From the NCBI GenBank assembly GCA_963761615.1, contig CAVXGU010000004.1:223537-287536 (forward strand): DNA of 64,000 bases, in the 5' to 3' direction. This document shows, piece after piece, positions 1-64,000 of the stretch. How positions within the stretch are numbered: position 1 is the first letter of the stretch; every line of letters starts with the position of its first letter. The notes beneath the pieces are model-generated. The model ran no database searches. It was not told where the DNA came from and worked only from the letters and a program-made list of their open reading frames with translations. The translations under genes were made by a program, and so were the position numbers. This DNA is from an uncultured Acidobacteriota bacterium. Lineage in GTDB: Bacteria; Acidobacteriota; Vicinamibacteria; Vicinamibacterales; CAVVIG01.

Positions 1-1
1 C

Positions 2-310
2 TTCCGCTGGATCGACTGCAACGACCTCGAGAACAGCGTGATCTCCCTCGCGCGCTTCGGCCACAGCGCGGGCGAGGCCGTCGTCGCGGTCTTCAACTTC
101 ACCCCCGTGCCGCGCCAGGACTACCGGATTGGCGTGCCCGACCCGGGTTTCTACGTCGAGCTGCTCAACAGCGATGCCGCCGTGTACGGCGGCAGCAACG
201 TGGGTAACGGCGGCGGCGTCCCGGCCGAGCCCGTCGCGTCGCACGGATTCGAACAGTCCCTGCGGCTCACCATCCCGCCCCTCGGCTGCCTGTACCTGAA
301 ACGCCGCTGA
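2..310 (+). CDS. glgB: 1,4-alpha-glucan branching enzyme, C-terminal fragment (5' end lies outside the window)
   Basis: The open frame runs from the window edge. The tail FNFTPVPRQDYRIGVP...LNSD..YGGSN.GNGG...SHG...SL.L.IPPLG matches the conserved GlgB C-terminal beta-sandwich region. Confidence 0.75.
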   Translation, partial: FRWIDCNDLENSVISLARFGHSAGEAVVAVFNFTPVPRQDYRIGVPDPGFYVELLNSDAAVYGGSNVGNGGGVPAEPVASHGFEQSLRLTIPPLGCLYLKRR

Positions 311-345
311 GCCACGACGCACGCAGGCGGGAGCCACACAGGGTC

Positions 346-1533
346 ATGCCGGCTGCTCCTCGCGGGTTCGTGGTCGCCTGCATCGTCTTCGCGACCTTCG
401 TGGACATCGTCGCGTACTCGATCGCGGTGCCGGTCCTGCCGGATCTGGCGGCGAGGTTCGGCGCGTCGCCCACCGTGATCGGGCTGCTGTTCGCTTCCTT
501 TGGGGCGACGCTGCTCGTGACGTCGGTGCCCGCGGGGACGTGGTCGGACCGCATGGGGCGGCGGGGCCTCATCCTCGGAGGCCTCACGGCGCTGGCGGTC
601 GCCACCCTGCTCTTTGCCTTTGCCCGGAGCCTGCCCTGGCTGTTCGCGGCGCGCCTCACGCAGGGCGCGGCCGACGCGGTCACCTGGATCGTGGGCTTCG
701 CGCTGATCGCCGACCTGTACGGGCCCGAGGAGCGGGGCCGGATCATCGGGATCGTGATGTCCGGATCGGGCTTCGCCTTCATGATCGGCCCATCGCTCGG
801 CGGCTGGCTCTACGAGCTCGGCGGGATGCGGCTGCCGTTTCTCGCCGTGGCCGGCGCGGCGGTGGTGGCGATTGCCGCCTTCGCGTTCGTCGAGGTTCCC
901 CTCGTCCACACGCCGCGCGAGCCGATCCCGATCGCCACGCTCGTGCGCAAGCCCGACATCGCGGTCTGCACGGCGGCCGTCCTGGCGATCGCGTCCACGC
1001 TGGCGATGCTCGAGCCGATCGTGTCGATCGAGCTCCAGACCGGTTTGGGCGTCAGCCCCGCGCGGGTGGGCCTGCTCTTCGCCGCGGCCGCCTGCGCCAC
1101 CGCGATCCTGCACCCGGTCTACGGCCATCTGGCGGATCGCTGGGGTGCGCGCCGCCTGACGATGGCGGGCCTGGCGGCGTCCGCGTGCGTGCTGCCCTTC
1201 CTGGGCCTCGCGCATTCGTTCACGTCGGCGCTGGCGCTCTTCGTCGTGCAGTCGTGCGCCGGCGCGCTGGCGATCACGCCGTCACTCGCCTACATGGGTC
1301 AGGTCGTGTCGGCCGAGGGCGCGGGCTCGTTCGGCGTGGCCTACGGTCTCTACAATTTCGCGTGGGGCGCCGGGATCCTGGTCGGGCCGGCGGCTGGAGG
1401 CTTCCTCTACGAACGGATGGGCTTCGCGCGGCTGATGCTCGTGTGGACGGTCGTCGTGGTGATCGCCGCCGCGGGTCTGGCGCGGGTACAATTGGCGACC
1501 CCGGCACCGGAGGGCGGCACGCCGCCGCCGTGA
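346..1533 (+). CDS. MFS transporter
   Basis: 395 aa with about 12 hydrophobic segments and an MFS loop motif, SDRMGRRGLILGG, between TM2 and TM3. GC3 is high. Confidence 0.85.
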   Translation: MPAAPRGFVVACIVFATFVDIVAYSIAVPVLPDLAARFGASPTVIGLLFASFGATLLVTSVPAGTWSDRMGRRGLILGGLTALAVATLLFAFARSLPWLFAARLTQGAADAVTWIVGFALIADLYGPEERGRIIGIVMSGSGFAFMIGPSLGGWLYELGGMRLPFLAVAGAAVVAIAAFAFVEVPLVHTPREPIPIATLVRKPDIAVCTAAVLAIASTLAMLEPIVSIELQTGLGVSPARVGLLFAAAACATAILHPVYGHLADRWGARRLTMAGLAASACVLPFLGLAHSFTSALALFVVQSCAGALAITPSLAYMGQVVSAEGAGSFGVAYGLYNFAWGAGILVGPAAGGFLYERMGFARLMLVWTVVVVIAAAGLARVQLATPAPEGGTPPP

Positions 1534-1555
1534 CTTGATGAAAGAGGCCCCTCTC

Positions 1556-2569
1556 ATGACTCGCATGCGCATCACCGCCGTCCTCGTCGCCTTCCTGCTC
1601 GCGGGATCGTCGCTCGCGCTCCGCGCGGACGTTCGCGCCGATCAGAAGAGCAAGGTGGAGTTCGCCGGCGCACTCGGCAAAGTGGTCAATATCTTCGGCG
1701 GCAAGGCCGCGCGCGAGGGCGTGAACATCTCGCGCATGGTCAAGGGCGATCGAATGGCGTCGATCACGGGCAACGCGGAGCAGATCGTCGACCTGGCCGG
1801 GGAAAAGGTGTACGACATCGATCTCAAGAAGAAGACCTACAAGGTCACCACGTTCGATCAGCTCCGCCAGGAGATGATGGCGGACGAGCGGCGCGCCGCC
1901 GACGAGGCGAAGAAACAGCCCGACGCCGAGCCTGCCCAGCCCGCTCCGGACGAGAAGCAGATGGAGGTGGACTTCAACGTGAAGCAGACCGGGCAGACCA
2001 AGACCATCAACGGGTTCGACACGCACGAAGCGATCATGACGATCACGCTGCGCGAGAAGGGCAAGACGCTCGAGGACGGCGGCGGCATGGTGCTGACCTC
2101 GGACATGTGGCTGACCGCGCCGATCCCGGCGATGAAGGAGATCACCCAGTTCGAGATCCGCTACGCGCAGAAGCTGGCCGGTCCGATGCTCGCCGGCGTC
2201 TCGCCGCAGCAGATGAGCGCGGCGATCGCGTCGTATCCGATGATGAAGCAGGCGGTCTCGCAGATGGCGGCCCAGGGCGCCAAGCTCGACGGGACTCCGG
2301 TGCAGACGGTCACCACGTTCGAGTCGGTGAAGTCGGCCGAGCAGATGGCCGAGGACGCGAAGGCCGAGAAGGAGAACGACCAGCCGAGCGCGAGCGGCGG
2401 GGTCGGCGGGCTGGTGGGCGGCTTCGCCCGCCGGGCGATGCGCAAGAAGCAGGCCGCGCCGTCGCCGCGATCGACCGTCATGACCACGACCACCGAGGTC
2501 CTCAAGGTCGCGACCACGGTGGCCGACAGCGACGTCGCCGTGCCGGCGGGGTTCAAAGAGACGAAGTAG
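1556..2569 (+). CDS. secreted hypothetical protein
   Basis: Signal-peptide-like N-terminus MTRMRITAVLVAFLLAGSSLALRA. GAAAGAGG sits 8 nt upstream of the ATG at 1556; the ORF also opens at 1535. Lys/Glu-rich middle region. No family recognised with certainty. Confidence 0.6.
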   Translation: MTRMRITAVLVAFLLAGSSLALRADVRADQKSKVEFAGALGKVVNIFGGKAAREGVNISRMVKGDRMASITGNAEQIVDLAGEKVYDIDLKKKTYKVTTFDQLRQEMMADERRAADEAKKQPDAEPAQPAPDEKQMEVDFNVKQTGQTKTINGFDTHEAIMTITLREKGKTLEDGGGMVLTSDMWLTAPIPAMKEITQFEIRYAQKLAGPMLAGVSPQQMSAAIASYPMMKQAVSQMAAQGAKLDGTPVQTVTTFESVKSAEQMAEDAKAEKENDQPSASGGVGGLVGGFARRAMRKKQAAPSPRSTVMTTTTEVLKVATTVADSDVAVPAGFKETK

Positions 2570-2963
2570 CCAGCCGCTCGATCCGCGTCCATTCGCCGTC
2601 CGACACGGGCATCACCGAGAGCCTGGCGATCCGCACGAGCGGGAAGTCGCGGAAGGCCTTGTCGGCCTTGATCTCGGCGAGCGTGACCGGACGCGCGAGC
2701 TTCTTCACCGGCACGATGTCGACGACCGCACGCTTGCCGGTCTCGTCGTCCGGGTCCGGCGCGGCATTCGTGGCGGCGCGCGCGATGCCCACGACCGCCT
2801 TCTCGTTGCCCGTGTGGTAGTAGAAGACACGGTCGCCCTTGCGCACCGCGTGCAGGTGCTTCTGGGCGAGCGGATTCTTCACCCCGCTCCACGTCGTGCG
2901 CCCGTCGGCGACGAGCGCATCGAAGCTGTAGCTCGACGGCTCTTCCTTGAACAGCCAGTTCAT
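2553..2963 (-). CDS. EVE (PUA-like) domain protein
   Basis: 136 aa. N-terminus MNWLFKEEPSSYSFD..L...G.T.W.GV.N..A...L..V..GD.V.YYHTG matches the EVE/DUF55 pattern. Confidence 0.85.
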   Translation of the reverse strand: MNWLFKEEPSSYSFDALVADGRTTWSGVKNPLAQKHLHAVRKGDRVFYYHTGNEKAVVGIARAATNAAPDPDDETGKRAVVDIVPVKKLARPVTLAEIKADKAFRDFPLVRIARLSVMPVSDGEWTRIERLATSSL

Positions 2964-3040
2964 GTATGTCCTCGTTCACCGATGGCGGCGGGGTCCCACC
3001 CCCGCCGCGAAACCCACGCTGACGCCTCGTCTCGGACGTC

Positions 3041-3084
3041 GCGAAGCCGACCTGAAGGTCGGCCGCTACAGCGAAACGAAGACC
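3041..3084. repeat. 44-nt REP-like unit (hairpin GCCGACC-TGAA-GGTCGGC plus tail cgctacagcgaaacgaagacc)
   Basis: Perfect 7-bp stem with a 4-nt loop. The same 44-nt unit recurs at 42068..42111 with 3 mismatches. It lies in the intergenic gap between the EVE gene start and the ACAD stop. Confidence 0.8.
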
Positions 3085-3086
3085 AC

Positions 3087-4226
3087 TTAGGAGAGCACCT
3101 GCCTCGCGATGGTCTGGAGCTGCAGGTTCGACGTGCCCTCGTAGATCTGGCCGATCTTCTGGTCGCGGAACAGCTTCTCGACGGGGTAGTCCTTCGTGAA
3201 GCCGTAGCCGCCGAACAGGTTCACCGCGAGCGAGGTAATGCGCTCTGCCGCCTCGGACGCGAAGAGCTTGCACATCGCCGCCTCGGTCAGGAACGGCTGC
3301 CGCTCGTCGCGCAGCCGCGCGGCATTGTAGACGAGCAGGCGCGCCGCCTCGAGATCGGTCGCCGCCCGCGCGAGCTGGTGCTGGACGGCCTGGAAGTCGG
3401 CGATCGCCCTGCCGAACTGCTTCCGCTCCTTCGTGTAGGCGAGGGCGTGCTCGAGCGCCCCCTGCGCGAGGCCCACCATCTGCGCGCCGATGCCGATCCG
3501 CCCCTCGTTGAGCGTCTCGATCGCGATCTTGTAGCCCTTGCCGATCTGCCCCAGCACGTTCGCCGCAGGCACCCGGCAGTCGTCCAACAGCAGCTCGCAC
3601 GTCGAGCTCGCGCGGATGCCCAGCTTGTCCTCCTTGCGGCCGACGGTGAAGCCCGGGAACCCGCGTTCGACGACGAACGCCGTGATGCCGCGGTAGCCGG
3701 CCTCGGGGTTCGCGTTGGCGAAGACGAGGAAGACGTCCGCTTCGGCCGCGTTCGTGATCCAGAGCTTGCGTCCGTTCAGCACCCAGTCGCCGCCGCGCTC
3801 GACCGCGCGCGTCTGCAGCGCGAAGGCGTCGCTGCCGGATCCGGCCTCCGACAGGGCGTAGGCGCCGACCGCCTCCGAGGCGAGCCGTGGCAGGTACCGG
3901 GACGTGATCGCGTCCGACGCCCACCGCATCAGCGCGTTGGCGACGAGCGTGTTCTGCACGTCGGCGACGACCCCGACGGACGGATCGACGCGCGACAGCT
4001 CCTCGACGGCGAGGACCGCGTGGAAGAAGCCGGCGCCGGCGCCGCCGAACGCCTCCGGAATCTCGACGCCCATCACGCCGAGAGCGAACATCTTGTCGAT
4101 GAGCGCCCGGGGCATCCGCGCCTGCTGGTCCATCTCCCGCACGAGGGGACGGACCTCGCGCTCGGCGAACTCGCGCACGCTGGCCCGGAACAGCCGCTCG
4201 TCGTCCGACAGGGTGGTGAGCGCCAT
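3087..4226 (-). CDS. acyl-CoA dehydrogenase
   Basis: 379 aa starting at MALTTLSDDERLF. Full-length ACAD pattern (WITNA, GYRGITAF, YEGTSNLQ). ATG at 4224..4226 verified in the sequence. The longer ORF upstream is an Arg/Pro-rich shadow. Confidence 0.9.
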   Translation of the reverse strand: MALTTLSDDERLFRASVREFAEREVRPLVREMDQQARMPRALIDKMFALGVMGVEIPEAFGGAGAGFFHAVLAVEELSRVDPSVGVVADVQNTLVANALMRWASDAITSRYLPRLASEAVGAYALSEAGSGSDAFALQTRAVERGGDWVLNGRKLWITNAAEADVFLVFANANPEAGYRGITAFVVERGFPGFTVGRKEDKLGIRASSTCELLLDDCRVPAANVLGQIGKGYKIAIETLNEGRIGIGAQMVGLAQGALEHALAYTKERKQFGRAIADFQAVQHQLARAATDLEAARLLVYNAARLRDERQPFLTEAAMCKLFASEAAERITSLAVNLFGGYGFTKDYPVEKLFRDQKIGQIYEGTSNLQLQTIARQVLS

Positions 4227-5038
4227 CACGACTCCAGGCCGAGGCGGGCTTCGAGCCGCTTGAGCGCCTCGAGCTGCTCCCGCTGCAGCCGGAGGAACTC
4301 CGTCCACTCGCCGCCGCGCACATCGTCGAGCTTCGCGTGGAGCGCGGTGATCTCGACCTCGGCCCGAAGGTTCACCTCGTAGTCGTTGCGGGCTTCGATG
4401 CGGTCGTGGGCCGCCTGGCGGTTCTGGCTCATCATGATGACCGGCGCCTGGAGCGCGGCCAGGCACGAGAGCAGCAGGTTCAACAGGATGTAGGGGTAGG
4501 GGTCGAACGGCCGGGCGGTCGTCTGGTTCATGAGGATCCAGCCGAGGATCACGACCGCGAAGATGCCGATGAACGTCCAGCTGCCGCCGAAGGCGGCGAC
4601 CCGGTCGGCCACACGCTGGCCGAAGGTCAGCTGCGCGTCGAACGCCTTCGTCGGATCGAGAATCGGCCGGCGCCGGAGCACGGCCGAGAGGACGCGGCGC
4701 TCGGCGTCGCCCAGCCGCTTGACCTGCTGTTCCAGATCCGCCGTCCGCAGACCCGCGGGGACGACCTGGGGCAGGCCCGTCGCCTGAAAGGCGTGCCGTG
4801 CCAGCCGGAGGCCCGCGACGAGAACCGACGCACCGAGCATCGCCACCACGATGTGCGCCGCGACGTCGTCCGGCGTGGTCGCGTGGATGCTGCGCAGAAT
4901 CCACTCTCCGATGAGGGCGCCGAGGGATCCGAGCGTGAGGTCCCCGGCGATGCCGTAATCGCGACTGCTCTTCATCGCGATGCGCACCAGCCATCCGGCC
5001 GCCAGGCCGCTGGCAATCCAGATCAGGAAATTCAGCAC
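4226..5038 (-). CDS. membrane protein, GlsB/YeaQ/YmgE-like N-terminus fused to a DUF1003-like C-terminus
   Basis: The N-terminal roughly 85 aa has three TM segments resembling the transglycosylase-associated family. The C-terminus carries FG.RVAD.VA.F.GSW.FI......W...N.......FDPYPYILLNL.LS..AA.QAP.IMMSQNRQ, typical of DUF1003. Its stop overlaps the ACAD start. Confidence 0.7.
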   Translation of the reverse strand: MLNFLIWIASGLAAGWLVRIAMKSSRDYGIAGDLTLGSLGALIGEWILRSIHATTPDDVAAHIVVAMLGASVLVAGLRLARHAFQATGLPQVVPAGLRTADLEQQVKRLGDAERRVLSAVLRRRPILDPTKAFDAQLTFGQRVADRVAAFGGSWTFIGIFAVVILGWILMNQTTARPFDPYPYILLNLLLSCLAALQAPVIMMSQNRQAAHDRIEARNDYEVNLRAEVEITALHAKLDDVRGGEWTEFLRLQREQLEALKRLEARLGLES

Positions 5039-5120
5039 GTCTCACCCCCTTGACGGCGCCCTACGGCCATCTGGACCGGATCGTACCGCAAGGTGGGATT
5101 CGGCCGGGGGCGGCCGTCGA

Positions 5121-5414
5121 TCAGACCGTCACGTGAAGTCCCTGGCGTCGCGGCGCACGACGACCGAGGCTGTCGCCGTCTGTGGACAAGGTGTAGGTGC
5201 CGTCGGTCCGGACCGAGAGGAAGCCTTCGTGGACGAGCGCGTCCAGCATCGCCTGGCAGGCGGCCGCCCCCACGCCGCACAGGCGGCCGACCTGGCGGGC
5301 CGTCAGCTTCATCCCGGGCATTTCACGATATTCCGCGCGGATGCGGTCCATCAGCGTCATCTTCACGAGGGTGTCCGCGCGAACGCCCGCACGGCCGGTG
5401 TGATCTGCAGTCAT
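5121..5414 (-). CDS. small conserved hypothetical protein (winged-helix-like)
   Basis: The core MDRIRAEYREMPGMKLTARQVGRLCGV....C...LDALV.EGFL resembles a recurrent small protein family. GAGAGG lies 7 nt upstream of the ATG at 5414. Alternative starts are at 5420 (GTG) and 5360. Confidence 0.5.
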   Translation of the reverse strand: MTADHTGRAGVRADTLVKMTLMDRIRAEYREMPGMKLTARQVGRLCGVGAAACQAMLDALVHEGFLSVRTDGTYTLSTDGDSLGRRAPRRQGLHVTV

Positions 5415-5497
5415 CGTCACGCCTCTCGACGGATCGCCCGTGGGCGGCCCGCAATTCGACTGTGTCCGGCAGAACAGTGGTCCCGGCGAGAGTGCTT

Positions 5498-5815
5498 CTA
5501 GATTCGAAGGACGGTCGGGGAAGACGCGCGGCGCGAGGGAGCGCCGCGTTCGGGAATCGGCGGCTCGACGAGGCTCAGGACAAACGCCTGCGGGGGCACT
5601 CGGCGTGGTGCCTCAATCCGCAGCCGTCTCGTGCCGGTCACGAAGGAGGGGACGGCCAGGGTCTTCGCGAGCGCGGGGGACTCGGCGATCGCGATGGCCG
5701 GTGCGACGGTGAGGTGCGCGTCCGGCGACCCGCCAGGGACGCTCGCGTGCGCCGACACCCCGACCGAGAGGAGGGCGAGCCCAACGACGCACCCGGTGCA
5801 CAGCCTGGCCAGCAT
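5498..5815 (-). CDS. hypothetical secreted protein
   Basis: Internal start MLARLCTGCVVGLALLSVGVSAHA looks like a signal peptide. No recognisable family. Support is weak. Confidence 0.3.
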   Translation of the reverse strand: MLARLCTGCVVGLALLSVGVSAHASVPGGSPDAHLTVAPAIAIAESPALAKTLAVPSFVTGTRRLRIEAPRRVPPQAFVLSLVEPPIPERGAPSRRASSPTVLRI

Positions 5816-5925
5816 TCGAAAAGGATCCCGATTAGGAGCATAGCAGAGGCCAAAGACATTCGGAGACAATTCTGAGTTTGCGCGGCCGTCACGAAGCTGC
5901 CGCGTCGACTTGACATGGCCGCCGC

Positions 5926-8480
5926 ATGCTGGGCGCCATGACGCCTCCCCTTTCACGCCTCGCGCGCACCGCCCTTCTCCTGATCGCCCTCGCGTTCGGC
6001 ACCGCACTCGTGCTCGCCCAGCCGCCGCAGGCGCCCGACGTGCCGGGCGCCCGCGGCGGCGGCGTCACGCTGCTGCCCAACGGCTGGCGCATCGCGCCGG
6101 CCGGGCGCAGCCTTCAGGTCGGCGACTTCCCGCTGTCGATGGTCATGACCCCGGATCGCCGCTACCTGGTCATCAGCAACAACGGGTGGTCGAAGCCGAC
6201 GCTCACGATCGTCGACACCGAGCAGCTCGGCGTCCGCGCGCGCGTCCCGGTGGACAACGCGTGGCTCGGGCTCGCATGGAACCCGAAGGGCACCCAGCTC
6301 TACTCCTCCGGCGCGGCCGACAACACCGTCAACGTCTTCGACTACCGGACCGGCACGCTGCGGCCGGCGCGCCAGTTCGTCGTGGATCGCTCGGCCGTGC
6401 GCCTGCCGCCGCACATGCTCGACATGGGCGGCACCGGCTTCATCGGCGGCCTCGCCGTCAGTCCGGACGGGCACACCCTGTACGCCGCGCACGTCTTCGG
6501 CCGCGGCGTCAGCTCGATCGACGTCGAGACGGGCGACGTGCAGACCGTGAGCCTGCCGGCCGAGGCGTACACCGTCCTGCCCTCGCCGGACGGGCGGACC
6601 GTGTTCCTCTCGCTCTGGGGCGGCGCGAAGGTCCTCGCGCTCGATGCCCGGACGCTCTCGATCACCGGGGAGGGCGGCGTCGGCGAGCATCCGAACGCGA
6701 TGGCCCTGTCGAAGGACGGCACGCGGCTCTTCGTCGCCTGCGCCAACACGAACTCGGTCTGGGCGCTCGACGTGCCGTCGCTCGCCGCGCGCGAGCGGAT
6801 TTCCGTCTCGATGTTCCCGCACGCGCCGGCCGGGACCACGCCGAACGCGCTCGCCGTCTCGCCGGACGGCACCACCCTCGCCGTGGCGGACGCCGACAAC
6901 AACACGGTCGCCGTCGTCGACATCAAGACGCCCGGCGCGAGCGAGGTGGAAGGCTTCATCCCCACAGGGTGGTATCCGACGGCGGTGCTCTTCGACCAGA
7001 CCGGTCGGCGCCTCTTCGTCCTGGATGGCAAGGGCCTGACGAGCCAGTCGAATCCGCGCGGTCCGCAGCCCGTGAGCGGAGCGCCGACGGGCAGTACGTC
7101 GCGCAGCTGCTGCAGGGGGCGCTGTCGGTCATCGACTGGCCCGACGCTGCACGCTTGAAGGCCTACACGCAGCAGGCCGCGTCGCTCTCGGCCTACAAGG
7201 ACTCGATCCGTCTCGCGCCGGAGGACGCGCCCGCCGGCAACCCGATTCCCGCCCGGGTCGGAGATCCGTCGCCGATCAAGCACGTCTTCTACGTGATCCG
7301 CGAGAACCGCAGCTACGACCAGGTCCTGGGCGACCTCGGACGGGGCAACGGCGATCCGACCCTGACGCTTTTCGGCGGGGACGTGACGCCCAACGCCCAC
7401 GCCCTCGCGCGCGAGTTCGTCACGCTGGACAACTTCTACGTGGACGCCGAGGTGAGCTACGACGGCCACGCCTTCTCGACGGGCGCGTACGCGACGGACG
7501 CCGTCGAGAAGCTCTGGCCGACCAATTACGGCAACCGCGGCGGCGCCTACCTGAGCGAGGGCGGGTTCGGCACCCGCAACAAGTACGGCAACCTCGACGC
7601 CCCGGCCGACGGCTACCTCTGGGACTTCGCCGCACGCGCCGGCGTCACGTACCGCAGCTACGGCGAGTTCGCCATGCGCGCGAACGGGAAGACGGACGGC
7701 CCCATCGTCGCGGCCGTGCCGGGCCTCGAAGGGCACATCGACACCGCCTATCCGCCGTTCGATCTCACCATCCGCGACAACGCGCGGCTCGATCTCTGGC
7801 TCCAGGAGTTCCACCAGTTCGAGCAGAACGGCCGGCTGCCGCAGCTCAACATCGTCCGCCTCGGAGACGATCACACGATGGGCACCCGGGTCGGCGCGCG
7901 CACCCCGCGCGCCATGGTCGCGGAGAACGACCTCGCCGTCGGCCGCCTGGTCGAGGCCGTCTCGAAGAGCCCCTACTGGAAGGACTCGGCGATCTTCGTC
8001 CTCGAGGACGATGCACAGAACGGCCCGGACCACGTGGACTCGCACCGGTCGCCGGCGTTCCTGGCGGGTCCGTACGTGAAGCGGGGCGCCGTCGACAGCA
8101 CGCTCTACACGACCTCGGGCATGCTGCGGACGATGGAGTTGATCCTCGGTCTCCCGCCGATGAGCCAGTACGACGCGGCAGCGACGCCGATGTACAACGC
8201 CTTCCAGGCCGCGCCCGTCGAGACGCCGTTCACGGCCAGGCCGGCGCGCGTCTCCCTGGACGAGGTCAACGGACAGGACGCCTTCGGCGCGAGCGCCTCG
8301 GCGAAGATGGATTTCCGCGACGCGGACCGGATTCCCGAGGACGCGCTCAACGAGATTCTGTGGAAGTCGATCAAGGGCGCCGGCTCCGCGATGCCGCCGC
8401 CGGTCCGTTCCGGGTTCATCCGCGGCGTCGAGCGCCAGGGCGAGGAAGCCGCCGAGCGGCACGAGCGGACGCGGCCCTAG
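5926..8480 (+). pseudogene. bifunctional YncE-like beta-propeller / phosphoesterase (PLC/AcpA-type) protein, reading frame broken near 7075-7095
   Basis: The N-terminal 380 aa (frame of 5926) has a signal peptide and YVTN-type repeats (SPDG..L..A). The C-terminal 460 aa (frame of 5910) has the phosphoesterase pattern HVFYVIRENRSYDQVLGDL...DNFY..AEVSYDGH...LGDDHT...EDDAQNGPDHVD.HRS. The two halves join only with a -1 shift. Confidence 0.8.
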
Positions 8481-8728
8481 GGGACGCTCTCAGGCGCGAT
8501 CGTCGTTGTGCCGGAAGCGCTCGATGACGCTGACGCGTCGGCCGAGGTCGTCTCGAAGACGGGCGCACGCTCCTTTCGGACATGACGCGGACGGCCACGA
8601 CCGACGACGCGGCCGGCGCTGGTTCCGGCGCTACTGGACTTCGGCGTCGGCTCCGGCGCTCACGTCCTCGTGAACGGTCTGCTCGACGTCACGCGCGAGA
8701 TCGCCGAGGCGCAGGCGCCTCCAGCCTC

Positions 8729-11700
8729 CTAGACCCTCAGGACGTCGCCGGGCTTGGCCACCATCTCGTACAGCACCGGGTTCACGAAGAACCCGAGCAG
8801 CAGCCGGGAAATGAGGCCGGTGACGATCACGATCGCGAACGGCCGCTGCGTGTCGGAGCCGATGCCGGTCGAGAGTGCCGCCGGGAGGAGGCCGAGGCAC
8901 GCGACGAGGGCGGTCATCATGATGGGCCGCAGCCGCAGGAGCGAGGCTTCGCGCGTCGCCGTCCGGATGTCGGCGCCCTCGAGCCGCAGCTTGTTGATGT
9001 ACGACACCAGGATCACCGCGGTCTCGACGGACACGCCCATGAGCGCGAGCAGGCCCAGCACGGAGCTGACGCTGAACGGCGTGTGGCTCAGCCTCAGCGC
9101 GATCAGCGCGCCGACCGGCTGCGTCAGGAGGACGCCGAGGAGCACCGTCGCGGGGAACTTGAAGTTGTCGTAGAGGGCGAACAGGATCATGAAGACGAGC
9201 AGCGCCGCCAGCGGTCCGATCACGCTGAACTGGCTGCGCGCCGCCACGTACTCGCTGTACTCGCCGCCCCAGGACAGCGTGTAGCCCTCGGGCAGGGACA
9301 CGGCCTTGCTCACGGCCTGCTGGGCGTCGCTCACCGCGCGCGCCAGGTCGCGCCCCTCGATGCTGAACTGGACACCGATGTACCGCGAGTTGTTCTCGCG
9401 GTAGATGAACGAGGCGCCGTTGCTCTGGTGGAGCGTGGCGAGCTCGGAGATCGGCACGTGCTGGCCGGAGGGCGTGGGCACGAGCAGGTCGCCGATCGCG
9501 CGGATGCTGGAGCGGTACTCGGGCTTCATGCGCACGACGAGATCGAACCGGCGCTCGCCCTGGATGACCTGCGTCGCCGCCGCCCCGCCGACGCCCGCCT
9601 GGATCACGTCCTCGACATCCGCCACGTTGATGCCGTAGCGTGCGACCTTCTCGCGATCCACGTCCACCTGCACGCTCGGCTGTCCGAGCTCGCGCACGAC
9701 CGTCAGCTCGGTGAATCCGGGCACCTGCGAGAGCGCCCGCTTCACGTCGGTCGCCTTGTCCTCGAGCACCTGCAGGTCGGGCCCGTAGATCTTGACCGCC
9801 AGGGCGCTCTTGAGGCCGGTCAGCGCCTCGTCCACCGCATCCTCGGCCGGCTGCGTGTAGTTGAAGATCACGCCGGGGTAGGAGGCGAGCTTCTTCTGCA
9901 GGTCCTCCACCAGCTCCGCCTTGGTCCGGATCGGCCCCTGCTTCCACGTGCGATCCGAATAGGGCTTGAGGCCGACGTAGAACTCGCAGTTGAAGAATCC
10001 CGTCGGATCCGTGCCGTCGTCGGGCCGTCCGAGCTCCGAGCCGACGACGGTGACCTGCTGGTACGACATGAGGAGGCGCCGCACCTGTGGGGCGAACTGC
10101 GACGCCTCGTCGAACGAGATGGTGTACGGCAGGGTGGCGCGGACCCAGAGCGCGCCCTCGTCCAGGTGCGGCATGAACTCGCCGCCGATGCCCGGCACGA
10201 GCAGGAGCGAGGCGCCGAAGATCGCCGTGGCCCCGACCATGGTCGCCTTCGGATGATCGAGGCACCAGTCGAGCATCCAGCCGTAGACGTGCTTGACCCA
10301 CTCGTACGGCCGGTTGACGACTTCCTTGACACCGTGCGTGAACCAATAGGACGCCAGCACGGGCACCAGGGTCAGGGTGAAGATCAGGGCGCCGAGCAGG
10401 GCGTAGGACATCGTCTCCGCCATCGGATGGAAGAGCTTGCCCGAGGGGCCGCTCAGCGCGTAGATGGGGAGGTACCCGGCGAGGATGACGGCGACCGAGT
10501 AGAAGATCGGCCGGTCCACGTCGTGCGCCGCGGCGACGATCACGTCGCGCAGCTCGTAGACCTGCCCCTCGCGCAGCGCCAGCTCGCGGTAGATGTTCTC
10601 CATCATCACCACGGTGCCGTCGATGATGATCCCGAAGTCGATGGCGCCAATCGACAGCAGGTTGGCCGGAACCCCGCGGAGGTTGAGGCACGTGAAGGCG
10701 AACAGCAGGCCGAGGGGCACGGTCAGGGCGACGATGACCGCGGCCCGCACGCTGACCAGGAAGAAGATGAGGACGAGCAGGACCAGCGTCATGCCGAGCA
10801 CCAGGTTGTGCTCGACCGTGTCGATGGTCAGCTGCACGAGATCGCTCCGATCGTAGAAGGGCCGTACCTTCACGTCCGGAGGGAGGATCCCGTGGTTCAG
10901 CTCGTCGGTCTTCTTCTCGACGCCGGCGAGCACGTTCTGGGTCTGCTCGCCCCGGCGCATCAGGATCACGCCCTCGACGGCATCGTCGGTCGTCTGGAAC
11001 CCGAACTCACCGAGCCGCGGCGCGTTGCCGATGGTCACCTGGCCGATGTCGCGGACGTGGACCGGCGTGCCGTTGTTGCTCGAGACGACGATGCGGCCGA
11101 TGTCGTCGGTGTCCGTGACGAGGCCGAGGCCGCGCACGTAGACGAACTGCGAGCCCTGCGAGAAGAAGCCGCCCCCCGTGTTCGCGTTGTTGGCGGCCAG
11201 CGACGACATGACCTGCGAGAGCGGCAGGTGGTAGCCGAACAGCTTGGCCGGATCGAGCAGCACCTGGTACTGCATCACGGTGCCGCCGAATCCGGAGTCG
11301 TCCGCCACGCCCGGCACGGCCTTGTACGCCCGCTCGACGACCCAGTCCTCGAGGGTCTTGAGCTGCTGCGGCGTGCGGTCGGGGCTCTGCAGGACGTAGC
11401 GGTACACCAGCCCGGACGGGCTGAAGAGCGGCGACAGCCCGGGCGTCACGCCGTCCGGCAGCTGCGCGTCGCCGAGGCGCTCGAACACCACCTGGCGCGC
11501 GAAGTAGTCGTCGGTCGTCTCCTGGAACGTCATCCGGACGTCCGAGAGCCCGTAGAGCGAGATCGATCGCAGGGTCTCCATCCGCGGGACGCCGTTCATC
11601 TCGATCTCGATGGGCAGCGTGACCAGGCGCTCGACCTCTTCGGCGGCGTGGCCGGGCCACTGCGACACGATCTCGACCATCGGCGGCGACAGATCCGGAT

Positions 11701-11815
11701 AGGCGTCGACCGGCATCTGTCGGAAGGACATGGCGCCCGCGATGATCACGAGCGCCGTGAACATCAGCACGAAGAAGCGCTGGCGAAGGGCGAACTGGAC
11801 GATTCGGTGAATCAC
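8729..11815 (-). CDS. CusA/CzcA-family heavy-metal efflux RND permease
   Basis: 1028 aa with the typical N-terminus MI.RIV.FAL..R..V.......I..G......MP.DAYPD and 12-TM RND architecture. Confidence 0.95.
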   Translation of the reverse strand: MIHRIVQFALRQRFFVLMFTALVIIAGAMSFRQMPVDAYPDLSPPMVEIVSQWPGHAAEEVERLVTLPIEIEMNGVPRMETLRSISLYGLSDVRMTFQETTDDYFARQVVFERLGDAQLPDGVTPGLSPLFSPSGLVYRYVLQSPDRTPQQLKTLEDWVVERAYKAVPGVADDSGFGGTVMQYQVLLDPAKLFGYHLPLSQVMSSLAANNANTGGGFFSQGSQFVYVRGLGLVTDTDDIGRIVVSSNNGTPVHVRDIGQVTIGNAPRLGEFGFQTTDDAVEGVILMRRGEQTQNVLAGVEKKTDELNHGILPPDVKVRPFYDRSDLVQLTIDTVEHNLVLGMTLVLLVLIFFLVSVRAAVIVALTVPLGLLFAFTCLNLRGVPANLLSIGAIDFGIIIDGTVVMMENIYRELALREGQVYELRDVIVAAAHDVDRPIFYSVAVILAGYLPIYALSGPSGKLFHPMAETMSYALLGALIFTLTLVPVLASYWFTHGVKEVVNRPYEWVKHVYGWMLDWCLDHPKATMVGATAIFGASLLLVPGIGGEFMPHLDEGALWVRATLPYTISFDEASQFAPQVRRLLMSYQQVTVVGSELGRPDDGTDPTGFFNCEFYVGLKPYSDRTWKQGPIRTKAELVEDLQKKLASYPGVIFNYTQPAEDAVDEALTGLKSALAVKIYGPDLQVLEDKATDVKRALSQVPGFTELTVVRELGQPSVQVDVDREKVARYGINVADVEDVIQAGVGGAAATQVIQGERRFDLVVRMKPEYRSSIRAIGDLLVPTPSGQHVPISELATLHQSNGASFIYRENNSRYIGVQFSIEGRDLARAVSDAQQAVSKAVSLPEGYTLSWGGEYSEYVAARSQFSVIGPLAALLVFMILFALYDNFKFPATVLLGVLLTQPVGALIALRLSHTPFSVSSVLGLLALMGVSVETAVILVSYINKLRLEGADIRTATREASLLRLRPIMMTALVACLGLLPAALSTGIGSDTQRPFAIVIVTGLISRLLLGFFVNPVLYEMVAKPGDVLRV

Positions 11816-11828
11816 GGTGGGGCCCCGT

Positions 11829-12981
11829 TCAGCGCTGAAGCGAGTTCTGGAACTGCAGGAACAGCGAGCCGTCGCCCACGATCTTGTTGCCCGCCTGCAG
11901 CCCCGACAGGGCGATCGTGCGGCCGCCCTCGCTGTCGCCGAGCGTCACCGAGCGTCTGGCGAACTGCCGCTCCCCGGTCTGCACGTAGACGTACGGGAGG
12001 TTGTCGCTGTCGCGCAGCACGGCGGCGTCGGGGATCGCCAGCGCGTTGTCCACGACGCCGGCCCGGACCTCTGCGGTGACGTACATGTCCTTCTTGAGGC
12101 GCTCGCCGGGGTTCGCGACCGCGATGCGCGCCTGCAGCGTCCGCGTCGCCGGATCGAGGGCCGGCGCGATGTACTCGATCCGCCCGCGAAGCGTGCCGGG
12201 GTAGGTCTCGTTCGTGATCGCCGCCTCGTCTCCCACCTTCACCGCGCCGATGTCGTTCTGGTAGATGTTGACGAGCACCCAGACGCTGCTCATGTCCGAC
12301 AGCGTGAAGCACTGCGTGGCGCCGGCCTGCACCAGCTGCCCCTCCGAGCACAGGCGCTCGACGACTTCCCCCGCGCGGGGCGAGGCCAGCGGCGTCTCGG
12401 CCGCCGGCGGCCGGCCGACGAGGTCCTCCGGATTGGCGATGCCGAGGACGCGGATCGCCTCTTCGCTCGCCTCGAGATCCGCCTGGGCCTGCGCGCGCCC
12501 CGAGTCGGCCTGCTCGACGTCGGCCTGCGCCGCCGCGCCGTGCGCGAAGAGATCCTTCGTCCGCTGGTCGGCCTTGTCGGCGAGCTGGAAGGCGTCGCGC
12601 GCCTTGATGTACGAGGCCCGCAGCATCGAGAAGTCCGGGCTCGCGACCTCGAGCAGCGGCTCGCCCGCCTGCACGTGCTGGCCCGGGACGACGAGGATGC
12701 GGCTGACCGGTCCTCCCACCTGCGTGATCACCGGTGTCGTGAGAAAGGCATTGTAGGCGACCGTGCCCGTCAGCCGGAGCGTCCTGGCGACCGAGGTCGG
12801 GACGACCGAGTAGAATCTGCAGGTGAGCCATCTGATCCGCCGGCACCGTGAACGCGGCCTGAACCGGCGCGCTCTGGGAGGCGGAGAACGAGGTCATCTG
12901 GTTCGCCGGGCTGGCGCCCCCGCCGCATCCGGCGAGGGCGAGCGGCAGGACAATGGCCACGGTCCGTGTCAGCGTGCTCAT
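11829..12981 (-). pseudogene. efflux RND periplasmic adaptor (MFP), apparent 1-nt frame disruption near 12807-12814
   Basis: The lipoprotein-type N-terminus MSTLTRTVAIVLPLALAGCGG...FTVPADQMAHLQI (frame of 12981) continues only in another frame as VVPTSVARTLRLTGTVAYNAFLTTPVITQVGGPVSRILV... (frame of 11829). Removing one nucleotide around 12810 restores a normal adaptor. Confidence 0.8.
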
Positions 12982-14276
12982 GGGAGGCTCCTCGTGCCCA
13001 CCGCCTGCCGCAGCTGCTCGAGCGCCAGCATGTAGCCGGCGAGCGACTGGCGGTAGGCGAGCTGGGTCGTGCGATACGTCCGTTCGGCGTCCAGGAAGTC
13101 GATGAGCGGCCCGGAGCCGCGCTGGTAGGCGTACTGGCTGATGTCGCGCGAGTCCGACGCCTGCTGCAGGTAGCCGGATTCGTAGAGCCCGACCACCTGG
13201 TCCGCCGTCCGCAGGGCCTCGTAGGCGTTCGTCACGTCGGTGAGGACGATGGACGACTGCTCGCTCGAGAGCTCCTGCGACTGCGTGATCGCGAACTGCG
13301 TGCGGGCGATCTCGCCCTGGTTGCGGTCGAACAGGGGCAGGTCGATGTTCGCGAACAGCGACCCGGTGTTCATGGCGGCGACGTGCGTGTAGGAGAACTG
13401 CAGGCCGAGGTCGCGCTTGCCGTCCGCCTGCGCCAGCGCGCGCTGGCTCTGGGCGGCGGTCACGGCCAGCTGGGCTGCGCGCAGGTCGGGCCGCTGACGC
13501 AGCGCGAGGGCCTTCAGATCGTCCTCGCCGAGCGTGACCGGCTGGTGCGCGAGCGCGCCGGATACCTCGTAGGTGTCGGGCACGGATTCGTAGCCGAGCA
13601 GCTGGCGCAGGCTCGCGAGCGCCTGCACCCGCGCGAGCCGCGCCGACGACAGGTCCATCTGGAACTGGAGCAGCTGCAGCTTGATCTTGAGCAGGTCGCC
13701 CTGGCTCATCGAGCCCGCGTTGAAGCTGGACTGGCTGATGTCGACCGTCTGCTGAAAGCTGGCGAGATCCTGCTGGGCGAAGTCCACGTTGGACTGCGCG
13801 AGCAGTGCGGTGATGAACTGCGACGCGACGTTGAACGTCAGCGCCCGCTCGTCGTCGGCGACCTGGGACACCGTGACCGCCGTGGCGTCCCGCGCCGCCT
13901 GCAGCCGGTGCTGGCGCTTGCTGCCGCGCTCGAACAGGTACGAGACCCCCAGGTCGAACTGCGCGCTGTTGTTGAAGTAGTCGCTCGTGAAGTTGCCGGG
14001 GGAGAAGAGCGGCAGGAACTGCGTGTCGCCGACGAGCACGGGATTGGGCCGCAGGTTCGCCGTGATCTCGTCGGCCCGGCTCTGCTGGATGGTGGTCCGC
14101 ACGGCGAGCAGCGCGTGATTGTGCTGCAGGGCCATCGCGATCGCCTGGTCGAGCGTCACGCTCACCGGCGCCGTCTGCGGCGGGGCCTGGGCCGCCGCGG
14201 GCGGCGAGGCGAATACGGCCGCGGCGCCGACCGCCGCCAGGAGCCGCCGGTGTCGCGCTCCGAAGTTCAGATTCAT
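12978..14276 (-). CDS. TolC/CzcC-family outer membrane efflux protein
   Basis: 432 aa with a signal peptide and LTLDQAIAMALQHN..L pattern. It overlaps the adaptor start by 4 nt. Confidence 0.9.
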   Translation of the reverse strand: MNLNFGARHRRLLAAVGAAAVFASPPAAAQAPPQTAPVSVTLDQAIAMALQHNHALLAVRTTIQQSRADEITANLRPNPVLVGDTQFLPLFSPGNFTSDYFNNSAQFDLGVSYLFERGSKRQHRLQAARDATAVTVSQVADDERALTFNVASQFITALLAQSNVDFAQQDLASFQQTVDISQSSFNAGSMSQGDLLKIKLQLLQFQMDLSSARLARVQALASLRQLLGYESVPDTYEVSGALAHQPVTLGEDDLKALALRQRPDLRAAQLAVTAAQSQRALAQADGKRDLGLQFSYTHVAAMNTGSLFANIDLPLFDRNQGEIARTQFAITQSQELSSEQSSIVLTDVTNAYEALRTADQVVGLYESGYLQQASDSRDISQYAYQRGSGPLIDFLDAERTYRTTQLAYRQSLAGYMLALEQLRQAVGTRSLP

Positions 14277-14405
14277 AACCCCTGCCTGTCGGGCCCGCGC
14301 GCCAGACGGTGGACGATCGCCACCGTGGACGCTCGGGGCCTTGCTACGGGCGAAATCGAGAGAGTGCCGGTTGAACGGATGGCTTCGCGGGGCGAAGCCG
14401 CGGGC

Positions 14406-14768
14406 TCAGGCGTGTTCGGCTGGAGGGCCGCGCGAGGGGACGGAGAACGACAGCAGCGAGACGATGGGAACGGTTTCGGGCGGCGGACGCCGTCCGACTC
14501 GCGCGACGTGCGCGGTCGCGAGCGGCTGCGCCGAGAGCGCCAGATTCAGCAGGTGGAGGAAGTGGCAGAGGAGGCAGTGCTCGTCGGGCGTCTGGGACGG
14601 AGCGGTGCCGGAGGTGACGCGCAGCGGATGGTGGGTGAGGAGGACCGCGGCGGGATTGCAGCCGGGATCGTCCAGTCCGCTATGGCCCCACGCGGCCACC
14701 TCCGCGCAGAGAACCACGCTGATGAGCGTCGCGACGACCTGCGTCCACACGTACCGGCGCACGAACAT
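14406..14768 (-). CDS. hypothetical membrane-anchored Cys/His protein upstream of the czc-like operon
   Basis: 120 aa with one N-terminal TM helix and an HCLLCHFLH motif. Its position is analogous to small accessory genes of metal-efflux operons. No family assigned. Confidence 0.4.
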   Translation of the reverse strand: MFVRRYVWTQVVATLISVVLCAEVAAWGHSGLDDPGCNPAAVLLTHHPLRVTSGTAPSQTPDEHCLLCHFLHLLNLALSAQPLATAHVARVGRRPPPETVPIVSLLSFSVPSRGPPAEHA

Positions 14769-14904
14769 CTGGGCTGAGTCTCAGCCACTAACGGTAGTGG
14801 GCCTTGGTCTGCCTGTCAACGCGAGCGCCCCGCGGGTCACCGAGCGGCGGGGCTCCGGGCCGGTGTCCGGCCCGGAGCCCGCGTCGACTTCCCACCGGGC
14901 GAGC

Positions 14905-15330
14905 TCAGTGCACGGGAGGCGCCTTCACGACGCCGAGCTGCTGCATCAGGGCGAGGTTGTCTTCGATGCCCCAGTGTTCCGCGATCTTGCCGTCGGCGAA
15001 GCGCAGGAAGTGCTCCTCGTTGACGGTGATGGTGCGGCCCGTGGGCGCGATGCCCAGCAGCTCGCCCTTGTGCGTGCCGTGGGTGACCAGGCGGACCGCC
15101 ACCTTGTTGCCTTCCTCGACGATGTCCTCGATGCGCATGCGGAGATCGGGGAAGGCCGCGCGGTACATCGTGACGGTCTGCTTCAGGCCGGCCCGGTTGG
15201 CCGGGACCTTCGGCATCGGGGTGTGCTCGATGAAGTTGTCGGCGATCACCTCGTCCACCGTGGCGAGATTTCCCTTCTCGAACGCCTCGCTGATCAGACG
15301 ACGGACGGTGCTCTTGTGTGTTTCGGCCAT
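14905..15330 (-). CDS. ester cyclase (SnoaL-like)
   Basis: 141 aa starting at MAETHKSTVRRLISEAFEKGNLATVDEVIADNFIEH, the SnoaL-like polyketide-cyclase pattern. ATG at 15328..15330 verified. Confidence 0.85.
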   Translation of the reverse strand: MAETHKSTVRRLISEAFEKGNLATVDEVIADNFIEHTPMPKVPANRAGLKQTVTMYRAAFPDLRMRIEDIVEEGNKVAVRLVTHGTHKGELLGIAPTGRTITVNEEHFLRFADGKIAEHWGIEDNLALMQQLGVVKAPPVH

Positions 15331-15392
15331 GGTTCTACCCCCTTGTGTGGAACGTCCTCGACTCGACCGACTGCGGGCGGCGGCGGAGCCGC

Positions 15393-15662
15393 TCAACCCG
15401 GCGTGAGCTCGGCGATCTCGACCGGGAGGATCGCGTGGATCATCTCGACGAGCGCGTCCTCGTCGATCGCGTCGCCGTAGAGCTCGATCAGGGCGCCGGC
15501 GATCGGCGCACGCAGGTCCTCGTCGCGGTCGCTGCCCGAGAGCCGCGCCGCGGCCCGGGCCATCGCGGCCTGCCAGCGGCGGGTCGTGCGGAGTCCGCCG
15601 CTCTCGCGGCGGAGGAGACCGTCGCCCTCCAGGCGGGCCAGGCACGCAGGCTCCTCAGACAT
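15393..15662 (-). CDS. hypothetical protein
   Basis: 89 aa with high GC3. Its start overlaps the stop of the upstream CMD gene by 8 nt, which suggests coupling. No family recognised. Confidence 0.45.
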   Translation of the reverse strand: MSEEPACLARLEGDGLLRRESGGLRTTRRWQAAMARAAARLSGSDRDEDLRAPIAGALIELYGDAIDEDALVEMIHAILPVEIAELTPG

Positions 15663-16092
15663 GGGCCGGCTGCCTGGCGCCGGCGTGCACGCCGCTCGAC
15701 AACTGCTTCTTCACGTAGGCGATGACCTCGTGCGTCTCCTCGCGGAAGGTCTCGTAGTCGCACTGCGTGGCGTGGAGGAACGTGCTTGCCGCCATCGTGA
15801 CGCCGCCCATCAGGCTCGCTTCGGCGATCTCGGTCTTCGTGGCGCCGAAGAGCTTGGCGGCCTCGGTGTGGAACAGCGCGCAGTACCGGCAGCGCGTGGC
15901 GCCGGAGACCGCGATCCCGATGAGCTCCTTGTACTTGTTGGGAATCTGCGTCTCGGCGAGGTAGAAGTCGTGCATGAGGCTCCAGAACCCGTTCAAGCCG
16001 GGCTCCGGGATGTCGCGCATGAACGTCGGCACCTGACCGAATGCCGTCCGGATGTCGCGTAGAAGATCTTCTCGGCTGATTCCAGTCGCCAT
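15655..16092 (-). CDS. carboxymuconolactone decarboxylase (AhpD-like) family protein
   Basis: 145 aa starting at MATGISREDLL. Carries the motif ELIGIAVSGATRCRYCALFH (CxxC of the AhpD/CMD fold). ATG at 16090..16092 verified. Confidence 0.85.
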   Translation of the reverse strand: MATGISREDLLRDIRTAFGQVPTFMRDIPEPGLNGFWSLMHDFYLAETQIPNKYKELIGIAVSGATRCRYCALFHTEAAKLFGATKTEIAEASLMGGVTMAASTFLHATQCDYETFREETHEVIAYVKKQLSSGVHAGARQPAHV

Positions 16093-16553
16093 CTGCTCAC
16101 CTCCATGACCACGAACGAGCCATCTGTCGCGTGGGCGGTGTCGGCGGCGGCGCCCGGGCGAGGTGGCGCCGGCACGCGTCGGGGAAGGCGGCGGCAGCGG
16201 AGAGCTGATCTGAATGCAGGCCGGGGTGGGGGGCGAGGTCGGACTTCCAATCCGTCTCGTGTCCGAGAGAGACATGCTCGACAACGCCGCGCCGTGCCAC
16301 CGTCTTCGTCCCAACGGGGAGAGAGTTGCCCTACGTTCCCCTTGTAGCAAATGCGGCTGCGAGAAGGCAACACAACCGCAGCGCGCCAGGGCGCGCGCGT
16401 TGACCGGCCAACGCGTCCACATTTTGCGGCGACATCGCCACCAACGTGGCGGAGGGGATCTCGCCCTACGACGGGCTGCACCCTACCGAAGCCGGGTATG
16501 CGGAGCAGCCGAGTGCCATAATTCATCTGGTGGTTTCACGTCACCGGCCAGAG

Positions 16554-16721
16554 ATGGGACGCTACATGACCGCGGGCATCTACATCGTGCTGTTGGTCGC
16601 GACCATCGTCGCCGTGGACGTGCTGTTCTTCAGACACCAGTTCTGGCTGCGGCTGATGGTGAACGTTGGAATCGTCCTGATCTTCTCGGCCTTCTATTTC
16701 GGATTTCTGAAGCGTCCGTGA
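16554..16721 (+). CDS. small two-TM membrane protein
   Basis: The core TAGIYIVLLVATIVAVDVLFFRHQFWLRLMVNVGIVLIFSAFYFGFLKRP resembles a recurrent small membrane protein. The start is ambiguous (16554 or 16566). Confidence 0.45.
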   Translation: MGRYMTAGIYIVLLVATIVAVDVLFFRHQFWLRLMVNVGIVLIFSAFYFGFLKRP

Positions 16722-16815
16722 GCAGGGAAGCGTCCGTGAGCAGGGCGGATGCCGTTCCTCCACACCCGGCTGGACCCGGTGGTGGAGGGGCTGTAAACTG
16801 TTGATTCCACTCAAC

Positions 16816-16905
16816 GGAGAGATGTCCGAGTGGTTGAAGGAGCACGCTTGGAAAGCGTGTGTAGGGGAAACTCTACCGTGGGTTCGAATCCCACTCTCTC
16901 CGCCA
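16816..16905 (+). tRNA. tRNA-Ser (anticodon GGA)
   Basis: GGAGAGA...TCTCTCC acceptor stem plus G and an encoded CCA. Anticodon stem CACGC/GCGTG with loop TTGGAAA. Long variable arm (type II). T-arm GGGTTCGAATCCC. Confidence 0.9.
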
Positions 16906-16986
16906 CAAAATCCACGGTCACGTTGCGACCAGGGACCGACGCGCCGTCGCCGTGCGCCCAGGCCGCCGGGGTGGCAGAACCTGCCG

Positions 16987-17898
16987 CTACTGGTCAGGCG
17001 AGGCGACGTAACTCCTGCGTGCGCGCACCGTCATTCCCGGACGGTCGACCCTGACCTGCAGGTCGTGCAGTTTGCCGTCGAGGCTCTCCGGCGTGAAGCC
17101 GATGACGTACTGGCTGTGCAGCTCCTGCGCGACGCGCGCAAAGGTCGCTGACAGATCCGCGCCCTCTCGCAGCTCGAAGTAGCCGCCGCCGCTCTCGGCC
17201 GCGAGCTTCTTCAGACTCGGATCCGGATCCGTGTCGATCATCCGCCCACCAGCACCGCAGCGGCAGCGACTGTGAAATCCGATGGCATACACCATGTATC
17301 CCTCGGTCTGGGCGCGTTTGAGAACGGTCTTGTAGCTCACGTGCTTCCCCGGCCCCGGATCGTCGCTGCCGTCGGTGAATACGAGCACCACGCGCCGGCC
17401 CTTCAGCCCGGACAAGTCGGACATGCCGACGTCCACCGCATCCCACAGCCGTGTCCCGTTTCCGTACTGCAGCTTGTCCCGCAGGAACCGGACGAGCGCC
17501 TCGCTGTCGTTCGTGAACTCGGGACTCACGATGATCGTGTCCTCGAAGCTGCCGATGCGCGCGCGATCCTCCGGAAGCAGCCGCAGGAGAAACTGCTCCG
17601 CGCCGTCCTTCACCCGCGCGATGTTGTTCACCATGCTCCCGCTTTCATCGAGCAGGACGACGACGGTGATGGGCTGGATCTCGTTGACGAACAGCGTGAC
17701 GGCTTGTGGCTTCTTGTCGTCGAAGATCTCGAAGTCCTCCTTCGTCAGGTCGGGCACGAGCCTGCCGGTCGTGTCCGTCACGGTCGCGAAGAGCGGAACG
17801 GTCAGGGTCGCGGTCTTGAACGTCGGCGCCTGCGGCGCCGCCGTCACCCCGATGGCCGCCGCCACGATGAGCGTCACCCCTGAACCCAAACGCCACAT
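16987..17898 (-). CDS. VWA domain-containing secreted protein
   Basis: 303 aa starting at MWRLGSG. MIDAS-like LLDESGSM, then VLVFTDGSD. ATG at 17896..17898 verified. Confidence 0.85.
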   Translation of the reverse strand: MWRLGSGVTLIVAAAIGVTAAPQAPTFKTATLTVPLFATVTDTTGRLVPDLTKEDFEIFDDKKPQAVTLFVNEIQPITVVVLLDESGSMVNNIARVKDGAEQFLLRLLPEDRARIGSFEDTIIVSPEFTNDSEALVRFLRDKLQYGNGTRLWDAVDVGMSDLSGLKGRRVVLVFTDGSDDPGPGKHVSYKTVLKRAQTEGYMVYAIGFHSRCRCGAGGRMIDTDPDPSLKKLAAESGGGYFELREGADLSATFARVAQELHSQYVIGFTPESLDGKLHDLQVRVDRPGMTVRARRSYVASPDQ

Positions 17899-18052
17899 AT
17901 ATACCTTTCCGTCGGGCACCTGGATGTGACTCGGGACGTCCCGCCCGCGGGCCCGCGACCGATCCGCGCCACTCAGGGCCGCACGCCGGCGTTGTCGACG
18001 CCACCGTGATCGCGGTCCAAGGTGGCACGCGCCGGCTGCGGGCAGCGGCGCT

Positions 18053-18271
18053 TCAGCGATCCGCTCGATCCAATTCGCGCAACTCGTCGAGACGGAACCA
18101 TGTGAAGAGTGCGCCGAGCACAGCGCAGGTGCCGAGCACGAGTGCCGGAATCGCGATGACTGGCGCAATCGGCCAGCTTCCCAGGCCGACGAGAAAGCCG
18201 ATGACGGCGGTCGCCCTCAGCGTTCGCCACAGGCGTCCCATCGCCGTCATCGAATCCCACCACCGGGCCAC
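18053..18271 (-). CDS. small membrane protein (hypothetical)
   Basis: 72 aa with two hydrophobic segments. No family recognised. Confidence 0.35.
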   Translation of the reverse strand: MARWWDSMTAMGRLWRTLRATAVIGFLVGLGSWPIAPVIAIPALVLGTCAVLGALFTWFRLDELRELDRADR

Positions 18272-18338
18272 CCCCGCAGTCTACCGCTCCTTGCCGTCGC
18301 CTGACGCGCAGTCCCTCCGGCCGACGTCAGCTCTCGCG

Positions 18339-18953
18339 TCACCGCGTCGCCGGCGCCGACAGGTACGCGTCCGACTGCGCCTGACTCCTGAGGGGCGTGA
18401 CCCGGTCCGGATCGATCCGGATCATCAGGTAGTTGATGTGGTCGTCGATCTTCGTGAACCAGTGGCCCGTCCCCGCCGGCACGACGACGACGTCTCCGGC
18501 CTTGATGTCGTACGCCACGCCGTCTCGAATGTCGGCCCCGTTGTTCCCGGGGCCGTTGAACTCGATGACCGTTCGCAGCGTCGAGGGGCGACGTTGGCGG
18601 TCGGTGATGTCCGGGCCGAGCACCAGCGTCGCCGAGCCGGAGATCACGTGGTACACCTCGCTGACGAGATCGTGTTCGGCCACCGAGTTCGGACGCGGAT
18701 GGTCCAGCTTCCCGCGGTAGACCATGCCGATCGCGACGTGAGCCTTCCCGATGTCGATATCTCGCACCTGCTGATCGACGAGCCGGTTCGCGATCGCCCT
18801 CTGCGTGTAGGCGTCCAGTTCTGCCTTCGGGACGACGGTCCCCGGACACATGCTGCAGGTCGGCTGGGGGTCGGTCGGGTTGATGCGCCCCTGCGCCGTC
18901 AACGCGACGGCCGCGATGAGGGCGGCTGCAACTGCCAGGACGGTGTGCTTCAT
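18339..18953 (-). CDS. secreted cupin-domain protein
   Basis: 204 aa starting at MKHTVLAVAAALIAAVALTAQG (signal peptide). Cupin motifs H.ISGSATLVLG and GDVVVVPAGTGHWF. ATG verified at 18951..18953. Confidence 0.7.
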   Translation of the reverse strand: MKHTVLAVAAALIAAVALTAQGRINPTDPQPTCSMCPGTVVPKAELDAYTQRAIANRLVDQQVRDIDIGKAHVAIGMVYRGKLDHPRPNSVAEHDLVSEVYHVISGSATLVLGPDITDRQRRPSTLRTVIEFNGPGNNGADIRDGVAYDIKAGDVVVVPAGTGHWFTKIDDHINYLMIRIDPDRVTPLRSQAQSDAYLSAPATR

Positions 18954-19094
18954 GAGTGGTCTCGCTCCGTTCGCGGGAGTGTACCGCAGCGGGCAGGCCG
19001 GCTCGATGCGGGGAAGCCAGGGGCCGCAAGAAGTTGTTCCGGGGCGCTCCCGTCGGGCACTAGAATCAGGGCCTTTCCGCGGACAGGAGGAGTC

Positions 19095-19700
19095 GTGAGC
19101 ACGCCGCGCGCGAATGGGCCCACCCCTGATTGGGTGATCGCCGAGATGCCACCCGGCTACCAGAACCGGGTCGCCGAGATCCAGCGCCTGTCGGACGAGC
19201 TCCGGGATCTGGAGCGGTTCGGTCGTCTGCTGTGGTGCGTGGGCGAGAACCTCACCGACGCCGTACGCAGCACCTTCGCGGCCTTCGGATTCGAGGCCGA
19301 GCCGCCGCCCGGATCTCCCGGCACGTCCCTCACCGTCAAACTGGATGGCGGGCGCCGCCTGCTGCTCGCCGTCTCGCCTGCCGACGGGGTCGTGCAGAAA
19401 AAGAGTCAGGCGGTCGCGGACGCCTTCCAGCTCGTCCGCGAGATCGCCGGGGGCGCCGATCGCGTCGCGCTCGTAGCCAACAGCGATCCGGACGTCCAGC
19501 CGGCCGATCGCCGCGAAGCGGCCAGTCCCGACGCGCTCGATCTCCTGAGCCGCCTGGGCGTGAACCTGGTGGCGGGGCAGACCGTGTTCGCGCTGTGGCG
19601 GCTCTCGCTCCAGGATCGGGATCGCGCCCGCGCGTACGCCGTGCGACTGCACGAGCAGGACGGCGGTGCGTTCGTGCTGCCGTCGACCGCACCGCGCTGA
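19095..19700 (+). CDS. hypothetical protein
   Basis: GTG at 19095 preceded by GGAGGAG. 201 aa with high GC3. A coiled-coil-like N-terminus (VAEIQRLSDELRDLERFGRLLW) is followed by an alpha/beta region. No family recognised. Confidence 0.55.
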   Translation: MSTPRANGPTPDWVIAEMPPGYQNRVAEIQRLSDELRDLERFGRLLWCVGENLTDAVRSTFAAFGFEAEPPPGSPGTSLTVKLDGGRRLLLAVSPADGVVQKKSQAVADAFQLVREIAGGADRVALVANSDPDVQPADRREAASPDALDLLSRLGVNLVAGQTVFALWRLSLQDRDRARAYAVRLHEQDGGAFVLPSTAPR

Positions 19701-19730
19701 GCCGTCCGGGTTCCTGGCGCCGGCGGGCCG

Positions 19731-21278
19731 CTACGGGCCCGCCGGCGGCCCGGCCTCCAGCCTGAACACTTCGAACTTGCCGGCGAGGTCAGGCGGCATG
19801 GGCGCGAGGGGATAGCGCGCGGCGAGATACGCGTGGAGCTCGGGTATCAGCGGCCGACAGACCACCGGGAAGACGAGGCCAACGGCCGGTCCGGACCACT
19901 CCTGCAAGTCGCTGAACACGAGATCGGCGAACGGTCCGTTCGCGCGCGAGGTGAAGTCCTCGATGCTCCAGATATCGACCCGAAGCGGCCGATCGCCGTA
20001 GAACCACACCTCCGGATCGTCGCCGCTGAAGGCCAGCATGGCGAGGTCGTCGGGGCCGGGCGCTGCGATCTGGATCGCCCGTCCCAGTTCCATCGCCGTG
20101 AACGGACCGGACGGCTGTTGGGGGGAGAGCTCGGCGTACGCCGAGACCGTCGTCCAGGCCGCGAACACGACGATCGCGACCGCCACCGCGCGCTGCGGCC
20201 AGCGCCACGGGCGACGATGTTCGAGCGCATCGAGTCCTTCGTCGATCAGGAGCGCGGCGGCGGCGGCGATGCCCGGGCTGAGCGGCCACCACCACCACTC
20301 GTGGTTGTAGACGCCCTGCCGGCTGATGGCCACGTGGACCAGTCCCCACGCCAGCAGCAGCCACGCGACCTGCGCGCCGGGATGCCTCCGGCGTGTCGTC
20401 ATCTGCCACACGATCCAGGCGGCGGCGGCGATCATGAGGGGCAGCGAGTGGCGGCGCACGTTGAACGTCCACGCGATCTGCAGCCACTGGCGCGCCGTGA
20501 ACGGCGCGGGGCCGAGCGCCGCGCGCCCCTTCACGAGCGGCAGCATCCAGGTCCAGGGGAGCGCCGCGGCCCACTTGATGTAGACGTACAGGAGCGCGAA
20601 CACCGCGCCCGCGAACAGGGTGAACGCGATCATCCAGGGCCAGCGCCGCCGGGGTTGCGTGAGCGCGAAGTGGGCGGCGAGCACCGGCACCAGCACGAAG
20701 CCCGGCCAGTCGCTGAGGCCCGCGAGCGCGACACACGCGAGGAGCCAGGCGAAGGACCGCGCGCACGGCCGGCGGTGAAAGGCGAGATAGCTGTAGACGG
20801 TGGCCAGTGCGAACAGCACCAGGGGCATCCCGGTGACCTCCGGCTGGCCTCCGAAGTACAGGGTCATCGGCATGGCGGCGAAGAGCGCCGCGGCCGTCAG
20901 CGCGGCGCGCGTCGTGCCGAATCGTTGCAGCAGGACGAAGAGGGCGAGCACCGACAGCACGGTGCAGATCGCGGTGGGCAGCCGCGTCTGCCACGGTCCG
21001 AACCCGAACATCCGGTACACCGGCGCGATGACGAGCGGCACGAGGGGCGAGTGATCGGCGTACCACACCGGCCTGACGCCCGGCCGCGAGCCGACGCTGA
21101 CGATCGGCATGCCGTGCGTCTCGGTCCACGGAACGCGCAGGTAGTTCCGCGCCATGATCCCGTAGAAGGCGCCCGTGGCCTCGTCGCCGTAGTCGAACGG
21201 GCGATCGAGGGTGGCGAGTCTGAACCCTCCGGCGCAGGTCAGGATGGCGAGGAGCAGCCACGCTCCGCGGCGGCGCAT
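19731..21278 (-). CDS. GT-C membrane glycosyltransferase (GT39/ArnT-like)
   Basis: 515 aa with about 11 TM segments and an early loop FDYGDE..GAFYG.MARNY. The C-terminal domain is soluble. Confidence 0.75.
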   Translation of the reverse strand: MRRRGAWLLLAILTCAGGFRLATLDRPFDYGDEATGAFYGIMARNYLRVPWTETHGMPIVSVGSRPGVRPVWYADHSPLVPLVIAPVYRMFGFGPWQTRLPTAICTVLSVLALFVLLQRFGTTRAALTAAALFAAMPMTLYFGGQPEVTGMPLVLFALATVYSYLAFHRRPCARSFAWLLACVALAGLSDWPGFVLVPVLAAHFALTQPRRRWPWMIAFTLFAGAVFALLYVYIKWAAALPWTWMLPLVKGRAALGPAPFTARQWLQIAWTFNVRRHSLPLMIAAAAWIVWQMTTRRRHPGAQVAWLLLAWGLVHVAISRQGVYNHEWWWWPLSPGIAAAAALLIDEGLDALEHRRPWRWPQRAVAVAIVVFAAWTTVSAYAELSPQQPSGPFTAMELGRAIQIAAPGPDDLAMLAFSGDDPEVWFYGDRPLRVDIWSIEDFTSRANGPFADLVFSDLQEWSGPAVGLVFPVVCRPLIPELHAYLAARYPLAPMPPDLAGKFEVFRLEAGPPAGP

Positions 21279-21311
21279 CGGAAGGGTCTGTGACGCGAGC
21301 GGCGGGACTCG

Positions 21312-22312
21312 CTATGACTCGTCGATGCTGCGCCAGCCCTGCAGCATGAGCATGTAGTTCGCCCGCTCGTAGGCGTCGGGATCGGGGACCTTCGTGAAGT
21401 TCATGTTGCCCCGCATGACGTTCAGCGATTCCCACTCGTGCTCGGTCAGCCACGCCTCGAGATCGTTCAGCACCGTCCGCACGTGTCCGGGCCCCCGCAG
21501 CAGGAGGGCCGAGACCATCTGCGTCACGTGCGCGCCGGCCATCGTCGCCTTCACCACGTCGAGCGCCGTGTGGACGCCGCCGCTGACCGCGAGCGACGCG
21601 CGCACGCGGCCCGACAGAATCGCGGTCCAGTGCAGGCGCAGCAGCAGCTCGGACGAGTCCGAGAGGTGGAGCGAGCGCGTCGCGGTCAGCTCCTCGACGT
21701 CGATGTCCGGCTGGTAGAACCGGTTGAAGAGCACGAGCCCGTCGACGTGGGCCCGATCGATCTCGCGGGCGGTGTGCGCGAAGGCCGTGTAGAACGGGGA
21801 GAGCTTGACCGCCACCGGAATCGTGACCGACTCGCGCACCGACTTCACCGTCGTGATCGACGCGCGCTCGATCGCGGCGCCGTCGAGGCCCGGATCCGTG
21901 GAGACGTGATACAGGTTCAGCTCGAGGGCGCTGGCGCCGGCCTCGGCCATCAGTTGCGCGTACTCGATCCAGCCGCCGGGCGTGGATCCGTTCAGCGAGG
22001 CGATGACGGGAATGCCGACGGCGTGCTTCACCTTCCGCAGGTGTTCCAGGTACTGGTGCGGGCCCAGGGCGAACGCGCGCGGGCTCGGGAAGAAGCTCGC
22101 GGCCTCGGCGAACGACTCGCCGTGTCCGTCGAGATAGACGAACTCGGCCATCTGCTCGCGCGAAATCTGCTCCTCGAACAGCGAGCGCAGGACGATGGCG
22201 GCGGCGCCCGCGTCTTCGAGACGCCTGACGGTATCGAGGTCGTCGGACAGCGGCGAAGCGCCGACGACGAGCGGATTGGACAGCGTCATGCCGAGATATT
22301 CAGTCGTGAGCG

Positions 22313-22316
<4 letters not shown>
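21312..22316 (-). CDS. dihydroorotate dehydrogenase-like protein (PFOR-associated)
   Basis: 334 aa starting at MTLTTEYLGMTLSNPLVVGASPLS. TIM-barrel DHOD-like pattern (IASLNG, VKLSP, NRF). Its start overlaps the nifJ stop by 4 nt. Confidence 0.85.
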
Positions 22317-25948
<3,632 letters not shown>

Positions 25949-26113
25949 GCGCGTCGTGGGACTCGCGCGGACATCCTACACCCGGCCGACGGGGCGATCC
26001 ACGCGCGTCCGCCCGCGCGTGGTAGCATCGAGCGACTGTCGACCGCAGATCACGCTGGAAGGACAGCGAGGCGCCGGCACGACGTCCTGACGAGGTTGCG
26101 GCTGGAGCCTGTG

Positions 26114-26560
26114 ATGCCGCGCGAAGAGCGGATGCGCCCGGACGTGCTGAAGGAATACCGGGGCGAGCACATCGTCGTCCTGTGGGAGCCCGCGTACTGC
26201 ATCCATGCCGCGAAGTGCCTGGACGCCGAGCCGGAGGTATTCGACGTCACGCGGCGACCGTGGATTCTCGTGGAGGCGGCGAGCGCCGACCGCATCGCCC
26301 AGGCCGTGATGCAGTGTCCGACCGGCGCCCTGCACGTTCGGCGCGTCGATGGCGGCGAGCAGGAACCCGTTCCAGAGCACACGACGGTCGAGCGGCAGCC
26401 GGACGGGCCGCTGTATCTGCGTGGCCGCCTGAAGTTCGTCGGCGCCGGAGGGGAGCCGATCCGCGAAGATACGCGCGCCGCGGTGTGTCGCTGCGGACGG
26501 ACGTCGAACGGGCCGTTTTGCGACGGGACGCACCGCAAGATCGGATTCCGGGCGCCCTGA
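26114..26560 (+). CDS. Fe-S protein: divergent 4Fe-4S mono-cluster domain fused to a CDGSH domain
   Basis: 148 aa. N-terminal half has C.H...C......F.......W.......I...V..CP.GAL. C-terminus CRCGRTSNGPFCDGTH matches the CDGSH [2Fe-2S] signature. ATG verified at 26114. Confidence 0.8.
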   Translation: MPREERMRPDVLKEYRGEHIVVLWEPAYCIHAAKCLDAEPEVFDVTRRPWILVEAASADRIAQAVMQCPTGALHVRRVDGGEQEPVPEHTTVERQPDGPLYLRGRLKFVGAGGEPIREDTRAAVCRCGRTSNGPFCDGTHRKIGFRAP

Positions 26561-26599
26561 GGGTGCCTCCGGTGTCAGTATTCGGGTGGAACGCTCCGG

Positions 26600-29500
26600 A
26601 TGCCTGAGCCGCCGTCGCCGCTCGACGCCGCCTCCTCGCCGCTCTGCTCGCTCGGCCTGTATGCGGGACGCGTCGCGGGGGCCGTCGTCGGACGGACCCG
26701 CGAGCTCGCCGCGGTCGACGAGGAGCTCGCCGCCGCCGAGCGCGGCCTCTCCTGCCTGACGCTCGAGGGCGAGCCCGGCATCGGCAAGACGCGCCTTCTG
26801 CTCGCCGTCGAATCGATGGCCCGCACGCACGGCTTCGTGTCGATGGCGGTCACGGCCGACGAGGAGATCCGCGGGCCGTTCCTCCTCGCACGCAGCATCT
26901 TTGCCTGCCCCGGGATCGCCGAGGGGCTGTCGGCCGACGCCGCGCAGGCGCTCGAACGGATCGCACACGTCCTGGCGAACCCCGAGGACCCCGGCCTGGC
27001 GAGTCTCCCGCCCGATCGGAAGCTCCTGCGCATCTTCGACCTGGCGGGAGCGGCGTTCCGTCTGATCGCCGCCGAGCATCCGGTCCTGTTGATCATCGAC
27101 GATCTGCAGTGGGTCGACGGAGACAGTCTGCGACTGCTGCGCTACGTGGCGCGCGCGGACGGCGCCAGCCGGATTCTGCTGGTGGTCGCGATCAGGCCGT
27201 CGGAGGTGGCGTTCGTCAACGAGGCGGTGACGCTACTCGCCGACCTCGAGCGCATGGGCCTCGTCCGGCGGCTGAAGCTCAAGCGCTTCACGCAGGCGCA
27301 GTCGGTGGAATTCCTGCAGCAGGCCTTCGGCGGACCGCTCGAGCCGGCCAGCGTCGCCGTCATGCACGCCCAGGCGGAGGGCCTGCCGTTCGTGCTGTCC
27401 GAACAGGCGCACGTCTATCGCGAGAACGGCCTCATCCGGCAGGTCGACGGGATCTGGCGCCTGGCGCCCAACGCGGAGCGCCTGCTGCCGTCGGCCGTGC
27501 GAACGCTCATCGATCGGCGGGCCGTGCACCTCCCCGACGCCGCGAGAGCGATCCTCGCCGAGGCGGGCGTCCTCGGACGCACATTCAGCCTCCGCGACCT
27601 CGCGGACCTCCGGCTTCGCCTCGGCGAAGGAGGCGACGCCGACGCGCTCGCCGACGCGCTCCAGCCGGCCGTCGACGCCGGGTTGCTGGTCGAGCAGCCG
27701 CGCGAATCGCCCGCCGACTACAGCTTCACCCACGATCAGATCCGGGAGACCCTGGTCATCGGACTGCCGACGACTCGGCGGCGGGCGGTTCACGGTGCGA
27801 TCGTGGACATGCTGGTGGGCGACGGCGGCGAGCCGCCGAAAGGAAGCCTCTCGCTGCTCAGCCAGCACGCCCTCCTGGCGGGGCGAACCGCCTCGTGCCT
27901 GCGCTTCTCGATCGACGCGGCGCGCGCGGCGATCGAGGCCAAGGCCCCGGAGGAGGTGCTGAGCCTGGTTCGCCGGGCGCTGCCCGTGGCATCGGCTCCA
28001 CGGGACCGGGTGGCGCTGCTCTGCCTGCAGGACGACGCCCTGCAGATGCTCCGGCGCCAGGATCAACGGCTCGAGATCCTGTCGGAGCTCGGTGCGCTCG
28101 CCGACGCGCTCGCCGATGCCCACCTCGGGTTCGAGGTCCGGCTGCGCCGCGCGGGAGCGCTCCGCCTCTCGCACGACGAGGACGGCGCGGCCGAGATCTC
28201 GCGTCAGGTCCGGGAGTCGGCGTCGGCCCAGGGCGACGAGGCCGTGGAGCTGGCGGCGTGCATCGAGCTCGGTCAGGATCTGCTCCGGGTCGAGATGGGG
28301 GCGGGCTTCGCCCAGACGCCGACCGAGTCGGATCTGGACGGCGCCGAGGCGGCCTATCAGCGCGCCCTGGTGCTCGCCGAGCGCCGGCAGGACGATCCCA
28401 TGCTCGCCGCGACCAGTCGCGAGCTCGGCGTCATCGCGCTCTCGCGCCTTCGACAGTGGTTCGTGGGCGCGGTCGCGGCCGGGGAGCACATTTCGGTCAT
28501 GCGCCGGGTGGTGGCGGGTGAACCGCTGGACGACGTCCTGCGCACGCTGCCGGTCGGTCCGGAGCTGATGGCCAGAGCCAACGGCCACTTCGAGCGGGCG
28601 CTCGAGATCTTCGAGCGTCTGGGCGACCGCCAGGGCGCGATGGCCACCGTCATCGCCATGGCCCTGACGAGCTGGGCGCCGGAGGTTCACGTCACGGGCT
28701 CGGCCGCGCGCGTCGAGGACATCCGGCGCCTCGTGGAAAAGCTCAAGTCGTTCACCAAGGAGAGCGACCGCGCGCTCGCCGAGGCCCAGATGCTGTTCGG
28801 ATCCCACGTCTACGCGTTCGCCAAGGGGATTCCGGACGTCGCCCTGGCGAAGGGTGACGAAGCGTTCCGCGCGGCGCGCGCGGCCGGCGAGCGGGCAATC
28901 GAATTCGCGGCCGCCGGAGGCATGGCCCGCACGAACGCGCAGCTCGACCGGAAAGAAGAAGCCCGCCGATGGCTGGATCTGGCGGCGACGGTCGCCGCGG
29001 CCGCACCAACGCGGACGCGGGCCCGGCGCCTCGAGTTCTGGCGGGGCCTCGTCCTCGGGCGGGCCGGCGACGCCGACGGCGTGCAGCAGCATCTGACTCA
29101 CGCCGCGCGCATGGCCCTGGACGACGAGCGCCCCGCGGAACGATGCGAGGCGCTCGCCTGGCTGGCCTCGGAATCGGCGCGGCTCGGACGCGATCGGAAA
29201 GACGACGCCCTCCTCGCCGTCGCGGAGCAAGCCGCGCGGACGGTCCTGCAGGACGCGGCGGCGCTCCCCGGCCACGCCCCGTGGCGGCCGCAGGCCCACG
29301 CGGCCCTGGCCCGGGTGGCGCTGGTGAGGGGGGAGACCGACGCGGCGGCGGAAGCCGGCAGGCGCGCCCTCGCCGAGCTGGACACCGCGATGCGAGAGGA
29401 CATGAACCTGGACGTCCTGCTTCCGGCCGCCGAGGCGGTTCTCGTGGCGGGATCGGACGCGGAAGCCCGGGCGCTGCAGGAGCGTCTGCAGCTGCTGCTC

Positions 29501-29824
29501 AGGCTCCACGCCCAGCGAATCCTGAGCGACGACGTGCGGGGTGACTGGTTCAGGTTCGGGATCGGACGCGAGCTGGCCCTCCTCGCAGGGCCCGTCGTCG
29601 ACCCGGGCACCGACAGCCGGGAGCAGAAACAGACCGACCTTTCCGAGGAGGACGTCCAGCTCCTTCGGCTCGTCGTCGAAGGACGCACCAACAAGGAGAT
29701 CGCCAGGGAGATTGGCGCTCCGGAGCGGGTCGTGTCCCTGCGGCTGGCGGAGTTGTTCGTCAGAATCGGCGCGTCGTCCCGCGCGGGCGCGACGGTGACG
29801 GCGATCGCAGGAGGGATGGTCTAG
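26600..29824 (+). CDS. STAND/AAA ATPase - TPR-like - LuxR-type HTH transcriptional regulator
   Basis: 1074 aa. Walker A GEPGIGKT, Walker B LLIIDDLQWVD, a long helical repeat region, and a C-terminal LuxR HTH (LSEEDVQLLRLVVEGRTNKEIAREIG...V). Confidence 0.85.
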   Translation: MPEPPSPLDAASSPLCSLGLYAGRVAGAVVGRTRELAAVDEELAAAERGLSCLTLEGEPGIGKTRLLLAVESMARTHGFVSMAVTADEEIRGPFLLARSIFACPGIAEGLSADAAQALERIAHVLANPEDPGLASLPPDRKLLRIFDLAGAAFRLIAAEHPVLLIIDDLQWVDGDSLRLLRYVARADGASRILLVVAIRPSEVAFVNEAVTLLADLERMGLVRRLKLKRFTQAQSVEFLQQAFGGPLEPASVAVMHAQAEGLPFVLSEQAHVYRENGLIRQVDGIWRLAPNAERLLPSAVRTLIDRRAVHLPDAARAILAEAGVLGRTFSLRDLADLRLRLGEGGDADALADALQPAVDAGLLVEQPRESPADYSFTHDQIRETLVIGLPTTRRRAVHGAIVDMLVGDGGEPPKGSLSLLSQHALLAGRTASCLRFSIDAARAAIEAKAPEEVLSLVRRALPVASAPRDRVALLCLQDDALQMLRRQDQRLEILSELGALADALADAHLGFEVRLRRAGALRLSHDEDGAAEISRQVRESASAQGDEAVELAACIELGQDLLRVEMGAGFAQTPTESDLDGAEAAYQRALVLAERRQDDPMLAATSRELGVIALSRLRQWFVGAVAAGEHISVMRRVVAGEPLDDVLRTLPVGPELMARANGHFERALEIFERLGDRQGAMATVIAMALTSWAPEVHVTGSAARVEDIRRLVEKLKSFTKESDRALAEAQMLFGSHVYAFAKGIPDVALAKGDEAFRAARAAGERAIEFAAAGGMARTNAQLDRKEEARRWLDLAATVAAAAPTRTRARRLEFWRGLVLGRAGDADGVQQHLTHAARMALDDERPAERCEALAWLASESARLGRDRKDDALLAVAEQAARTVLQDAAALPGHAPWRPQAHAALARVALVRGETDAAAEAGRRALAELDTAMREDMNLDVLLPAAEAVLVAGSDAEARALQERLQLLLRLHAQRILSDDVRGDWFRFGIGRELALLAGPVVDPGTDSREQKQTDLSEEDVQLLRLVVEGRTNKEIAREIGAPERVVSLRLAELFVRIGASSRAGATVTAIAGGMV

Positions 29825-29826
29825 CC

Positions 29827-30561
29827 GTGCTTCAGGTTCGCATCGAACGCTCCCGCTGCATCGGGGCGGGCAACTGCATCACCATCGCGCCGACCGCGTT
29901 CGACTGGCTCGAGGGCGAGTTCTTCAAGGTGGCGCTCGTCGATGCCACGAGCGTCGACGAGGAGATCCTCAGGGAAGCCGCCCTGTCCTGTCCGACCCAG
30001 GCCATCGTGCTGGAGGACGTCGAAGAGCTGCTGCCCTGGCAGCTCCGCGCCAGGCAGACGGTCGGATCCGTCCGGGTCGCCGAGACGTTCATGTTCACGG
30101 ACATCGTGAAGTCGACCAACCTGGTCGAGGCGATCGGCGACGAGGCCTGGGACGCACTGCTGCGGTGGCACAACGAGACGCTGCGCGCCGTCTTCGTCGC
30201 GCACGACGGGACCGAGGTCGTCTCCACCGGCGATGGGTTCTTCGTCGAGTTCAAGACGGCCGATGCCGCGCTCGCCTGCGCCGTCGCCCTCCAGCGGGAG
30301 CTGGCGGAGCACCGGCGGGCCCAGGGCTTCTCGCCGCAGGTTCGCATCGGGATCCACACGGCCGATGCCACCAGAGTGGGGAGCAACTTCTCCGGGAAAG
30401 GCGTTCACGAAGCGGCGCGAATCGCGGCGCTGGCGGAGGGCGGCGAGATCCTCGCCAGCCGCCAGTCGATGACGCCGCGATTTACCGCCTCCGAGCCGCG
30501 CCAGGTCACCTTGAAAGGCATCGCCGACCCGGTGGAGGTCGTGACGGTCCAGTGGAAGTGA
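29827..30561 (+). CDS. ferredoxin domain fused to a class III nucleotidyl cyclase homology domain
   Basis: GTG start 2 nt after the LuxR stop. Residues 1-65 carry C11-x2-A-x2-C17...C-P (CIGAGNC...SCPTQAI), a single-cluster ferredoxin motif. Residues 85-244 carry the cyclase motifs FMFTDIVKST, TGDGFFVEF, RIGIHT and GVHEAARIA. Confidence 0.8.
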   Translation: MLQVRIERSRCIGAGNCITIAPTAFDWLEGEFFKVALVDATSVDEEILREAALSCPTQAIVLEDVEELLPWQLRARQTVGSVRVAETFMFTDIVKSTNLVEAIGDEAWDALLRWHNETLRAVFVAHDGTEVVSTGDGFFVEFKTADAALACAVALQRELAEHRRAQGFSPQVRIGIHTADATRVGSNFSGKGVHEAARIAALAEGGEILASRQSMTPRFTASEPRQVTLKGIADPVEVVTVQWK

Positions 30562-31280
30562 GTCTGGACCTCCTGTTCCTCGGCACGGGCAACGCGACGT
30601 CCCATGACGGACGGGCGACCAGCGGCTTCGTCGTCGACGGCCGGTATCTGTTCGACGCAGGGGCGGCGACGCTCCAGCAGCTGAAGAAGGCACGCGTGGA
30701 TCCGGCCGGCCTGCAGGCGGTCCTGATCACCCACTTCCACGCCGATCACTTCTTCGGGCTGCCGTTCCTGCTCCTGGAGTACTGGATCGCCGGCCGCGAG
30801 GAGGACCTGCAGATCGTCGGCCCGCCGGGCATCGAAGCCAGGACCGAGCACCTGCTGGATCTCGCCTTCCCCGGGCTGCCCCGGCGCGCGCGGGAGTACC
30901 GCCGGCGCTACACCGAGGTGGCCGATGGCGCGAGCGGCGAGGTGGCGGGGCTGCCGTTCGAGGCCTTCGAGGTCGAGCACGTGTCATCGCTGCGCTGCTT
31001 CGCCTATCGCGCCCGGATCGGCGGGCGCACGCTCGCGTACTCGGGCGATTCCGTGATGTGTCGCGGGTTGCTGAACGTGGTCGCCGGCGCCGACGTGGTG
31101 GTGCTCAACTGCTCGCAGCGCGGCGACCCGGTGCATCTCGCGGTCGAAGACGTCCCGGCCGTGGTCGTGCACGCACGCGCCGAGGCAAGAACGATTCTGA
31201 GCCACGTCGACGGGCCCATCGCCGCCGCGCGCGACGCGCGTGCGCTGGTGGCCTCCGATCTGGACCGTCTTCGCGTGTAG
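30558..31280 (+). CDS. MBL-fold metallo-hydrolase
   Basis: The GTG at 30558 overlaps the cyclase stop (GTGA). Pattern LLFLGTGNA...DAG then ITHFHADH (HxHxDH). 240 aa. Confidence 0.75.
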   Translation: MSLDLLFLGTGNATSHDGRATSGFVVDGRYLFDAGAATLQQLKKARVDPAGLQAVLITHFHADHFFGLPFLLLEYWIAGREEDLQIVGPPGIEARTEHLLDLAFPGLPRRAREYRRRYTEVADGASGEVAGLPFEAFEVEHVSSLRCFAYRARIGGRTLAYSGDSVMCRGLLNVVAGADVVVLNCSQRGDPVHLAVEDVPAVVVHARAEARTILSHVDGPIAAARDARALVASDLDRLRV

Positions 31281-31332
31281 AGCGACTCTGGCGGCAGGTG
31301 CGCCGATGCACGTATCCTAGTCGCGATGCAGC

Positions 31333-31415
31333 GCGGACCTTCAGGTCCGCTAGCGGACCTGGTGGTGTAGTGCGGACCTTCAGGTCCGCAACGAACGGCA
31401 GGCCTGAAGGCCTGC
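31333..31415. repeat. cluster of three REP-like hairpins
   Basis: GCGGACC-TTCA-GGTCCGC occurs at 31333..31350 and 31372..31389. GCAGGCC-TGAA-GGCCTGC occurs at 31398..31415. All have perfect 7-bp stems and 4-nt loops, and all lie in the intergenic gap after the MBL stop. Confidence 0.85.
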
Positions 31416-31486
31416 GCTACGTACGTCAATCGAAGCGCATCCGATTCGAAGCCGGTCCGGCGGCAACGGTCGGCCAGGGAGGGATC

Positions 31487-31783
31487 ATGGCGTTCGTCGG
31501 GAAGGTCAGTCAGGTCGCGGCCGGTCAGCTGGTGGGAATCGAGGTCGACGGAAAGCCCGTGGCGGTGGCCAACGTGGACGGACGTCTGTTCGCGATCGGC
31601 GACCGCTGCACGCATCGCGGATGCTCGCTCTCGGAAGGGGAGCTGTCCGGCACGACCGTGACGTGCCCGTGCCACGGCGGTCAGTTCGACGTGACGAGCG
31701 GCGAGGTCGTCGGCGGGCCTCCCCGGGAGTCGGTCCCGTCGTACGGCGTGCAGGTCGTCGGCGACGAGTTCCACATCGGCTGA
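31487..31783 (+). CDS. Rieske [2Fe-2S] domain protein
   Basis: 98 aa with CTHRGC...CPCHGG (CxH...CxxH). ATG verified at 31487. Confidence 0.85.
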   Translation: MAFVGKVSQVAAGQLVGIEVDGKPVAVANVDGRLFAIGDRCTHRGCSLSEGELSGTTVTCPCHGGQFDVTSGEVVGGPPRESVPSYGVQVVGDEFHIG

Positions 31784-31795
31784 CACGAGGCCTCA

Positions 31796-32224
31796 ATGTC
31801 GATTGCAGACGTGCTCGCCGACGTGCCGCTGTTCGCAGGGCTCGATGCCAAGGCGATCGAGTCCCTGGCGGGCTTCACCTTCCGGAAGACGTTCGAGCCC
31901 GGGGACCTGATCGTCGAGGAAGGCCGCACGGGGAACGGCATGTTCATCGTCCTCTCCGGGAGCGCCGAAGTCGTCAAGGGCCTCGGGACGCCGCAGCCGC
32001 GCGTCGTCGCGACGCTCGGCGCCGGCGAGCCGATCGGCGAGATGGCGCTCCTGGGCGAGTGGCCGCGCACCGCGTCGGTGCGGGCGCTCGAAACGACGGA
32101 ATGCGTCGGCATCGACCGGTGGATCTTCCTCGACTATCTGGAGAAGGAGCCGAAGCTCGCGCTTCGGCTGCTCCAGATCCTGGCGCTGCGGCTGGCGGAG
32201 ACGGCGGAGCGGCTGGCCGAGTAG
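31796..32224 (+). CDS. stand-alone cyclic nucleotide-binding domain protein
   Basis: 142 aa with the pattern PLFAGLD......L......F..G..I..EG....MFIVLSG and the phosphate-binding cassette GEPIGEMALLGEWPRTASVRA. No output domain. Confidence 0.85.
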   Translation: MSIADVLADVPLFAGLDAKAIESLAGFTFRKTFEPGDLIVEEGRTGNGMFIVLSGSAEVVKGLGTPQPRVVATLGAGEPIGEMALLGEWPRTASVRALETTECVGIDRWIFLDYLEKEPKLALRLLQILALRLAETAERLAE

Positions 32225-32228
32225 GCGC

Positions 32229-33488
32229 TTACGTCGCCGCGAGGCTCTTGGCGATCCCCGCAAGGGCGGTCCTGACGGACGCGAGCACCGCCGGCGCTCG
32301 ATCGCGAGCCTGGAGGAAGCCGCAGTACGCCCCGAGCTCTCCCAGCCGTTCGCGAAAGACCGTCCGGGCCGCGTCCCCGTGCGTCGGGATCGTCGCGCCC
32401 CGCGACAGCCGGAAGCTGATCCCGGCCGTCTTGCCCGGGTGCGACGGCCCGGCGGGCGACTTCGTCAAGGCGTCGGCCAGCGGCGCGACGATGTCCATCA
32501 TCAGCGACTCGGCGGCTCGGGACAGCCGCTGCAACTGCTCGTTCGACTCCTCGCCGTGCACGAAGAGCCGCCCCAGGACCTGCGTCATCAGCTCGTAGCA
32601 CGCGTCGGCGAGGTTGCTCAGCTCGGCCGTGTCCGGATCGTCGATGAAGTTGAGATCCTCGGTGTCGGTCTTGTCGCTCGGCGGCAGGGCGTAGGGGTTG
32701 GCCAGGACCGGTCGCGCCGGCTGGAATCCGGGATCCTCGGCCAGGGCGTCCTTGCACTCCCGCCAGATCGTGACGAACTTGCTGTAGTGCGAGTCGGGCG
32801 TGTCGCGGCTCGCGCCTTCCCCCTGGACGACGATCACGTTGATCGCCTGCTGCGCCGACGCGAGATCGGTGACCGGCGTCAGCTCGGGCAGGCTTTCGAA
32901 GTGGGCGGGCGCCGCCGTCTGCATGTCGGGACGGCCGATGAAGAGCCCGCGCTCGCCGTACTTCTGCGCCAGATAGACGAAGCCGTCCTCGATGCCCCGG
33001 TAGAGGCGGCCCTGGGTGTGGTATTCGCGCTCGGTCGCGAAGATGTCGCTGAGCTGCGGTCGAACGGCGGCGGGGAGACTGCGGGCGACCCTGCCGTCCG
33101 CGCCGACGAGATCGTCGGGCTCCTCGATGGCGATGAACTGCTCCATCGTGTCGAGACTGAACGGCGCCAGTCGTAGGTGAAACCCACCGCGCCGATCCAT
33201 CCGGATCGGGAAGTTCGGGCGCCGGAGGTGGGGTGCCCCGCCGATCGCCGTCAGGAGATTGCACACGGCGCCCAGATGGAGCATCTCCTGGACGGCGACG
33301 CCGCGCAGCAGGCGGCTCCAGCGCCGGATCTTGCGCAGCTGCGCGTCCGTGATCCCTTCGTCCGTGCTGCTCTTCAGGCTGAAGGCCGTGAACAGGTAGC
33401 AGCACATGACGCCGTGCTCGATTTCCGCCGCCTCCGTCAGGAGGTAGATCAGCTGCGCGCGGTTCTCGATGCGGAGGGTCGGCTCCAT
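32229..33488 (-). CDS. ferritin-like domain protein
   Basis: 419 aa starting at MEPTLRIENRAQLIYLLTEAAEIEHGVMCCYLF...QEMLHL, a ferritin-like four-helix motif pattern. ATG verified at 33486..33488. Confidence 0.7.
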   Translation of the reverse strand: MEPTLRIENRAQLIYLLTEAAEIEHGVMCCYLFTAFSLKSSTDEGITDAQLRKIRRWSRLLRGVAVQEMLHLGAVCNLLTAIGGAPHLRRPNFPIRMDRRGGFHLRLAPFSLDTMEQFIAIEEPDDLVGADGRVARSLPAAVRPQLSDIFATEREYHTQGRLYRGIEDGFVYLAQKYGERGLFIGRPDMQTAAPAHFESLPELTPVTDLASAQQAINVIVVQGEGASRDTPDSHYSKFVTIWRECKDALAEDPGFQPARPVLANPYALPPSDKTDTEDLNFIDDPDTAELSNLADACYELMTQVLGRLFVHGEESNEQLQRLSRAAESLMMDIVAPLADALTKSPAGPSHPGKTAGISFRLSRGATIPTHGDAARTVFRERLGELGAYCGFLQARDRAPAVLASVRTALAGIAKSLAAT

Positions 33489-33582
33489 CAGGGCACCTAG
33501 GATACACGCGCCGGTCGGCGGATGGATGCCCTCCCGAACGGCCGGCACGTCCCCCGACCGGGGGCGTGCCGGCGGTGCCGGC

Positions 33583-34062
33583 CTAGCCGATTGGCCGAGG
33601 CGCCGGGCTTTCGGCCGGCGCGCTCGTCGCCGCCTCCTGTGGGTAGAGCGGCGCGACGCCGTCCGAGTGATTGGGCAGGTACCACGCAGCGATCCGTGCG
33701 GGAGCGCCGGCGGATGTCCGCTCGAGCGTCATCTGCTCCTTGTCGCTCGACACGGGCCTCTGCACCGGCGTGGTGAAGAACGTCGCGTACACCGTGGAGC
33801 GATCCTGGCTCAGGACGCGCACGATCGAGGGCTCCACCATCTGGAACACGTAAGTCCCCGGCTTCAGTCCGACGCCCGGAATCTCGATCGGGCCACTGAA
33901 GAACATGAAGTGGTCCGACGGCGATCCGCGGACGACGCCGGCATGTCCTGTGACGGTGACAGTGAACTCCATCGGCTGCTGAGCTTGTGCCCATGCCGGA
34001 TGGGCTCCGCTCAGCAGGAACACCGCGGCGATTGCGACTCCTGCGCCGATCAGCTTCTTCAT
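33583..34062 (-). CDS. secreted hypothetical protein
   Basis: 159 aa with signal peptide MKKLIGAGVAIAAVFLLSGAHPAWAQ. ATG verified at 34060..34062. Confidence 0.6.
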   Translation of the reverse strand: MKKLIGAGVAIAAVFLLSGAHPAWAQAQQPMEFTVTVTGHAGVVRGSPSDHFMFFSGPIEIPGVGLKPGTYVFQMVEPSIVRVLSQDRSTVYATFFTTPVQRPVSSDKEQMTLERTSAGAPARIAAWYLPNHSDGVAPLYPQEAATSAPAESPAPRPIG

Positions 34063-34127
34063 CGGATACCTCCTTGCTACTGCAACGATCGTGATTCGTT
34101 GCAAAGGGGGTTCCGGAAGACACGGCG

Positions 34128-35552
34128 TTACAGACCGCGGCGCGTCTGGAACGGTCGCCCCATGCGGACGTCGCGCTGTCGCAGGATGCGATCGCTCGCC
34201 GCGACGCGCGAGTCGACGAGCGGACGTGGCGCGAGGCCGAAGCCGACGAGTGCCAGGACGAGCGCTGCGAAGGTCCACGCTTCTCGCCGCGTCAGACCGA
34301 ATCGCGGACCCGCGTCCGGCTCGCGGCGGCCGCAGAAGAGCGCGAAGTACATCCGGACGATGGTCAGCCCGGTCAGCGCCGACGCCGCCACGACGGCGAA
34401 TCCCATCACCGGAAAGGCGTCGACCGCGCCGTTCACGAGCAGTTCCTGACCGACGAAGCCGAGCGTGCCGGGAAAGCCGGTGCACGCGAGTCCGAGGCAG
34501 AGGAAGCTCACCGCCAGGAGCGGCATGCGCTCGTAGCCGCCGTGATAGGACGTCAGATCGAGCCGGCCCCGGCGCGCTTCGAGCACGAGGATGACGCGCG
34601 CGAGGCCGGCGAACCCGAGCCCCGCCGACAGCCAGACCAGCAGTCCACCCGCCAGGGCGCTCGTGCTCGTGCAGTCGAGGCCCGCCATCACCAGGGCCGA
34701 CTGGCTCATGAACAGGTACCCGCACGCGCGCCGGGCGCTCGACTGGACCAGGGCGAGCGCCGCGCCGTAGACGGCTGTTCCGAGCGCGAGCACCGCGATG
34801 ACGCGCAGCATCTCCCCGGACGCGCGCGGGACGATGAGCACGACGGTGATGTACGCACCCACCTGTGGCGCGTTGAAGAGGATGGCGGGCCCGAGCCGGC
34901 CGCGGTCGAAGACTTCCGGGACCCATGCGTGGAACGGCACGATCCCCTTGCGCACGAGCGCCGCCGCCACGATCAGCCACATGCCCGTCGTCGCGACCGC
35001 CACGTTCCCGGCGAACGGTCCGACGAACAGTGCGACGCCGGCGCCGAGCAGCAGGGTGGAGGCACCGAGATAGGCCGCGGCGATCCGGCGTTGATCGCGA
35101 TGCGCCGGGTCGCCGAGGGCGTCGAGCAGCGTCCACACGGACGCCGCCGACAGGAGGAAGAGCGCCACGGCGCTCTCGGTGAGAAAGGATGCGAGCGTGA
35201 GCAGCGTGGCGAGGGCCGCCCGGCGGAGGCCGCGGCGATCCAGCGATGCCCGCGGCGTCACCGCGACGGTGAGCAGCCAGAGGGCCGCGGCGAGGGGCAG
35301 CAGGGCCGCCGACAGCGTGTCGACACGCAGAATCGACTCTCCGCCCGGTACCCAGCTGAGGCGCGACGTGCGGAGGGACAGGTCGTGGAGCCCGGGCAAG
35401 ACGGCGACGACGACCGTGGCCGCGAGCATGAGGCCCGCGGCGCCGACCGCCAGGCGTCGAAGGCGCTCGACCTCTCGGTCGACGAACGAGAGACCGATGA
35501 CCAGGGCGGGCAGCGCCGCGGCGAGCGCGAGCCAGGGGCCGGGGTTACTCAT
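34128..35552 (-). CDS. proton-conducting membrane transporter subunit (NuoN/NuoM-like)
   Basis: 474 aa starting at MSNPGPWLAL. Multi-TM with the PFHAWVPEV motif typical of the complex I antiporter-like family. Its start overlaps the upstream gene stop by 8 nt. Confidence 0.8.
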   Translation of the reverse strand: MSNPGPWLALAAALPALVIGLSFVDREVERLRRLAVGAAGLMLAATVVVAVLPGLHDLSLRTSRLSWVPGGESILRVDTLSAALLPLAAALWLLTVAVTPRASLDRRGLRRAALATLLTLASFLTESAVALFLLSAASVWTLLDALGDPAHRDQRRIAAAYLGASTLLLGAGVALFVGPFAGNVAVATTGMWLIVAAALVRKGIVPFHAWVPEVFDRGRLGPAILFNAPQVGAYITVVLIVPRASGEMLRVIAVLALGTAVYGAALALVQSSARRACGYLFMSQSALVMAGLDCTSTSALAGGLLVWLSAGLGFAGLARVILVLEARRGRLDLTSYHGGYERMPLLAVSFLCLGLACTGFPGTLGFVGQELLVNGAVDAFPVMGFAVVAASALTGLTIVRMYFALFCGRREPDAGPRFGLTRREAWTFAALVLALVGFGLAPRPLVDSRVAASDRILRQRDVRMGRPFQTRRGL

Positions 35553-36900
35553 CGCGATCGTCGCCTCCGGGCGCGGACGCCGGCCACTCCATCGGCACGA
35601 GGGCCTGGCAGAGCCATCCATCGAGGCGGCTCAGCCCGCGCGCCGCCGTCGTGAACGGTCCGACGATGACGCGGTCGAGCCACGCGTCGAGGAAGCCACG
35701 CTCCAGCGCGGCGAGAAACAGACGGTGGCGCAGCCGCTCCGGGATCAGACGGATCACCGGGCCTTCCCGCTCCTGGCGGTGACCGATGGCATCTTCCATT
35801 CCGTGCAGGTCGTGCAGGACGTTCGGAGCGCTCAGGAACTGCAGCAGCCGGAACGAGGCGTGCCCGACCAGATGGACGAACGCCACCACGTACCATCCGA
35901 TCGCGATCTCCACGACGATCAAGGCGACCTGGGTGAGGGAGGCATAGGCGAGCGACGACTTGACATCGCTCTGCACGCGGGTGGCGAGGCCGGCGAAGAC
36001 GGCCGTCGCCAGTCCCAGGGCGCCGGCCAGCACGCGGGCGGCCGGCGCCTGCTCCAGCAGGGGCGCCGCGCGCAGCAGCAGGAAGCACCCGGCGTGCACG
36101 GAGAGAGAGCCGTAGTAGACGGCGCTCGACGGAGTCGGGCCCTCCATCGCGCGCGGCAGCCACCCCGAGAACGGCAGCAGCGCGCTCTTGCCGGCCACGG
36201 CCACGATGAGGAGCACCGCGATGACCGTGGCATGCGCGCCGGTCAGGGCCAGCGCCTGGCCGGGCTTCGCGCCGCCGAACAGCAGCGAGAGGCTGTCGCT
36301 GCCGGCGAGGTGCCGCAGGAGGACCGCCGCCGCCAGCATCGCGGCGTCGCTCACGCGGTACACCGACAGCACCCGCAGCGCGTTCGACACCGGCGCCGGC
36401 CGCTCGTGGAAGAACGCCACGAGCAGCGCGGAGCTCAGGCCGACGAGCTCCCATCCGACGAGCAGCACCTCGACGTTCCCCGCCAGGGCGACGAGGAGCA
36501 TCCCGGTCACGAACATCGCCAGCAGCACGAAGTACCGGTTGTAGCCGGCCTCCCGGTGCAGGTACCGGTTCGAGAACGCCGAGACGACCCCCGCGATCAC
36601 GGCACAGAGCGCGGCGAAGCCGAGGGACACGCGATCGATCGAGAGCTCGATCGCGATGCCGCCGGCGTGACCCGTCGACCAGGCGCCGTACGACACGACC
36701 TGCGAGCCGCGGCCGGACACCCCGTGCACCACGAGCGCCGCGAGCAGGGACGCGCACGCGAGCGTCATGCTGGCGCCGGCCAACCTGCCGGTCCACCGCT
36801 CGGGGAGCGGCCGGTTGACGAGCGAGGCGCCGCCGAGCAGGAGGAACAGCGCTGCCGGCGACCCGACCCCGACGGTCACCAGCGTTGCGATCGGACTCAT
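35545..36900 (-). CDS. dabB: NuoL/MnhA-like proton-conducting subunit, DabB-type
   Basis: 451 aa starting at MSPIATLV. Motifs include GWELVGLSS and GKSALLPFSGWLPRAMEGPTPSSA. ATGA overlap with the upstream DUF2309 gene. Confidence 0.8.
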   Translation of the reverse strand: MSPIATLVTVGVGSPAALFLLLGGASLVNRPLPERWTGRLAGASMTLACASLLAALVVHGVSGRGSQVVSYGAWSTGHAGGIAIELSIDRVSLGFAALCAVIAGVVSAFSNRYLHREAGYNRYFVLLAMFVTGMLLVALAGNVEVLLVGWELVGLSSALLVAFFHERPAPVSNALRVLSVYRVSDAAMLAAAVLLRHLAGSDSLSLLFGGAKPGQALALTGAHATVIAVLLIVAVAGKSALLPFSGWLPRAMEGPTPSSAVYYGSLSVHAGCFLLLRAAPLLEQAPAARVLAGALGLATAVFAGLATRVQSDVKSSLAYASLTQVALIVVEIAIGWYVVAFVHLVGHASFRLLQFLSAPNVLHDLHGMEDAIGHRQEREGPVIRLIPERLRHRLFLAALERGFLDAWLDRVIVGPFTTAARGLSRLDGWLCQALVPMEWPASAPGGDDRDE

Positions 36901-39900
36901 CGCGCCCGTGCCGGCGAATCGGGCGGTGCGCCCGTGCGAGTCGGGTTCGACGCCGGCGCTGGAACGATGGCCACCGGAGCGAGGAATCCGCGCTTGCCCT
37001 GGTACCACGCGGCCGAATCGCCGACGACCGACGTGAGGGGACGTTCCGGCCTTCGGAGGACGAACCCCGAGGGGCCAAGTTCCCACAGCGCGCCCGAGTG
37101 GGGATCGAGACACGCCAGCCAGATCCAGCGGTTGCGCACCAGCCGATCGAGCGTCGCGTTCTCGCCGACGACGCGACCGACGCGATCGGGCGTGCCTTCC
37201 ACGACGATGGCGAGACGCGTGGGCTCGTGGATCTCGACCATCTGCCAGGGGAGCCCCGTGCGCAAGTCGCTCTGCGCGCCGTCCATCACGCCGAGGAGCG
37301 ACGTGACGTTGTGCGGCAGCTTCGTGCCGCAGCCGTAGCCGGATGGATCGACGTAGCTGAAGTAGTACTCCAGGTTGATCCCGGCCACGACCGGCACGAC
37401 CGCGGCCATCACGCGGGCCAGGACCGCGCCGTCGCCGTCCCGCGTCGGGTCGTACGACGACAGGAACGCGCGACGATCCAGGAACAGCCCGCGCGTTCGG
37501 GCACGCCGGCCGATGATGCAGAACGCGTTGGTGGCGTGGCCGTACTCCGGGCGCGGCTGCGCCAGGTCCGCGGCACGCCCCTGGACGTGAGCGAGCGCCG
37601 CGGCGGGCGGGTACCAGCGCGGCACCGCGTCGAAGCGGCGGCACCGCTCGTGGGCCTCGCGCCGCCTCGCGGTGTCGACGGCACGTGTCGCGCGCGCGAA
37701 GGCCTCGCGCCAGCGCGCGGGCACCAGGTCGTCGTCGTAATACGTCACCGTGTTGTCGCAGGTGTTGCGCTGGGCGCCGACGAACCAAGTGCCGTCGCCG
37801 ATCGCCACGCCCTCCGCCGCCAGCGCCTGGCGCACGCGTGGATCGTTGGCCATCTGGGCGAACGCGCGGGCGTTCGGCCCGCCGCGCCCGCCGCCGCAGG
37901 CGCCGCAGTCGTGGGCTGATTCGTGCGGGTTGTTCAGGCTCACCGATCCGTGTCCGAACACCAGCACGAGCGGGGAGAGGCGGCCGGCGATCCCGATGTC
38001 CTCCAGAACGCGACGCACGATGCCGGCCATTTCCCGGACGGTGAAGCCGGAGTAGCTGCCGATCGGCGGCCGGCGCGTGTCGCGGCTCAACTGCAGGCGG
38101 GTTCGCGGGGCAGGAAGCGGCGGCGTCCGCACGACGCTCCACCGGGAGGAGAGCCACGGGAACACGACGCGCAGGACCAGCGGGACGAGCGAGAGCCAGC
38201 CGAACAGCGTCATCAACAGCGCGCCGCGAACGGGCAGACGGCTCCCGGCGTGCACGTTGTAGCCGAGGAACCCGGCGGCCCGCCGGTGCAGACGCCTCGA
38301 GCGCCCCGGCAGCGCCTCCGGGGCTTCCTCGACTTCGGCGACGTAGTGCTCCGGGCGGATCGTCACCGGGCACAGCGGCCGCGGATGCGCGTCCGACGCG
38401 CCCTGGTGGTACATCGCGACGTTGAAGAAGCCCGGCGCGCCGAAGGTCTCGCACTGCGGCTCGACTTCCTCCAGATGGCGCCGGAAGGACTCCTCCCGCT
38501 CGTCGATGCAGAACACCGCCTGGAAGGCCGGCGTGGCGTCGACGGGCCGTGGCGCGTGATGCGCGAGGGCGTCGTACACCCGATGCCGAATCGTTCGCTC
38601 GAAGGCCTGATGCAGGGTCCGCCGGCAGAGGGCGTCGACCTCACCGAGCTCGGACTCGATCTCGGCCACCTGGCCCGCCGTCCACTGCGTCACGATCGAG
38701 GCGTCGACGCCGCAGAGCTGGGCGAGGTGAAAGAGCGGCCACGCCCGGTCGGAGGGCGTCGGCGACGCCGGACCGGGAAGTTCGTCACGGAGCCATGGAC
38801 GGAGCCCGGCCAGCGGGCCGTGAAAGGACACCTGCCGCGCCGCGTCGGCGAGCGCGGCGCGCTCGAACAGCAGGCGGACGGCGAGATATCCGCGGAGCGT
38901 GACCGTGAGATCGAGCGTCGGCACGCGGTCGGGCCGCTCTTCGATCTGGCGGACGATGCCCGCCCAGCCCCGCAGCGCCAGGAGCTCGCTGCCGAGATAG
39001 GCGTCGGCCTCGTCTTCCGCGACGCCGAGGTCGGCCAGGGAGTTCGCGAGCGAGTCGAGCGCGCCGCGTCCCGCGGCGTGGTCGTCGGCGACGAGGCGCG
39101 GCAGCGTCGCGGCCCATCGACCGCAGTGCGCGGCGAGCCCGGTGCGGTAAAGCTCCAGGAAGCAGCCGTGGATGCCGAGATGCCGGTCGGGCATCGTCCA
39201 CGGTGCCAGCCCCTGGTCGAGGTAACCCGCGAGGAAGCGGATGAGCGGCGGGTGGATCCAGGCGTCGGTGTCGAGGCGGCGCGTCGCCAGGAGCCAGTCG
39301 CGATGCCGGACCGGGGCGGCGCCGGGCGCGGCGGGCGGTGGGGTGCGGGCACGACCGGCCGCGTCGAGGCACGCACGCCAGAGGCGGCGCACGGCGTGCC
39401 GCTCGTCTCCGGGGAGTTCGGATGGATCGATCGCGTCGGTCAGGGCCGCCCTGGCGGAGGCCGGGAGATCCGGACGGAACCGCGACAGCGCGGCGGTCTC
39501 GTCGAGGATCCACTGGAGCTCCCGTCCGGTTGCGGCCGGGATGCCGTGCAGCACGACGGCACGCCAGAGATCGAAGCGGGTCCCGACGCCGGCGACGTCC
39601 TCCCGTCCCCCCGGGCCGAGCGCCTCCTCGAGGAGGGCGTCCACGTCCTCGACCAGAATGCGGCCCGAGGCGAGCTTGTCGCGGTATCGCCCCTCGGCGA
39701 GGAACGGCTCGCGCCCGAGGGTGATGGCGGCGTCGGCCACGGCCTCCTCGAAGGGCAGGTGCTCGAAGGCGTGCAGCGTGTTGTGATGGATGAAGATGCT
39801 GATCGGCCCCTGCGCCGGCAGCCGGTGGGCCAGACGGTCGATGACCCGGGCGATCGGGTGGTCGGACGGGCCCGCATCCTGCGGGCCGGCGTGGTCGGGC

Positions 39901-39902
39901 AT
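36897..39902 (-). CDS. dabA: DUF2309 (YbcC) family protein, DabA-type
   Basis: About 1001 aa. N-terminus GPISIFIHHNTLHAFEHLPFEEAV. Putative Zn-site motifs FCIDEREESFRRHLE and GHGS...NPHESAHDCGACGG, as in beta-CA-like DabA. The start is chosen at MPDHAGP (39902); an alternative at 39947 would lie inside the operator palindrome. Confidence 0.85.
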   Translation of the reverse strand: MPDHAGPQDAGPSDHPIARVIDRLAHRLPAQGPISIFIHHNTLHAFEHLPFEEAVADAAITLGREPFLAEGRYRDKLASGRILVEDVDALLEEALGPGGREDVAGVGTRFDLWRAVVLHGIPAATGRELQWILDETAALSRFRPDLPASARAALTDAIDPSELPGDERHAVRRLWRACLDAAGRARTPPPAAPGAAPVRHRDWLLATRRLDTDAWIHPPLIRFLAGYLDQGLAPWTMPDRHLGIHGCFLELYRTGLAAHCGRWAATLPRLVADDHAAGRGALDSLANSLADLGVAEDEADAYLGSELLALRGWAGIVRQIEERPDRVPTLDLTVTLRGYLAVRLLFERAALADAARQVSFHGPLAGLRPWLRDELPGPASPTPSDRAWPLFHLAQLCGVDASIVTQWTAGQVAEIESELGEVDALCRRTLHQAFERTIRHRVYDALAHHAPRPVDATPAFQAVFCIDEREESFRRHLEEVEPQCETFGAPGFFNVAMYHQGASDAHPRPLCPVTIRPEHYVAEVEEAPEALPGRSRRLHRRAAGFLGYNVHAGSRLPVRGALLMTLFGWLSLVPLVLRVVFPWLSSRWSVVRTPPLPAPRTRLQLSRDTRRPPIGSYSGFTVREMAGIVRRVLEDIGIAGRLSPLVLVFGHGSVSLNNPHESAHDCGACGGGRGGPNARAFAQMANDPRVRQALAAEGVAIGDGTWFVGAQRNTCDNTVTYYDDDLVPARWREAFARATRAVDTARRREAHERCRRFDAVPRWYPPAAALAHVQGRAADLAQPRPEYGHATNAFCIIGRRARTRGLFLDRRAFLSSYDPTRDGDGAVLARVMAAVVPVVAGINLEYYFSYVDPSGYGCGTKLPHNVTSLLGVMDGAQSDLRTGLPWQMVEIHEPTRLAIVVEGTPDRVGRVVGENATLDRLVRNRWIWLACLDPHSGALWELGPSGFVLRRPERPLTSVVGDSAAWYQGKRGFLAPVAIVPAPASNPTRTGAPPDSPARAR

Positions 39903-39917
39903 CGGCGAACGTGCAAG

Positions 39918-39935
39918 TATAGCAATATTGCTATA
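39918..39935. promoter_or_regulatory. perfect 18-bp palindrome TATAGCAATATTGCTATA in the dabA/arsR-like divergent intergenic region (candidate operator)
   Basis: The palindrome was checked by hand. It lies in a 51-bp AT-rich gap within an otherwise roughly 70% GC sequence, and TATACT/TATATT -10-like hexamers overlap it on both strands. Confidence 0.6.
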
Positions 39936-39953
39936 TTGCGCTATCATGCGGTC

Positions 39954-40349
39954 GTGTCGCGGGCGGCAGGGGCGGGCGGAGGGGCGGCCGGAGAGCTCCA
40001 GGTGTTCAAGGCGGGGTTCTTCCGCGCCCTCGCCCATCCCACCCGCATCCGAATCCTCGAGATCCTCGCGTCGGGCGGACGCACGGTGCAGGAGCTGCAG
40101 GACGCCTTGACGCTCGACCAGCCGCTCGTCTCCCAGCAGCTCGCCGTGCTGCGCAACCGCGGCATCGTCGCCGCGCAGAAAGAGGGGCCGTCGGTCCGAT
40201 ACGCCCTGCGGGACCCGCTGGTCGCCGACCTGCTGGACGTCGCGCGTCGCATCTTCAACAACCACCTGGTCAGCACGCGAGGGCTGTTGACCGAGCTGCG
40301 GCGCGAGGGCCGTCGGCGGCCGTCGCGGACACGACTCGCCCGCCGGTGA
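39954..40349 (+). CDS. ArsR/SmtB-family transcriptional regulator
   Basis: 131 aa from GTG 39954. Motif FKAGFFRALAHPTRIRILEILASGGRTVQELQDALTLDQPLVSQQLAVLRNRGIV. The protein contains no Cys. Confidence 0.85.
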   Translation: MSRAAGAGGGAAGELQVFKAGFFRALAHPTRIRILEILASGGRTVQELQDALTLDQPLVSQQLAVLRNRGIVAAQKEGPSVRYALRDPLVADLLDVARRIFNNHLVSTRGLLTELRREGRRRPSRTRLARR

Positions 40350-40554
40350 CGTGACCGGCACTTGACGCCCTGGGGACCGCGAGCGTATTCTGGCGGCCCT
40401 TCACGCCGGACCATCGGATATGGCGTCCACGTGGCGCTCGGGCGCCACAGCGGCGACTCGGCTTGCGGCCGCGGCCCCCTGGGGGCGCTCGAAGTCCAGG
40501 CGCGTCACCGTCCCACTCCTCGCACGACCCCAACCTGCACACAAGGAGCGCATC

Positions 40555-41910
40555 ATGCCGCGGAGGCTTTTGGTGCTCGCCGGGTCCGCGCTGTCGATCA
40601 CCCTGCTGGCTGGCAGCGGCTGCTCGAAGTCAGGGTCCTCCGGCGGCACGACGTCGCCGACGGCGCCGAGCTCGCCGACCACGTCGCTGACCGTCAACGG
40701 CGTCCACACGCTCACCGGCATCGGGCAGACGTATCAGCTCCAGACGAGCGACGCCTCCGGCAAGGACGTGACGTTCCTCGTGATGTATCAGTCTTCGAAT
40801 CCTGGCGTCGCGACCGTCGGCGCGGCCGGCACGACGGCGGGACTCGTGACGGCGGTCGCCAACGGCGTCACCCAGATCACGGCGAGCGAGGGCACGGTCT
40901 CGACCACGTTCTCGCTGACCGTCAGCGCGACCGCGGCGCCCTGGGTCGACGAAGGTCCTCGCTTCAGCAGCGCGGACTTCGGTGCGCCCGGAGACCAGTC
41001 GTTTGCCGATGGCGCCGCCATCCCCCTGCCGGGCGGCGGCCTCAGAATCATCTTCTCGCACGGGCTGCAGGCGTACCTGAGCGAGTCGTCTCCCGACGGC
41101 TTGGGCTTCACCCCGGACTCCGGAACGCGCCCGTTCGCGAATTCTCCCGACGGCCAGGCGAACGCACACCTGTCGCTGGTTCACGTGCTGCGACTCGACG
41201 ATGGCAGCGTAAGGCTGTTCGGATCGGCGCAGGGCGCGAACGCCGGCGAATACAGTGCCGTGAGTCAAGACGACGCGTTGACCTGGACCTATGACGACGG
41301 CGTGCGGCTTGCCGGCTCGGGATTCAGCGGCTTCAGCGTCGTTCGACAGGGAGGCCTCTATCGGGCGTACTTCGGAATGGGAGGCGGGACGGCCGGTCAG
41401 ATTTCCGGAGGGCCCGACGCGATCGTCAGCGCCACGTCATCCGACACCCTCAGCTGGACGATGGATGGCGGCGTCAGGATCGCGGCCGGTGCGAGCCCGG
41501 CCGGCGCGCCGGGCTCCCCGTACCATCCGTCGGCGATTCTCAACCCGGATGGGTCCGTCCTCCTGATGTACGTGCGCTTCCCGGACGGCGGGGCCGATCA
41601 CTCGACCTCGTACGGACTCTGGACGAGCACGTCGACCGACGGCCTCACGTTCTCCAACGAGACGTGGACGAACCTGCTCGGCTGCGCCGATCCCGAGCTC
41701 GTGCGAAGCGGCGGTACGCTCCGGGCGTACTACGACGGCTGCCCGAGCGGCACGTTCGGCAGCGCGCACCAGGGCGGCTCCGTTCCCTCCGCGGTCTTCA
41801 CGAGAACCAGCAGCGCACCCCCAGCCGTCCCACCCGCGCCGAGTCAGCCGACCGTGCCGCAGAGACCCGCGTCGGTGGTTCCGGCGTGGAAGGCGGTTCG
41901 GCAGCGGTAG
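40555..41910 (+). CDS. probable lipoprotein with a Big_2 Ig-like domain and a BNR/Asp-box beta-propeller region
   Basis: AAGGAG lies upstream of the ATG at 40555. Signal LLVLAGSALSITLLAGSGC. Big_2-like SSNPGVATVGAAGTTAGLVTAVANGVTQITA. Asp-box-like SQDDALTW, SSDTLSW and STDGLTF. Confidence 0.7.
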   Translation: MPRRLLVLAGSALSITLLAGSGCSKSGSSGGTTSPTAPSSPTTSLTVNGVHTLTGIGQTYQLQTSDASGKDVTFLVMYQSSNPGVATVGAAGTTAGLVTAVANGVTQITASEGTVSTTFSLTVSATAAPWVDEGPRFSSADFGAPGDQSFADGAAIPLPGGGLRIIFSHGLQAYLSESSPDGLGFTPDSGTRPFANSPDGQANAHLSLVHVLRLDDGSVRLFGSAQGANAGEYSAVSQDDALTWTYDDGVRLAGSGFSGFSVVRQGGLYRAYFGMGGGTAGQISGGPDAIVSATSSDTLSWTMDGGVRIAAGASPAGAPGSPYHPSAILNPDGSVLLMYVRFPDGGADHSTSYGLWTSTSTDGLTFSNETWTNLLGCADPELVRSGGTLRAYYDGCPSGTFGSAHQGGSVPSAVFTRTSSAPPAVPPAPSQPTVPQRPASVVPAWKAVRQR

Positions 41911-42044
41911 CTGGGGCGAGAACGACTCGACCAGGTCATTGTTCGGGGCTTGCCGGCTTGCTTGTGGCGCGTTTGCGACCGCGTCTCCGCGACTGTGGCG
42001 CTACAGCGTTTTCGAGATCGGTGTCGCCCCGAGATCGGTGTCGC

Positions 42045-42111
42045 GGCGGACCTTCAGGTCCGCCAATGCGAAGCCGACCTGAAGATCGGCCGCCACGGCG
42101 AAACGAAGACC
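42045..42111. repeat. REP-like elements: hairpin GGCGGACC-TTCA-GGTCCGCC followed by the 44-nt unit shared with 3041..3084
   Basis: The 8-bp perfect stem is at 42045..42064. The unit at 42068..42111 matches 3041..3084 in 41 of 44 positions. A 14-nt direct repeat gagatcggtgtcgc (42014..42027 and 42031..42044) precedes it. Confidence 0.8.
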
Positions 42112-42153
42112 GGTCTAGAATCCGCCTGATCGACGGCGACCAAGGAGGATGGC

Positions 42154-42465
42154 ATGCGAGTGATGGTCAAGTTCACGATCCCAACCGAAGGCGGCAACGA
42201 GGCACTGAAGGGCGGGCGCATCGGCAAACTGCTCCCGCAGCTCATGGAGGATCTGAAGCCCGAGGCTGCCTACTTCTATCCTCACGATGGGCTGCGCGCT
42301 GGTCACTTCATCATCAACATGAGCGACTCGTCCCAGATCGTGGAAGTGTCCGAACGAATCTGGTTCGCACTGCGCGGCAGCGTCGAACTGGTGCCGGTCA
42401 TGAGTGCCGAGGACATCCAGAAGGGCCTGCCGTCGGTCCCAGGGATCGTCGCGAAATACGCCTGA
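42154..42465 (+). CDS. conserved small hypothetical protein
   Basis: 103 aa. MRVMVKFTIP.E.GN......I.....Q.MEDLKPEAAYF resembles a recurrent small alpha/beta protein family. GGAGGA lies upstream. Confidence 0.6.
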   Translation: MRVMVKFTIPTEGGNEALKGGRIGKLLPQLMEDLKPEAAYFYPHDGLRAGHFIINMSDSSQIVEVSERIWFALRGSVELVPVMSAEDIQKGLPSVPGIVAKYA

Positions 42466-42573
42466 GCATGGATGTGACCTCGTCTGGTGACGCCGTCCCC
42501 CTGCGGATTGTGCTCCGCAGCGACGGGCTTGCCAAATGCGCCGACTTTTGGTGACAAATTTCTGATGCGACGT

Positions 42574-42588
42574 TGGCAAGCGATTTGC
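42574..42588 (+). promoter_or_regulatory. candidate sigma-54 (-24/-12) promoter TGGCAAGCGATTTGC
   Basis: Matches TGGCAC-N5-TTGC with one mismatch and correct GG/GC spacing. It lies 32 nt upstream of the ATG at 42620 and before the GGAAGGAG RBS. Confidence 0.35.
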
Positions 42589-42619
42589 CGGTAGCATGGG
42601 ACGAGGAAGGAGAGCCCCC

Positions 42620-43540
42620 ATGAACCCTTCGAAGATGCTCGTCGCAACTGCCGCACTGGCGCTCTGCGTCGGCGTCGCCCCGTCAGCGATGGCTCAGCAC
42701 CGCGACAGCGGACAACACCGCAGCGGCAGGGCCGTGACCCGGGGGCAGTCGCGCGACGCGGGCCCGCGAGCGGGCAGCGCCGCGGGGCCGCACCGTGATT
42801 CGACCGGTCGCGCGCCGGTCGCGCGAGGCGAGGCCGTACCGCGACGCGCCGAGCCGGGTGGCGTGGAGCGGGGATTCGCCACACGCGGCTTCGAGACGCG
42901 CGGCGTCCAGCGTGGGCCCGTCACGCGTGGGTTCGTGACGCGCGACTTCGCGAGGCGCGCCCCCGTGCGCGGCTACGTCGGCGTGGCCCCCACGCGCTTC
43001 GTCCGTCCGTACTACACGTTCCGGCCGCGCGTACGCCTGTCGTTCGGCCTGTGGGCCGGCTATCCGATCGCCTACTCGTACGCGTACTTCGATCCGTTCT
43101 ACGCGTACGACCCCTACTACTCTCCGTACGGCTACGCGAGCCCGTACTACGCCCCGTACGGCTATCCGTATCCGTACGACCCGTCGTACGCCCCGTACGG
43201 GTACGACGATCCGTCGGCGACCGCTCCGGCCTATCCACCACCGCCCGCGGCCTATCCCCCGAGCGGATCGACGTCACCCCAGGGTCCGATCCAGGTCCAG
43301 CCCGGGCAGTCCGACATGGGCGGCCTGAGCTTCGACATCGCACCGTCCACCGCGCAGGTCTTCGTGGACGGAAACGCGGTCGGCACGGTGGGCGAATTCA
43401 CGCCCAGCAGCCAGCCCCTCGGGCTGCCCGCCGGGCCGCACCACATCGAGCTCCGCGCGCCCGGCTATCAGACGATGAGCTTCGACGTGCAGATCGTGGC
43501 GGGTCAGGTGATCCCGTATCAGGGCGCGATGGAACGTTGA
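42620..43540 (+). CDS. secreted PEGA-domain protein with Arg-rich and Tyr/Pro-rich low-complexity regions
   Basis: Signal peptide MNPSKMLVATAALALCVGVAPSAMAQ. TRGF-type repeats, then PYGY-type repeats, then a C-terminal PEGA-like domain (LSFDIAPSTAQVFVDGNAVG...GPHHIELRAPGYQ). Confidence 0.75.
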   Translation: MNPSKMLVATAALALCVGVAPSAMAQHRDSGQHRSGRAVTRGQSRDAGPRAGSAAGPHRDSTGRAPVARGEAVPRRAEPGGVERGFATRGFETRGVQRGPVTRGFVTRDFARRAPVRGYVGVAPTRFVRPYYTFRPRVRLSFGLWAGYPIAYSYAYFDPFYAYDPYYSPYGYASPYYAPYGYPYPYDPSYAPYGYDDPSATAPAYPPPPAAYPPSGSTSPQGPIQVQPGQSDMGGLSFDIAPSTAQVFVDGNAVGTVGEFTPSSQPLGLPAGPHHIELRAPGYQTMSFDVQIVAGQVIPYQGAMER

Positions 43541-43617
43541 TCGAGCCCAGAGCCGAGAGCCCGAAGCCCGGAACCCACCTGGTCCCTGGCTTGCAGGACT
43601 CAACCGCGGAGGAACCA

Positions 43618-44319
43618 ATGAGCAACCGACTGATGTCCGGCGCACGCCGTGCCACGGCAATTGGCGCCATTCTGACGATTGCCGTGTTCTGCCTGGCGCA
43701 GAGCGCCCCCGCGCAGGACTGGCGCGACATGGACTGGTCGGGCAATACTTCCCGACTGTCCAGAATCGACCCGGGCTCGTATGTGACGGTTCGCGTCACG
43801 AACCCGATCGAGGTCAACCGCGTCGGGGGCCGCGTCTACGCGGGTGTCGTGGAGAACGACGTGTGGGACGACTACCGGCGGCTGTCGGTCCCGGCGATTC
43901 CACGCGGTTCCCGGGTGGATCTCGTCGTCAGGACCGCCCGGGACGGCGACCTGATTCTCGATCTCGATTCCATCTACGCGCACGGTGTGCGCTACATCGT
44001 GGCCGCCACGCCCGAGCGCGTCGAAGCGCCGCGCGATCGTGACCACGGCGGCGACGTGGCGGCGGCCGCCGGCAGCGGTGCGGTGATTGGCACCATCGTC
44101 GGCGCGATTGCCGGCGGCGGCAAGGGTGCCGCCATTGGCGCCGCGGCGGGAGCGGCGACGGGTCTCGCCCTCGCCGCGAACGGCCGCGAGATCCACGTTC
44201 CTCGTGGATCGGTGCTCACGTTCAGGCTCGAGCGTCCGCTCGTCATCAGGGCGCCCGCCGGGCGCCCCGGTCGCGACGACCGGGGCGATCGCCGCGACGA
44301 TCGGCGGGATCACCGCTAG
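43618..44319 (+). CDS. secreted hypothetical protein with a glycine-zipper segment
   Basis: GGAGGA lies upstream of the ATG at 43618. Has a signal peptide, a Gly/Ala zipper (GSGAVIGTIVGAIAGGGKGAAIGAAAGAATGLALAANG) and an Arg/Asp-rich tail. Confidence 0.6.
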   Translation: MSNRLMSGARRATAIGAILTIAVFCLAQSAPAQDWRDMDWSGNTSRLSRIDPGSYVTVRVTNPIEVNRVGGRVYAGVVENDVWDDYRRLSVPAIPRGSRVDLVVRTARDGDLILDLDSIYAHGVRYIVAATPERVEAPRDRDHGGDVAAAAGSGAVIGTIVGAIAGGGKGAAIGAAAGAATGLALAANGREIHVPRGSVLTFRLERPLVIRAPAGRPGRDDRGDRRDDRRDHR

Positions 44320-44337
44320 CGTCTTCCCGCCTTCGCG

Positions 44338-44805
44338 TCACGCGGTCCAGGCGTTGACCGCGAAGTGGCGCTCGAGACGCTCGCCCACATCGTCGACCGC
44401 CAGGGCGGGCGTGCCGAAATCCAGTGGGGGCGGCTCCGGCTCACGAGCCGGGGCCGCCCGATCGATGAAGTCCAGCGGCGTCTCGAACGCGATCGCGAGG
44501 CGGTACTGGACCGATCGCTCGTCGAACCGCGCGACCTCCGATCGCACCACCCGCCCGTTCACGCGCCGCGCGCCCTCCTCGCGCTGAATCTCGAGCTGTC
44601 CGGCCACACGCGGGAACAGTCGCCGCTCGCACTCGATGAGGACGCCGACGGCCGATACGTTCAGCACCTTCACGGGTTCCGAGGCCACCGTCACGCCCGT
44701 GATGACGGGCAGATCCGACAGCGTCCGTCGGGGGGATCGCCGGCGATCCGGCGCGTTGCCCGACTCAGGATCGGTGGTCACGGCCGCAGGTTCTGTCGTC
44801 CCCAT
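44338..44805 (-). CDS. PilZ domain protein
   Basis: 155 aa with an RxxxR-type motif (RRRSPRR) and NVSAVG (D/NxSxxG). ATG verified at 44803..44805. Confidence 0.75.
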   Translation of the reverse strand: MGTTEPAAVTTDPESGNAPDRRRSPRRTLSDLPVITGVTVASEPVKVLNVSAVGVLIECERRLFPRVAGQLEIQREEGARRVNGRVVRSEVARFDERSVQYRLAIAFETPLDFIDRAAPAREPEPPPLDFGTPALAVDDVGERLERHFAVNAWTA

Positions 44806-45563
44806 CAGGCGCCAGCCGACGCCGCGCCGGTGGCCGTTCGGGGGACGTCGTCCTGCCCGGCGGCGGGATCCGACGAGCCGGGCGCGACGAGGCGCAGAGC
44901 CCGGGACCTGTCGAGCAGCGCCTGCGCCTGCTCCTGCGTGTCCTTGGCGCCGCGCAGGATCCCGGCGAGGGCTGCGCGCCATTCGTCCCGCTCCTCGAGC
45001 AGCTGCGCGACGCGCGCCTGTTCGGCCGCCAGCGAGACCTCGGCGGCATGCAGGGCGCCTTTCAACCGATCGTGCTGGATGGCGAGCTTTCCGTAGCGCG
45101 ATCGCCACTCCTCGCCGGCGGCGGCCAGCCGGCCGCGGTCGCTCACGTCCGCGCTCGCCGTCAGAAGGAGGGGCGTGCCGTCGGCGCGAGGGATCGGCAC
45201 CGCGCGCATTTCGAGACGGCGCGTGCTTCCATCGGGACAGACGGCGTCGTACTCGAGCGCTCCCGCTTCGCCTCGGGCCACGCCTTCGACGAACGCGGCA
45301 AACTGCTCGCGGCCTTCCTCGGAGATCACGCTGTCGGCGGACCGGCCCACGATGGCGATCGGGTCTTCCAGTCCGAGCAGCGACAGCCATGCGCGATTCG
45401 CCGCCACGACCGGTCCCGATGGATCCATCAGCATGAGGCCGGCCGGCGCCGACTCGATGATCAGACGCAACCGGCGCTCCGCCGCCTCGGGGGCGGGCCG
45501 TACAGCATCGGACTTCAACGGGGGAGACGGCGCGACCAATCGTGGGGGAAGGATCGATTCCAT
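44805..45563 (-). CDS. PAS-domain / coiled-coil protein without an output domain
   Basis: 252 aa. PAS-like region LRLIIESAPAGLMLMDPSGPVVAANRAWLSLLG, then a helical region. Its stop overlaps the PilZ start by 1 nt. Confidence 0.7.
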   Translation of the reverse strand: MESILPPRLVAPSPPLKSDAVRPAPEAAERRLRLIIESAPAGLMLMDPSGPVVAANRAWLSLLGLEDPIAIVGRSADSVISEEGREQFAAFVEGVARGEAGALEYDAVCPDGSTRRLEMRAVPIPRADGTPLLLTASADVSDRGRLAAAGEEWRSRYGKLAIQHDRLKGALHAAEVSLAAEQARVAQLLEERDEWRAALAGILRGAKDTQEQAQALLDRSRALRLVAPGSSDPAAGQDDVPRTATGAASAGA

Positions 45564-45736
45564 CCGGGGCCTCGAGCCAGGTTTGGGGCGCGGTGCTGCA
45601 AACCGGCCGCCATCGGACGAGGTCACGGAATATGCGAAAAACGGCGAGCCGCCTCCGCGATCCGGCGCGCACGCGTGCCCGATAATGGAACACGGCTGAC
45701 GGTTTTTTCGACCGCCGCTCGGAGTCGGGGCGCCTC

Positions 45737-46381
45737 TCAGGAAACGATCGCCGCGGTCTCGCGGCTCACGTCCGGGTGCCACTCGTGGCCGCCGTCGAAC
45801 GTCAGGGTCCGGACCGCGACACCCGCCGCACGCAGTCGCGTCTGGTCGGCGGCCCACTGGTCGGACGTGTACAGCACATCGTGCCCGCCGCGGGCCACGA
45901 GCACCGTCGGCAGCCGGCGCAGCGTGTCGGCCGACAGCTCCGGAGGCACGTCGCCGCCGACCGCGACGACGCCGAGCACGGTGCGGGTCGCCGCGCACGC
46001 CGCGCGAAACGCCATCGCGACACCCTGCGAGAACCCGGTGTAGAGAACGGGCAGGTCCACCTGCGCGTCTCGGGCGACTTCGTCGATGACGGCCTCCACG
46101 TAGCCGACGTTGTCCCGAATCGCCAACTCGCGATCCTGACGCGTCATCCAGCTCGCCACGACGTCGGCGGGACGTCCCCGGTAGAAAGGGTGCAGCGCCT
46201 GGATCGAGACGAGGGCCCAGCGGTCCGCGCCAGGAATGCCGCGCAGCCGCTCCATCTGGATCTCGGCCGTCTCGGCATAGCCGTGGCATCCGGCGATCAC
46301 GCCGGCTGGCATGGCGTGCGTGGGCATTTCGATCAGATATCGACCGTGAACGGATGCGGCGATCGTGCGGGCGATGGCCAT
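45737..46381 (-). CDS. alpha/beta hydrolase (phospholipase/carboxylesterase-like)
   Basis: 214 aa with nucleophile elbow GFSQG. ATG verified at 46379..46381. Confidence 0.75.
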   Translation of the reverse strand: MAIARTIAASVHGRYLIEMPTHAMPAGVIAGCHGYAETAEIQMERLRGIPGADRWALVSIQALHPFYRGRPADVVASWMTRQDRELAIRDNVGYVEAVIDEVARDAQVDLPVLYTGFSQGVAMAFRAACAATRTVLGVVAVGGDVPPELSADTLRRLPTVLVARGGHDVLYTSDQWAADQTRLRAAGVAVRTLTFDGGHEWHPDVSRETAAIVS

Positions 46382-46570
46382 GACTCTCCACGATACGGCC
46401 GGCCTCGTGCGTTTGGCCACGGGAAATGACGTGGATGAGCAGGAGTCGCCGGCCGGTGGGAAACGTTGTGCGGGGAGCGCGAGGAGCGCCGGCGCGCGGC
46501 GGCGGTCGGCCGTCCGTACGCCAACGCGTGTAAGCTGTTGCAGACACACTCTTCAGGGGGAGGGCCTGCA

Positions 46571-46903
46571 ATGGGACTCTTGGATGGCATGCTGGGCGGA
46601 CTCGTCGGCGGCGAGATGGCCACGCTCGTCAATCAGTTCGTCGCGCAGAACGGCGGGGTCAGCGGAATCGTGTCGAAGTTCGAGAAGGCCGGCCTCGCGT
46701 CGACCGTGCAGTCCTGGGTCGGGACAGGTGCGAACGCCCCGGTGTCGGGCGATCAGATCCAGCAGGCGCTGGGCAGCGATCTGATGCAGCAGCTGACCGC
46801 GAAGACGGGTTTGTCGTCCGACGTCCTGGCGCAGAAGCTGGCGCAGTTCCTTCCGGAGGTCGTCGACAAGCTGACGCCCGGCGGCGTCGTCCCGAAGAGC
46901 TGA
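46571..46903 (+). CDS. YidB (DUF937) family protein
   Basis: 110 aa. MGLLDGMLGGLVGG...SWVGTG.N.PVSGDQIQQALG...QQL...TGLS...L...L...LP..VDKLTP.G matches the YidB pattern closely. Confidence 0.8.
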   Translation: MGLLDGMLGGLVGGEMATLVNQFVAQNGGVSGIVSKFEKAGLASTVQSWVGTGANAPVSGDQIQQALGSDLMQQLTAKTGLSSDVLAQKLAQFLPEVVDKLTPGGVVPKS

Positions 46904-46918
46904 GCGGACCACCGCGCG

Positions 46919-48133
46919 TCAGGCCGCGGCGGACGCGTGGTCGCGGACGGGCGCCGGTGATCGCCCGATCGCCGCGTAGAGCGCGTCCCTGAGCGCGACG
47001 TCGCGAGGGTCTCCGGTGAGCCGCGTGCCCATCTGGCTCGTCACATAGGCGTATCCGACGCCGGCCTCGGGATCCGCGAAGCCCAGCGATCCGCCGGCCC
47101 CGGGCGCGCCGTAAGCGCGCACGCTGCCGAAGGGCCATTCCGCCGTCGACTTCATGAAGCCCAGCGAGAACTGGACGTCGTTGCTCTTCAGGCACTCGTC
47201 GTGGAAGCCGCGCACGGGGGGAGTGGCGGGAGCCTCGAGCAGATCCAGCGTCGCCCGGCGCAGCCCGAGTTCCCGTCCGCCCGTGGCGAACGTGCTGTAG
47301 GCGCGCGCGATGGCGCGCGCGGTGCCGACGCCGCTGCCCGAGGGCACCTCCACATCGCGCACGTAGACGCGACGCTCGTCGTGAGGCAGCATGGAGCCCC
47401 GCAATGCGCGCGCGACCTTCAATCGCGGATTCATCGCCGCGAGCATGAATCGAAGCCCGAAACCGTGCAGCATGTCGGCGAACGTCGGCCGGGCGATGGT
47501 TGCCAGCCGCGAGTCCGGGACCGACTCGGGCAGGCGGATGTACACGTCCAGCCCCAGCGGCGAGGCGATCTCGTCCTGGAAGACGCGTCCGAGGCTGCGA
47601 TGCTGCGGGTCGATGCGGCGCAGGATTTCTCCCTCGTAGAACCCCAGCGTGATCGCGTGATACCCCTGGCGCGTGCCGGGTTCCCAGGCAGGCTGCTGGC
47701 GGGCGAGCACGACGGCCAGCCGATTGGGATCCGAGACGAGGCCGAGATCGACGGGGACGTCGAGCGCATAGAGTCCGGCCTGGTGCGCGAGCAGCTGCCG
47801 GACGGTGATGCCGGCCTTGCCCCGCTGCGCGAATTCCGGCCAGTAGTCGGCCACGCGTGCTTCGTAGTCGAGCCATCCCCGCGAATGCGCCAGGGCCATC
47901 GTCATGGCGGCGAGGCCCTTGGTCGTCGAGTACACGATCACCATCGTGTCGCGCTCCCAGGGCTCGCCGGTCGCCTTGTTCCTGATGCCGCCCCAGAGAT
48001 CGACGACCGGCTCGCCGTGCAGATAGACGCAGCACGCGCCGCCGAGCTCGCCGCGCCCGGCGAAGTTCTTCTCGAATGCGGCACGCACGGACTCGAAGCC
48101 CTGCTTCACGCGTCCTTCGACCTTGACGGACAT
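46919..48133 (-). CDS. serine hydrolase (class C beta-lactamase/esterase family)
   Basis: 404 aa starting at MSVKVEG with an SxxK motif (YSTTKG). ATG verified at 48131..48133. Confidence 0.85.
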   Translation of the reverse strand: MSVKVEGRVKQGFESVRAAFEKNFAGRGELGGACCVYLHGEPVVDLWGGIRNKATGEPWERDTMVIVYSTTKGLAAMTMALAHSRGWLDYEARVADYWPEFAQRGKAGITVRQLLAHQAGLYALDVPVDLGLVSDPNRLAVVLARQQPAWEPGTRQGYHAITLGFYEGEILRRIDPQHRSLGRVFQDEIASPLGLDVYIRLPESVPDSRLATIARPTFADMLHGFGLRFMLAAMNPRLKVARALRGSMLPHDERRVYVRDVEVPSGSGVGTARAIARAYSTFATGGRELGLRRATLDLLEAPATPPVRGFHDECLKSNDVQFSLGFMKSTAEWPFGSVRAYGAPGAGGSLGFADPEAGVGYAYVTSQMGTRLTGDPRDVALRDALYAAIGRSPAPVRDHASAAA

Positions 48134-48381
48134 CTGGCAACCTCCAGGTGGCGCGACATGCCGGTCCTGACCTCCGCAAAGGTCGTGCCTGGACGCCGAC
48201 CATGCCTGTCGACGCGATCGCGATGCATCGATGAACCACCGCCGGGAGCCCGGCGGCGGCTCACTCCCCGGCAAGTGGGAAAAGACCGTGACGGGGAAGA
48301 CCCTGGCAGAGGGCGCGGCGTCACAAGGATTGCCGGCACGTCGCGAGACCGTCCGGCTGCATCCGATAAAGGGGGTCGCGC

Positions 48382-48633
48382 ATGGGGAAGCTGTTCGTGA
48401 TGTGGGTGCTGTCGCTCGCGCTGGTCGGAGCCCTGGCCGCCGCCGCGACCGCTCAGGTGACGGCGCCGGCGCCGGCGCAGCCGCATGTTCTCAGCGGAAA
48501 CGACATCGGCTTCAGGGTGGACGGCACCAATCGGCTCTCGGGCCGCCCGACGGGCCGGATCGTCGTCAGGCTGAACGGCCAGTGGGTCGAGCCTGCCGCC
48601 CCGGTGAAGGCGCGTCCGGCGGCTGACAGATAG
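48382..48633 (+). CDS. small secreted hypothetical protein
   Basis: 83 aa with signal peptide MGKLFVMWVLSLALVGALAAAATAQ. AAGGGGG lies upstream. Confidence 0.5.
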   Translation: MGKLFVMWVLSLALVGALAAAATAQVTAPAPAQPHVLSGNDIGFRVDGTNRLSGRPTGRIVVRLNGQWVEPAAPVKARPAADR

Positions 48634-48791
48634 GCCGCGAACCGGCGAGAGGATCGCGCGCCGCGGACCGGTGAAAAACAGCTGATCGCGACCATCGGGG
48701 TCGCCGGCGCGGGCTTCCGGCGCGGCGCGCGGCGAAGGCCGACCCGGTCGTCCTCCTGCGCTCGGAGCAGCAGGGCGATCGCTGGAGGGCG

Positions 48792-49973
48792 TCATGGACG
48801 CCGTCGAGCGTCGGCCTCTCTCCGGATCGATTGCCGGTATCGCCGGTACCGCCACCATGCCTGCCGCAGTGCATGCGCCCGCCTGGCCCGGCCGGCGGCC
48901 GCGGCCCAGGTGGCCGGCCGGCTCGCGCGCCACCAGAGAGCCGTTGCGACGTACCGCAGGCGGCTCGACGACCTGTCGAGGAGCAGCAGCGTGGTGCCAG
49001 CTTTCGTCAGGAAGTCGAGATCGAACAGCCCTTCCGTCGAGCTGAAGAGACGGTGTCTCGCGAGGGCCTCGACCCGCCGAGCGCCGGCGTCGCGCGGCCC
49101 GCGCTCCAGGAAGAAGGGAGGGACCGGCACGTCCAGGGCACGCGTGAGCGCGCCGAGCGGCGCCCAGAACGCCCGAGGCGCCCCCATGGCAGCGCTCCAC
49201 GGCAGCAGACGCGACCAGTCGAAGGCTGGTTCGCCTCGGAGAACGGCGAGCAGATCCCACGCCGTCTTCAGTCCGAAGGAGAAGAACGACGCGGAGGCAT
49301 GCACCATCGAGTGAAAGAGCAACGCCTGCGGTCCGGGCACCCCGAAGTCATCCGACGTGGCGACGGGACGTACGTCCTCGAGCAGACTGGCCTCCGGCAG
49401 ACCCCAGAACGCCGGCATCATCCGCGTGTGGATCTCGATGGCGGCGCCGTGGAACGCGATCGGCTCCAGATGGTGCGGCGCGCTGGGGCCCGCGTTCTCC
49501 GGTCCCTCGAATCCGCGCGCGAGGAGTCGGCTCCGCAGGACCGGCGCCAGATCGGGCTCGACGAGAACGTCGACATCCGACGTCGCCCGCGCAACGGCGC
49601 GTGCGGGCGCGCGCATGAGGAACGCGGAACCCTTGAGCAGCACGCCGCGTCCCCCGAGCTCCCGCAGGGCCGAGCCGACCTGCGCAATCGCGTCTCTCTG
49701 CGCGCGTTCGCGCACGAGATCGAACATCGCTCGTCGCGACAGGGTGTCGAGAAACGTCTCCGGAACGGACCGCCTCAGCACCGGCGCATTGAGGATGCCG
49801 GCAAGCGGCCGCGCCAGACCGCTTCCGCACAGACACTCGCCGAGGCGCTCCCAGTCCTGCCCGGCGCGGTCGAACGCAATCGCGGCCTGGGAATCGATCT
49901 CGAGATCCGGGTCGGATGCGAGGCGAACGAACCACCGGCACGCCGCGATCCAGGCGGCGTCCTCCGCGTTCAC
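48792..49973 (-). CDS. uncharacterised nucleotidyltransferase family protein (PF14907-like)
   Basis: 393 aa. VLLKGSAF...SDVDVLVEPD pattern of the nucleotidyltransferase fold. ATGA overlap with the upstream GT2 gene. Confidence 0.7.
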   Translation of the reverse strand: MNAEDAAWIAACRWFVRLASDPDLEIDSQAAIAFDRAGQDWERLGECLCGSGLARPLAGILNAPVLRRSVPETFLDTLSRRAMFDLVRERAQRDAIAQVGSALRELGGRGVLLKGSAFLMRAPARAVARATSDVDVLVEPDLAPVLRSRLLARGFEGPENAGPSAPHHLEPIAFHGAAIEIHTRMMPAFWGLPEASLLEDVRPVATSDDFGVPGPQALLFHSMVHASASFFSFGLKTAWDLLAVLRGEPAFDWSRLLPWSAAMGAPRAFWAPLGALTRALDVPVPPFFLERGPRDAGARRVEALARHRLFSSTEGLFDLDFLTKAGTTLLLLDRSSSRLRYVATALWWRASRPATWAAAAGRARRAHALRQAWWRYRRYRQSIRREADARRRP

Positions 49974-51109
49974 GACCGCGCCTGCGAGAGGTCGTCGGCC
50001 TCTGCGTCCGCCGCGGCGGGCCGGCCCGCCCGCGCCAGCGCGAGACGTTGCTTGACGACGTGAGCCGGGTTTCCCGGGTCGAGCGCGCAGGCCCGTGCGT
50101 AGTAGCGGGCGCTCTCGTCGTAGCGCCGCAGTTTGAACAGGCAGAGCGCGACGGCTTCGCTGGCGGCGGCGCCGAAAATCCGGACGTCGTAGGCGACCCC
50201 GTCGTCCGAGCAGTACGTCTCGGCGTCCGTGTTCGCGAGATCTTCGAGAACGGCGAGCGCCTCGGCGTATCGTCCGGCGTCGAGCAACCGCCGCCCCTGG
50301 AGCCAGCGGAAGAGACAGTCGTCTGGAAACCGCTCCAGCGCCTCGTCGAGGAGCGCGGGGTCAGCGGGGTTCGATCCGACCAGCAGCGACCCGTAGGGCA
50401 GGGCGTCGAGCGGACTCCGCACCCGGGCGGCCCGCACGATGTCGGTCGCCCGCCGCCACGCCGCCGTCGCGCCCGCGTGGTCCCCCAGGCCTTCGAGCAC
50501 CTGTCCGAGGTGATTCCACGAATAGACGTGGCCTGGATCCTGCAACAGCCGCGCCCGGAGCAGGGGGGCGTTCCGCGCGTGCTTGCGTGCCTGATCCCCG
50601 TCGTACCCGTAGTGGTCGAGTGCGAGGTCGGACGCGCCGATGCGCGTTCCGTCCTCGCGCATCACGGCGTGGATGTCGGGGAGCATCGTTTCGTGGATGA
50701 CGTTTCGGAAGCGGATGCGCGCGTCGTTCCGGAACAGGCGGCACTCGCGGTACTGGGTGAAGCCGGTTCGACACCGGAACTTCACGGTCGCAGCGACGAG
50801 GGCGGAGTCGTCCAGCGTCGCCGCCAGCGCGTCCCGGCTCAGAGGCCGCGCGCGCTCGTCGGCATCGATGTAGAGAATCCAGTCGCCGCGTGCGTACGAC
50901 AGGGCGGCGTTTCTGGCGGCAGAGAAATCGCCGTGCCAGGCCTCGTGAACGACGCGCGCTCCGAACCGGGCGGCGATCTGCGGGCTCTCGTCCGTTGACC
51001 CTGTGTCGACGACGACGATCTCGTCGACGAGTCCGTCGAGCGAGGCGAGGCAAGAAGGCAGCGTCGACGCCTCGTCGCGGACGATGAGGGTCGCGGACAA
51101 AGCCGCCAA
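49970..51109 (-). CDS. GT2 glycosyltransferase with a TPR-like C-terminal domain
   Basis: 379 aa. LSATLIVRDEASTLPSCLASL...EIVVVDTGSTD, DxD (YIDADE), and a helical-repeat C-terminus. TTG start inferred. Confidence 0.85.
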   Translation of the reverse strand: MAALSATLIVRDEASTLPSCLASLDGLVDEIVVVDTGSTDESPQIAARFGARVVHEAWHGDFSAARNAALSYARGDWILYIDADERARPLSRDALAATLDDSALVAATVKFRCRTGFTQYRECRLFRNDARIRFRNVIHETMLPDIHAVMREDGTRIGASDLALDHYGYDGDQARKHARNAPLLRARLLQDPGHVYSWNHLGQVLEGLGDHAGATAAWRRATDIVRAARVRSPLDALPYGSLLVGSNPADPALLDEALERFPDDCLFRWLQGRRLLDAGRYAEALAVLEDLANTDAETYCSDDGVAYDVRIFGAAASEAVALCLFKLRRYDESARYYARACALDPGNPAHVVKQRLALARAGRPAAADAEADDLSQARS

Positions 51110-51121
51110 CGACGTGGGGGG

Positions 51122-51322
51122 CTAGCCCGGGGAAGAAGGGAGTGTGATGTTGGACGCGGCCTGTGCGTGCACGTTGTACGCGGACACGCCCTTCATCGAG
51201 AAGGACATGACCAGCGGAGCCCCGAACGCCGTTCCGGCGACGAGCGCCTTCAGGAACGCGCGCTTGTTCGGGTCGACATGTTCCAGGGCTTTGTCGAGAC
51301 CGTCCTTGTCACTGGTCGCCAT
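51122..51322 (-). CDS. 66-aa small protein, candidate substrate/precursor peptide of the cluster
   Basis: ATG at 51320..51322 is preceded by GGGGGAG at 6 nt. GC3 is high throughout. Sequence: MATSDKDGLDKALEHVDPNKRAFLKALVAGTAFGAPLVMSFSMKGVSAYNVHAQAASNITLPSSPG. It starts 14 nt inside the end of the kinase gene and ends 12 nt before the GT2 gene. Confidence 0.5.
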   Translation of the reverse strand: MATSDKDGLDKALEHVDPNKRAFLKALVAGTAFGAPLVMSFSMKGVSAYNVHAQAASNITLPSSPG

Positions 51323-52188
51323 GTTCGCTCCCCCGCTGAAGCCGATTGCCGAGGACACATTCACGCACACAAGCGACAGCGGAGTCAAGGTCCCCGACGG
51401 TGATTTCGTACGCGGTGGCATGCCCGACGAGGGTTCCGACGTCACGAGCCCAGGCCCCGTGGCCCGCGTCCGGCGGCGCCGACTGCGCCAGCACGCGCTG
51501 AAGGGTCAGGGGTGTTGGGCACGGCTGGACGCGCGTCGGCCCGCGATGGTGCGGAATCAGGCAGAGGACCACGTCGACCGAACCGGGGGTGATTCGCCAC
51601 CGGAGGTCGAGCTCGGCAGGGTCGAATGCAAGCACGTGAAATCCCCCCGGCCAATCGGCCTCCGGTCCCTCCAACAGACGAGGCGCGAGCGCACCCACCT
51701 GCGGCACCAGTCGCAGCGTGCGGCGGCGGAATCCCGAATCGCCGGGGGTAGGCCACGGCCTCGCCGTCGCGCAGGAGGACCATCTCGTCGCCTTCGACGC
51801 CGCAGCCCTCGAAGAGCAGTCGCGTCATCAGCGTCGTCTTGCCCGCGCCCCGGTCGCCCACGACGAGGAACCGGCGGCCGTGCCACGTCCCGCAGCCCGC
51901 GTGAACCTTGGTGTAATCGGCGAGCGCATCGAGCGCGAGCTCGTGCAGCCGGCGGTTGACGAAGTCGACGGCCTGATCGACGTCGGGGAAGATCTCGGGC
52001 GCGCAGCCGTCTTCGCTCACCCGCCACCGGTCGCCGCCGCCGAGCGCGTGGAACGAGTGCCGGCGCGTCACCGGATGATCCTGTACCGCGCTCGGCATCA
52101 GCCGATCCAGACGCTCGACGAACGACGCGTCGTCCGTCGATACGAGGAACCCGCACGCCACGAGCTGGATCGAGCGCTCGAGTGTCAT
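51309..52188 (-). pseudogene. HPr-kinase-related protein (P-loop intact), apparent 1-nt frame disruption near 51728
   Basis: The N-terminal 153 aa (frame of 52188) contains GDRGAGKTTLMTRLL and ends ...AVAYPRRFGI. The continuation RRRTLRLVPQVGALAPRLLEG...VDVVLCLIPHH... is in the frame of ORF 51309..51707 and parallels the paralogue at 56176..57057. Confidence 0.75.
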
Positions 52189-52209
52189 CGGTTGGAGGCG
52201 CCTGGACCA

Positions 52210-52479
52210 TCAGAGCGGACGGATGAGACCCTCGTCGCGGAGTTTGGTGAGGCAGCTCTCGACTTCGTCGGTCGGTGCCGTGGTGAGGTCGTACGCGTTC
52301 TTCAGGGCGTCCACGATCGCGCCGGCGGCCAGGTGGCCGTCGCACATTTCGAACACCAGGACCGCGGTGCGATTGAGGTAGTGGACGCGGTCGGTCTCCT
52401 GTTGATAGACGATGTAACCGTCCGGCAGGTCGTTGACCTCGAGCCCGTCGGCTCTCTTCGGCACCCAGTTCCAGTCCAT
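52210..52479 (-). CDS. PqqD-family protein (RRE-like peptide chaperone)
   Basis: 89 aa. DGYIVYQQETDRVHYLNRTAVLVFEMCDG......IVDAL...YD......EVESCLTKLRDEGLI matches the PqqD pattern. ATG verified at 52477..52479. Confidence 0.8.
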   Translation of the reverse strand: MDWNWVPKRADGLEVNDLPDGYIVYQQETDRVHYLNRTAVLVFEMCDGHLAAGAIVDALKNAYDLTTAPTDEVESCLTKLRDEGLIRPL

Positions 52480-52513
52480 CGTGCGCTCCGGTCGCTGATT
52501 GTGGAATCGGTGG

Positions 52514-53824
52514 TCACACCAAGTCAACGGGGGGACCGGGCCGTTGCGGAGCTCCGCGCAGGTGTTCACGCACCAGGGCCGCCACCCGTCCGGCCACGAC
52601 GGAGGCGTCGTACGCCGAAGCCACCAGCGCAGCCGCCTCCCGCTGGATGCGCCGCGCGAGATCCGGCTCGCGCACGATCCGACAGCACGCGTCGGCGATC
52701 TCCGCGGGCCCCTCCGCCATCAGGAGATGCCGTCCCGCGACCACGTCGAGGCCTTCGGCGCCGAGAGACGTGGAAACCACCGGCACGCCACTGGCGAAGG
52801 CCTCGAGGATCTTGAGGCGTGTGCCGCCGCCCGCACGAAGGGGCACAACGGCGGCGTGGGCGCGCCGGTAGAACGGCGCCACGTCCTCGACGTCGGGGTG
52901 GACGGCGACGCCGTCGAGCCGGCCGAGCTCGAGCACGGTCGGGTCGGGCCGGGCGCCGATCAGGTCCACGTACGCGGCGGTGCCGAGACGCGCCCGAACG
53001 GCGGGAAGGATTTCTCGGCAGAGAGTGGTCGCCGCGTCGACGTTCGGGAAGTAGCCGAGCGAGCCGACGAAGACCAGGTGGACGCACCCGTCGGGTGTCC
53101 CCCCGAGGGCGCGGGCATCACGGGACACGCGAACGCCGTTCGGAACGACGTGCACCGACGGGTGACCCGAACGCGCCGCGACCGCCTCCCGGTCGCGCGC
53201 CGAACAGGTGAAGAGCGTATCGAACGACGACACCCACCTCGACTCGAGGATCCGGTACTTGTCGGCCTCCGCGGCCTCTGCGTCCGACGCGGCGATGTGC
53301 CCGAGCTCCGCGTGCCGCGCGGCGAGACGCCGCCGCGTCGAGACTTCGTCGTCGTCCAGATCGAGCAGGGCCAGGCGCGGAGAGGAGCAGGCCGCGACGA
53401 ACGGGGCGAGGTACAGCCGCATGACGAGCACGACGTCGAACGCCGGTCGGTCGGCGAACAGGTGCCGCGCCTCCTCGACATGGTCGCCGGCCGCCCGCGC
53501 GAGCGCCGGCAACAGGAACAGCTCTCGCAGAGTCCGAGAGTCTTCCCTGGGCGCGTCAGCGCCCGCCCGCGGATCGCCTCGGCCCGGTCTCGGCGGGAGG
53601 CACATCCGCTCGACGGTGCGGTCGACCAGGGCACGCGGCCACTGGTCCGGTGCCGGTCCGGACACCGGAACGACCATCAGCGTGACATCGCACTCCTGCG
53701 CCAGCGCCTCGAGGAGCACCGCGGAGCGCATGGCCAGCCCGTTGCCGGAATCGGCCGGTGTCGTGGGCGCAACGAAGAGGGCGCGGGGGCGTCGGCTCGA
53801 TCCCGCGGTCACGGCGTCGATCAT
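52514..53824 (-). CDS. GT-B glycosyltransferase (GT4-like)
   Basis: 436 aa. C-terminal half has GGTRLKILEAFASGVPVVST..GAEGL, the EX7E-region pattern. It abuts the upstream gene with no gap. Confidence 0.85.
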   Translation of the reverse strand: MIDAVTAGSSRRPRALFVAPTTPADSGNGLAMRSAVLLEALAQECDVTLMVVPVSGPAPDQWPRALVDRTVERMCLPPRPGRGDPRAGADAPREDSRTLRELFLLPALARAAGDHVEEARHLFADRPAFDVVLVMRLYLAPFVAACSSPRLALLDLDDDEVSTRRRLAARHAELGHIAASDAEAAEADKYRILESRWVSSFDTLFTCSARDREAVAARSGHPSVHVVPNGVRVSRDARALGGTPDGCVHLVFVGSLGYFPNVDAATTLCREILPAVRARLGTAAYVDLIGARPDPTVLELGRLDGVAVHPDVEDVAPFYRRAHAAVVPLRAGGGTRLKILEAFASGVPVVSTSLGAEGLDVVAGRHLLMAEGPAEIADACCRIVREPDLARRIQREAAALVASAYDASVVAGRVAALVREHLRGAPQRPGPPVDLV

Positions 53825-54586
53825 TCAGTCTTCCGCGTGACGGATCTCGAGATTGGGGAGACCCCAGCACTGATAGCCCATGTCATGGGCCATGATGCCG
53901 AGCCCTTCGGTATCCAGCTCTCCCACGACTTCGGTGACCCACGGGTTGGGATCGCGCACCAGGGGGCTGCGCCCGCCGTAGAGGTACGGCGGGAAGATCA
54001 GGCCGTCCCGGTGCGCGTCCGCGCGCACCAGCAGCATCGTGCCGCCGACCGCGTCCAGTCGTACGAGGTCGGGGCCTCCCCGCAGGTCCTCCATGTGGAC
54101 GCGGCCGTGGTCCCGCCACGCGTTCAGATCGAACGTCGGGCCGCCATACGTCCGCACACAGTGGGGATGGACGATGTCGCGCCCGACCGACAGCAGGCGC
54201 TCGATGATGCCTGGCGGGTACTCGACGACATCCGCGTCCAGCCAGAGCACCCAGTCCTCGTCGTCGAGGGCTCGCGAGAGCAGATGGTTCCGGCTCCTCG
54301 AGATCACCGCGCGGCGCGGAATCTGGATGATGGACGCCCAGCGCGGCAGGCCTCGCGGGATCTGAAAGCCGAAGTCGCGCTTCCAGAGGCGCGCCCGCCG
54401 GTACCGGCGCTGCAGGTCGGGCATTCGCGACTGCAGGGCGGCAAACGTGTCGTCCTGGCTGTCGCCCTCGAGAAAGCCGAGGGACAGACGGTCCGGCGGA
54501 TACGTCAGCCGCGCGAGCGAGTCGAAGTACGTGTCGAGACGCCTGGCGGCGTCCTTGATCACCGTGAGGACGACTACCGTATCCAT
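53825..54586 (-). CDS. GT-A glycosyltransferase resembling the fungal Mnn9/Anp1/Van1 (GT62) family
   Basis: 253 aa. VLTVIKDAARRLDTYFDSLARLTYPPDRLSLGFLEGDSQDDT...RR...SRSRNHLL...L.DEDWVLWLDADVVEYPPGII...DIV.P...FDLNAW parallels the Mnn9/Anp1 core as I recall it. No TM segment. Confidence 0.65.
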   Translation of the reverse strand: MDTVVVLTVIKDAARRLDTYFDSLARLTYPPDRLSLGFLEGDSQDDTFAALQSRMPDLQRRYRRARLWKRDFGFQIPRGLPRWASIIQIPRRAVISRSRNHLLSRALDDEDWVLWLDADVVEYPPGIIERLLSVGRDIVHPHCVRTYGGPTFDLNAWRDHGRVHMEDLRGGPDLVRLDAVGGTMLLVRADAHRDGLIFPPYLYGGRSPLVRDPNPWVTEVVGELDTEGLGIMAHDMGYQCWGLPNLEIRHAED

Positions 54587-54658
54587 GGAGAGGCCTCGAT
54601 CGTCGGCGGGCTATTGTAGCGGCGCGCGAGCCCGCCCTGTGCGAAGATCCCGCGCATC

Positions 54659-56167
54659 GTGACGCTGCCGTCGCTGACCCAGGCACTCGCCGATCGTCTT
54701 CGGTCGCCCCGGCCCTACCCCGCCGAGCGATACACGGGGCGGGGCGTCGTCACCTGCGCCGGGGGGAGCCGCTACTTCACGTGCGCCTGGGTGCTCATCT
54801 GGGTCCTGCGGCGCGTCCTGCACTCGAGTCTGCCGATTCAGGTCTGGCACGCCGGCCGGAGCGAAATGAGCGAGGGCATGCAGCTCATCCTGGAAGAGGA
54901 GGGCGTGGAAGTCGTCGACGCGGACATCGTCGTCGCCGATCGGCCCGGGCGCGTCTGTGGGGGGTGGCCGCTCAAGCCGTACGCCATCGCGCAAAGCCGG
55001 TTCCGCGAGGTGCTCTTTCTCGACGCCGACGCCGTCCCGCTGGCCGATCCGGAGGCGGCGTTCGAATGGGAGGCCTATCGCCGCGGCGGACTTCTGCTGT
55101 GGCCCGACGTCCTCGACATCACGAGGGAGAATCCCGTGTGGAGCGCGCTTGGCCTCGAGGCGGCCGACACGATCAGCGCGGAGTCGAGCGTTCTCGCGAT
55201 CGACAAGGCCAGGGCGTGGGACGTGCTCGACGTCGCCGTCCTGCTCAACGAACACTGGGAGGAGCTCTACGAGCTGATCTATGGCGACAAGGACTCGTAT
55301 CTCCTGGCGGGGCGCCTGCTCGGGCGCCCCGTCGCGCTCGTCGCGTCACGGCCATTTCAGCTCGGCGATGATCTCGTCCAGCGCGACGAGCGCGGCGAGC
55401 CCTTCGTCCACCACCGCACGGGGTCGAAGTGGAATCTCTCCGGCGCCAATCAGCCGGTTGCCGATCCCGAGATCGACGCGGCGTGTCAGGTGGCCCTCGC
55501 GGAGCTCCGGCGCCGGTGGACGGGCGCCGTGTTCCATGCTCCCGCCCGCTCGGCGACCGCACGGGCGGTGGAGCGCGAGCTGATCGACGCCAGACGCTTC
55601 CAGTACTCGGTCTCCGGTCAGGCCCGAACCCTGGAGCTGCTGTCGGGGGGGCGCATCGGCGAAGGCCGGGGCCCCTGCGAACAGCACTGGGCCGTCGTCG
55701 GCGATCGCGAGCCTGCGCTCCAGCTGTTCTCGGACGTCCGCCTCACCGTCGGGCTGAGGCCCGATCCCGACGGGACGTGGCGCGGCGGCTCGGTGTGCGG
55801 GGATCCGTTCGACGCCAGGCTCGTCGCGGCGAGCGCGCCGACGACGTGGCCGCCGGAGCCGCGCGCGCGGAGTGCCGCGGATCACGTCGCGCCGCTTCTG
55901 GATCCGAGCCTGTTCGCGACCGGCTTCGACCCGGCCCTCGCGAGCGAGATTCGCGGGACGCTCACGCTGCTGAACCGCGTGTTCGACGATGTGGCGGAGG
56001 CGGTGGCGGGCTGGCTGCAGGCGCACCCGCCTGCGGAGCCCTGGCGGCGCGAGGTCGAAGCCATGCTGCCGCCGCTCGTGGAGGCCCGGCGGACGCGGCT
56101 CGTGCGGACGGGCGGCAGCGCGGGATCCACCGCGCTGGACTCGGTGCGCTACCGGAGGAACTCCTAG
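54659..56167 (+). CDS. GT-A glycosyltransferase resembling the Mnn1/Mnt (GT71, Mannosyl_trans3) family, with a roughly 230-aa uncharacterised C-terminal extension
   Basis: GTG start. GVVTCAGGSRYFTCAWVLIWVLRRV..SSLPIQVWHAG..E...WPLKPYAI..S.F.EVLFLDADAVPL.DPE..F....Y...G.LLWPD parallels the Mnn1-family core as I recall it. No TM segment. Confidence 0.6.
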   Translation: MTLPSLTQALADRLRSPRPYPAERYTGRGVVTCAGGSRYFTCAWVLIWVLRRVLHSSLPIQVWHAGRSEMSEGMQLILEEEGVEVVDADIVVADRPGRVCGGWPLKPYAIAQSRFREVLFLDADAVPLADPEAAFEWEAYRRGGLLLWPDVLDITRENPVWSALGLEAADTISAESSVLAIDKARAWDVLDVAVLLNEHWEELYELIYGDKDSYLLAGRLLGRPVALVASRPFQLGDDLVQRDERGEPFVHHRTGSKWNLSGANQPVADPEIDAACQVALAELRRRWTGAVFHAPARSATARAVERELIDARRFQYSVSGQARTLELLSGGRIGEGRGPCEQHWAVVGDREPALQLFSDVRLTVGLRPDPDGTWRGGSVCGDPFDARLVAASAPTTWPPEPRARSAADHVAPLLDPSLFATGFDPALASEIRGTLTLLNRVFDDVAEAVAGWLQAHPPAEPWRREVEAMLPPLVEARRTRLVRTGGSAGSTALDSVRYRRNS

Positions 56168-56175
56168 CAGGGCAG

Positions 56176-57057
56176 ATGCCGTACGAAGTGCTCGCCCGCA
56201 GCTCCTGCCGGCGGATCGTCTTCACGACGGGCGACCCGGCCGTCTGGTCCGCGGTGCGATACCTGGAATGTGACCCGGAGGTGGAGGCCCGCGGTCCGGT
56301 CGGCCTGGTGCGCGTCGGACTGGACCGCCACCGTGGCCGCCATCGCATCGCGCAGCCCGATCGCGAGCCTCGCGAGGAGCTGACGCTCCGCGAGGTCGTT
56401 CGGTATCTGGACGGCCGGCTGTTCGAGCAGGCGATGGAGGATTACCCCGGGGCGCCGGTGATCCGCGCGGCCTGCCTGCGCCGCCAGGGGCGCCGGATGC
56501 TGCTCCTCGGTCCCAACCGTGTCGGCACGACCGCGCTGGTGCTGCGCCTCATGCTGGCGGGGGCCGCGGTCGAGGGCGACGCGCACGTGTTCGCGCTCGC
56601 CGGCGGGGTGATTGCGCGACCGCGCGGTCTTCGGGTGAACGCCGGGGACGTTCCGCGCGTGCCCGAGATCGCCAGGGAGGTGCTGTCTGCGCCGTTCCAC
56701 GAAGACGGGCGCGGCGGACGGGCCTACAACCTGGATCCGCGGACCCTCGGGCGGCCATGGGAGATCCGGCACGGACCGGTGGATGTCGTCGTCCTGCTGA
56801 GGAGCAACCTTGGCGGCAGGTCGTCGATCCGTCCGATCGGACCGACGACCGTCGTTCGCGAGGCGATGTCCGCGTGCGTCATGCCGCGCGCCGGCCGCGG
56901 CGCCGCCGTGAGCGCGCTCGTCGCCGCCCTTCGGTCGGCGCGGGGCTTCGACCTCTCGTACGGCGACGACGAGGGTGCGCGCCGTTGCATCGAGGCGGCG
57001 TGCGACGGTCTGTTGGCCGCAACGGCGAGCCGCTATTTCCCCGTCAGCTCCCGGTAG
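56176..57057 (+). CDS. HPr-kinase-related protein paralogue with a degenerate P-loop
   Basis: 293 aa and collinear with the protein at 51309..52188. The P-loop position reads GPNRVGTTAL, with no Lys. ATG verified at 56176. Confidence 0.7.
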   Translation: MPYEVLARSSCRRIVFTTGDPAVWSAVRYLECDPEVEARGPVGLVRVGLDRHRGRHRIAQPDREPREELTLREVVRYLDGRLFEQAMEDYPGAPVIRAACLRRQGRRMLLLGPNRVGTTALVLRLMLAGAAVEGDAHVFALAGGVIARPRGLRVNAGDVPRVPEIAREVLSAPFHEDGRGGRAYNLDPRTLGRPWEIRHGPVDVVVLLRSNLGGRSSIRPIGPTTVVREAMSACVMPRAGRGAAVSALVAALRSARGFDLSYGDDEGARRCIEAACDGLLAATASRYFPVSSR

Positions 57058-57926
57058 ACGACTTCGGTGAACGTGGCGAAGCGGGGCCGGCCTCCGCCGC
57101 CGGCGGCCGCGGCGAGGGGCGGATCCACGGCCGCCTGGATGTCGGCGAGGGACTTGCCCTCTTTCACCATCGCCGCGATCCGCGCGCGCTTGGCTTCGGC
57201 CGACGTGATGCGCGCCTCGATCTGCGCCTTCGTCTGCACGTCGCCGTGTCCGGGCACGAACTGGCTGGCGTCGAGCGCGGCAATGCCCTTGGCCGACGTG
57301 ATCCAGCCGGCCGACGATCCGTGCTTCTCGAGGTGGATCAGCGGATCGGGAAGCTGCAGCGCGAAGATGTCGCCCGTGAAGACCAGCTGTTCGGCGGGGA
57401 GATAGACGACGAGGTCGCCGCTCGTGTGCGCCGGAGCCCAGTGCAGCAGCTCCAGCTTGACGCCGTCGATGGTCAAGTCTTCCCGGTCCCTGGTGACGAT
57501 CCGGGTCGGCAGCTTGTCGGCCGGAGGCGCGCCGCGCCCGCCGGCGGCCAGCGCGGCCTCCTGCTCCTTCTTGTTGTTCTCGTGCGCGATGATCGTGATC
57601 CCGGCCGGGAACGACGCCGCGCCGTTCACGTGATCGGCGTCGCTGTGCGTTTCGATGAGCGTCGTCACCGGCTTCGGCGTCAGCTTGGCGACGTCCTCCA
57701 GCAGCTCCTTGCCGCCGGCCGGCGTCGTCTTGGCATCGATGACGATGACGCCGCTCGCGCCGATGATGATGCCGCTGTTGCCGCCGCCGCCGTTGACCCA
57801 GTACACGTTCGGCCTGAGCTGCGAGACCACGAATGGAGCCTGCGGGGGCGCCTGTGCCCAGGTCGCCGGGGCGAGCGCGAGCGCAGCAATCGTGAAAGCG
57901 ACTCGGATGATTCTGGATGGTGACAT
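57033..57926 (-). CDS. secreted MBL-fold metallo-hydrolase
   Basis: 297 aa with a signal peptide. THSDADH (HxHxDH variant), then HTSGD and PGHG. Confidence 0.85.
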   Translation of the reverse strand: MSPSRIIRVAFTIAALALAPATWAQAPPQAPFVVSQLRPNVYWVNGGGGNSGIIIGASGVIVIDAKTTPAGGKELLEDVAKLTPKPVTTLIETHSDADHVNGAASFPAGITIIAHENNKKEQEAALAAGGRGAPPADKLPTRIVTRDREDLTIDGVKLELLHWAPAHTSGDLVVYLPAEQLVFTGDIFALQLPDPLIHLEKHGSSAGWITSAKGIAALDASQFVPGHGDVQTKAQIEARITSAEAKRARIAAMVKEGKSLADIQAAVDPPLAAAAGGGGRPRFATFTEVVYRELTGK

Positions 57927-58060
57927 GTGCCGGACCCTCCTTGCGGGCAGTCAGCCTCCGATTGTAGGGCAGGTGGGCGCGCGTCGAACCTCCGGCGGGC
58001 ACGGGCCGTCTAAAATCCGACGAAGCCCGATCCCCGCACCGATTTCTGGAGGCGCGCGTC

Positions 58061-60559
58061 GTGTGGATCATCGCGTGGTTCGAACGGCTCTGGCAGGACG
58101 TCCGCTACGGCAGCCGCGTCCTGGCGCGGAGCCCGGGATTCACCCTGGTGGCGATGCTGTCGCTCGCCACGGGCATCGGCGCCAACGTCGCCGCCTTCAG
58201 CTGGGCCGATGCCCTCCTGCTTCGCCCGCTGCCCGTGGCCCGGCCGAACGAGATCGTCACCGTCGGGGACACGGTCTCGGTGGAAGGCTTCACCAGCCTC
58301 GCCGCGTCGTACCGCGAGTACGAGGATCTGCGCGATCGCGCGAAGAGCTTCGAGGGGCTGACCGCCTCGAGCGGCATCACGGCGGGCGTCGCGACGGATC
58401 CGGCCGCGCTGCCGAAGCTGAAGCTCGGCCTGCTCGTCAGCGGCAACTTCTTTTCCCTGATGGGCGTCCAGCCGATGCTCGGCCGCGCGTTCAGGGCGGA
58501 GGAAGACCAGGTGCCCGACCGTGACGCGGTCGTCGTGCTGGGCTATGACTTCTGGCAGCGCGAGCTCGGCGGCGATCCCGCCGTGCTGGGGCGCCGCATT
58601 CGATTGAACGGCATCCCCTTCACGGTCATCGGCATCGTCCCGGCGAGCTTCACCGGCATCAATCAGTTCGTCCGCAACGACTTCTACGCCCCGATCATGA
58701 TGTGGCCCGCGCTGTCGGGGAATCCCAAGGTGCACCCGCTCGAGGATCGGAGCCTGCAGGAGGTGACGATCAAGGGACGCCTCGCGCCGGGGGTCGGCCT
58801 GACGCAGGCGCAGGCGGAACTGTCGGCGATCGGCGCCGATCTGGCGCGCGAGTACCCGCAGACGAACGAGAACCGCGTCCTCGCCGTGCGCACGGAGCTG
58901 CAGAGCCGGGTCGCCCAGTCACCGCCCGACGCGATGCTCATCGTGATGCTGAGCACGCTGGCGCTGGCCGTGCTGTTCGTCGCCTGTGCGAACGTGGCGG
59001 GACTGCTCACGAGCCGCGCGCCCGCGCGTGCCAGAGAAATCGCGCTCCGCCTGGCGATCGGCGCGGGACGCGTGCGGCTGGTGCGCCAGCTGATCACCGA
59101 GAGCCTCCTGATTGCCGTCGGCGGGGGCGTCCTGGGCGTCGCCGTCGGGTACGCGGGGGTCCGCGTGTTTCAGCACATCCAGATCCCGTCGGACCTGCCC
59201 GTGTCGCTCGACTTTCAGCTCGACCGGCGCGCGCTCGTGTTCAGCCTGATCGTCGCCGCCGCGAGCGCGTTGCTCTTCGGCCTCGTCCCTGCGCTGCAGA
59301 CGACGCGGCTCGATCTCAACACGGCGATGAAGACCGGCGACGCGGACATGGGCGGCTCGCAGCGCCGCCTCGGCCGGCGCCTCCTCGTGGGCGCGCAGGT
59401 GGCCGTGTCGGTGATCCTGCTGGTGGTGGCCACCTTCATGTATCGCAGCTTCATCCGGCAGGTGGGATCGGGACCCGGCTACCGCACGGATCACGTGCTG
59501 ATGATGGGGCTCGACACGAGCCTCGTTCACTACTCCGACGTGGACAGCCGGGTGTTCTTCGAGCGCCTGGGCGACAGGGCGCGCGAGGTGCCGGGCGTCC
59601 GGTTGGCCGCGCTGTCCTCGACGGTCCCGATGTCGACCGACAGCGTCGGTTCGACGTCCATCGTGCCGGAGGGACACCAGCTGCCGACGGGGCAGGACAG
59701 CATCGGCGTGCTCGACGCCATCGTCGACGAGCGGTACTTCGACGTGATGGACATTCCGATCGTCGAGGGGCGCGCGTTTACCGAGCGGGATCGCGACGGC
59801 ACGCCGCTCGTGGCCGTCGTGAACGAGAGCCTGGCGCGGAAGTACTGGCCCGACGCCAGCGCGCTCGGCAAGCGGTTCCAGCTGGCCGCCGCGCCGGGAC
59901 GTCCCTGGGTGCAGATCGTCGGCGTCGCGAAGGAGAGCAAGTACATCTGGCTGGCCGAGCCGCCCACCGACTTCGTGTACATGCCGTACCAACAGCACCC
60001 GCGATCGAACATGACCCTGCTGGCGCAGTCGATCGGCGACGATCCCGCCGCGCTGGCCGCGCCACTGCGCGACGTGGTGCGGGACCTGGATCGGAACCAG
60101 CCAATCTTCAACGTGCGCACGATGAGCGAGTTCTACCGCATGCGGGCGGTCAGCATCTTCGACATCGTCATCGGCACTGTCGCCGCCATGGGGCTGATGG
60201 GGCTGGGCCTCGCGATCGTCGGCATCTACGGCCTCATGTCCTATGCGGTGATGCGGCGGACGCGCGAGATCGGGATCCGAATGGCAATCGGCGCCGATCG
60301 CGGGGCGGTGCTGCGCATGGTGCTCGGGCAGGGCGCGACGCTCGCGGGCGCGGGCCTGGCCCTCGGTCTGGTCGGCGCCATCGGCGCCGGACGGGTGCTG
60401 CGCGCGATGTTTCCGGGCGGGGCGACCCGGCCCGGCACGGACCTGGTCGGTCTCGCGATCGTGGGCGTTGTGGTGCTGGCGATCACGCTGCTGGCCGCGT
60501 ACGTGCCCGCGCGCCGCGCGTCCCGCGTCGACCCGATCACGGCCCTGCGCTACGAGTAG
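58061..60559 (+). CDS. ADOP-family duplicated ABC-type (FtsX/MacB-like) permease
   Basis: 832 aa. N-terminus WQDVRYGSRVLARSPGFTLVAMLSLATGIGAN. Two FtsX-type 4-TM modules. C-terminal pattern PARRASRVDPITALRYE. Confidence 0.9.
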   Translation: MWIIAWFERLWQDVRYGSRVLARSPGFTLVAMLSLATGIGANVAAFSWADALLLRPLPVARPNEIVTVGDTVSVEGFTSLAASYREYEDLRDRAKSFEGLTASSGITAGVATDPAALPKLKLGLLVSGNFFSLMGVQPMLGRAFRAEEDQVPDRDAVVVLGYDFWQRELGGDPAVLGRRIRLNGIPFTVIGIVPASFTGINQFVRNDFYAPIMMWPALSGNPKVHPLEDRSLQEVTIKGRLAPGVGLTQAQAELSAIGADLAREYPQTNENRVLAVRTELQSRVAQSPPDAMLIVMLSTLALAVLFVACANVAGLLTSRAPARAREIALRLAIGAGRVRLVRQLITESLLIAVGGGVLGVAVGYAGVRVFQHIQIPSDLPVSLDFQLDRRALVFSLIVAAASALLFGLVPALQTTRLDLNTAMKTGDADMGGSQRRLGRRLLVGAQVAVSVILLVVATFMYRSFIRQVGSGPGYRTDHVLMMGLDTSLVHYSDVDSRVFFERLGDRAREVPGVRLAALSSTVPMSTDSVGSTSIVPEGHQLPTGQDSIGVLDAIVDERYFDVMDIPIVEGRAFTERDRDGTPLVAVVNESLARKYWPDASALGKRFQLAAAPGRPWVQIVGVAKESKYIWLAEPPTDFVYMPYQQHPRSNMTLLAQSIGDDPAALAAPLRDVVRDLDRNQPIFNVRTMSEFYRMRAVSIFDIVIGTVAAMGLMGLGLAIVGIYGLMSYAVMRRTREIGIRMAIGADRGAVLRMVLGQGATLAGAGLALGLVGAIGAGRVLRAMFPGGATRPGTDLVGLAIVGVVVLAITLLAAYVPARRASRVDPITALRYE

Positions 60560-60646
60560 GCACGCGCGGCGGCACCCTCGACCGGGTCCCGGAAAGACAA
60601 CCGATTACACGCGCGCCGTGTCCCTGTTACGCCATAGACTGGGCGG

Positions 60647-61525
60647 GTGCCCTCCGATCGCGCCGATCGAACGAACGCCGCGCGCGTGCGGAGGCTGCGC
60701 TCGCGCTCGTGGCGTCCCGCCGTGCTGGCCGTGGGCGTCCTGCTCGTCGCCTCGATCGGCGCCGCGCAGTTCCGGCGAGGAGGATTCGGTCGCTTCGGCC
60801 CGTCCGTCGACTTCGCGAAGCCGGATGACTTCGACGGCAGCTTCCAGTTCTGCCGCATCGTGTTTCGCAACGCGCCGGACGGCGACGGCGCCGGGTGGGA
60901 AGTCGACTGGCCGCGCGCCGACGAGAACCTGTCGACCCGGCTGTCGGAGCTGACGACGACGTCGGTCGGCAAGGACGCCGACGGCGAGACCAAGCACCTG
61001 CTGGTGCGACTCACCGACCCGGAGCTCTATCACTGCCCGTTCATCATGATGACCGAGCCGGGCGGCGCCTACTTCGACGATCAGGAGGCCGCGCACCTTC
61101 GGGACTACGTGCTGAAGGGCGGGTTCCTCTGGGCGGACGATTTCTGGGGCGAGTACGCGTGGAAGTTCTGGTCGGCGCAGATCGCCAAGGCCCTGCCGCC
61201 CGACAAGTACCCCATCGTCGACGTGCCGCTCGACGATCCCCTCTTCCACATGGTCCTCGACGTGCCGCGCGTTCCGCAGATTCCCGGTATCCGGTACTGG
61301 ATGTACTCCGAGGGCGGGACCTCCGAGCGCGGCGCCGACAGCGCGGTGCCGCACGTCCGCGCGATCCGTGACGAGCGCGGGCGCATTCTCGTGCTGATGA
61401 CCCACAACACCGACTTCGGCGATGCGTTCGAGGAAGAGGCGACGAACCACCAGTACTTCCTGGACTTCTCGATCGAAGGGTATGCGTTCGGGGTCGACGC
61501 GCTCGTCTATGCGATGACGCACTGA
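60647..61525 (+). CDS. DUF4159 domain protein
   Basis: 292 aa. F.FCRI.F..........W..D.P.AD.NL..RL.ELT......L.DPEL..CPFI.M.EPG...F...EA..LR.Y..KGGFLWADDFWG matches the DUF4159 pattern. Confidence 0.8.
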   Translation: MPSDRADRTNAARVRRLRSRSWRPAVLAVGVLLVASIGAAQFRRGGFGRFGPSVDFAKPDDFDGSFQFCRIVFRNAPDGDGAGWEVDWPRADENLSTRLSELTTTSVGKDADGETKHLLVRLTDPELYHCPFIMMTEPGGAYFDDQEAAHLRDYVLKGGFLWADDFWGEYAWKFWSAQIAKALPPDKYPIVDVPLDDPLFHMVLDVPRVPQIPGIRYWMYSEGGTSERGADSAVPHVRAIRDERGRILVLMTHNTDFGDAFEEEATNHQYFLDFSIEGYAFGVDALVYAMTH

Positions 61526-61580
61526 GACGGGCGCCGGGCACCGGAGGGCCGCGGCGCGCGCCCTGAAGGGAGCACGGGGG

Positions 61581-62276
61581 CTACGTCGCGTCGCCGGTGG
61601 CGATGGAGTCGCGCTGGCGTCCGCGACGGATGACGCGCCAGACGATCCACCCGCCCACGGCCACGGCTCCGACCGCCAGCCACACTCCGGGCCCGATGTC
61701 GATCGCGGCTGCCTCGGCGCCCAGGAACGCCGCGGCGTAGTCGGCGGGCACGAGGCCGACGGTCGTCAGCAGCACGAACGGCAGGAACGGCAGGCGCACC
61801 ATGCCGGCGACGTAGCTGACCGGATCGCACGGGACGCCGGGGACCCAGTGACCGAGCACGATCGCCCAGCCGCCACGGTTCGCCATGAACCGGTCGGCGA
61901 CGTCCAGGCTGCTGGCGGGCAGCAGGCGCTCGGCGACGGCGCGCCCCAGCGTCCGCCCGATGAGATACGCGCCGATCGCGCCGCCCAGCGTTCCCACGAA
62001 CGACACCAGCATCCCCACCCAGACGCCGAAGGCGAGCCCGTTGGCGATCATCAGGATGGTGGCCGGGATGGGGATGGCGATCGAGAGAAGGACCATCAGG
62101 AGGCCGGACATGAGCGGGCCCCAGATGCCGAGCGACGTCAGGTAGTGCTGGAAGTCGCCGAGGTGTCCCGAGGCGAGCAGGGTCAGGCCGCCGACGATCG
62201 CGGCGCGCGGACCCGGGAGCCAGCCGATCACGATGAGAGCCAGCACCAGCAGCGCCGGCCACGCTTTTCTGCTCAT
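61581..62276 (-). CDS. TVP38/TMEM64 (DedA-related) family membrane protein
   Basis: 231 aa, multi-TM, with GWLPGP, IPIPATILMIANGLAFG and G..GA..AYLIGR patterns. Confidence 0.85.
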   Translation of the reverse strand: MSRKAWPALLVLALIVIGWLPGPRAAIVGGLTLLASGHLGDFQHYLTSLGIWGPLMSGLLMVLLSIAIPIPATILMIANGLAFGVWVGMLVSFVGTLGGAIGAYLIGRTLGRAVAERLLPASSLDVADRFMANRGGWAIVLGHWVPGVPCDPVSYVAGMVRLPFLPFVLLTTVGLVPADYAAAFLGAEAAAIDIGPGVWLAVGAVAVGGWIVWRVIRRGRQRDSIATGDAT

Positions 62277-62300
62277 GCGATCAATTGTCGATGGCCGGCC

Positions 62301-63965
62301 TCAACGCACGGTGGCGGCGATTTCGGCGGCGATGGACTCTTCGGTGTAGCCGGCCGACGGCCCGCGCTCTTCCCAGGAGGGGACGTCGAGGCTGTAGCGG
62401 TGCTCGGCGAGGGTCAGGCGGTTGCGCACGGCGAAGTCGTGCTGATCGAGCTGCATGACGATCGAGGTCATCGAGATCGCGCCGCGCTCCACGTAGGGCT
62501 TGAGGTCCTGCACGAAGCGCAGGCCTTCGAGGTCACCCTGCAGCTTCAGCGTCGCCGCGATCTTGTAGTAGAGCGCCATTTCGGCGACGCGGGACAGCCG
62601 CCGCCCTCCCGCCGCCGGGCGCCCCGCCGATCCGATGAGGCGCTTCTTGATCTGCTCGTAGCTCAGCACGCGATCGACGAGGTCGATGAAGCCCTGCTGC
62701 AGCTCGATCGGCCGCATCTTGGCCGGCACGAACACCGTGTGGTGCGCGTCGTACATGCGCGGCTTCACGGTGAGGAGCCGGCCTTCCATCAGGTAGCGCT
62801 TCCACTGCCGGCCGATGGGTGTGAGGATGTTGAAGTAGGGGAACAGGATGTTGTTGCGGTCGAAGAAGTCGAACGCGGCGTCGAAACAGTCCGTCGTCTC
62901 GGCGTCGGTGCCGAAGATGAAGCTGGCGATCGCCTCCATCCCGTACTCGCGAAGCCGGCCGATCGCCTCGTCGTAGTCGAACGCCACGTTGTGGAACTTC
63001 TTGTACGACCGGAGCACCTCGACGCTCGTGCTCTCGAGGCCGATGAAGATGTTGTAGAAGCCCGCCTCGCGCATCAGCTCGAGGGCTTCCTTGTCCTTCG
63101 AGACGTTGATCGTCAGCTGCGATCCGAACGAGGCGTGGAAGCCGGGGTAGCGCTTGTTGAGGGCGATGATCGCGCGGCAGATCGCCTTGAAGTGCGTGGG
63201 GTTGCCGAAGATGTTGTCGTCGACGAAGAAGATGGGACGGCGCGCGAAGCGGCCCACGAGGTCGTGGCGGTAGATCTGCTCGAGCTCCGCGACGATCGCC
63301 TCGGGCTTCTTGTAGCGCATCGTGTGGCCGAGCATCGCGACGATGGAGCAGAACTCGCAGTCGAAGGGGCAGCCCCGGCTCGCCTGCAGGGTGAGCGACA
63401 CGTAGCGCATCCACCGCCGCCGGTTCGGCTTGGGCAGGTGCATGATCTCCGACATGTCGGTCTTGGCCGTCTGCTCGTAAACCGGCTTCAGCGTGCCGTC
63501 CCGGGCGTCGGCGAGCATGTCGGCCCACACGTGCTCGGCTTCCGACACGCAGATGGCATCGGCGTGGTTCAGCGCGTGGTCGCTCACCATGTACGGGTAG
63601 TACCCGCCCATGACCACCTTGACGCCGCGGGCCCGGAACAGATCCGCGATCTGGCAGGCCCGCGTCGCGTTGGTCACCATCACCGTCAGCGCGACCAGGT
63701 CGTAGTCGCCCTCGAAATCGATCGTGTCGAGGTTCTCGTTGACGACGGTGAGGTCGACCCAGTCCGGCGTGAGCGCGGCGAGCGTCTCGAGGCCGTTGAA
63801 GGCGAGCCCGTAGGATCGGACCCGGAACGGCCAGACGAGCAACTGGTGCACCCGCTCCTGGCTGAACTGGGTGCGTACGCGCGAGTCCGCGTCCCGGCAG
63901 GGATAGACGAGGAGGACGCGAAGAGTCTTCGACCCGCGTGGCTTCAAGCATCGGGATCGTAGCAC
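62301..63965 (-). CDS. B12-binding domain-containing radical SAM protein
   Basis: 554 aa. N-terminal Rossmann-like B12-binding region (VALTVMV, VVMGG), then the radical SAM motif SRGCPFDCEFC. GTG start near the window end. Confidence 0.85.
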   Translation of the reverse strand: MLRSRCLKPRGSKTLRVLLVYPCRDADSRVRTQFSQERVHQLLVWPFRVRSYGLAFNGLETLAALTPDWVDLTVVNENLDTIDFEGDYDLVALTVMVTNATRACQIADLFRARGVKVVMGGYYPYMVSDHALNHADAICVSEAEHVWADMLADARDGTLKPVYEQTAKTDMSEIMHLPKPNRRRWMRYVSLTLQASRGCPFDCEFCSIVAMLGHTMRYKKPEAIVAELEQIYRHDLVGRFARRPIFFVDDNIFGNPTHFKAICRAIIALNKRYPGFHASFGSQLTINVSKDKEALELMREAGFYNIFIGLESTSVEVLRSYKKFHNVAFDYDEAIGRLREYGMEAIASFIFGTDAETTDCFDAAFDFFDRNNILFPYFNILTPIGRQWKRYLMEGRLLTVKPRMYDAHHTVFVPAKMRPIELQQGFIDLVDRVLSYEQIKKRLIGSAGRPAAGGRRLSRVAEMALYYKIAATLKLQGDLEGLRFVQDLKPYVERGAISMTSIVMQLDQHDFAVRNRLTLAEHRYSLDVPSWEERGPSAGYTEESIAAEIAATVR

Positions 63966-64000
63966 GCGACCCGATCGCCGGAGGGAAATCTTTCGACGGG

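Follow-up and report, generated by a model that had tools for sequence, protein, structure and literature searches.

A 66-residue peptide with a conserved Tat-like leader is the probable substrate of a PqqD- and glycosyltransferase-containing cassette in an uncultured Acidobacteriota bacterium

Within the window, i.e. the whole 64,000-nucleotide stretch of DNA analyzed here, a 66-codon ORF on the minus strand (51122..51322) is a real gene, and its peptide is probably the precursor, that is the substrate, of an RRE-dependent modification system by which it would be glycosylated and phospho-glycosylated close to Ser57-Asn58, and then exported and clipped. In related loci a PqqD-family protein and a GT2-TPR glycosyltransferase are the constant neighbours of the precursor gene, while an HprK-like kinase and an NTP_transf_5 protein form an add-on module, which is present in the window. 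Judged by gene content and precursor layout, the window system looks like a variant, undescribed so far, of the LPP-like peptide modification reported only in 2026; no description of the peptide family was found in the literature on HPr-rel-A, on PF14907 or on Tat signals combined with RiPPs.

The gene runs from an ATG at 51322-51320 to a TAG stop at 51124-51122 (51322→51122), and its translation, MATSDKDGLDKALEHVDPNKRAFLKALVAGTAFGAPLVMSFSMKGVSAYNVHAQAASNITLPSSPG, agreed exactly with that of the first-pass annotation, as did the features read from it, namely a three-part layout with KRAFLK, a hydrophobic stretch, HAQA, the N-I-T tripeptide and two Ser residues near the C-terminus; the strand had been left unstated there. 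The strong Shine-Dalgarno sequence GGGGGAG is present at 51328..51334 (minus strand), but its spacer to the ATG is 5 nt (CGAAC) and not the 6 nt given earlier. GC contents of 0.60, 0.46 and 0.84 were determined at codon positions 1, 2 and 3, which fit the coding pattern of a 70% GC genome and bear out the GC-rich third positions noticed before. The upstream kinase frame stops at 51309 and overlaps the ORF by 14 nt, and the TTG of the downstream GT2 gene at 51109 leaves a 12-nt gap, both as previously described; the gap holds for the chosen starts, and the public gene call makes the GT2 protein 376 aa versus 379 aa, with its start a few codons later. Spurious ORFs are abundant in high-GC genomes (112 ORFs of at least 50 aa in 18 kb), and the chance that this ORF is one of them, lying in high-GC DNA between two genuine genes, is practically nil in view of its good Shine-Dalgarno sequence, its GC3 of 0.84 and position-2 GC of 0.46, a called protein in public data identical to the 66-aa peptide, and homologues at the same operon position in several phyla. 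Conservation and synteny thus excluded a spurious ORF, and the assignment as a precursor gene draws on the translation, the homologue alignment, profile matches and the conserved locus position.

Between 48.8 and 57.1 kb of the window every coding segment around the ORF belongs to some other family, and the genes on either side are unrelated. Directly upstream lies the HprK-like P-loop kinase A gene (51309..52188, minus strand), which is frameshifted here, a point absent from the first-pass annotation: compared with a second, independent assembly from this organism (99.95% identical), in which the 292-aa kinase is intact, it contains a surplus T near 51730. Its best NCBIfam match is TIGR04352 HprK_rel_A (1.9e-6, far under the cut-off), and its AF2 model (pLDDT 90.8) matched exclusively PEPCK and HprK/P folds. 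Next comes the 89-aa PqqD-family RiPP recognition element (52210..52479, minus strand; Pfam PqqD 1.6e-9; TIGR04353 29.7 bits versus a cut-off of 35), with the order β-β-β-α-α-α in a single-sequence AF2 model that is too poor for a fold search (pLDDT 51.9); a PDB sequence search with it returned nothing beyond the marginal TfuB1 (E=0.53). Directly downstream of the precursor gene lies the GT2-TPR glycosyltransferase gene (49970..51109, minus strand; Pfam Glycos_transf_2 2.7e-20 plus TPR; SunS family 1.9e-16), whose product has GmaR (2.3e-25) and SunS (3.5e-13) as its nearest solved structures and at least 1488 homologues. It is followed by a gene for an NTP_transf_5 (PF14907) nucleotidyltransferase-like protein (48792..49973, minus strand; Pfam 6.1e-24), found at the same position in three other loci. 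The same operon carries a GT4-type glycosyltransferase gene (52514..53824, minus strand; Glyco_trans_1_4 3.1e-21), which sits beside PqqD in many loci and matches the PEP-CTERM/XrtA-system GT TIGR03087 at 1.6e-37, under the cut-off, and an Anp1-like (GT62-like) glycosyltransferase gene (53825..54586, minus strand; Pfam Anp1 1.9e-45), also present in eight further loci. Divergently encoded on the plus strand are a Mannosyl_trans3-family glycosyltransferase (54659..56167; Pfam 6.1e-25) and a kinase A paralogue (56176..57057; BLASTP 3e-22, 28% identity; 164 bits versus the kinase HMM), which has a degenerate Walker A (GPNRVGTTAL), has lost the HAG motif and is likely a pseudokinase.

A profile search with the peptide yielded at least 349 family representatives (E≤1e-3) in a library of 1.84 billion proteins, distributed in Acidobacteriota, Methylomirabilota, Rokubacteria, Desulfobacterota and Beta-/Alphaproteobacteria. 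Among named relatives, metagenome-assembled genomes of Vicinamibacterales, Rokubacteria and Methylomirabilis are the nearest. Six close homologues have 34 invariant positions in common, and the column counts given below refer to 159 aligned family members, with column numbers that differ from the residue numbers of the window peptide. The members range from 57 to more than 400 aa and their tails from 3 to more than 180 aa; in the longer ones the shared N-terminal module is followed by PEP-CTERM, DUF11, Peptidase_S74 or pentapeptide domains, and no second signal peptide was seen in them beyond this module.

Loci were collected by anchoring on a kinase alignment, on a back-translated DNA pattern in metagenomes, and on the GT. 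The family ORF directly follows the HprK-like kinase in 12/12 kinase-anchored loci, and in 3/3 GT-anchored loci the order is PqqD-precursor-GT2-TPR and a kinase is absent from the surrounding ±6 kb, so that a conserved small ORF in the corresponding place, on which the first-pass annotation had made its proposal depend, was found in both sets. A family member is encoded in 78 of the 80 DNA-pattern-anchored metagenome loci. PqqD precedes the precursor in 30 of 32 metagenome loci having enough flank, and GT2-TPR follows it in 40/47 loci, while the kinase adjoins it in 17/32 and occurs anywhere in the locus in 19/32. In about 60% of loci, the window included, the HprK-like kinase is next to the precursor. 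When at least 3 kb was available on both flanks, PqqD and GT2 were present in 9/9 loci and the kinase in 6/9. NTP_transf_5 is found with the precursor in the window as well as in several of the loci that have the kinase. In the cultured Mesorhizobium microcysteis MaA-C15 (locus L015) the precursor occurs together with a kinase-RRE fusion. As had been proposed, the 66-aa peptide is the best candidate for a substrate of the PqqD, kinase, nucleotidyltransferase and GT2 proteins encoded beside it; the most constant partner enzyme is GT2-TPR and not the kinase.

The family alignment displays the leader-plus-tail layout of a precursor, with about 53 N-terminal residues conserved family-wide and everything past the A-x-A hypervariable. 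The leader is ordered as an acidic helix, (K/R)R-x-F-L-K-K, G-T-A-(F/Y)-A-x-P-x-V-x-S-F-S-M-x-G, and A-x-A. The first element is the acidic, helix-like G8-D17 (51272..51301, minus strand), with the consensus [DE]-x-x-[AV]-L-x-x-[VI]-D and the column counts D80/E43, L129, V91 and D98. The second is the Tat-like K20-R-A-F-L-K25 (51248..51265, minus strand), supported by column conservation and by Tat-model matches in relatives; its family form is (K/R)-R-x-F-(L/I/V)-(K/R)-(K/R), the first position being R96/K63 and the second an Arg in 159/159 (R19 in family-column labels). The third, F33-G-A-P36-L-V38-M-S40-F-S-M43 (51194..51226, minus strand), lies within the hydrophobic stretch and takes the form (F/Y)xxPx(V/I/L/M) followed by S-F-S-M, with F139/Y12, P159/159 (column P34), V106/I27/M19/L6, S149 (column S38), F153 (column F39), S118 and M131. 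Lasso and LPP leaders bind the RRE by a [Y/W]xxPx[L/V/I/F/A] motif (PMC13381572), which this element resembles in form, and it is a candidate PqqD docking strand on the basis of its conserved columns. The conserved leader ends in V51-H-A53 (51164..51172, minus strand), a putative signal-peptidase-I-like site of the A-x-A type (-3/-1), at which A or V occupies -3 in 123/159 members (column 49, A101/V22) and A, S or G occupies -1 in 120/159 (column 51, A103/S9/G8).

The same 53 residues also resemble a Tat signal, so the either/or of the first-pass annotation, a leader-core precursor or a Tat-like signal, gave way to both layouts at once. Like Tat signals, the family combines an extended n-region with (K/R)R-x-F-L-K, an h-region of moderate hydrophobicity and A-x-A; in the window peptide N-K-R-A-F-L-K stands beside the Tat consensus S/T-R-R-x-F-L-K, and the 17-residue h-region L27-M43 precedes V-H-A/A-Q-A. 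In the c-region Asp is usual and a basic residue is not. Among 53 members tested, 29 matched TIGR02811, eight TIGR01409 (best E-value 3.8e-5) and eight PF10518 (best 0.002), which upheld the Tat-like leader at the family level; the window peptide itself, a KR variant, matched none of the three, for TIGR01409 and PF10518 not even at E≤1. The KR form occurs in 63/159 members (40%), and KR instead of RR is unusual in genuine Tat signals. The h-region, with its invariant Pro and S-F-S-M, is also far more sequence-conserved than that of generic signal peptides. Membership in TIGR02811, 'formate dehydrogenase region TAT target', was rejected, as the matches are confined to the shared Tat-like part, the window peptide is unmatched and a formate dehydrogenase context is absent. 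No dedicated leader peptidase, pump or TatC was found in the window, and neither TatC nor an ABC exporter is consistently linked to related loci (TatC in the L001 locus only; homologues of the L001 ABC exporters near only 6 of about 125 loci).

Given this signal-peptide-like layout, the Tat-model matches, a leader that is more conserved than the tail, and the existence of TIGR02811 as a named family of small Tat-signal-only proteins, the peptide might be an ordinary Tat- or Sec-exported mini-protein or membrane-anchored peptide that stays unmodified, with PqqD as its TorD/NapD-like signal-peptide chaperone, or else a subunit, structural or regulatory, of the GT machinery. Tat proofreading chaperones such as TorD, DmsD and NapD bind Tat signal peptides, and likewise a small cytoplasmic protein encoded alongside could hold the signal here until maturation ends; the putative binder, however, is an RRE of the PqqD fold and not of the TorD/NapD fold, and function-assigned PqqD-family proteins are peptide-presenting RREs for modifying enzymes. 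Many members would moreover keep merely 3-13 residues once cut at A-x-A, a cargo unlike those of Tat signals, the same leader precedes very different cargoes (PEP-CTERM, DUF11, S74, pentapeptide), the h-region conservation exceeds that of generic signal peptides, and the tail motif described below is enriched in a position-specific manner. An unmodified exported peptide is therefore improbable.

The tail motif of the window peptide is S57-N58-I59-T60 (51143..51154, minus strand), a candidate modification site of the form S-N-x-T/S suggested by the close homologues, the family enrichment and the LPP parallel. All six close homologues keep S57 and N58, and Ser57 is the sole tail Ser/Thr common to them. 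The N-x-T sequon emphasized by the first-pass annotation proved not to be invariant among them, three of the six having S-N and no sequon, yet it is a family feature: N-x-S/T occurs in 86/159 members versus 37.6±4.8 in shuffles and is concentrated 4-5 residues past the A-x-A. Asn is the most recurrent tail residue, and Ser directly before Asn is enriched as strongly as Thr/Ser at +2. Roughly a third of the members miss the S-N-x-T/S motif, and in one subfamily the tails are instead rich in Gly/Pro and close with PP(V/I/A)SP or with a terminal Ser.

A sequon enriched right past the predicted cleavage site, a recurrent Asn and a GT-rich cluster might point to use after export, namely periplasmic N-glycosylation by a PglB-type oligosaccharyltransferase with the cluster GTs making the lipid-linked glycan. 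This is very improbable, because no oligosaccharyltransferase, flippase or polyprenyl-phosphate GT was recognized in the cluster, the cytoplasmic PqqD, kinase and NTP_transf_5 would be left without a role, and the equal enrichment of the Ser before Asn, together with the close homologues that have S-N and no sequon, does not fit an N-glycosylation signal.

The variable C-terminus, P62-S-S-P-G66 (51125..51139, minus strand), is an alternative kinase site. This segment, whose Ser pair had been likened earlier to the kind of position on which lasso-type HPrK kinases act, is not kept in the six close homologues; a near-C-terminal Ser is nevertheless enriched in distant kinase-linked members, being present in 38/51 kinase-adjacent members versus 4/12 in kinase-free loci, and in 18/28 kinase-adjacent members with tails of at least 18 aa versus 11.8±2.4 in shuffles. 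The frequency of S-N and N-x-S/T did not differ between kinase-containing and kinase-free loci.

The closest described system is that of the LPPs, linear polyphosphorylated peptides of Bacillota (Popov et al., Nat Commun 2026, PMC13381572). Their clusters, described as Bacillota-restricted and sitting in GT-rich capsule loci, combine an RRE with an HprK-like kinase, an NTP transferase and a signal-peptidase-type leader protease, and their precursors have a conserved N-terminus, in which a Tyr hydroxyl matters for RRE binding, and a variable C-terminus with phospho-Ser3 in the core AQSNWK (PMC13381572). The window likewise has a discrete PqqD-type RRE and an HprK-like kinase (intact in the independent assembly), a GT-rich locus, a conserved leader with a variable C-terminus (57 to more than 400 aa in the family versus 35-200 aa in LPPs), an aromatic-x-x-P-x-V leader motif, a leader removal linked, by predicted cleavage, to signal-peptidase-type chemistry, and a candidate Ser 3-4 residues past the cleavage site followed by Asn (QAAS-N, beside AQS-N in LPPs). 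Its PF14907 protein may take the place of the NTP transferase; LppN (PMC13381572) and PsmN of pseudomycoidin (PMC6993621) are described only as uncharacterized NTP transferases with no Pfam family named. Unlike LPP clusters, the window and most loci contain neither a SipW-like (archaeal-type) signal peptidase I nor an MsbA-like export pump. Of the LPP motif YxxPxVLxHQxIxFETxxS only the aromatic-x-x-P-x-V part is kept (F33, P36, V38) and HQxIxFET is absent; Phe (139/159 members) replaces the Tyr or Trp of lasso and LPP leaders, the leader is Tat-signal-like, and about 5 more residues separate the motif from the cleavage site than in LPPs. The most constant partner is GT2-TPR, the kinase being dispensable in about 40% of loci, and none of the family's phyla is Bacillota.

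A straight LPP-type system would have the kinase (poly)phosphorylate a tail Ser as its class-defining step, in the manner of the Bacillota LPPs and of paeninodin-type lasso peptides, and NTP_transf_5 act on the phosphate, with the GTs building an unrelated polysaccharide. The trio of RRE, HprK-like kinase and NTP_transf_5, the precursor layout, the S-N past the cleavage site, both near-C-terminal Ser comparisons given above and the embedding of LPP clusters among capsule GT genes (PMC13381572) all accord with it. It is nonetheless rather unlikely, because the loci lacking the kinase, including three with ±6 kb of flank, keep PqqD-precursor-GT2-TPR, because GT2-TPR adjoins the 3' end of the precursor gene and is closest to the protein- or peptide-directed GmaR and SunS rather than to polysaccharide synthases, and because the tail motif is equally frequent with and without the kinase.

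Other known systems match the cassette less completely. Paeninodin and pseudomycoidin (PMC6993621) resemble it by genes, in an HprK-like kinase, an RRE-bound precursor and an NTP-transferase-family protein; in pseudomycoidin Ser is polyphosphorylated and a hexose on the phosphate depends on PsmN (PMC6993621). A lasso precursor was ruled out because the macrolactam synthetase, i.e. the lasso cyclase (C), and the B2 leader peptidase are missing from the cluster, so the product must be linear; lasso kinases also act on a C-terminal Ser, which is not conserved in the clade of the window peptide. The window GT, a GT2 catalytic domain followed by helical/TPR repeats, is most similar to the glycocin S/O-glycosyltransferases SunS and ThuS and to GmaR, which transfers O-GlcNAc to flagellin; it scored 60 bits against the SunS family TIGR04195 versus a cut-off of 350. 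The precursors of glycocins form Cys-rich helical hairpins, carry double-glycine leaders and use peptidase-ABC exporters, and an RRE is not needed for them; Cys and a GG motif are both missing from the window peptide, and its cluster is without a peptidase-domain ABC exporter, excluding glycocin membership and leaving the analogy for the GT. As for the NCBIfam HPr-rel-A system (TIGR04352 kinase A, TIGR04353 PqqD-family chaperone, TIGR04355 kinase B), TIGR04352 is the top NCBIfam match of all six kinase-A-type proteins tested, TIGR04353 ties with TIGR03859 as the top match of the window PqqD, and the degenerate second kinase paralogue echoes the kinase A/kinase B pair, but the scores are under the curated cut-offs (27.2 versus 200 bits and 29.7 versus 35 bits), and the window proteins are therefore not members of those equivalogs. 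No published substrate for the HPr-rel-A system was found in a literature search.

In the preferred reading, the peptide as a modified precursor, PqqD would bind the leader via the G-T-A-F-x-x-P-x-V-x-S-F-S-M strand, a form of the lasso/LPP [Y/W]xxPx[L/V] motif, and GT2-TPR would receive the presented peptide and glycosylate S-N-x-T/S just past the A-x-A, as gene neighbourhood and remote homology suggest. In the window peptide the sugar would go onto Ser57 or Thr60; Asn58 would serve in recognition or, with lower likelihood, be the acceptor itself. The window kinase may additionally (poly)phosphorylate a Ser, most plausibly Ser57, which parallels LPP Ser3 in AQSN and is the sole conserved tail Ser in close homologues, with Ser63/64 as the alternative; NTP_transf_5 would then put a hexose on the phosphate, as PsmN does in pseudomycoidin, and the GT4, Anp1 and mannosyltransferase gene products may lengthen the glycan. 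With the leader doubling as a Tat-type signal, the product decorated in the cytoplasm would be exported by general machinery and freed by signal peptidase I, which would explain why the clusters hold no SipW-like peptidase or MsbA-like pump. The mature window product would be a 13-residue (Q54-G66) phospho/glyco-peptide, and the PEP-CTERM anchors of some relatives make a link with the cell surface or with exopolysaccharide possible.

We tentatively extend this to a broad, undescribed RiPP-like class, a generalization that is possible though doubtful, in which a Tat signal serves as the leader with the RRE strand in its h-region, PqqD both presents the substrate to GT2-TPR, and optionally to the phospho-glycosylation module of kinase and NTP transferase, and masks the export signal for as long as modification lasts, and the decorated product leaves via Tat and is trimmed by the housekeeping signal peptidase. 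If true, the products would be short phospho/glyco-peptides or glycosylated surface proteins, some of them passed to exosortase via PEP-CTERM.

The finding supplies a candidate substrate for the orphan PqqD/HprK-like/NTP_transf_5/GT2-TPR cassettes of poorly studied soil and sediment phyla, with 349 or more precursor clusters and no fewer than 1488 GT2-TPR homologues, and gives a handle on PF14907 function. It carries the LPP logic beyond Bacillota and suggests how cytoplasmically modified peptides could exit Gram-negative cells with no pump or protease dedicated to them, the leader doubling as signal peptide. F33/P36/V38, K20R21 and S57/N58/T60 are sites open to mutation for RRE binding, Tat dependence, glycosylation and phosphorylation, and were the RRE-guided GT2-TPR to accept diverse cargoes that share one leader, this leader would constitute a portable tag by which peptides and proteins could be glycosylated.

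The small ORF is a minus-strand gene at 51122-51322, with its ATG at 51322-51320 and its TAG at 51124-51122, and encodes the product MATSDKDGLDKALEHVDPNKRAFLKALVAGTAFGAPLVMSFSMKGVSAYNVHAQAASNITLPSSPG. Every descriptive element that the first-pass annotation listed for it is present in the sequence, including its 14-nt overlap with the 3′ end of the kinase frame before it and the 12 nt to the TTG start of the GT2 gene, both measured as stated, and the Shine-Dalgarno GGGGGAG, whose spacing to the ATG is 5 nt rather than 6. The GC contents at codon positions 1, 2 and 3 (0.60/0.46/0.84, window GC 69.9%) equal the pattern of the neighbouring genes. The ORF lies in a minus-strand operon ordered as an Anp1-like glycosyltransferase (53825-54586) and a GT4 (52514-53824), both assigned by domain matches, a PqqD-family protein (52210-52479, Pfam 1.6e-9), an HprK-like P-loop kinase (kinase A, 51309-52188), the small ORF, GT2-TPR (49970-51109) and NTP_transf_5 (PF14907, 48792-49973, 6e-24), while a Mannosyl_trans3 glycosyltransferase (54659-56167) and a kinase paralogue (56176-57057) are encoded divergently on the plus strand. 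The nearest solved structures of GT2-TPR are protein- or peptide-directed enzymes, namely GmaR (2.3e-25) and SunS/ThuS (∼1e-13). The flanking genes are unrelated (beta-lactamase-family, YidB, DabA, metallo-beta-lactamase-fold, MacB/FtsX, DUF4159, VTT-domain and radical SAM); ∼1.3 kb separate the DabA gene (PF10070, E 1e-227) from one for a Proton_antipo_M protein (34128-40733, minus), and the two are a DAB-type inorganic carbon uptake pair unrelated to the precursor cluster.

The kinase A frame is broken in the window into 248-aa and 132-aa ORFs by an extra T near 51730 relative to L002, an independent Logan assembly of the same organism (99.95% identical), in which kinase A is intact with 292 aa. 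The frameshift is probably an assembly or consensus error, though a genuine pseudogene or heterogeneity among strains may also account for it. The top named relative of kinase A is TIGR04352 ‘HprK-related kinase A’ (E 1.9e-6, far under the cut-off), and its AF2 model (pLDDT 90.8) gave structure matches to PEPCK and HprK/P only. The paralogue, with 28% identity to kinase A, has a degenerate Walker A (GxxGxGKT to GPNRVGTT, in GPNRVGTTAL) and RAA in place of the conserved HAG, and is probably an inactive pseudokinase. Together the two recall the kinase A/kinase B pairing in NCBIfam's HPr-rel-A system.

A word-indexed search yielded six close homologues of the window peptide (61-66 aa), whose 34 common invariant positions all fall within M1-N58; past S57-N58 they diverge or end (SNITLPSSPG, SNTTIINPPG, SNIRLPG, SNLPD, SNFTQQ and SNF). 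A profile built from the six and run on 1.84 billion representatives returned 349 matches at E≤1e-3, of which 159 were aligned. The alignment displayed an N-terminal consensus [DE]-x-x-[AV]-L-x-x-[VI]-D, a second block (K/R)-R-x-F-(L/I/V)-(K/R)-(K/R) with its second Arg in 159/159, and a third, L-x-x-G-(T/A/S)-A-(F/Y)-A-x-P-x-(V/I/M/L)-x-S-F-S-M-x-G-(L/V), in which Pro is kept in 159, Phe in 153 and Ser in 149 members. An A-x-A-like pair follows (A/V at −3 in 123/159, A/S/G at −1 in 120/159), past which the tails run from 3 to 183 residues. Thus the leader is the conserved part of the family and the tail diverges, as the homologue alignment proposed in the first-pass annotation has borne out. 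Longer members carry, behind the same N-terminal module, T-/N-rich low complexity, PEP-CTERM, DUF11/CARDB-like, Peptidase_S74 or pentapeptide domains. Peptidase_S74, the endosialidase intramolecular chaperone, is an unexpected cargo behind a RiPP-like leader (L011:957-1562; P0130, P0132, P0145, P0200, P0214 and P0230). The small ORF is the sole member in the 64-kb window, and some metagenome loci hold two to three tandem copies (L020, L025, L070 and L084), with near-identical leaders and different tails; the three in L070 (59-62 aa) end in AFAGNTSVSDK, AFAGNMTVSYR and AFAGNVSFSVITMN.

The gene neighbourhoods were compared from three independent anchors. A small ORF of the family was found 3′ of the kinase, the equivalent position at which the first-pass annotation required one, in every kinase-anchored locus, i.e. 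L001, L003 and L005-L008 (kinase identity down to 32-36%) and L009-L014 from GTDB genomes of an Acidobacteria bacterium, Vicinamibacterales, Rokuibacteriota, a delta proteobacterium and Syntrophobacteraceae. Querying metagenomes with the back-translated pattern F-A-x-P-x-[VIM]-x-S-F-S-M-x-G gave 108 stretches, and 78 of the 80 listed encode a family member. Among listed metagenome loci with enough flank, PqqD lay 5′ on the same strand in 30/32, GT2-TPR downstream in 40/47, and the kinase adjacent to the precursor in 17/32 or anywhere in the locus in 19/32; of the nine listed with at least 3 kb on both sides, all had both PqqD and GT2-TPR and six had the kinase. Two architectures were distinguished, PqqD-kinase-precursor-GT2TPR, to which the window belongs, with precursors of mostly ∼57-120 aa, and PqqD-precursor-GT2TPR, whose precursors are long (180-250 aa). 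The GT2-TPR-anchored loci L124 (Casimicrobiaceae), L125 and L126 all have the gene order PqqD-precursor-GT2TPR, and neither kinase nor NTP_transf_5 occurs within ±6 kb. Therefore, the minimal conserved set is PqqD, precursor and GT2-TPR, and the kinase and NTP_transf_5 are an add-on module present in the window. The earlier proposal of a PqqD-bound leader or a substrate of the adjacent enzymes thus agrees with the synteny for PqqD and GT2-TPR, whereas the kinase accompanies only part of the loci. In L125, an 88-aa ORF between precursor and GT2-TPR (5725-5991), with a classical Sec-type signal, a T/N-rich middle, a C-terminal transmembrane segment and a basic tail, may be a second, leader-less substrate.

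The Tat-like signal that had been proposed is reflected in the family but not in the window peptide, which matched no curated model; among 53 members, 29 matched the small Tat-signal protein family TIGR02811, 13 the Tat-dependent Rieske SoxL2, 8 TIGR01409 and 8 PF10518. A-x-A follows an h-region of moderate hydrophobicity (consensus LVVGTAFAVPVVASFSM), and P0180, P0187, P0168 and the L124 precursor, with a PEP-CTERM or similar C-terminal anchor as sole other feature and no other signal, must cross the membrane. Such features support an export function of the leader. Against a textbook Tat signal, however, KR occurs in 63/159 members, the c-region is acidic as a rule, the h-region is unusually constrained in sequence, and tatC linkage was found in L001 only. 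There, tatC and two MsbA-like ABC exporter genes (L001:3527-7943) lie just 5′ of the PqqD operon, parted from it by one opposite-strand gene. The mini-precursors P0180, P0187, P0168 and that of L124 (5692-5967) consist solely of the leader, ∼8-15 residues with S-N or N-Q-T, and a PEP-CTERM/IPTL-like sorting signal, a layout that hints at a modified tag passed to an exosortase-type system.

In the tails, N-x-S/T within 15 residues past A-x-A occurs in 86/159 members versus 37.6±4.8 in shuffles, peaking at +4/+5; Ser precedes the first tail Asn in 58/124, Thr or Ser stands at +2 from it in 69/124, and tail residues 1-10 contain S-N or N-x-S/T in 100/159. Because these motifs are equally frequent in kinase-containing and kinase-free loci, S-N-x-T/S may belong to the GT2-TPR/RRE core. 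Ser57 is favoured as the putative acceptor in the window peptide, since no other tail Ser/Thr is shared by all six close homologues, with Ser63/64 and Thr60 as alternatives. The C-terminal Ser residues, suggested earlier as the kinase target, are unconserved among the six, but Ser among the last six residues is enriched in kinase-adjacent precursors (38/51 versus 4/12 in kinase-free loci; for tails of at least 18 aa, 18/28 versus 11.8±2.4 shuffled, P ∼0.008, with independence overstated by kinship of the sequences). A subfamily with PP(V/I/A)SP or terminal-Ser endings and Gly/Pro-rich tails without S-N-x-T (L022, L023, L041, L058, L060, L067, L069, L080, L081, L106, L110, L113 and L115) is kinase-adjacent in every locus with long enough flank; these endings hint at a kinase site of another kind, C-terminal as in paeninodin-type lasso peptides.

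Linear polyphosphorylated peptides (LPPs; Popov et al., Nat Commun 2026, PMC13381572), stated to be Bacillota-restricted, have precursors of 35-200 aa in which the N-terminus is conserved (YxxPxVLxHQxIxFETxxS) and the C-terminus varies, and polyphosphorylation by their kinase falls on Ser3 of the core AQS*NWK; discrete lasso RREs bind [Y/W]xxPx[L/V/I/F/A] (PMC13381572). In comparison, the most conserved block of the present family is (F/Y)-x-x-P-x-(V/I/M/L), and its S-N lies 3-5 residues past the predicted cleavage site, so the family appears to follow LPP logic with a different leader. In pseudomycoidin, a Ser is polyphosphorylated by the kinase, and the addition of one or two hexoses to the phosphate depends on the NTP-transferase-like PsmN (PMC6993621). 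No signal peptidase, MsbA-type pump, TatC or lasso C or B2 gene was found in the window. Membership of the LPP family as defined was rejected on peptidase, pump, leader motif and taxon, that of lasso peptides on the missing C and B2 genes, and that of the HPr-rel-A equivalogs on the below-cut-off TIGR04352 and TIGR04353 scores; the system is not a glycocin either. Our literature search found no description of this family, HPr-rel-A substrates or Tat-type RiPP leaders, and for PF14907-linked clusters no precursor or substrate role, the single match being a phosphonate-biosynthesis inventory.

The gene and its family, with their motifs, their neighbours and the folds of the enzymes, are observed; on this basis we infer that PqqD would dock on the leader strand F33-M43 and GT2-TPR would glycosylate the S-N-x-T site; in clusters carrying them, the kinase would phosphorylate a tail Ser and NTP_transf_5 would put a sugar on the phosphate, and the extra glycosyltransferases would lengthen the glycan. 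The leader would then serve as a Tat-type signal and be cut by the general signal peptidase at V-H-A↓Q, these two taking the place of the dedicated pump and SipW-like peptidase that LPP clusters have. By analogy, the system would work like LPP/phospho-lasso tailoring combined with a glycocin/GmaR-type peptide glycosyltransferase. The further idea of a Tat signal co-opted to be the RiPP leader, and of an RRE that acts as an export-proofreading chaperone, is tentative and rather doubtful.

A related mini-system is encoded in the cultured alphaproteobacterium Mesorhizobium microcysteis MaA-C15 (L015:5141-8699, NZ_VSZS01000064.1), where a 405-aa HprK-like kinase is fused to a C-terminal PqqD/RRE domain. 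Directly 5′ of it lies a precursor-like ORF (...TSRRRLLALMGLAATTAYVAPTLLSMDQAHA, then a Gly/Ser/Arg-rich tail) with RR, YxxPxL and AHA motifs; a divergent S8 protease adjoins, an ECF sigma/anti-sigma pair is nearby, and no GT2-TPR was found in the mini-system. Being in a cultured strain, it offers an experimental way in.

Follow-up and report, generated by a model that had tools for sequence, protein, structure and literature searches.

Soluble bacterial relatives of the fungal GT62 and GT71 glycosyltransferases in a conserved gene cluster probably devoted to RRE-dependent peptide glycosylation

Within the window (the whole stretch of DNA analysed, 64,000 nucleotides), the region from 48792 to 57057 carries two divergent glycosyltransferase genes of the GT62 and GT71 families, together with genes for further glycosyltransferases, kinase-like proteins, a RiPP recognition element (RRE) and a small precursor peptide. 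The genes and features are as follows.

48792-49973, minus strand: NTP_transf_5 (PsmN/LppN-type) nucleotidyltransferase-fold protein (PF14907, 6.1e-24), overlapping the next gene by 4 nt
49970-51109, minus strand: GT2 glycosyltransferase with TPR (Glycos_transf_2, 2.7e-20)
51122-51322, minus strand: 66-aa precursor peptide MATSDKDGLDKALEHVDPNKRAFLKALVAGTAFGAPLVMSFSMKGVSAYNVHAQAASNITLPSSPG, with a leader resembling a Tat signal, followed by AxA and S-N-I-T
51309-52188, minus strand: HprK-like kinase paralogue 1, with an intact P-loop (GDRGAGKTT) and a frame broken between ~51636 and 51741
52210-52569, minus strand: PqqD-family RiPP recognition element (Pfam PqqD, 38.4 bits; cutoff 23.4)
52514-53824, minus strand: GT4 glycosyltransferase of 436 aa (Glyco_trans_1_4, 3e-21), whose start codon abuts the stop codon of the GT62-like gene
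53825-54586, minus strand: soluble GT62-like (Anp1/Mnn9 family) glycosyltransferase of 253 aa, the longest possible ORF in its frame
54587-54658, no strand: divergent intergenic region of 72 bp
54659-56167, plus strand: GT71-like protein of 502 aa, the longest possible ORF in its frame
54659-55519, plus strand: its GT71-like (Mnn1/Mnt family) GT-A catalytic domain, with the DxD motif D122-A-D124, W148-P-D150 and H252-R253
55520-56167, plus strand: its C-terminal extension, modelled by AF2 as a helix, an eight-stranded β-barrel (~313-390) and a helical bundle (~407-484)
56176-57057, plus strand: full-length HprK-like paralogue 2, starting 9 nt after the GT71 stop codon

A preliminary description of this DNA had placed the two divergent genes in GT62 (Mnn9/Anp1) and GT71 (Mnn1/Mnt) on the basis of motifs, which are indeed present in both proteins. 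The GT62 assignment was borne out by the Pfam profile Anp1 (PF03452; E=1.9e-45, 155.8 bits against a gathering cutoff of 28.8), the next-best family, Glycos_transf_2, reaching just 21 bits. It was likewise borne out by a search of solved structures, in which yeast Mnn9 (3zf8) was the sole PDB sequence relative (E=7e-19, in two stretches), at an identity of only ~30% and with no membrane stem left. The DxD motif (D117-A-D119) and the C-terminal histidine (H250) are invariant across 33 homologues, WLDADVVEYPP aligns with the Mnn9 motif and RHAE with Mnn9 YHIE. Homologues number at least 2129, and those listed all belong to PF03452 and measure ~253 aa. Membership in the GT62/Anp1 family is thus clear; α-1,6/α-1,2-mannosyltransferase activity with GDP-mannose is inferred, as no assay exists.

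The GT71-like protein matched Mannosyl_trans3 (PF11051; E=6.1e-25, 88.6 bits, gathering cutoff 22) and no other Pfam family, the match being confined to positions 1-135 of the 273-position model, its N-terminal half. A profile built from the protein retrieved MNT2 (7xjv) alone from the PDB (E=8.8e-6), and the AlphaFold (AF2) model (pLDDT 93.1) gave the same structure as its top Foldseek PDB match (E=6.5e-11, ~311 columns), followed by GT8 glycogenin/GlyE and UGGT, with GT8 and GT24 enzymes at 1e-7. The DxD, WPD and HR residues are invariant across the bacterial homologues aligned. Profile, structure search and predicted fold thus agree that the protein is a member of the GT71/Mannosyl_trans3 family, while its α-1,2/α-1,3-mannosyltransferase activity is again an inference without an assay. 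Had the two proteins matched only GT2-type families, with no GT62 or GT71 hit, the preliminary description would have been refuted; the Pfam search returned no such result.

Neither protein has a membrane anchor, as had also been claimed. The maximal 19-residue Kyte-Doolittle means are 0.76 for the GT62-like and 1.26 for the GT71-like protein, no longer N-terminus is possible for either ORF, and the homologues are of equal length (for GT71-like proteins ~505 aa, with the same N-terminus). The type II membrane topology of fungal GT62 enzymes and the type II anchor of fungal GT71 enzymes are therefore not met. By hydropathy, all the enzymes of the cluster are soluble.

The C-terminal extension of the GT71-like protein, earlier described as roughly 230 aa of unknown fold, is real and conserved across homologues (~215-230 aa). 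Its fold is no longer unknown, since structure prediction and Foldseek resolve the β-barrel and the helical bundle; for the barrel the similarity is weak, and is to inhibitor barrels of the Omp19/AprI type (7mhw, E=1.1e-3; 6iy4, TM 0.61). A profile finds 368 representatives, and the barrel is repeated two to five times in methyltransferase, GT8, AMP-binding and GT71 proteins. In one fusion protein (P0340) it joins GT71 to GT62 in a single GT71-barrel-GT62 polypeptide, a Rosetta-stone fusion which counts for a link between the two enzymes.

The two genes do diverge from a common 72-bp region, as the ORF coordinates confirm. An inverted repeat, GGCGGGCT (54605-54612) and AGCCCGCC (54629-54636), was read from the sequence of this region, and no sigma-70-like consensus was found between 54587 and 54658. 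The divergent layout is not a conserved trait: many genomes carry GT62 downstream of GT71, both on one strand. Local GC is 0.70, equal to the rest of the window.

The kinase and RRE neighbours and the 66-aa peptide named in the preliminary description were all recovered by the ORF list and the Pfam/NCBIfam searches. The true start of the PqqD-family gene is probably at 52479, which would give a protein of 89 aa, and the orthologue at locus L001 is also 89 aa long. The GT4 protein scored 130 bits against TIGR03087 (stp1-like), below the cutoff. In kinase paralogue 1, which has weak TIGR04355/04352 matches, tblastn with the L001 kinase recovered residues 14-92 in one frame and 125-213 in another (51309-52188). 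Paralogue 2 is 39-47% identical to the single kinase of related clusters and had no match in Pfam and NCBIfam searches; its Walker A motif is degenerate in the P-loop alignment (GPNRVGTT, Lys to Thr). Because the kinase with the intact P-loop is frameshifted and the other is degenerate, the phosphorylation arm may be dead in this window, or the frameshift may be an indel error of the assembly. The closest solved relatives of the GT2-TPR enzyme are the cytoplasmic protein/peptide glycosyltransferases GmaR (2.3e-25), SunS (3.5e-13) and ThuS, which makes it a candidate for the initiating peptide glycosyltransferase. Its known relatives form O- or S-linkages and not N-linkages, a point that counts against an Asn linkage.

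The gene for the 66-aa peptide is preceded by a GGGGGAG Shine-Dalgarno sequence, and the source annotation includes it as P0454; close homologues keep 'SN' and vary at the C-terminus. The peptide belongs to a family with 96 ORFs in related loci, often in several copies per locus (up to eight short tandem copies at L036), and with 291 database members, all unnamed and none with a Pfam domain. Common to the family are a Tat-signal-like leader, a near-invariant Asn, often within S-N-x-T, and hypervariable tails. The Asn lies ~13 residues past the SFxM motif in 103 of 112 unique precursors. Ser or Thr occupies position +2 from it in 51%, against 19-25% at +1 and +3, and long members repeat S-N-x-T/S. 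No more than about half of the precursors have an N-x-S/T sequon, a point against our preferred reading of the cluster. Of the same 112 precursors, [KR]R occurs in 100, a hydrophobic core in 96, AxA in 91 and the three together in 82 (73%). About a quarter of the leaders, for instance in the ..RYEPPKVISFPIDG.. subfamily, have no such core, so that not all of them fit the signal-peptide reading. A PEP-CTERM sorting domain, scoring above the cutoff, closes one member, which must for that reason be exported. Tails are of 36 aa or less in 70 of 108 unique precursors, some ending just 3-4 residues past AxA, and exceed 36 aa in 32. At the four loci whose kinase has lost the P-loop Lys, the precursor tails are poor in Ser/Thr or free of them (..AYAGNG, ..AYAGNV, ..AFAGNTYA) and all four glycosyltransferases are kept, which points to glycosylation independent of phosphorylation and to Asn as the acceptor.

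Gene linkage was counted in 52 species genomes that contain a GT71-like gene flanked by 6 kb or more on either side, taking neighbours within 10 kb. The HprK-like kinase was found in all 52, the PqqD-type RRE, the GT2-TPR enzyme and the precursor-peptide family in 51 each, GT62-like in 50 and GT4 in 49. The pairing of GT62-like with GT71-like genes is thus far beyond chance, and the gene set is kept among loci in which the gene order is shuffled. The MBL and β-lactamase-family genes that flank the cluster in the window occur near GT71-like in none of the 52. NTP_transf_5 was present in only 29, which counts against our preferred reading of the cluster given below. The accessory genes of related loci encode more sugar-tailoring enzymes (GT10, GT90, GT8, FkbM/TylF methyltransferases, sulfotransferase) and no transporter. 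Genes for a lipid carrier, Wzx/Wzy or ABC export do not belong to the conserved set, nor do those for a priming phosphoglycosyltransferase, flippase, polymerase or chain-length regulator. Genes for GDP-mannose supply are absent from the cluster, and a dedicated leader peptidase or exporter from both the conserved genes and the window flanks. GT62-like genes also occur in related clusters without GT71 and, on metagenome contigs, without a detectable RRE or precursor (PqqD in 5 of 11 well-flanked contigs). Homologues run into the thousands, are uniform in length and come from Alphaproteobacteria, Acidobacteriota, Binatota, Burkholderiales, Deltaproteobacteria and Planctomycetota.

We read the region as a conserved RRE-dependent peptide-glycosylation gene cluster in which the GT62-like and GT71-like proteins, as cytoplasmic and anchor-less members of retaining GT-A families, are tailoring enzymes that extend a glycan, and assign this reading a probability of about 0.68. 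The product is most likely a sugar chain assembled inside the cell on a small ribosomally made peptide. The preliminary description had proposed cytosolic mannosylation of a defined acceptor rather than cell-wall mannan synthesis. As cytosolic glycosylation, with a peptide as that acceptor, the proposal is strongly supported by the conserved neighbourhood, the precursor-peptide family and the lack of lipid-carrier, Wzx/Wzy and ABC export genes in the conserved set. No data on product, activity or expression exist, and this also weighs against the reading.

In the mechanism that we propose, the PqqD-type RRE would hold the 66-aa precursor (at other loci also larger members of the family) by the conserved leader ..VDxx[KR]RxxLxKLxxGxAFxxPxVxSFxMDG.., and the GT2-TPR enzyme would place the first sugar at or beside the near-invariant Asn just past the AxA motif. 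The glycan would next be lengthened by the GT4, GT62-like and GT71-like enzymes, α-mannose from GDP-mannose being the likeliest addition. Membership in GT62 and GT71 suggests this donor, the specificity for which cannot be read from sequence. The C-terminal β-barrel and helical domain of the GT71-like protein may serve as a docking module for a common substrate or partner. Available Ser/Thr residues might receive phosphate or phospho-hexose from the HprK-like kinase and NTP_transf_5, as in paeninodin, pseudomycoidin and LPP peptides; PsmN is needed to add hexose to phospho-Ser (PMC6993621). Since the leader is built in three parts like a twin-arginine signal peptide, the completed glycopeptide or glycoprotein would probably leave by a general pathway, of which Tat fits pre-glycosylated cargo, and a signal peptidase would then remove the leader. 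The order of the steps and the identity of the sugars are inferred, and the mannose donor, the Asn linkage and export through Tat have likewise not been shown.

Several other explanations were weighed. It is conceivable that the cluster serves dedicated protein glycosylation and not a peptide natural product, the conserved N-terminal region serving secreted proteins (pentapeptide-repeat, His-rich, Thr/Pro-rich, PEP-CTERM) as export signal and glycosylation tag and the short members, including the 66-mer, degenerate or minimal substrates. The 32 long tails, with their folded or repeat domains and repeated S-N-x-T/S, the PEP-CTERM member and the absence of a dedicated leader protease and exporter speak for it. 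We consider it unlikely, though deserving of attention, in view of the 70 short tails, some of them reaching only 3-4 residues past AxA, and of the tandem short precursors and discrete RRE, which are hallmarks of RiPP clusters. It differs from the peptide-glycosylation reading mainly in the purpose of the final product; GT62 and GT71 would still extend the glycan. A run of at least four glycosyltransferases is, on the other hand, typical of polysaccharide loci. The GT62, GT71, GT4 and GT2 enzymes might accordingly assemble a polymer rich in mannose, either free or attached to a lipid carrier, in an ordinary EPS/LPS/capsule locus, with the small ORF, PqqD and kinase as unrelated neighbours. The GT4 protein does resemble the PEP-CTERM/EPS-associated stp1, below the cutoff, and some GT62-like genes lie on glycosyltransferase-rich contigs where no RRE was detected. 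Nevertheless, RRE, kinase and precursor accompany the glycosyltransferases in 51-52 of 52 genomes despite the shuffled order, the priming, flippase, polymerase, chain-length and ABC export functions are missing from the conserved set, the enzymes are all soluble and the closest relatives of GT2-TPR act on proteins or peptides, so that a polysaccharide locus appears quite improbable.

The Foldseek matches that follow MNT2 (glycogenin, GlyE, UGGT) and the lack of an exporter gene would also suit self-priming or small-molecule glycosylation, in which the GT71-like and GT62-like proteins make a cytoplasmic oligomannoside or glycosylate a metabolite and the peptide serves as regulator or chaperone target. 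However, both GlyE and UGGT glycosylate proteins, and the tight linkage to an RRE and to precursors with a hypervariable core and conserved Asn indicates a peptide acceptor, which leaves this explanation very little room. A recent horizontal transfer of fungal Golgi enzymes, with the genes now in decay or without function, would agree with the classically fungal nature of the families (PMC5225481) and with the frameshifted kinase gene. It is hardly tenable given the thousands of uniform-length bacterial homologues from several phyla with invariant catalytic residues, the local GC, which does not differ from that of the window, and the low identity to Mnn9 without any remaining stem.

A bolder form of the peptide-glycosylation reading is put forward only tentatively and may well not hold: that these clusters represent a widespread and undescribed class of ribosomally primed glycoconjugates of soil bacteria. 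A twin-arginine-type signal peptide would act as the RiPP leader, Asn would be N-glycosylated in the cytoplasm a few residues past the signal-peptidase site, and soluble GT62 and GT71 enzymes, with GT10, GT90 and GT8 as accessories, would elaborate the glycan, all from families whose other known members act in glycosylation along the eukaryotic secretory pathway. Tat would export the bulky product, down to glyco-oligopeptides as short as G-N(glycan)-G. If this were true, the bacterial enzymes would be candidates for the ancestral pool behind the machinery that makes outer-chain mannan in fungi.

GT62 and GT71 are textbook families of the fungal Golgi, and to our knowledge both have been held to be essentially fungal until now. 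A domain survey that included 52 bacterial genomes recorded PF03452 in fungi only (PMC5225481). Soluble enzymes of both families in thousands of bacterial sequences from several phyla make the kinship of the bacterial and fungal branches a question to pursue. They also come with a defined, genetically encoded acceptor, natural acceptors being awkward to handle in yeast. The cluster is widespread and previously undescribed (no paper on it was found), as its precursor-peptide family is previously unnamed. It hints at peptide-bound glycans of a new type, possibly attached through Asn and assembled in the cytoplasm. It also suggests a connection, open to testing, of RiPP leaders with Tat signal peptides, and offers in the barrel module, carried by many tailoring enzymes, a candidate new substrate-docking domain.

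Compared with known systems, the cluster meets the RiPP-type criteria of a discrete PqqD-fold RRE beside modifying enzymes and of short precursors with a conserved leader and variable core; that of a dedicated leader peptidase or exporter is not met, and the leader resembles a general signal peptide. Chemistry by kinase, NTP-transferase and RRE on linear or lasso peptides has been described (PMC13381572, PMC6993621), and the window shares RRE, kinase-like and NTP_transf_5 genes with LPP (PMC13381572) and with paeninodin/pseudomycoidin, the surroundings of LPP being rich in glycosyltransferases too. Identity with LPP was rejected, as the SpI-like peptidase, the MsbA-type pump and the YxxPxVLxHQxIxFETxxS leader are absent from the window cluster. 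Its leader instead has PxVxSFxMDG, its conserved core has four or more dedicated glycosyltransferases, it occurs in Gram-negative soil phyla and not in Bacillota, and its kinase is dispensable or degenerate in some subfamilies. A lasso peptide of the paeninodin type was excluded as well, since no macrolactam synthetase (C) or leader protease (B2) was found in the cluster, its flanks or L001. The HPr-rel-A system (TIGR04352/TIGR04353) was not met either (window kinase 17.5-19.4 and L001 kinase 51 against 200; PqqD 29.7 against 35 bits).

The GT2-TPR enzyme is homologous to the glycocin S/O-glycosyltransferases SunS and ThuS and to the Listeria flagellin O-GlcNAc transferase GmaR, all of which are cytoplasmic and act directly on a ribosomal peptide or protein. 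It is no glycocin equivalog (SunS, TIGR04195; 60 bits in the window and 76.5 at L001 against a cutoff of 350), the precursors lack the Cys-rich helical hairpin of glycocins, three further glycosyltransferases apparently elaborate the first sugar, and the conserved candidate acceptor is Asn, not Cys or Ser. In concept, the proposed cytoplasmic modification of Asn in N-x-S/T before export resembles that by the HMW1C/NGT (GT41) N-glycosyltransferases. The enzyme family is unrelated, the cluster having no GT41 gene, the sequon is kept only partly, and the N-linkage is inferred. An analogy with the Tat proofreading chaperones TorD/DmsD/NapD, as a small cytoplasmic protein sitting on a twin-arginine-type leader until maturation, is a hypothesis only; the window protein is a PqqD-type RRE with no sequence or fold relationship to them.

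With yeast Mnn9/Van1/Anp1, the GT62-like protein shares the GT-A domain, the DxD motif and the C-terminal His. With its 253 aa it is a minimal domain without the type II anchor and stem and without ~60 residues (Mnn9 chain positions 168-228), bacterial and cytoplasmic, and placed in an RRE/kinase/precursor-peptide cluster and not in a Golgi complex; its donor, linkage and polymerase activity are undetermined. The GT71-like protein likewise keeps the LDAD (DxD) motif and the downstream WPD and HHR of yeast Mnn1/Mnn2/Mnn5/Mnt2-4 across its bacterial homologues, and differs from these enzymes in being anchor-less and in carrying a conserved extension of ~215 aa, which is missing in yeast and common to other bacterial tailoring enzymes.

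The preliminary description proposed that two adjacent genes, divergently transcribed from a shared 72-bp region, encode homologues of the Mnn9/Anp1 (GT62) and Mnn1/Mnt (GT71) families without transmembrane segments. Both ORFs and the spacer lie exactly where it had placed them. G+C is about 70% along the whole window, and the GT62/GT71 region is compositionally ordinary.

Features of the gene pair (window positions)
53825..54586, minus strand: GT62-like ORF, 253 aa, ATG start, the longest ORF that the frame permits
54587-54658: intergenic spacer between the GT62-like and GT71-like genes, 72 bp
54659..56167, plus strand: GT71-like ORF, 502 aa, GTG start, the longest ORF that the frame permits

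Pfam assigned the GT62-like protein to Anp1 (PF03452; E=1.9e-45, 155.8 bits, cutoff 28.8), as against just 21 bits for the generic Glycos_transf_2, and the GT71-like protein to Mannosyl_trans3 (PF11051; E=6.1e-25, 88.6 bits, cutoff 22), families that correspond to CAZy GT62 and GT71. No NCBIfam model matches either protein, so neither glycosyltransferase has a curated bacterial name. The sole match of the GT62-like protein among all PDB sequences is yeast Mnn9 (3zf8, E=7e-19), in an alignment that pairs the DxD motif WLDADVVEYPP and the C-terminal His, and the sole PDB match of the GT71-like profile is yeast MNT2 (7xjv, E=8.8e-6). MNT2 is also the top PDB Foldseek match (E=6.5e-11) of the confident AlphaFold model of the GT71-like protein (118 homologues; pLDDT 93.1, pTM 0.89), followed by glycogenin, GlyE and UGGT, which are retaining GT-A enzymes. 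No hydrophobic segment was found in either protein, the 19-residue hydropathy maximum being 0.76 for GT62-like and 1.26 for GT71-like, and homologues are of equal length: about 253 aa in nearly all of at least 2129 GT62-like proteins (E<=1e-5) and about 505 aa in at least 215 full-length GT71-like proteins. Because Pfam, PDB, fold, hydropathy and homologue lengths agree, the observation on the gene pair is confirmed in every particular, and the case that would have refuted it, assignment to GT2-type or other families with no significant GT62/GT71 matches, does not hold.

The C-terminal extension of the GT71-like protein (residues 288-502), modelled alone with pLDDT 85.6, forms a helix, an eight-stranded β-barrel and a helical bundle. 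Its fold matches are weak and limited to Omp19/AprI-type protease-inhibitor barrels (E=1.1e-3; TM 0.61 to 6iy4). A profile of the extension finds 368 representative proteins, and between two and five copies of the barrel occur in individual large proteins with Methyltransf_24, FkbM, TylF methyltransferase, GT8, GDSL, AMP-binding or GT71 domains; the database proteins noted for this recurrence are P0340, P0255, P0258, P0263, P0283 and P0285 (Methyltransf_24/21, TylF, GT8, GDSL and AMP-binding domains). Since it recurs across such varied proteins, the barrel is a mobile module of tailoring enzymes. By inference, docking to the shared (glyco)peptide or to a partner protein would be its most plausible role.

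A matching gene set (Anp1, Mannosyl_trans3, GT4, PqqD, HprK/ScmC-like, a small protein, GT2+TPR and NTP_transf_5) lies on an alphaproteobacterial contig of 5 Mb that shares just 52% identity with the window in its GT71-like protein. Related loci were sampled by scanning one genome per species, which yielded 80 loci, the majority from Alphaproteobacteria (Bradyrhizobium, Xanthobacteraceae, Devosia, Mesorhizobium, Reyranella and Acetobacteraceae) and others from Acidobacteriota, Burkholderiales, one deltaproteobacterium and one planctomycete. Co-occurrence was counted with family HMMs iterated on the loci, only for the 52 loci with at least 6 kb on both sides. Single-linkage clustering of all six-frame ORFs merged everything into one cluster through antisense ORFs in high-GC DNA, and per-family iterated HMMs and a stricter clustering took its place.

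Co-occurrence of gene families in the 52 well-flanked loci
GT62-like: 50/52
GT4: 49/52
PqqD: 51/52
HprK-like: 52/52
GT2-TPR: 51/52
Precursor family: 51/52
NTP_transf_5: 29/52
MBL and β-lactamase-family genes that flank the cluster in the window: 0/52

Gene order varies, GT62 being divergent and upstream in many loci and co-directional and downstream in others; thus the divergent 72-bp arrangement is a local feature and the conserved unit is the gene set. Independent evidence that GT62 and GT71 work together comes from P0340, a natural 696-aa protein with GT71, barrel and GT62 in one chain. Viewed from GT62, linkage is less tight: its nearest relatives, at 80-82% identity, belong to sister clusters, as does a Binataceae locus. 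The sister clusters keep PqqD, GT4 and precursors but differ in accessories (GT10, GT8-like, methyltransferases, epimerase), and some are without GT71; around GT62 in 11 well-flanked metagenome contigs, GT71 was found in 7, GT4 and GT2-TPR in 8 each and PqqD in 5. Accessory genes of related clusters (for example L068:144-1127, L056:8084-9094, L016:8062-8910, L069:1067-2077 and L083:11703-15185) include GT10 fucosyltransferase-like (16 loci), GT90 (9 loci) and GT8-like genes, as well as FkbM methyltransferases and a sulfotransferase. The GT10, GT90 and GT8-like families are best known from eukaryotic secretory-pathway glycosylation. In the window, a scan of the 72-bp spacer for a sigma-70 promoter and terminator found nothing; the spacer has an 8-bp inverted repeat, GGCGGGCT-N16-AGCCCGCC (54605-54612 and 54629-54636), which may serve as an operator or form a 5' stem-loop.

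The cluster extends over 48792-57057 of the window, where the GT62/GT4 and GT2-TPR/NTP_transf_5 pairs abut or overlap by 0-4 nt, suggesting two divergent operons. It is flanked by genes for Ig-like, PEGA, PAS, esterase, MBL, ADOP-permease and DUF4159 proteins. Neither the cluster nor the window flanks hold a lasso cyclase, a signal-peptidase homologue or an exporter. MBL, the β-lactamase-family esterase and the ADOP permease were considered as members and rejected, as they co-occur in 0/52 loci. The ADOP-family duplicated permease (58061-60559, plus strand, 838 bits) belongs to a family typical of Acidobacteria, and the DUF4159 protein lies at 60647-61525 (plus strand). The closest relatives of the cluster in species genomes are alphaproteobacterial (59% identity) and the acidobacterial loci reach only 40-43%, which, beside a permease of a family typical of Acidobacteria, hints that the cluster was transferred between phyla. 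Between the esterase gene and the cluster, an 83-aa ORF (48382-48633, plus strand) has a clear N-terminal signal peptide; it matches no family, and no counterpart was found in related loci.

The precursor of the window is a 66-aa ORF, a called gene in the source record:

51122-51322: precursor ORF, 66 aa, with a GGGGGAG ribosome-binding site

Iterated HMM searches revealed 96 related ORFs in the related loci, frequently in tandem and up to eight per locus. About eight tandem genes with a shared leader and different tails occur at L036:13892-17275, and L072, L053, L052 and L008 have three or four each. Searched against a collection of 5.8 billion proteins, the leader profile matches 291, none of which has a name or a Pfam domain. 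The leader comprises the conserved N-terminal 45-50 residues (..VDxx[KR]RxxLxKLxxGxAFxxPxVxSFxMDG..), and about 13 residues past the SFxM motif an Asn is found in 103 of 112 unique precursors, with S, A or G just before it in 78%. S/T occurs at +2 from this Asn in 51%, versus 25% at +1 and 19% at +3; a strict N-x-S/T sequon, held by only about half, was therefore rejected as a universal feature.

Beyond the Asn, precursors are hypervariable. The shortest tails read ..AYAGNG or ..LAGNSY, the tail of the window precursor is short and S/T/G-rich (..AQAASNITLPSSPG), and others carry Peptidase_S74 or pentapeptide-repeat domains, His-rich or Thr/Pro-rich tracts, or a PEP-CTERM sorting signal. Long precursors repeat an S-N-x-T/S motif, and close homologues of the window peptide retain 'SN' with a freely varied C-terminus. 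Ser is enriched at the last residue (33% versus 14% by composition). A C-terminal Ser as kinase target, as in paeninodin, was nevertheless rejected: it is not universal, it is missing in the window peptide, and the C-termini of close homologues vary freely. A C-terminal Peptidase_S74 domain (endosialidase intramolecular chaperone) is present in precursors of L001 (13959-14375), L003, L005, L008, L010 and L086 (13265-13702); it starts at the self-cleavage motif S|DRRLK directly after the Asn-containing core, and autocleavage would leave a peptide with terminal Ser. In phage tail fibres this domain is also a trimerisation device. One leader joined to very diverse tails (pentapeptide-repeat domains, His-rich tracts, Thr/Pro-rich tracts ending GHPAKS, and a GPIGSNL-repeat protein that closes with a PEP-CTERM sorting signal of 19.6 bits against a cutoff of 16) was seen at L059:15985-16665, L050, L032, L061 and L083:16908-17420; L026 and L037; L013-L018; and L035:15100-15990. 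On sequence grounds, the PEP-CTERM member must be exported.

The leader is built like a twin-arginine or Sec signal peptide, with all three of its parts. Among the 112 unique precursors, [KR]R occurs in 100 (RR in 58; KRAFLK in the window), a moderately hydrophobic stretch in 96, an AxA motif in 91 and all three in 82. It is probable from these features that the leader acts as a signal peptide, although not universally, because the hydrophobic core is missing from about a quarter of leaders.

Among proteins of solved structure, GT2-TPR is closest to GmaR (2.3e-25) and to SunS and ThuS (about 1e-13). GmaR is the Listeria flagellin O-GlcNAc transferase, SunS and ThuS are glycocin S/O-glycosyltransferases, and all three are cytoplasmic enzymes that glycosylate ribosomal polypeptides; by this analogy, GT2-TPR is the natural candidate to add the first sugar. 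The kinase-like proteins of the cluster are distant relatives of HprK-related kinases. Such kinases phosphorylate precursor Ser in paeninodin, pseudomycoidin and linear polyphosphorylated peptides (LPPs), and the NTP-transferase PsmN is needed to add hexose onto the phosphate (PMC6993621, PMC13381572). Almost all cluster kinases retain the P-loop GK[S/T]. It is lost in four related loci (L047, L062, L070 and L075), where the Lys is replaced (..RT..) in kinases at about 6.2-7.1 kb or 12.8-13.8 kb. The precursors just downstream have tails with few or no Ser/Thr (..AYAGNG, ..AYAGNV, ..AFAGNTYA), and GT62, GT71, GT4 and GT2-TPR are all retained. By inference, this co-variation suggests that Ser or Thr of the tail is the kinase target and that glycosylation is independent of phosphorylation, so that the conserved Asn becomes the most parsimonious choice of acceptor.

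Most related clusters have one kinase gene; the window has two HprK-like paralogues. The one beside the precursor has an intact P-loop, but its frame breaks within about 51636-51741: one frame matches the L001 kinase over residues 14-92 and another over residues 125-213. This reflects either a genuine pseudogene or an indel in the assembly. The second, downstream of GT71-like, is full length, but GPNRVGTT replaces the GxxGxGK[ST] of relatives, and to judge from this motif it is probably a pseudokinase. The phosphorylation arm of the window is either defunct or affected by an assembly indel error.

51309-52188, minus strand: HprK-like kinase with broken frame
56176-57057, plus strand: second HprK-like paralogue

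Beside what was observed (family membership, solubility, linkage, the fusion protein, and the precursor family with its conserved features), a route of leader binding, initiation, extension, donor use, phosphate decoration, export and cleavage can only be inferred. The RRE would bind and hold the precursor leader, GT2-TPR would start glycosylation at or beside the conserved Asn, and GT4, GT62-like and GT71-like would then extend the glycan. Because GT4, GT62 and GT71 are retaining families, the sugars are expected to be α-linked; for GT62-like and GT71-like, family precedent makes GDP-Man the expected donor. The kinase and NTP_transf_5 may decorate Ser or Thr if available. The modified product would leave by a general pathway, with signal peptidase cutting at AxA; Tat would fit a cargo glycosylated before export.

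Four other explanations were weighed against this glycopeptide route. No appreciable weight is given to an ordinary locus for lipid-linked polysaccharide, to glycosylation of the enzymes themselves or of a small molecule, or to a fungal acquisition in decay. The sole rival with appreciable weight is a protein-glycosylation system that serves larger secreted proteins, and it leaves the roles proposed for GT62-like and GT71-like unchanged.

Full-text literature searches found no study of bacterial GT62/GT71 enzymes or their function and no description of the cluster, of the precursor family or of Tat-signal RiPP leaders. A domain survey including 52 bacterial genomes identified PF03452 in fungi only (PMC5225481), one CAZyme table lists a bacterial GT71 without comment, and some homologues are auto-annotated 'Anp1' or 'alpha-1,3-mannosyltransferase family protein'. 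The soluble bacterial form of known glycosyltransferase families and the RRE-dependent glycopeptide-type cluster are rated as new here. By the membership tests, the cluster does not qualify as a lasso-peptide, LPP, glycocin or HPr-rel-A system. The trio of RRE, HprK-like kinase and NTP-transferase is common to it, to lasso-peptide tailoring and to LPP clusters. Unlike eukaryotic GT62 and GT71 enzymes, the GT62-like and GT71-like proteins of the window are without the topology that defines their eukaryotic counterparts.
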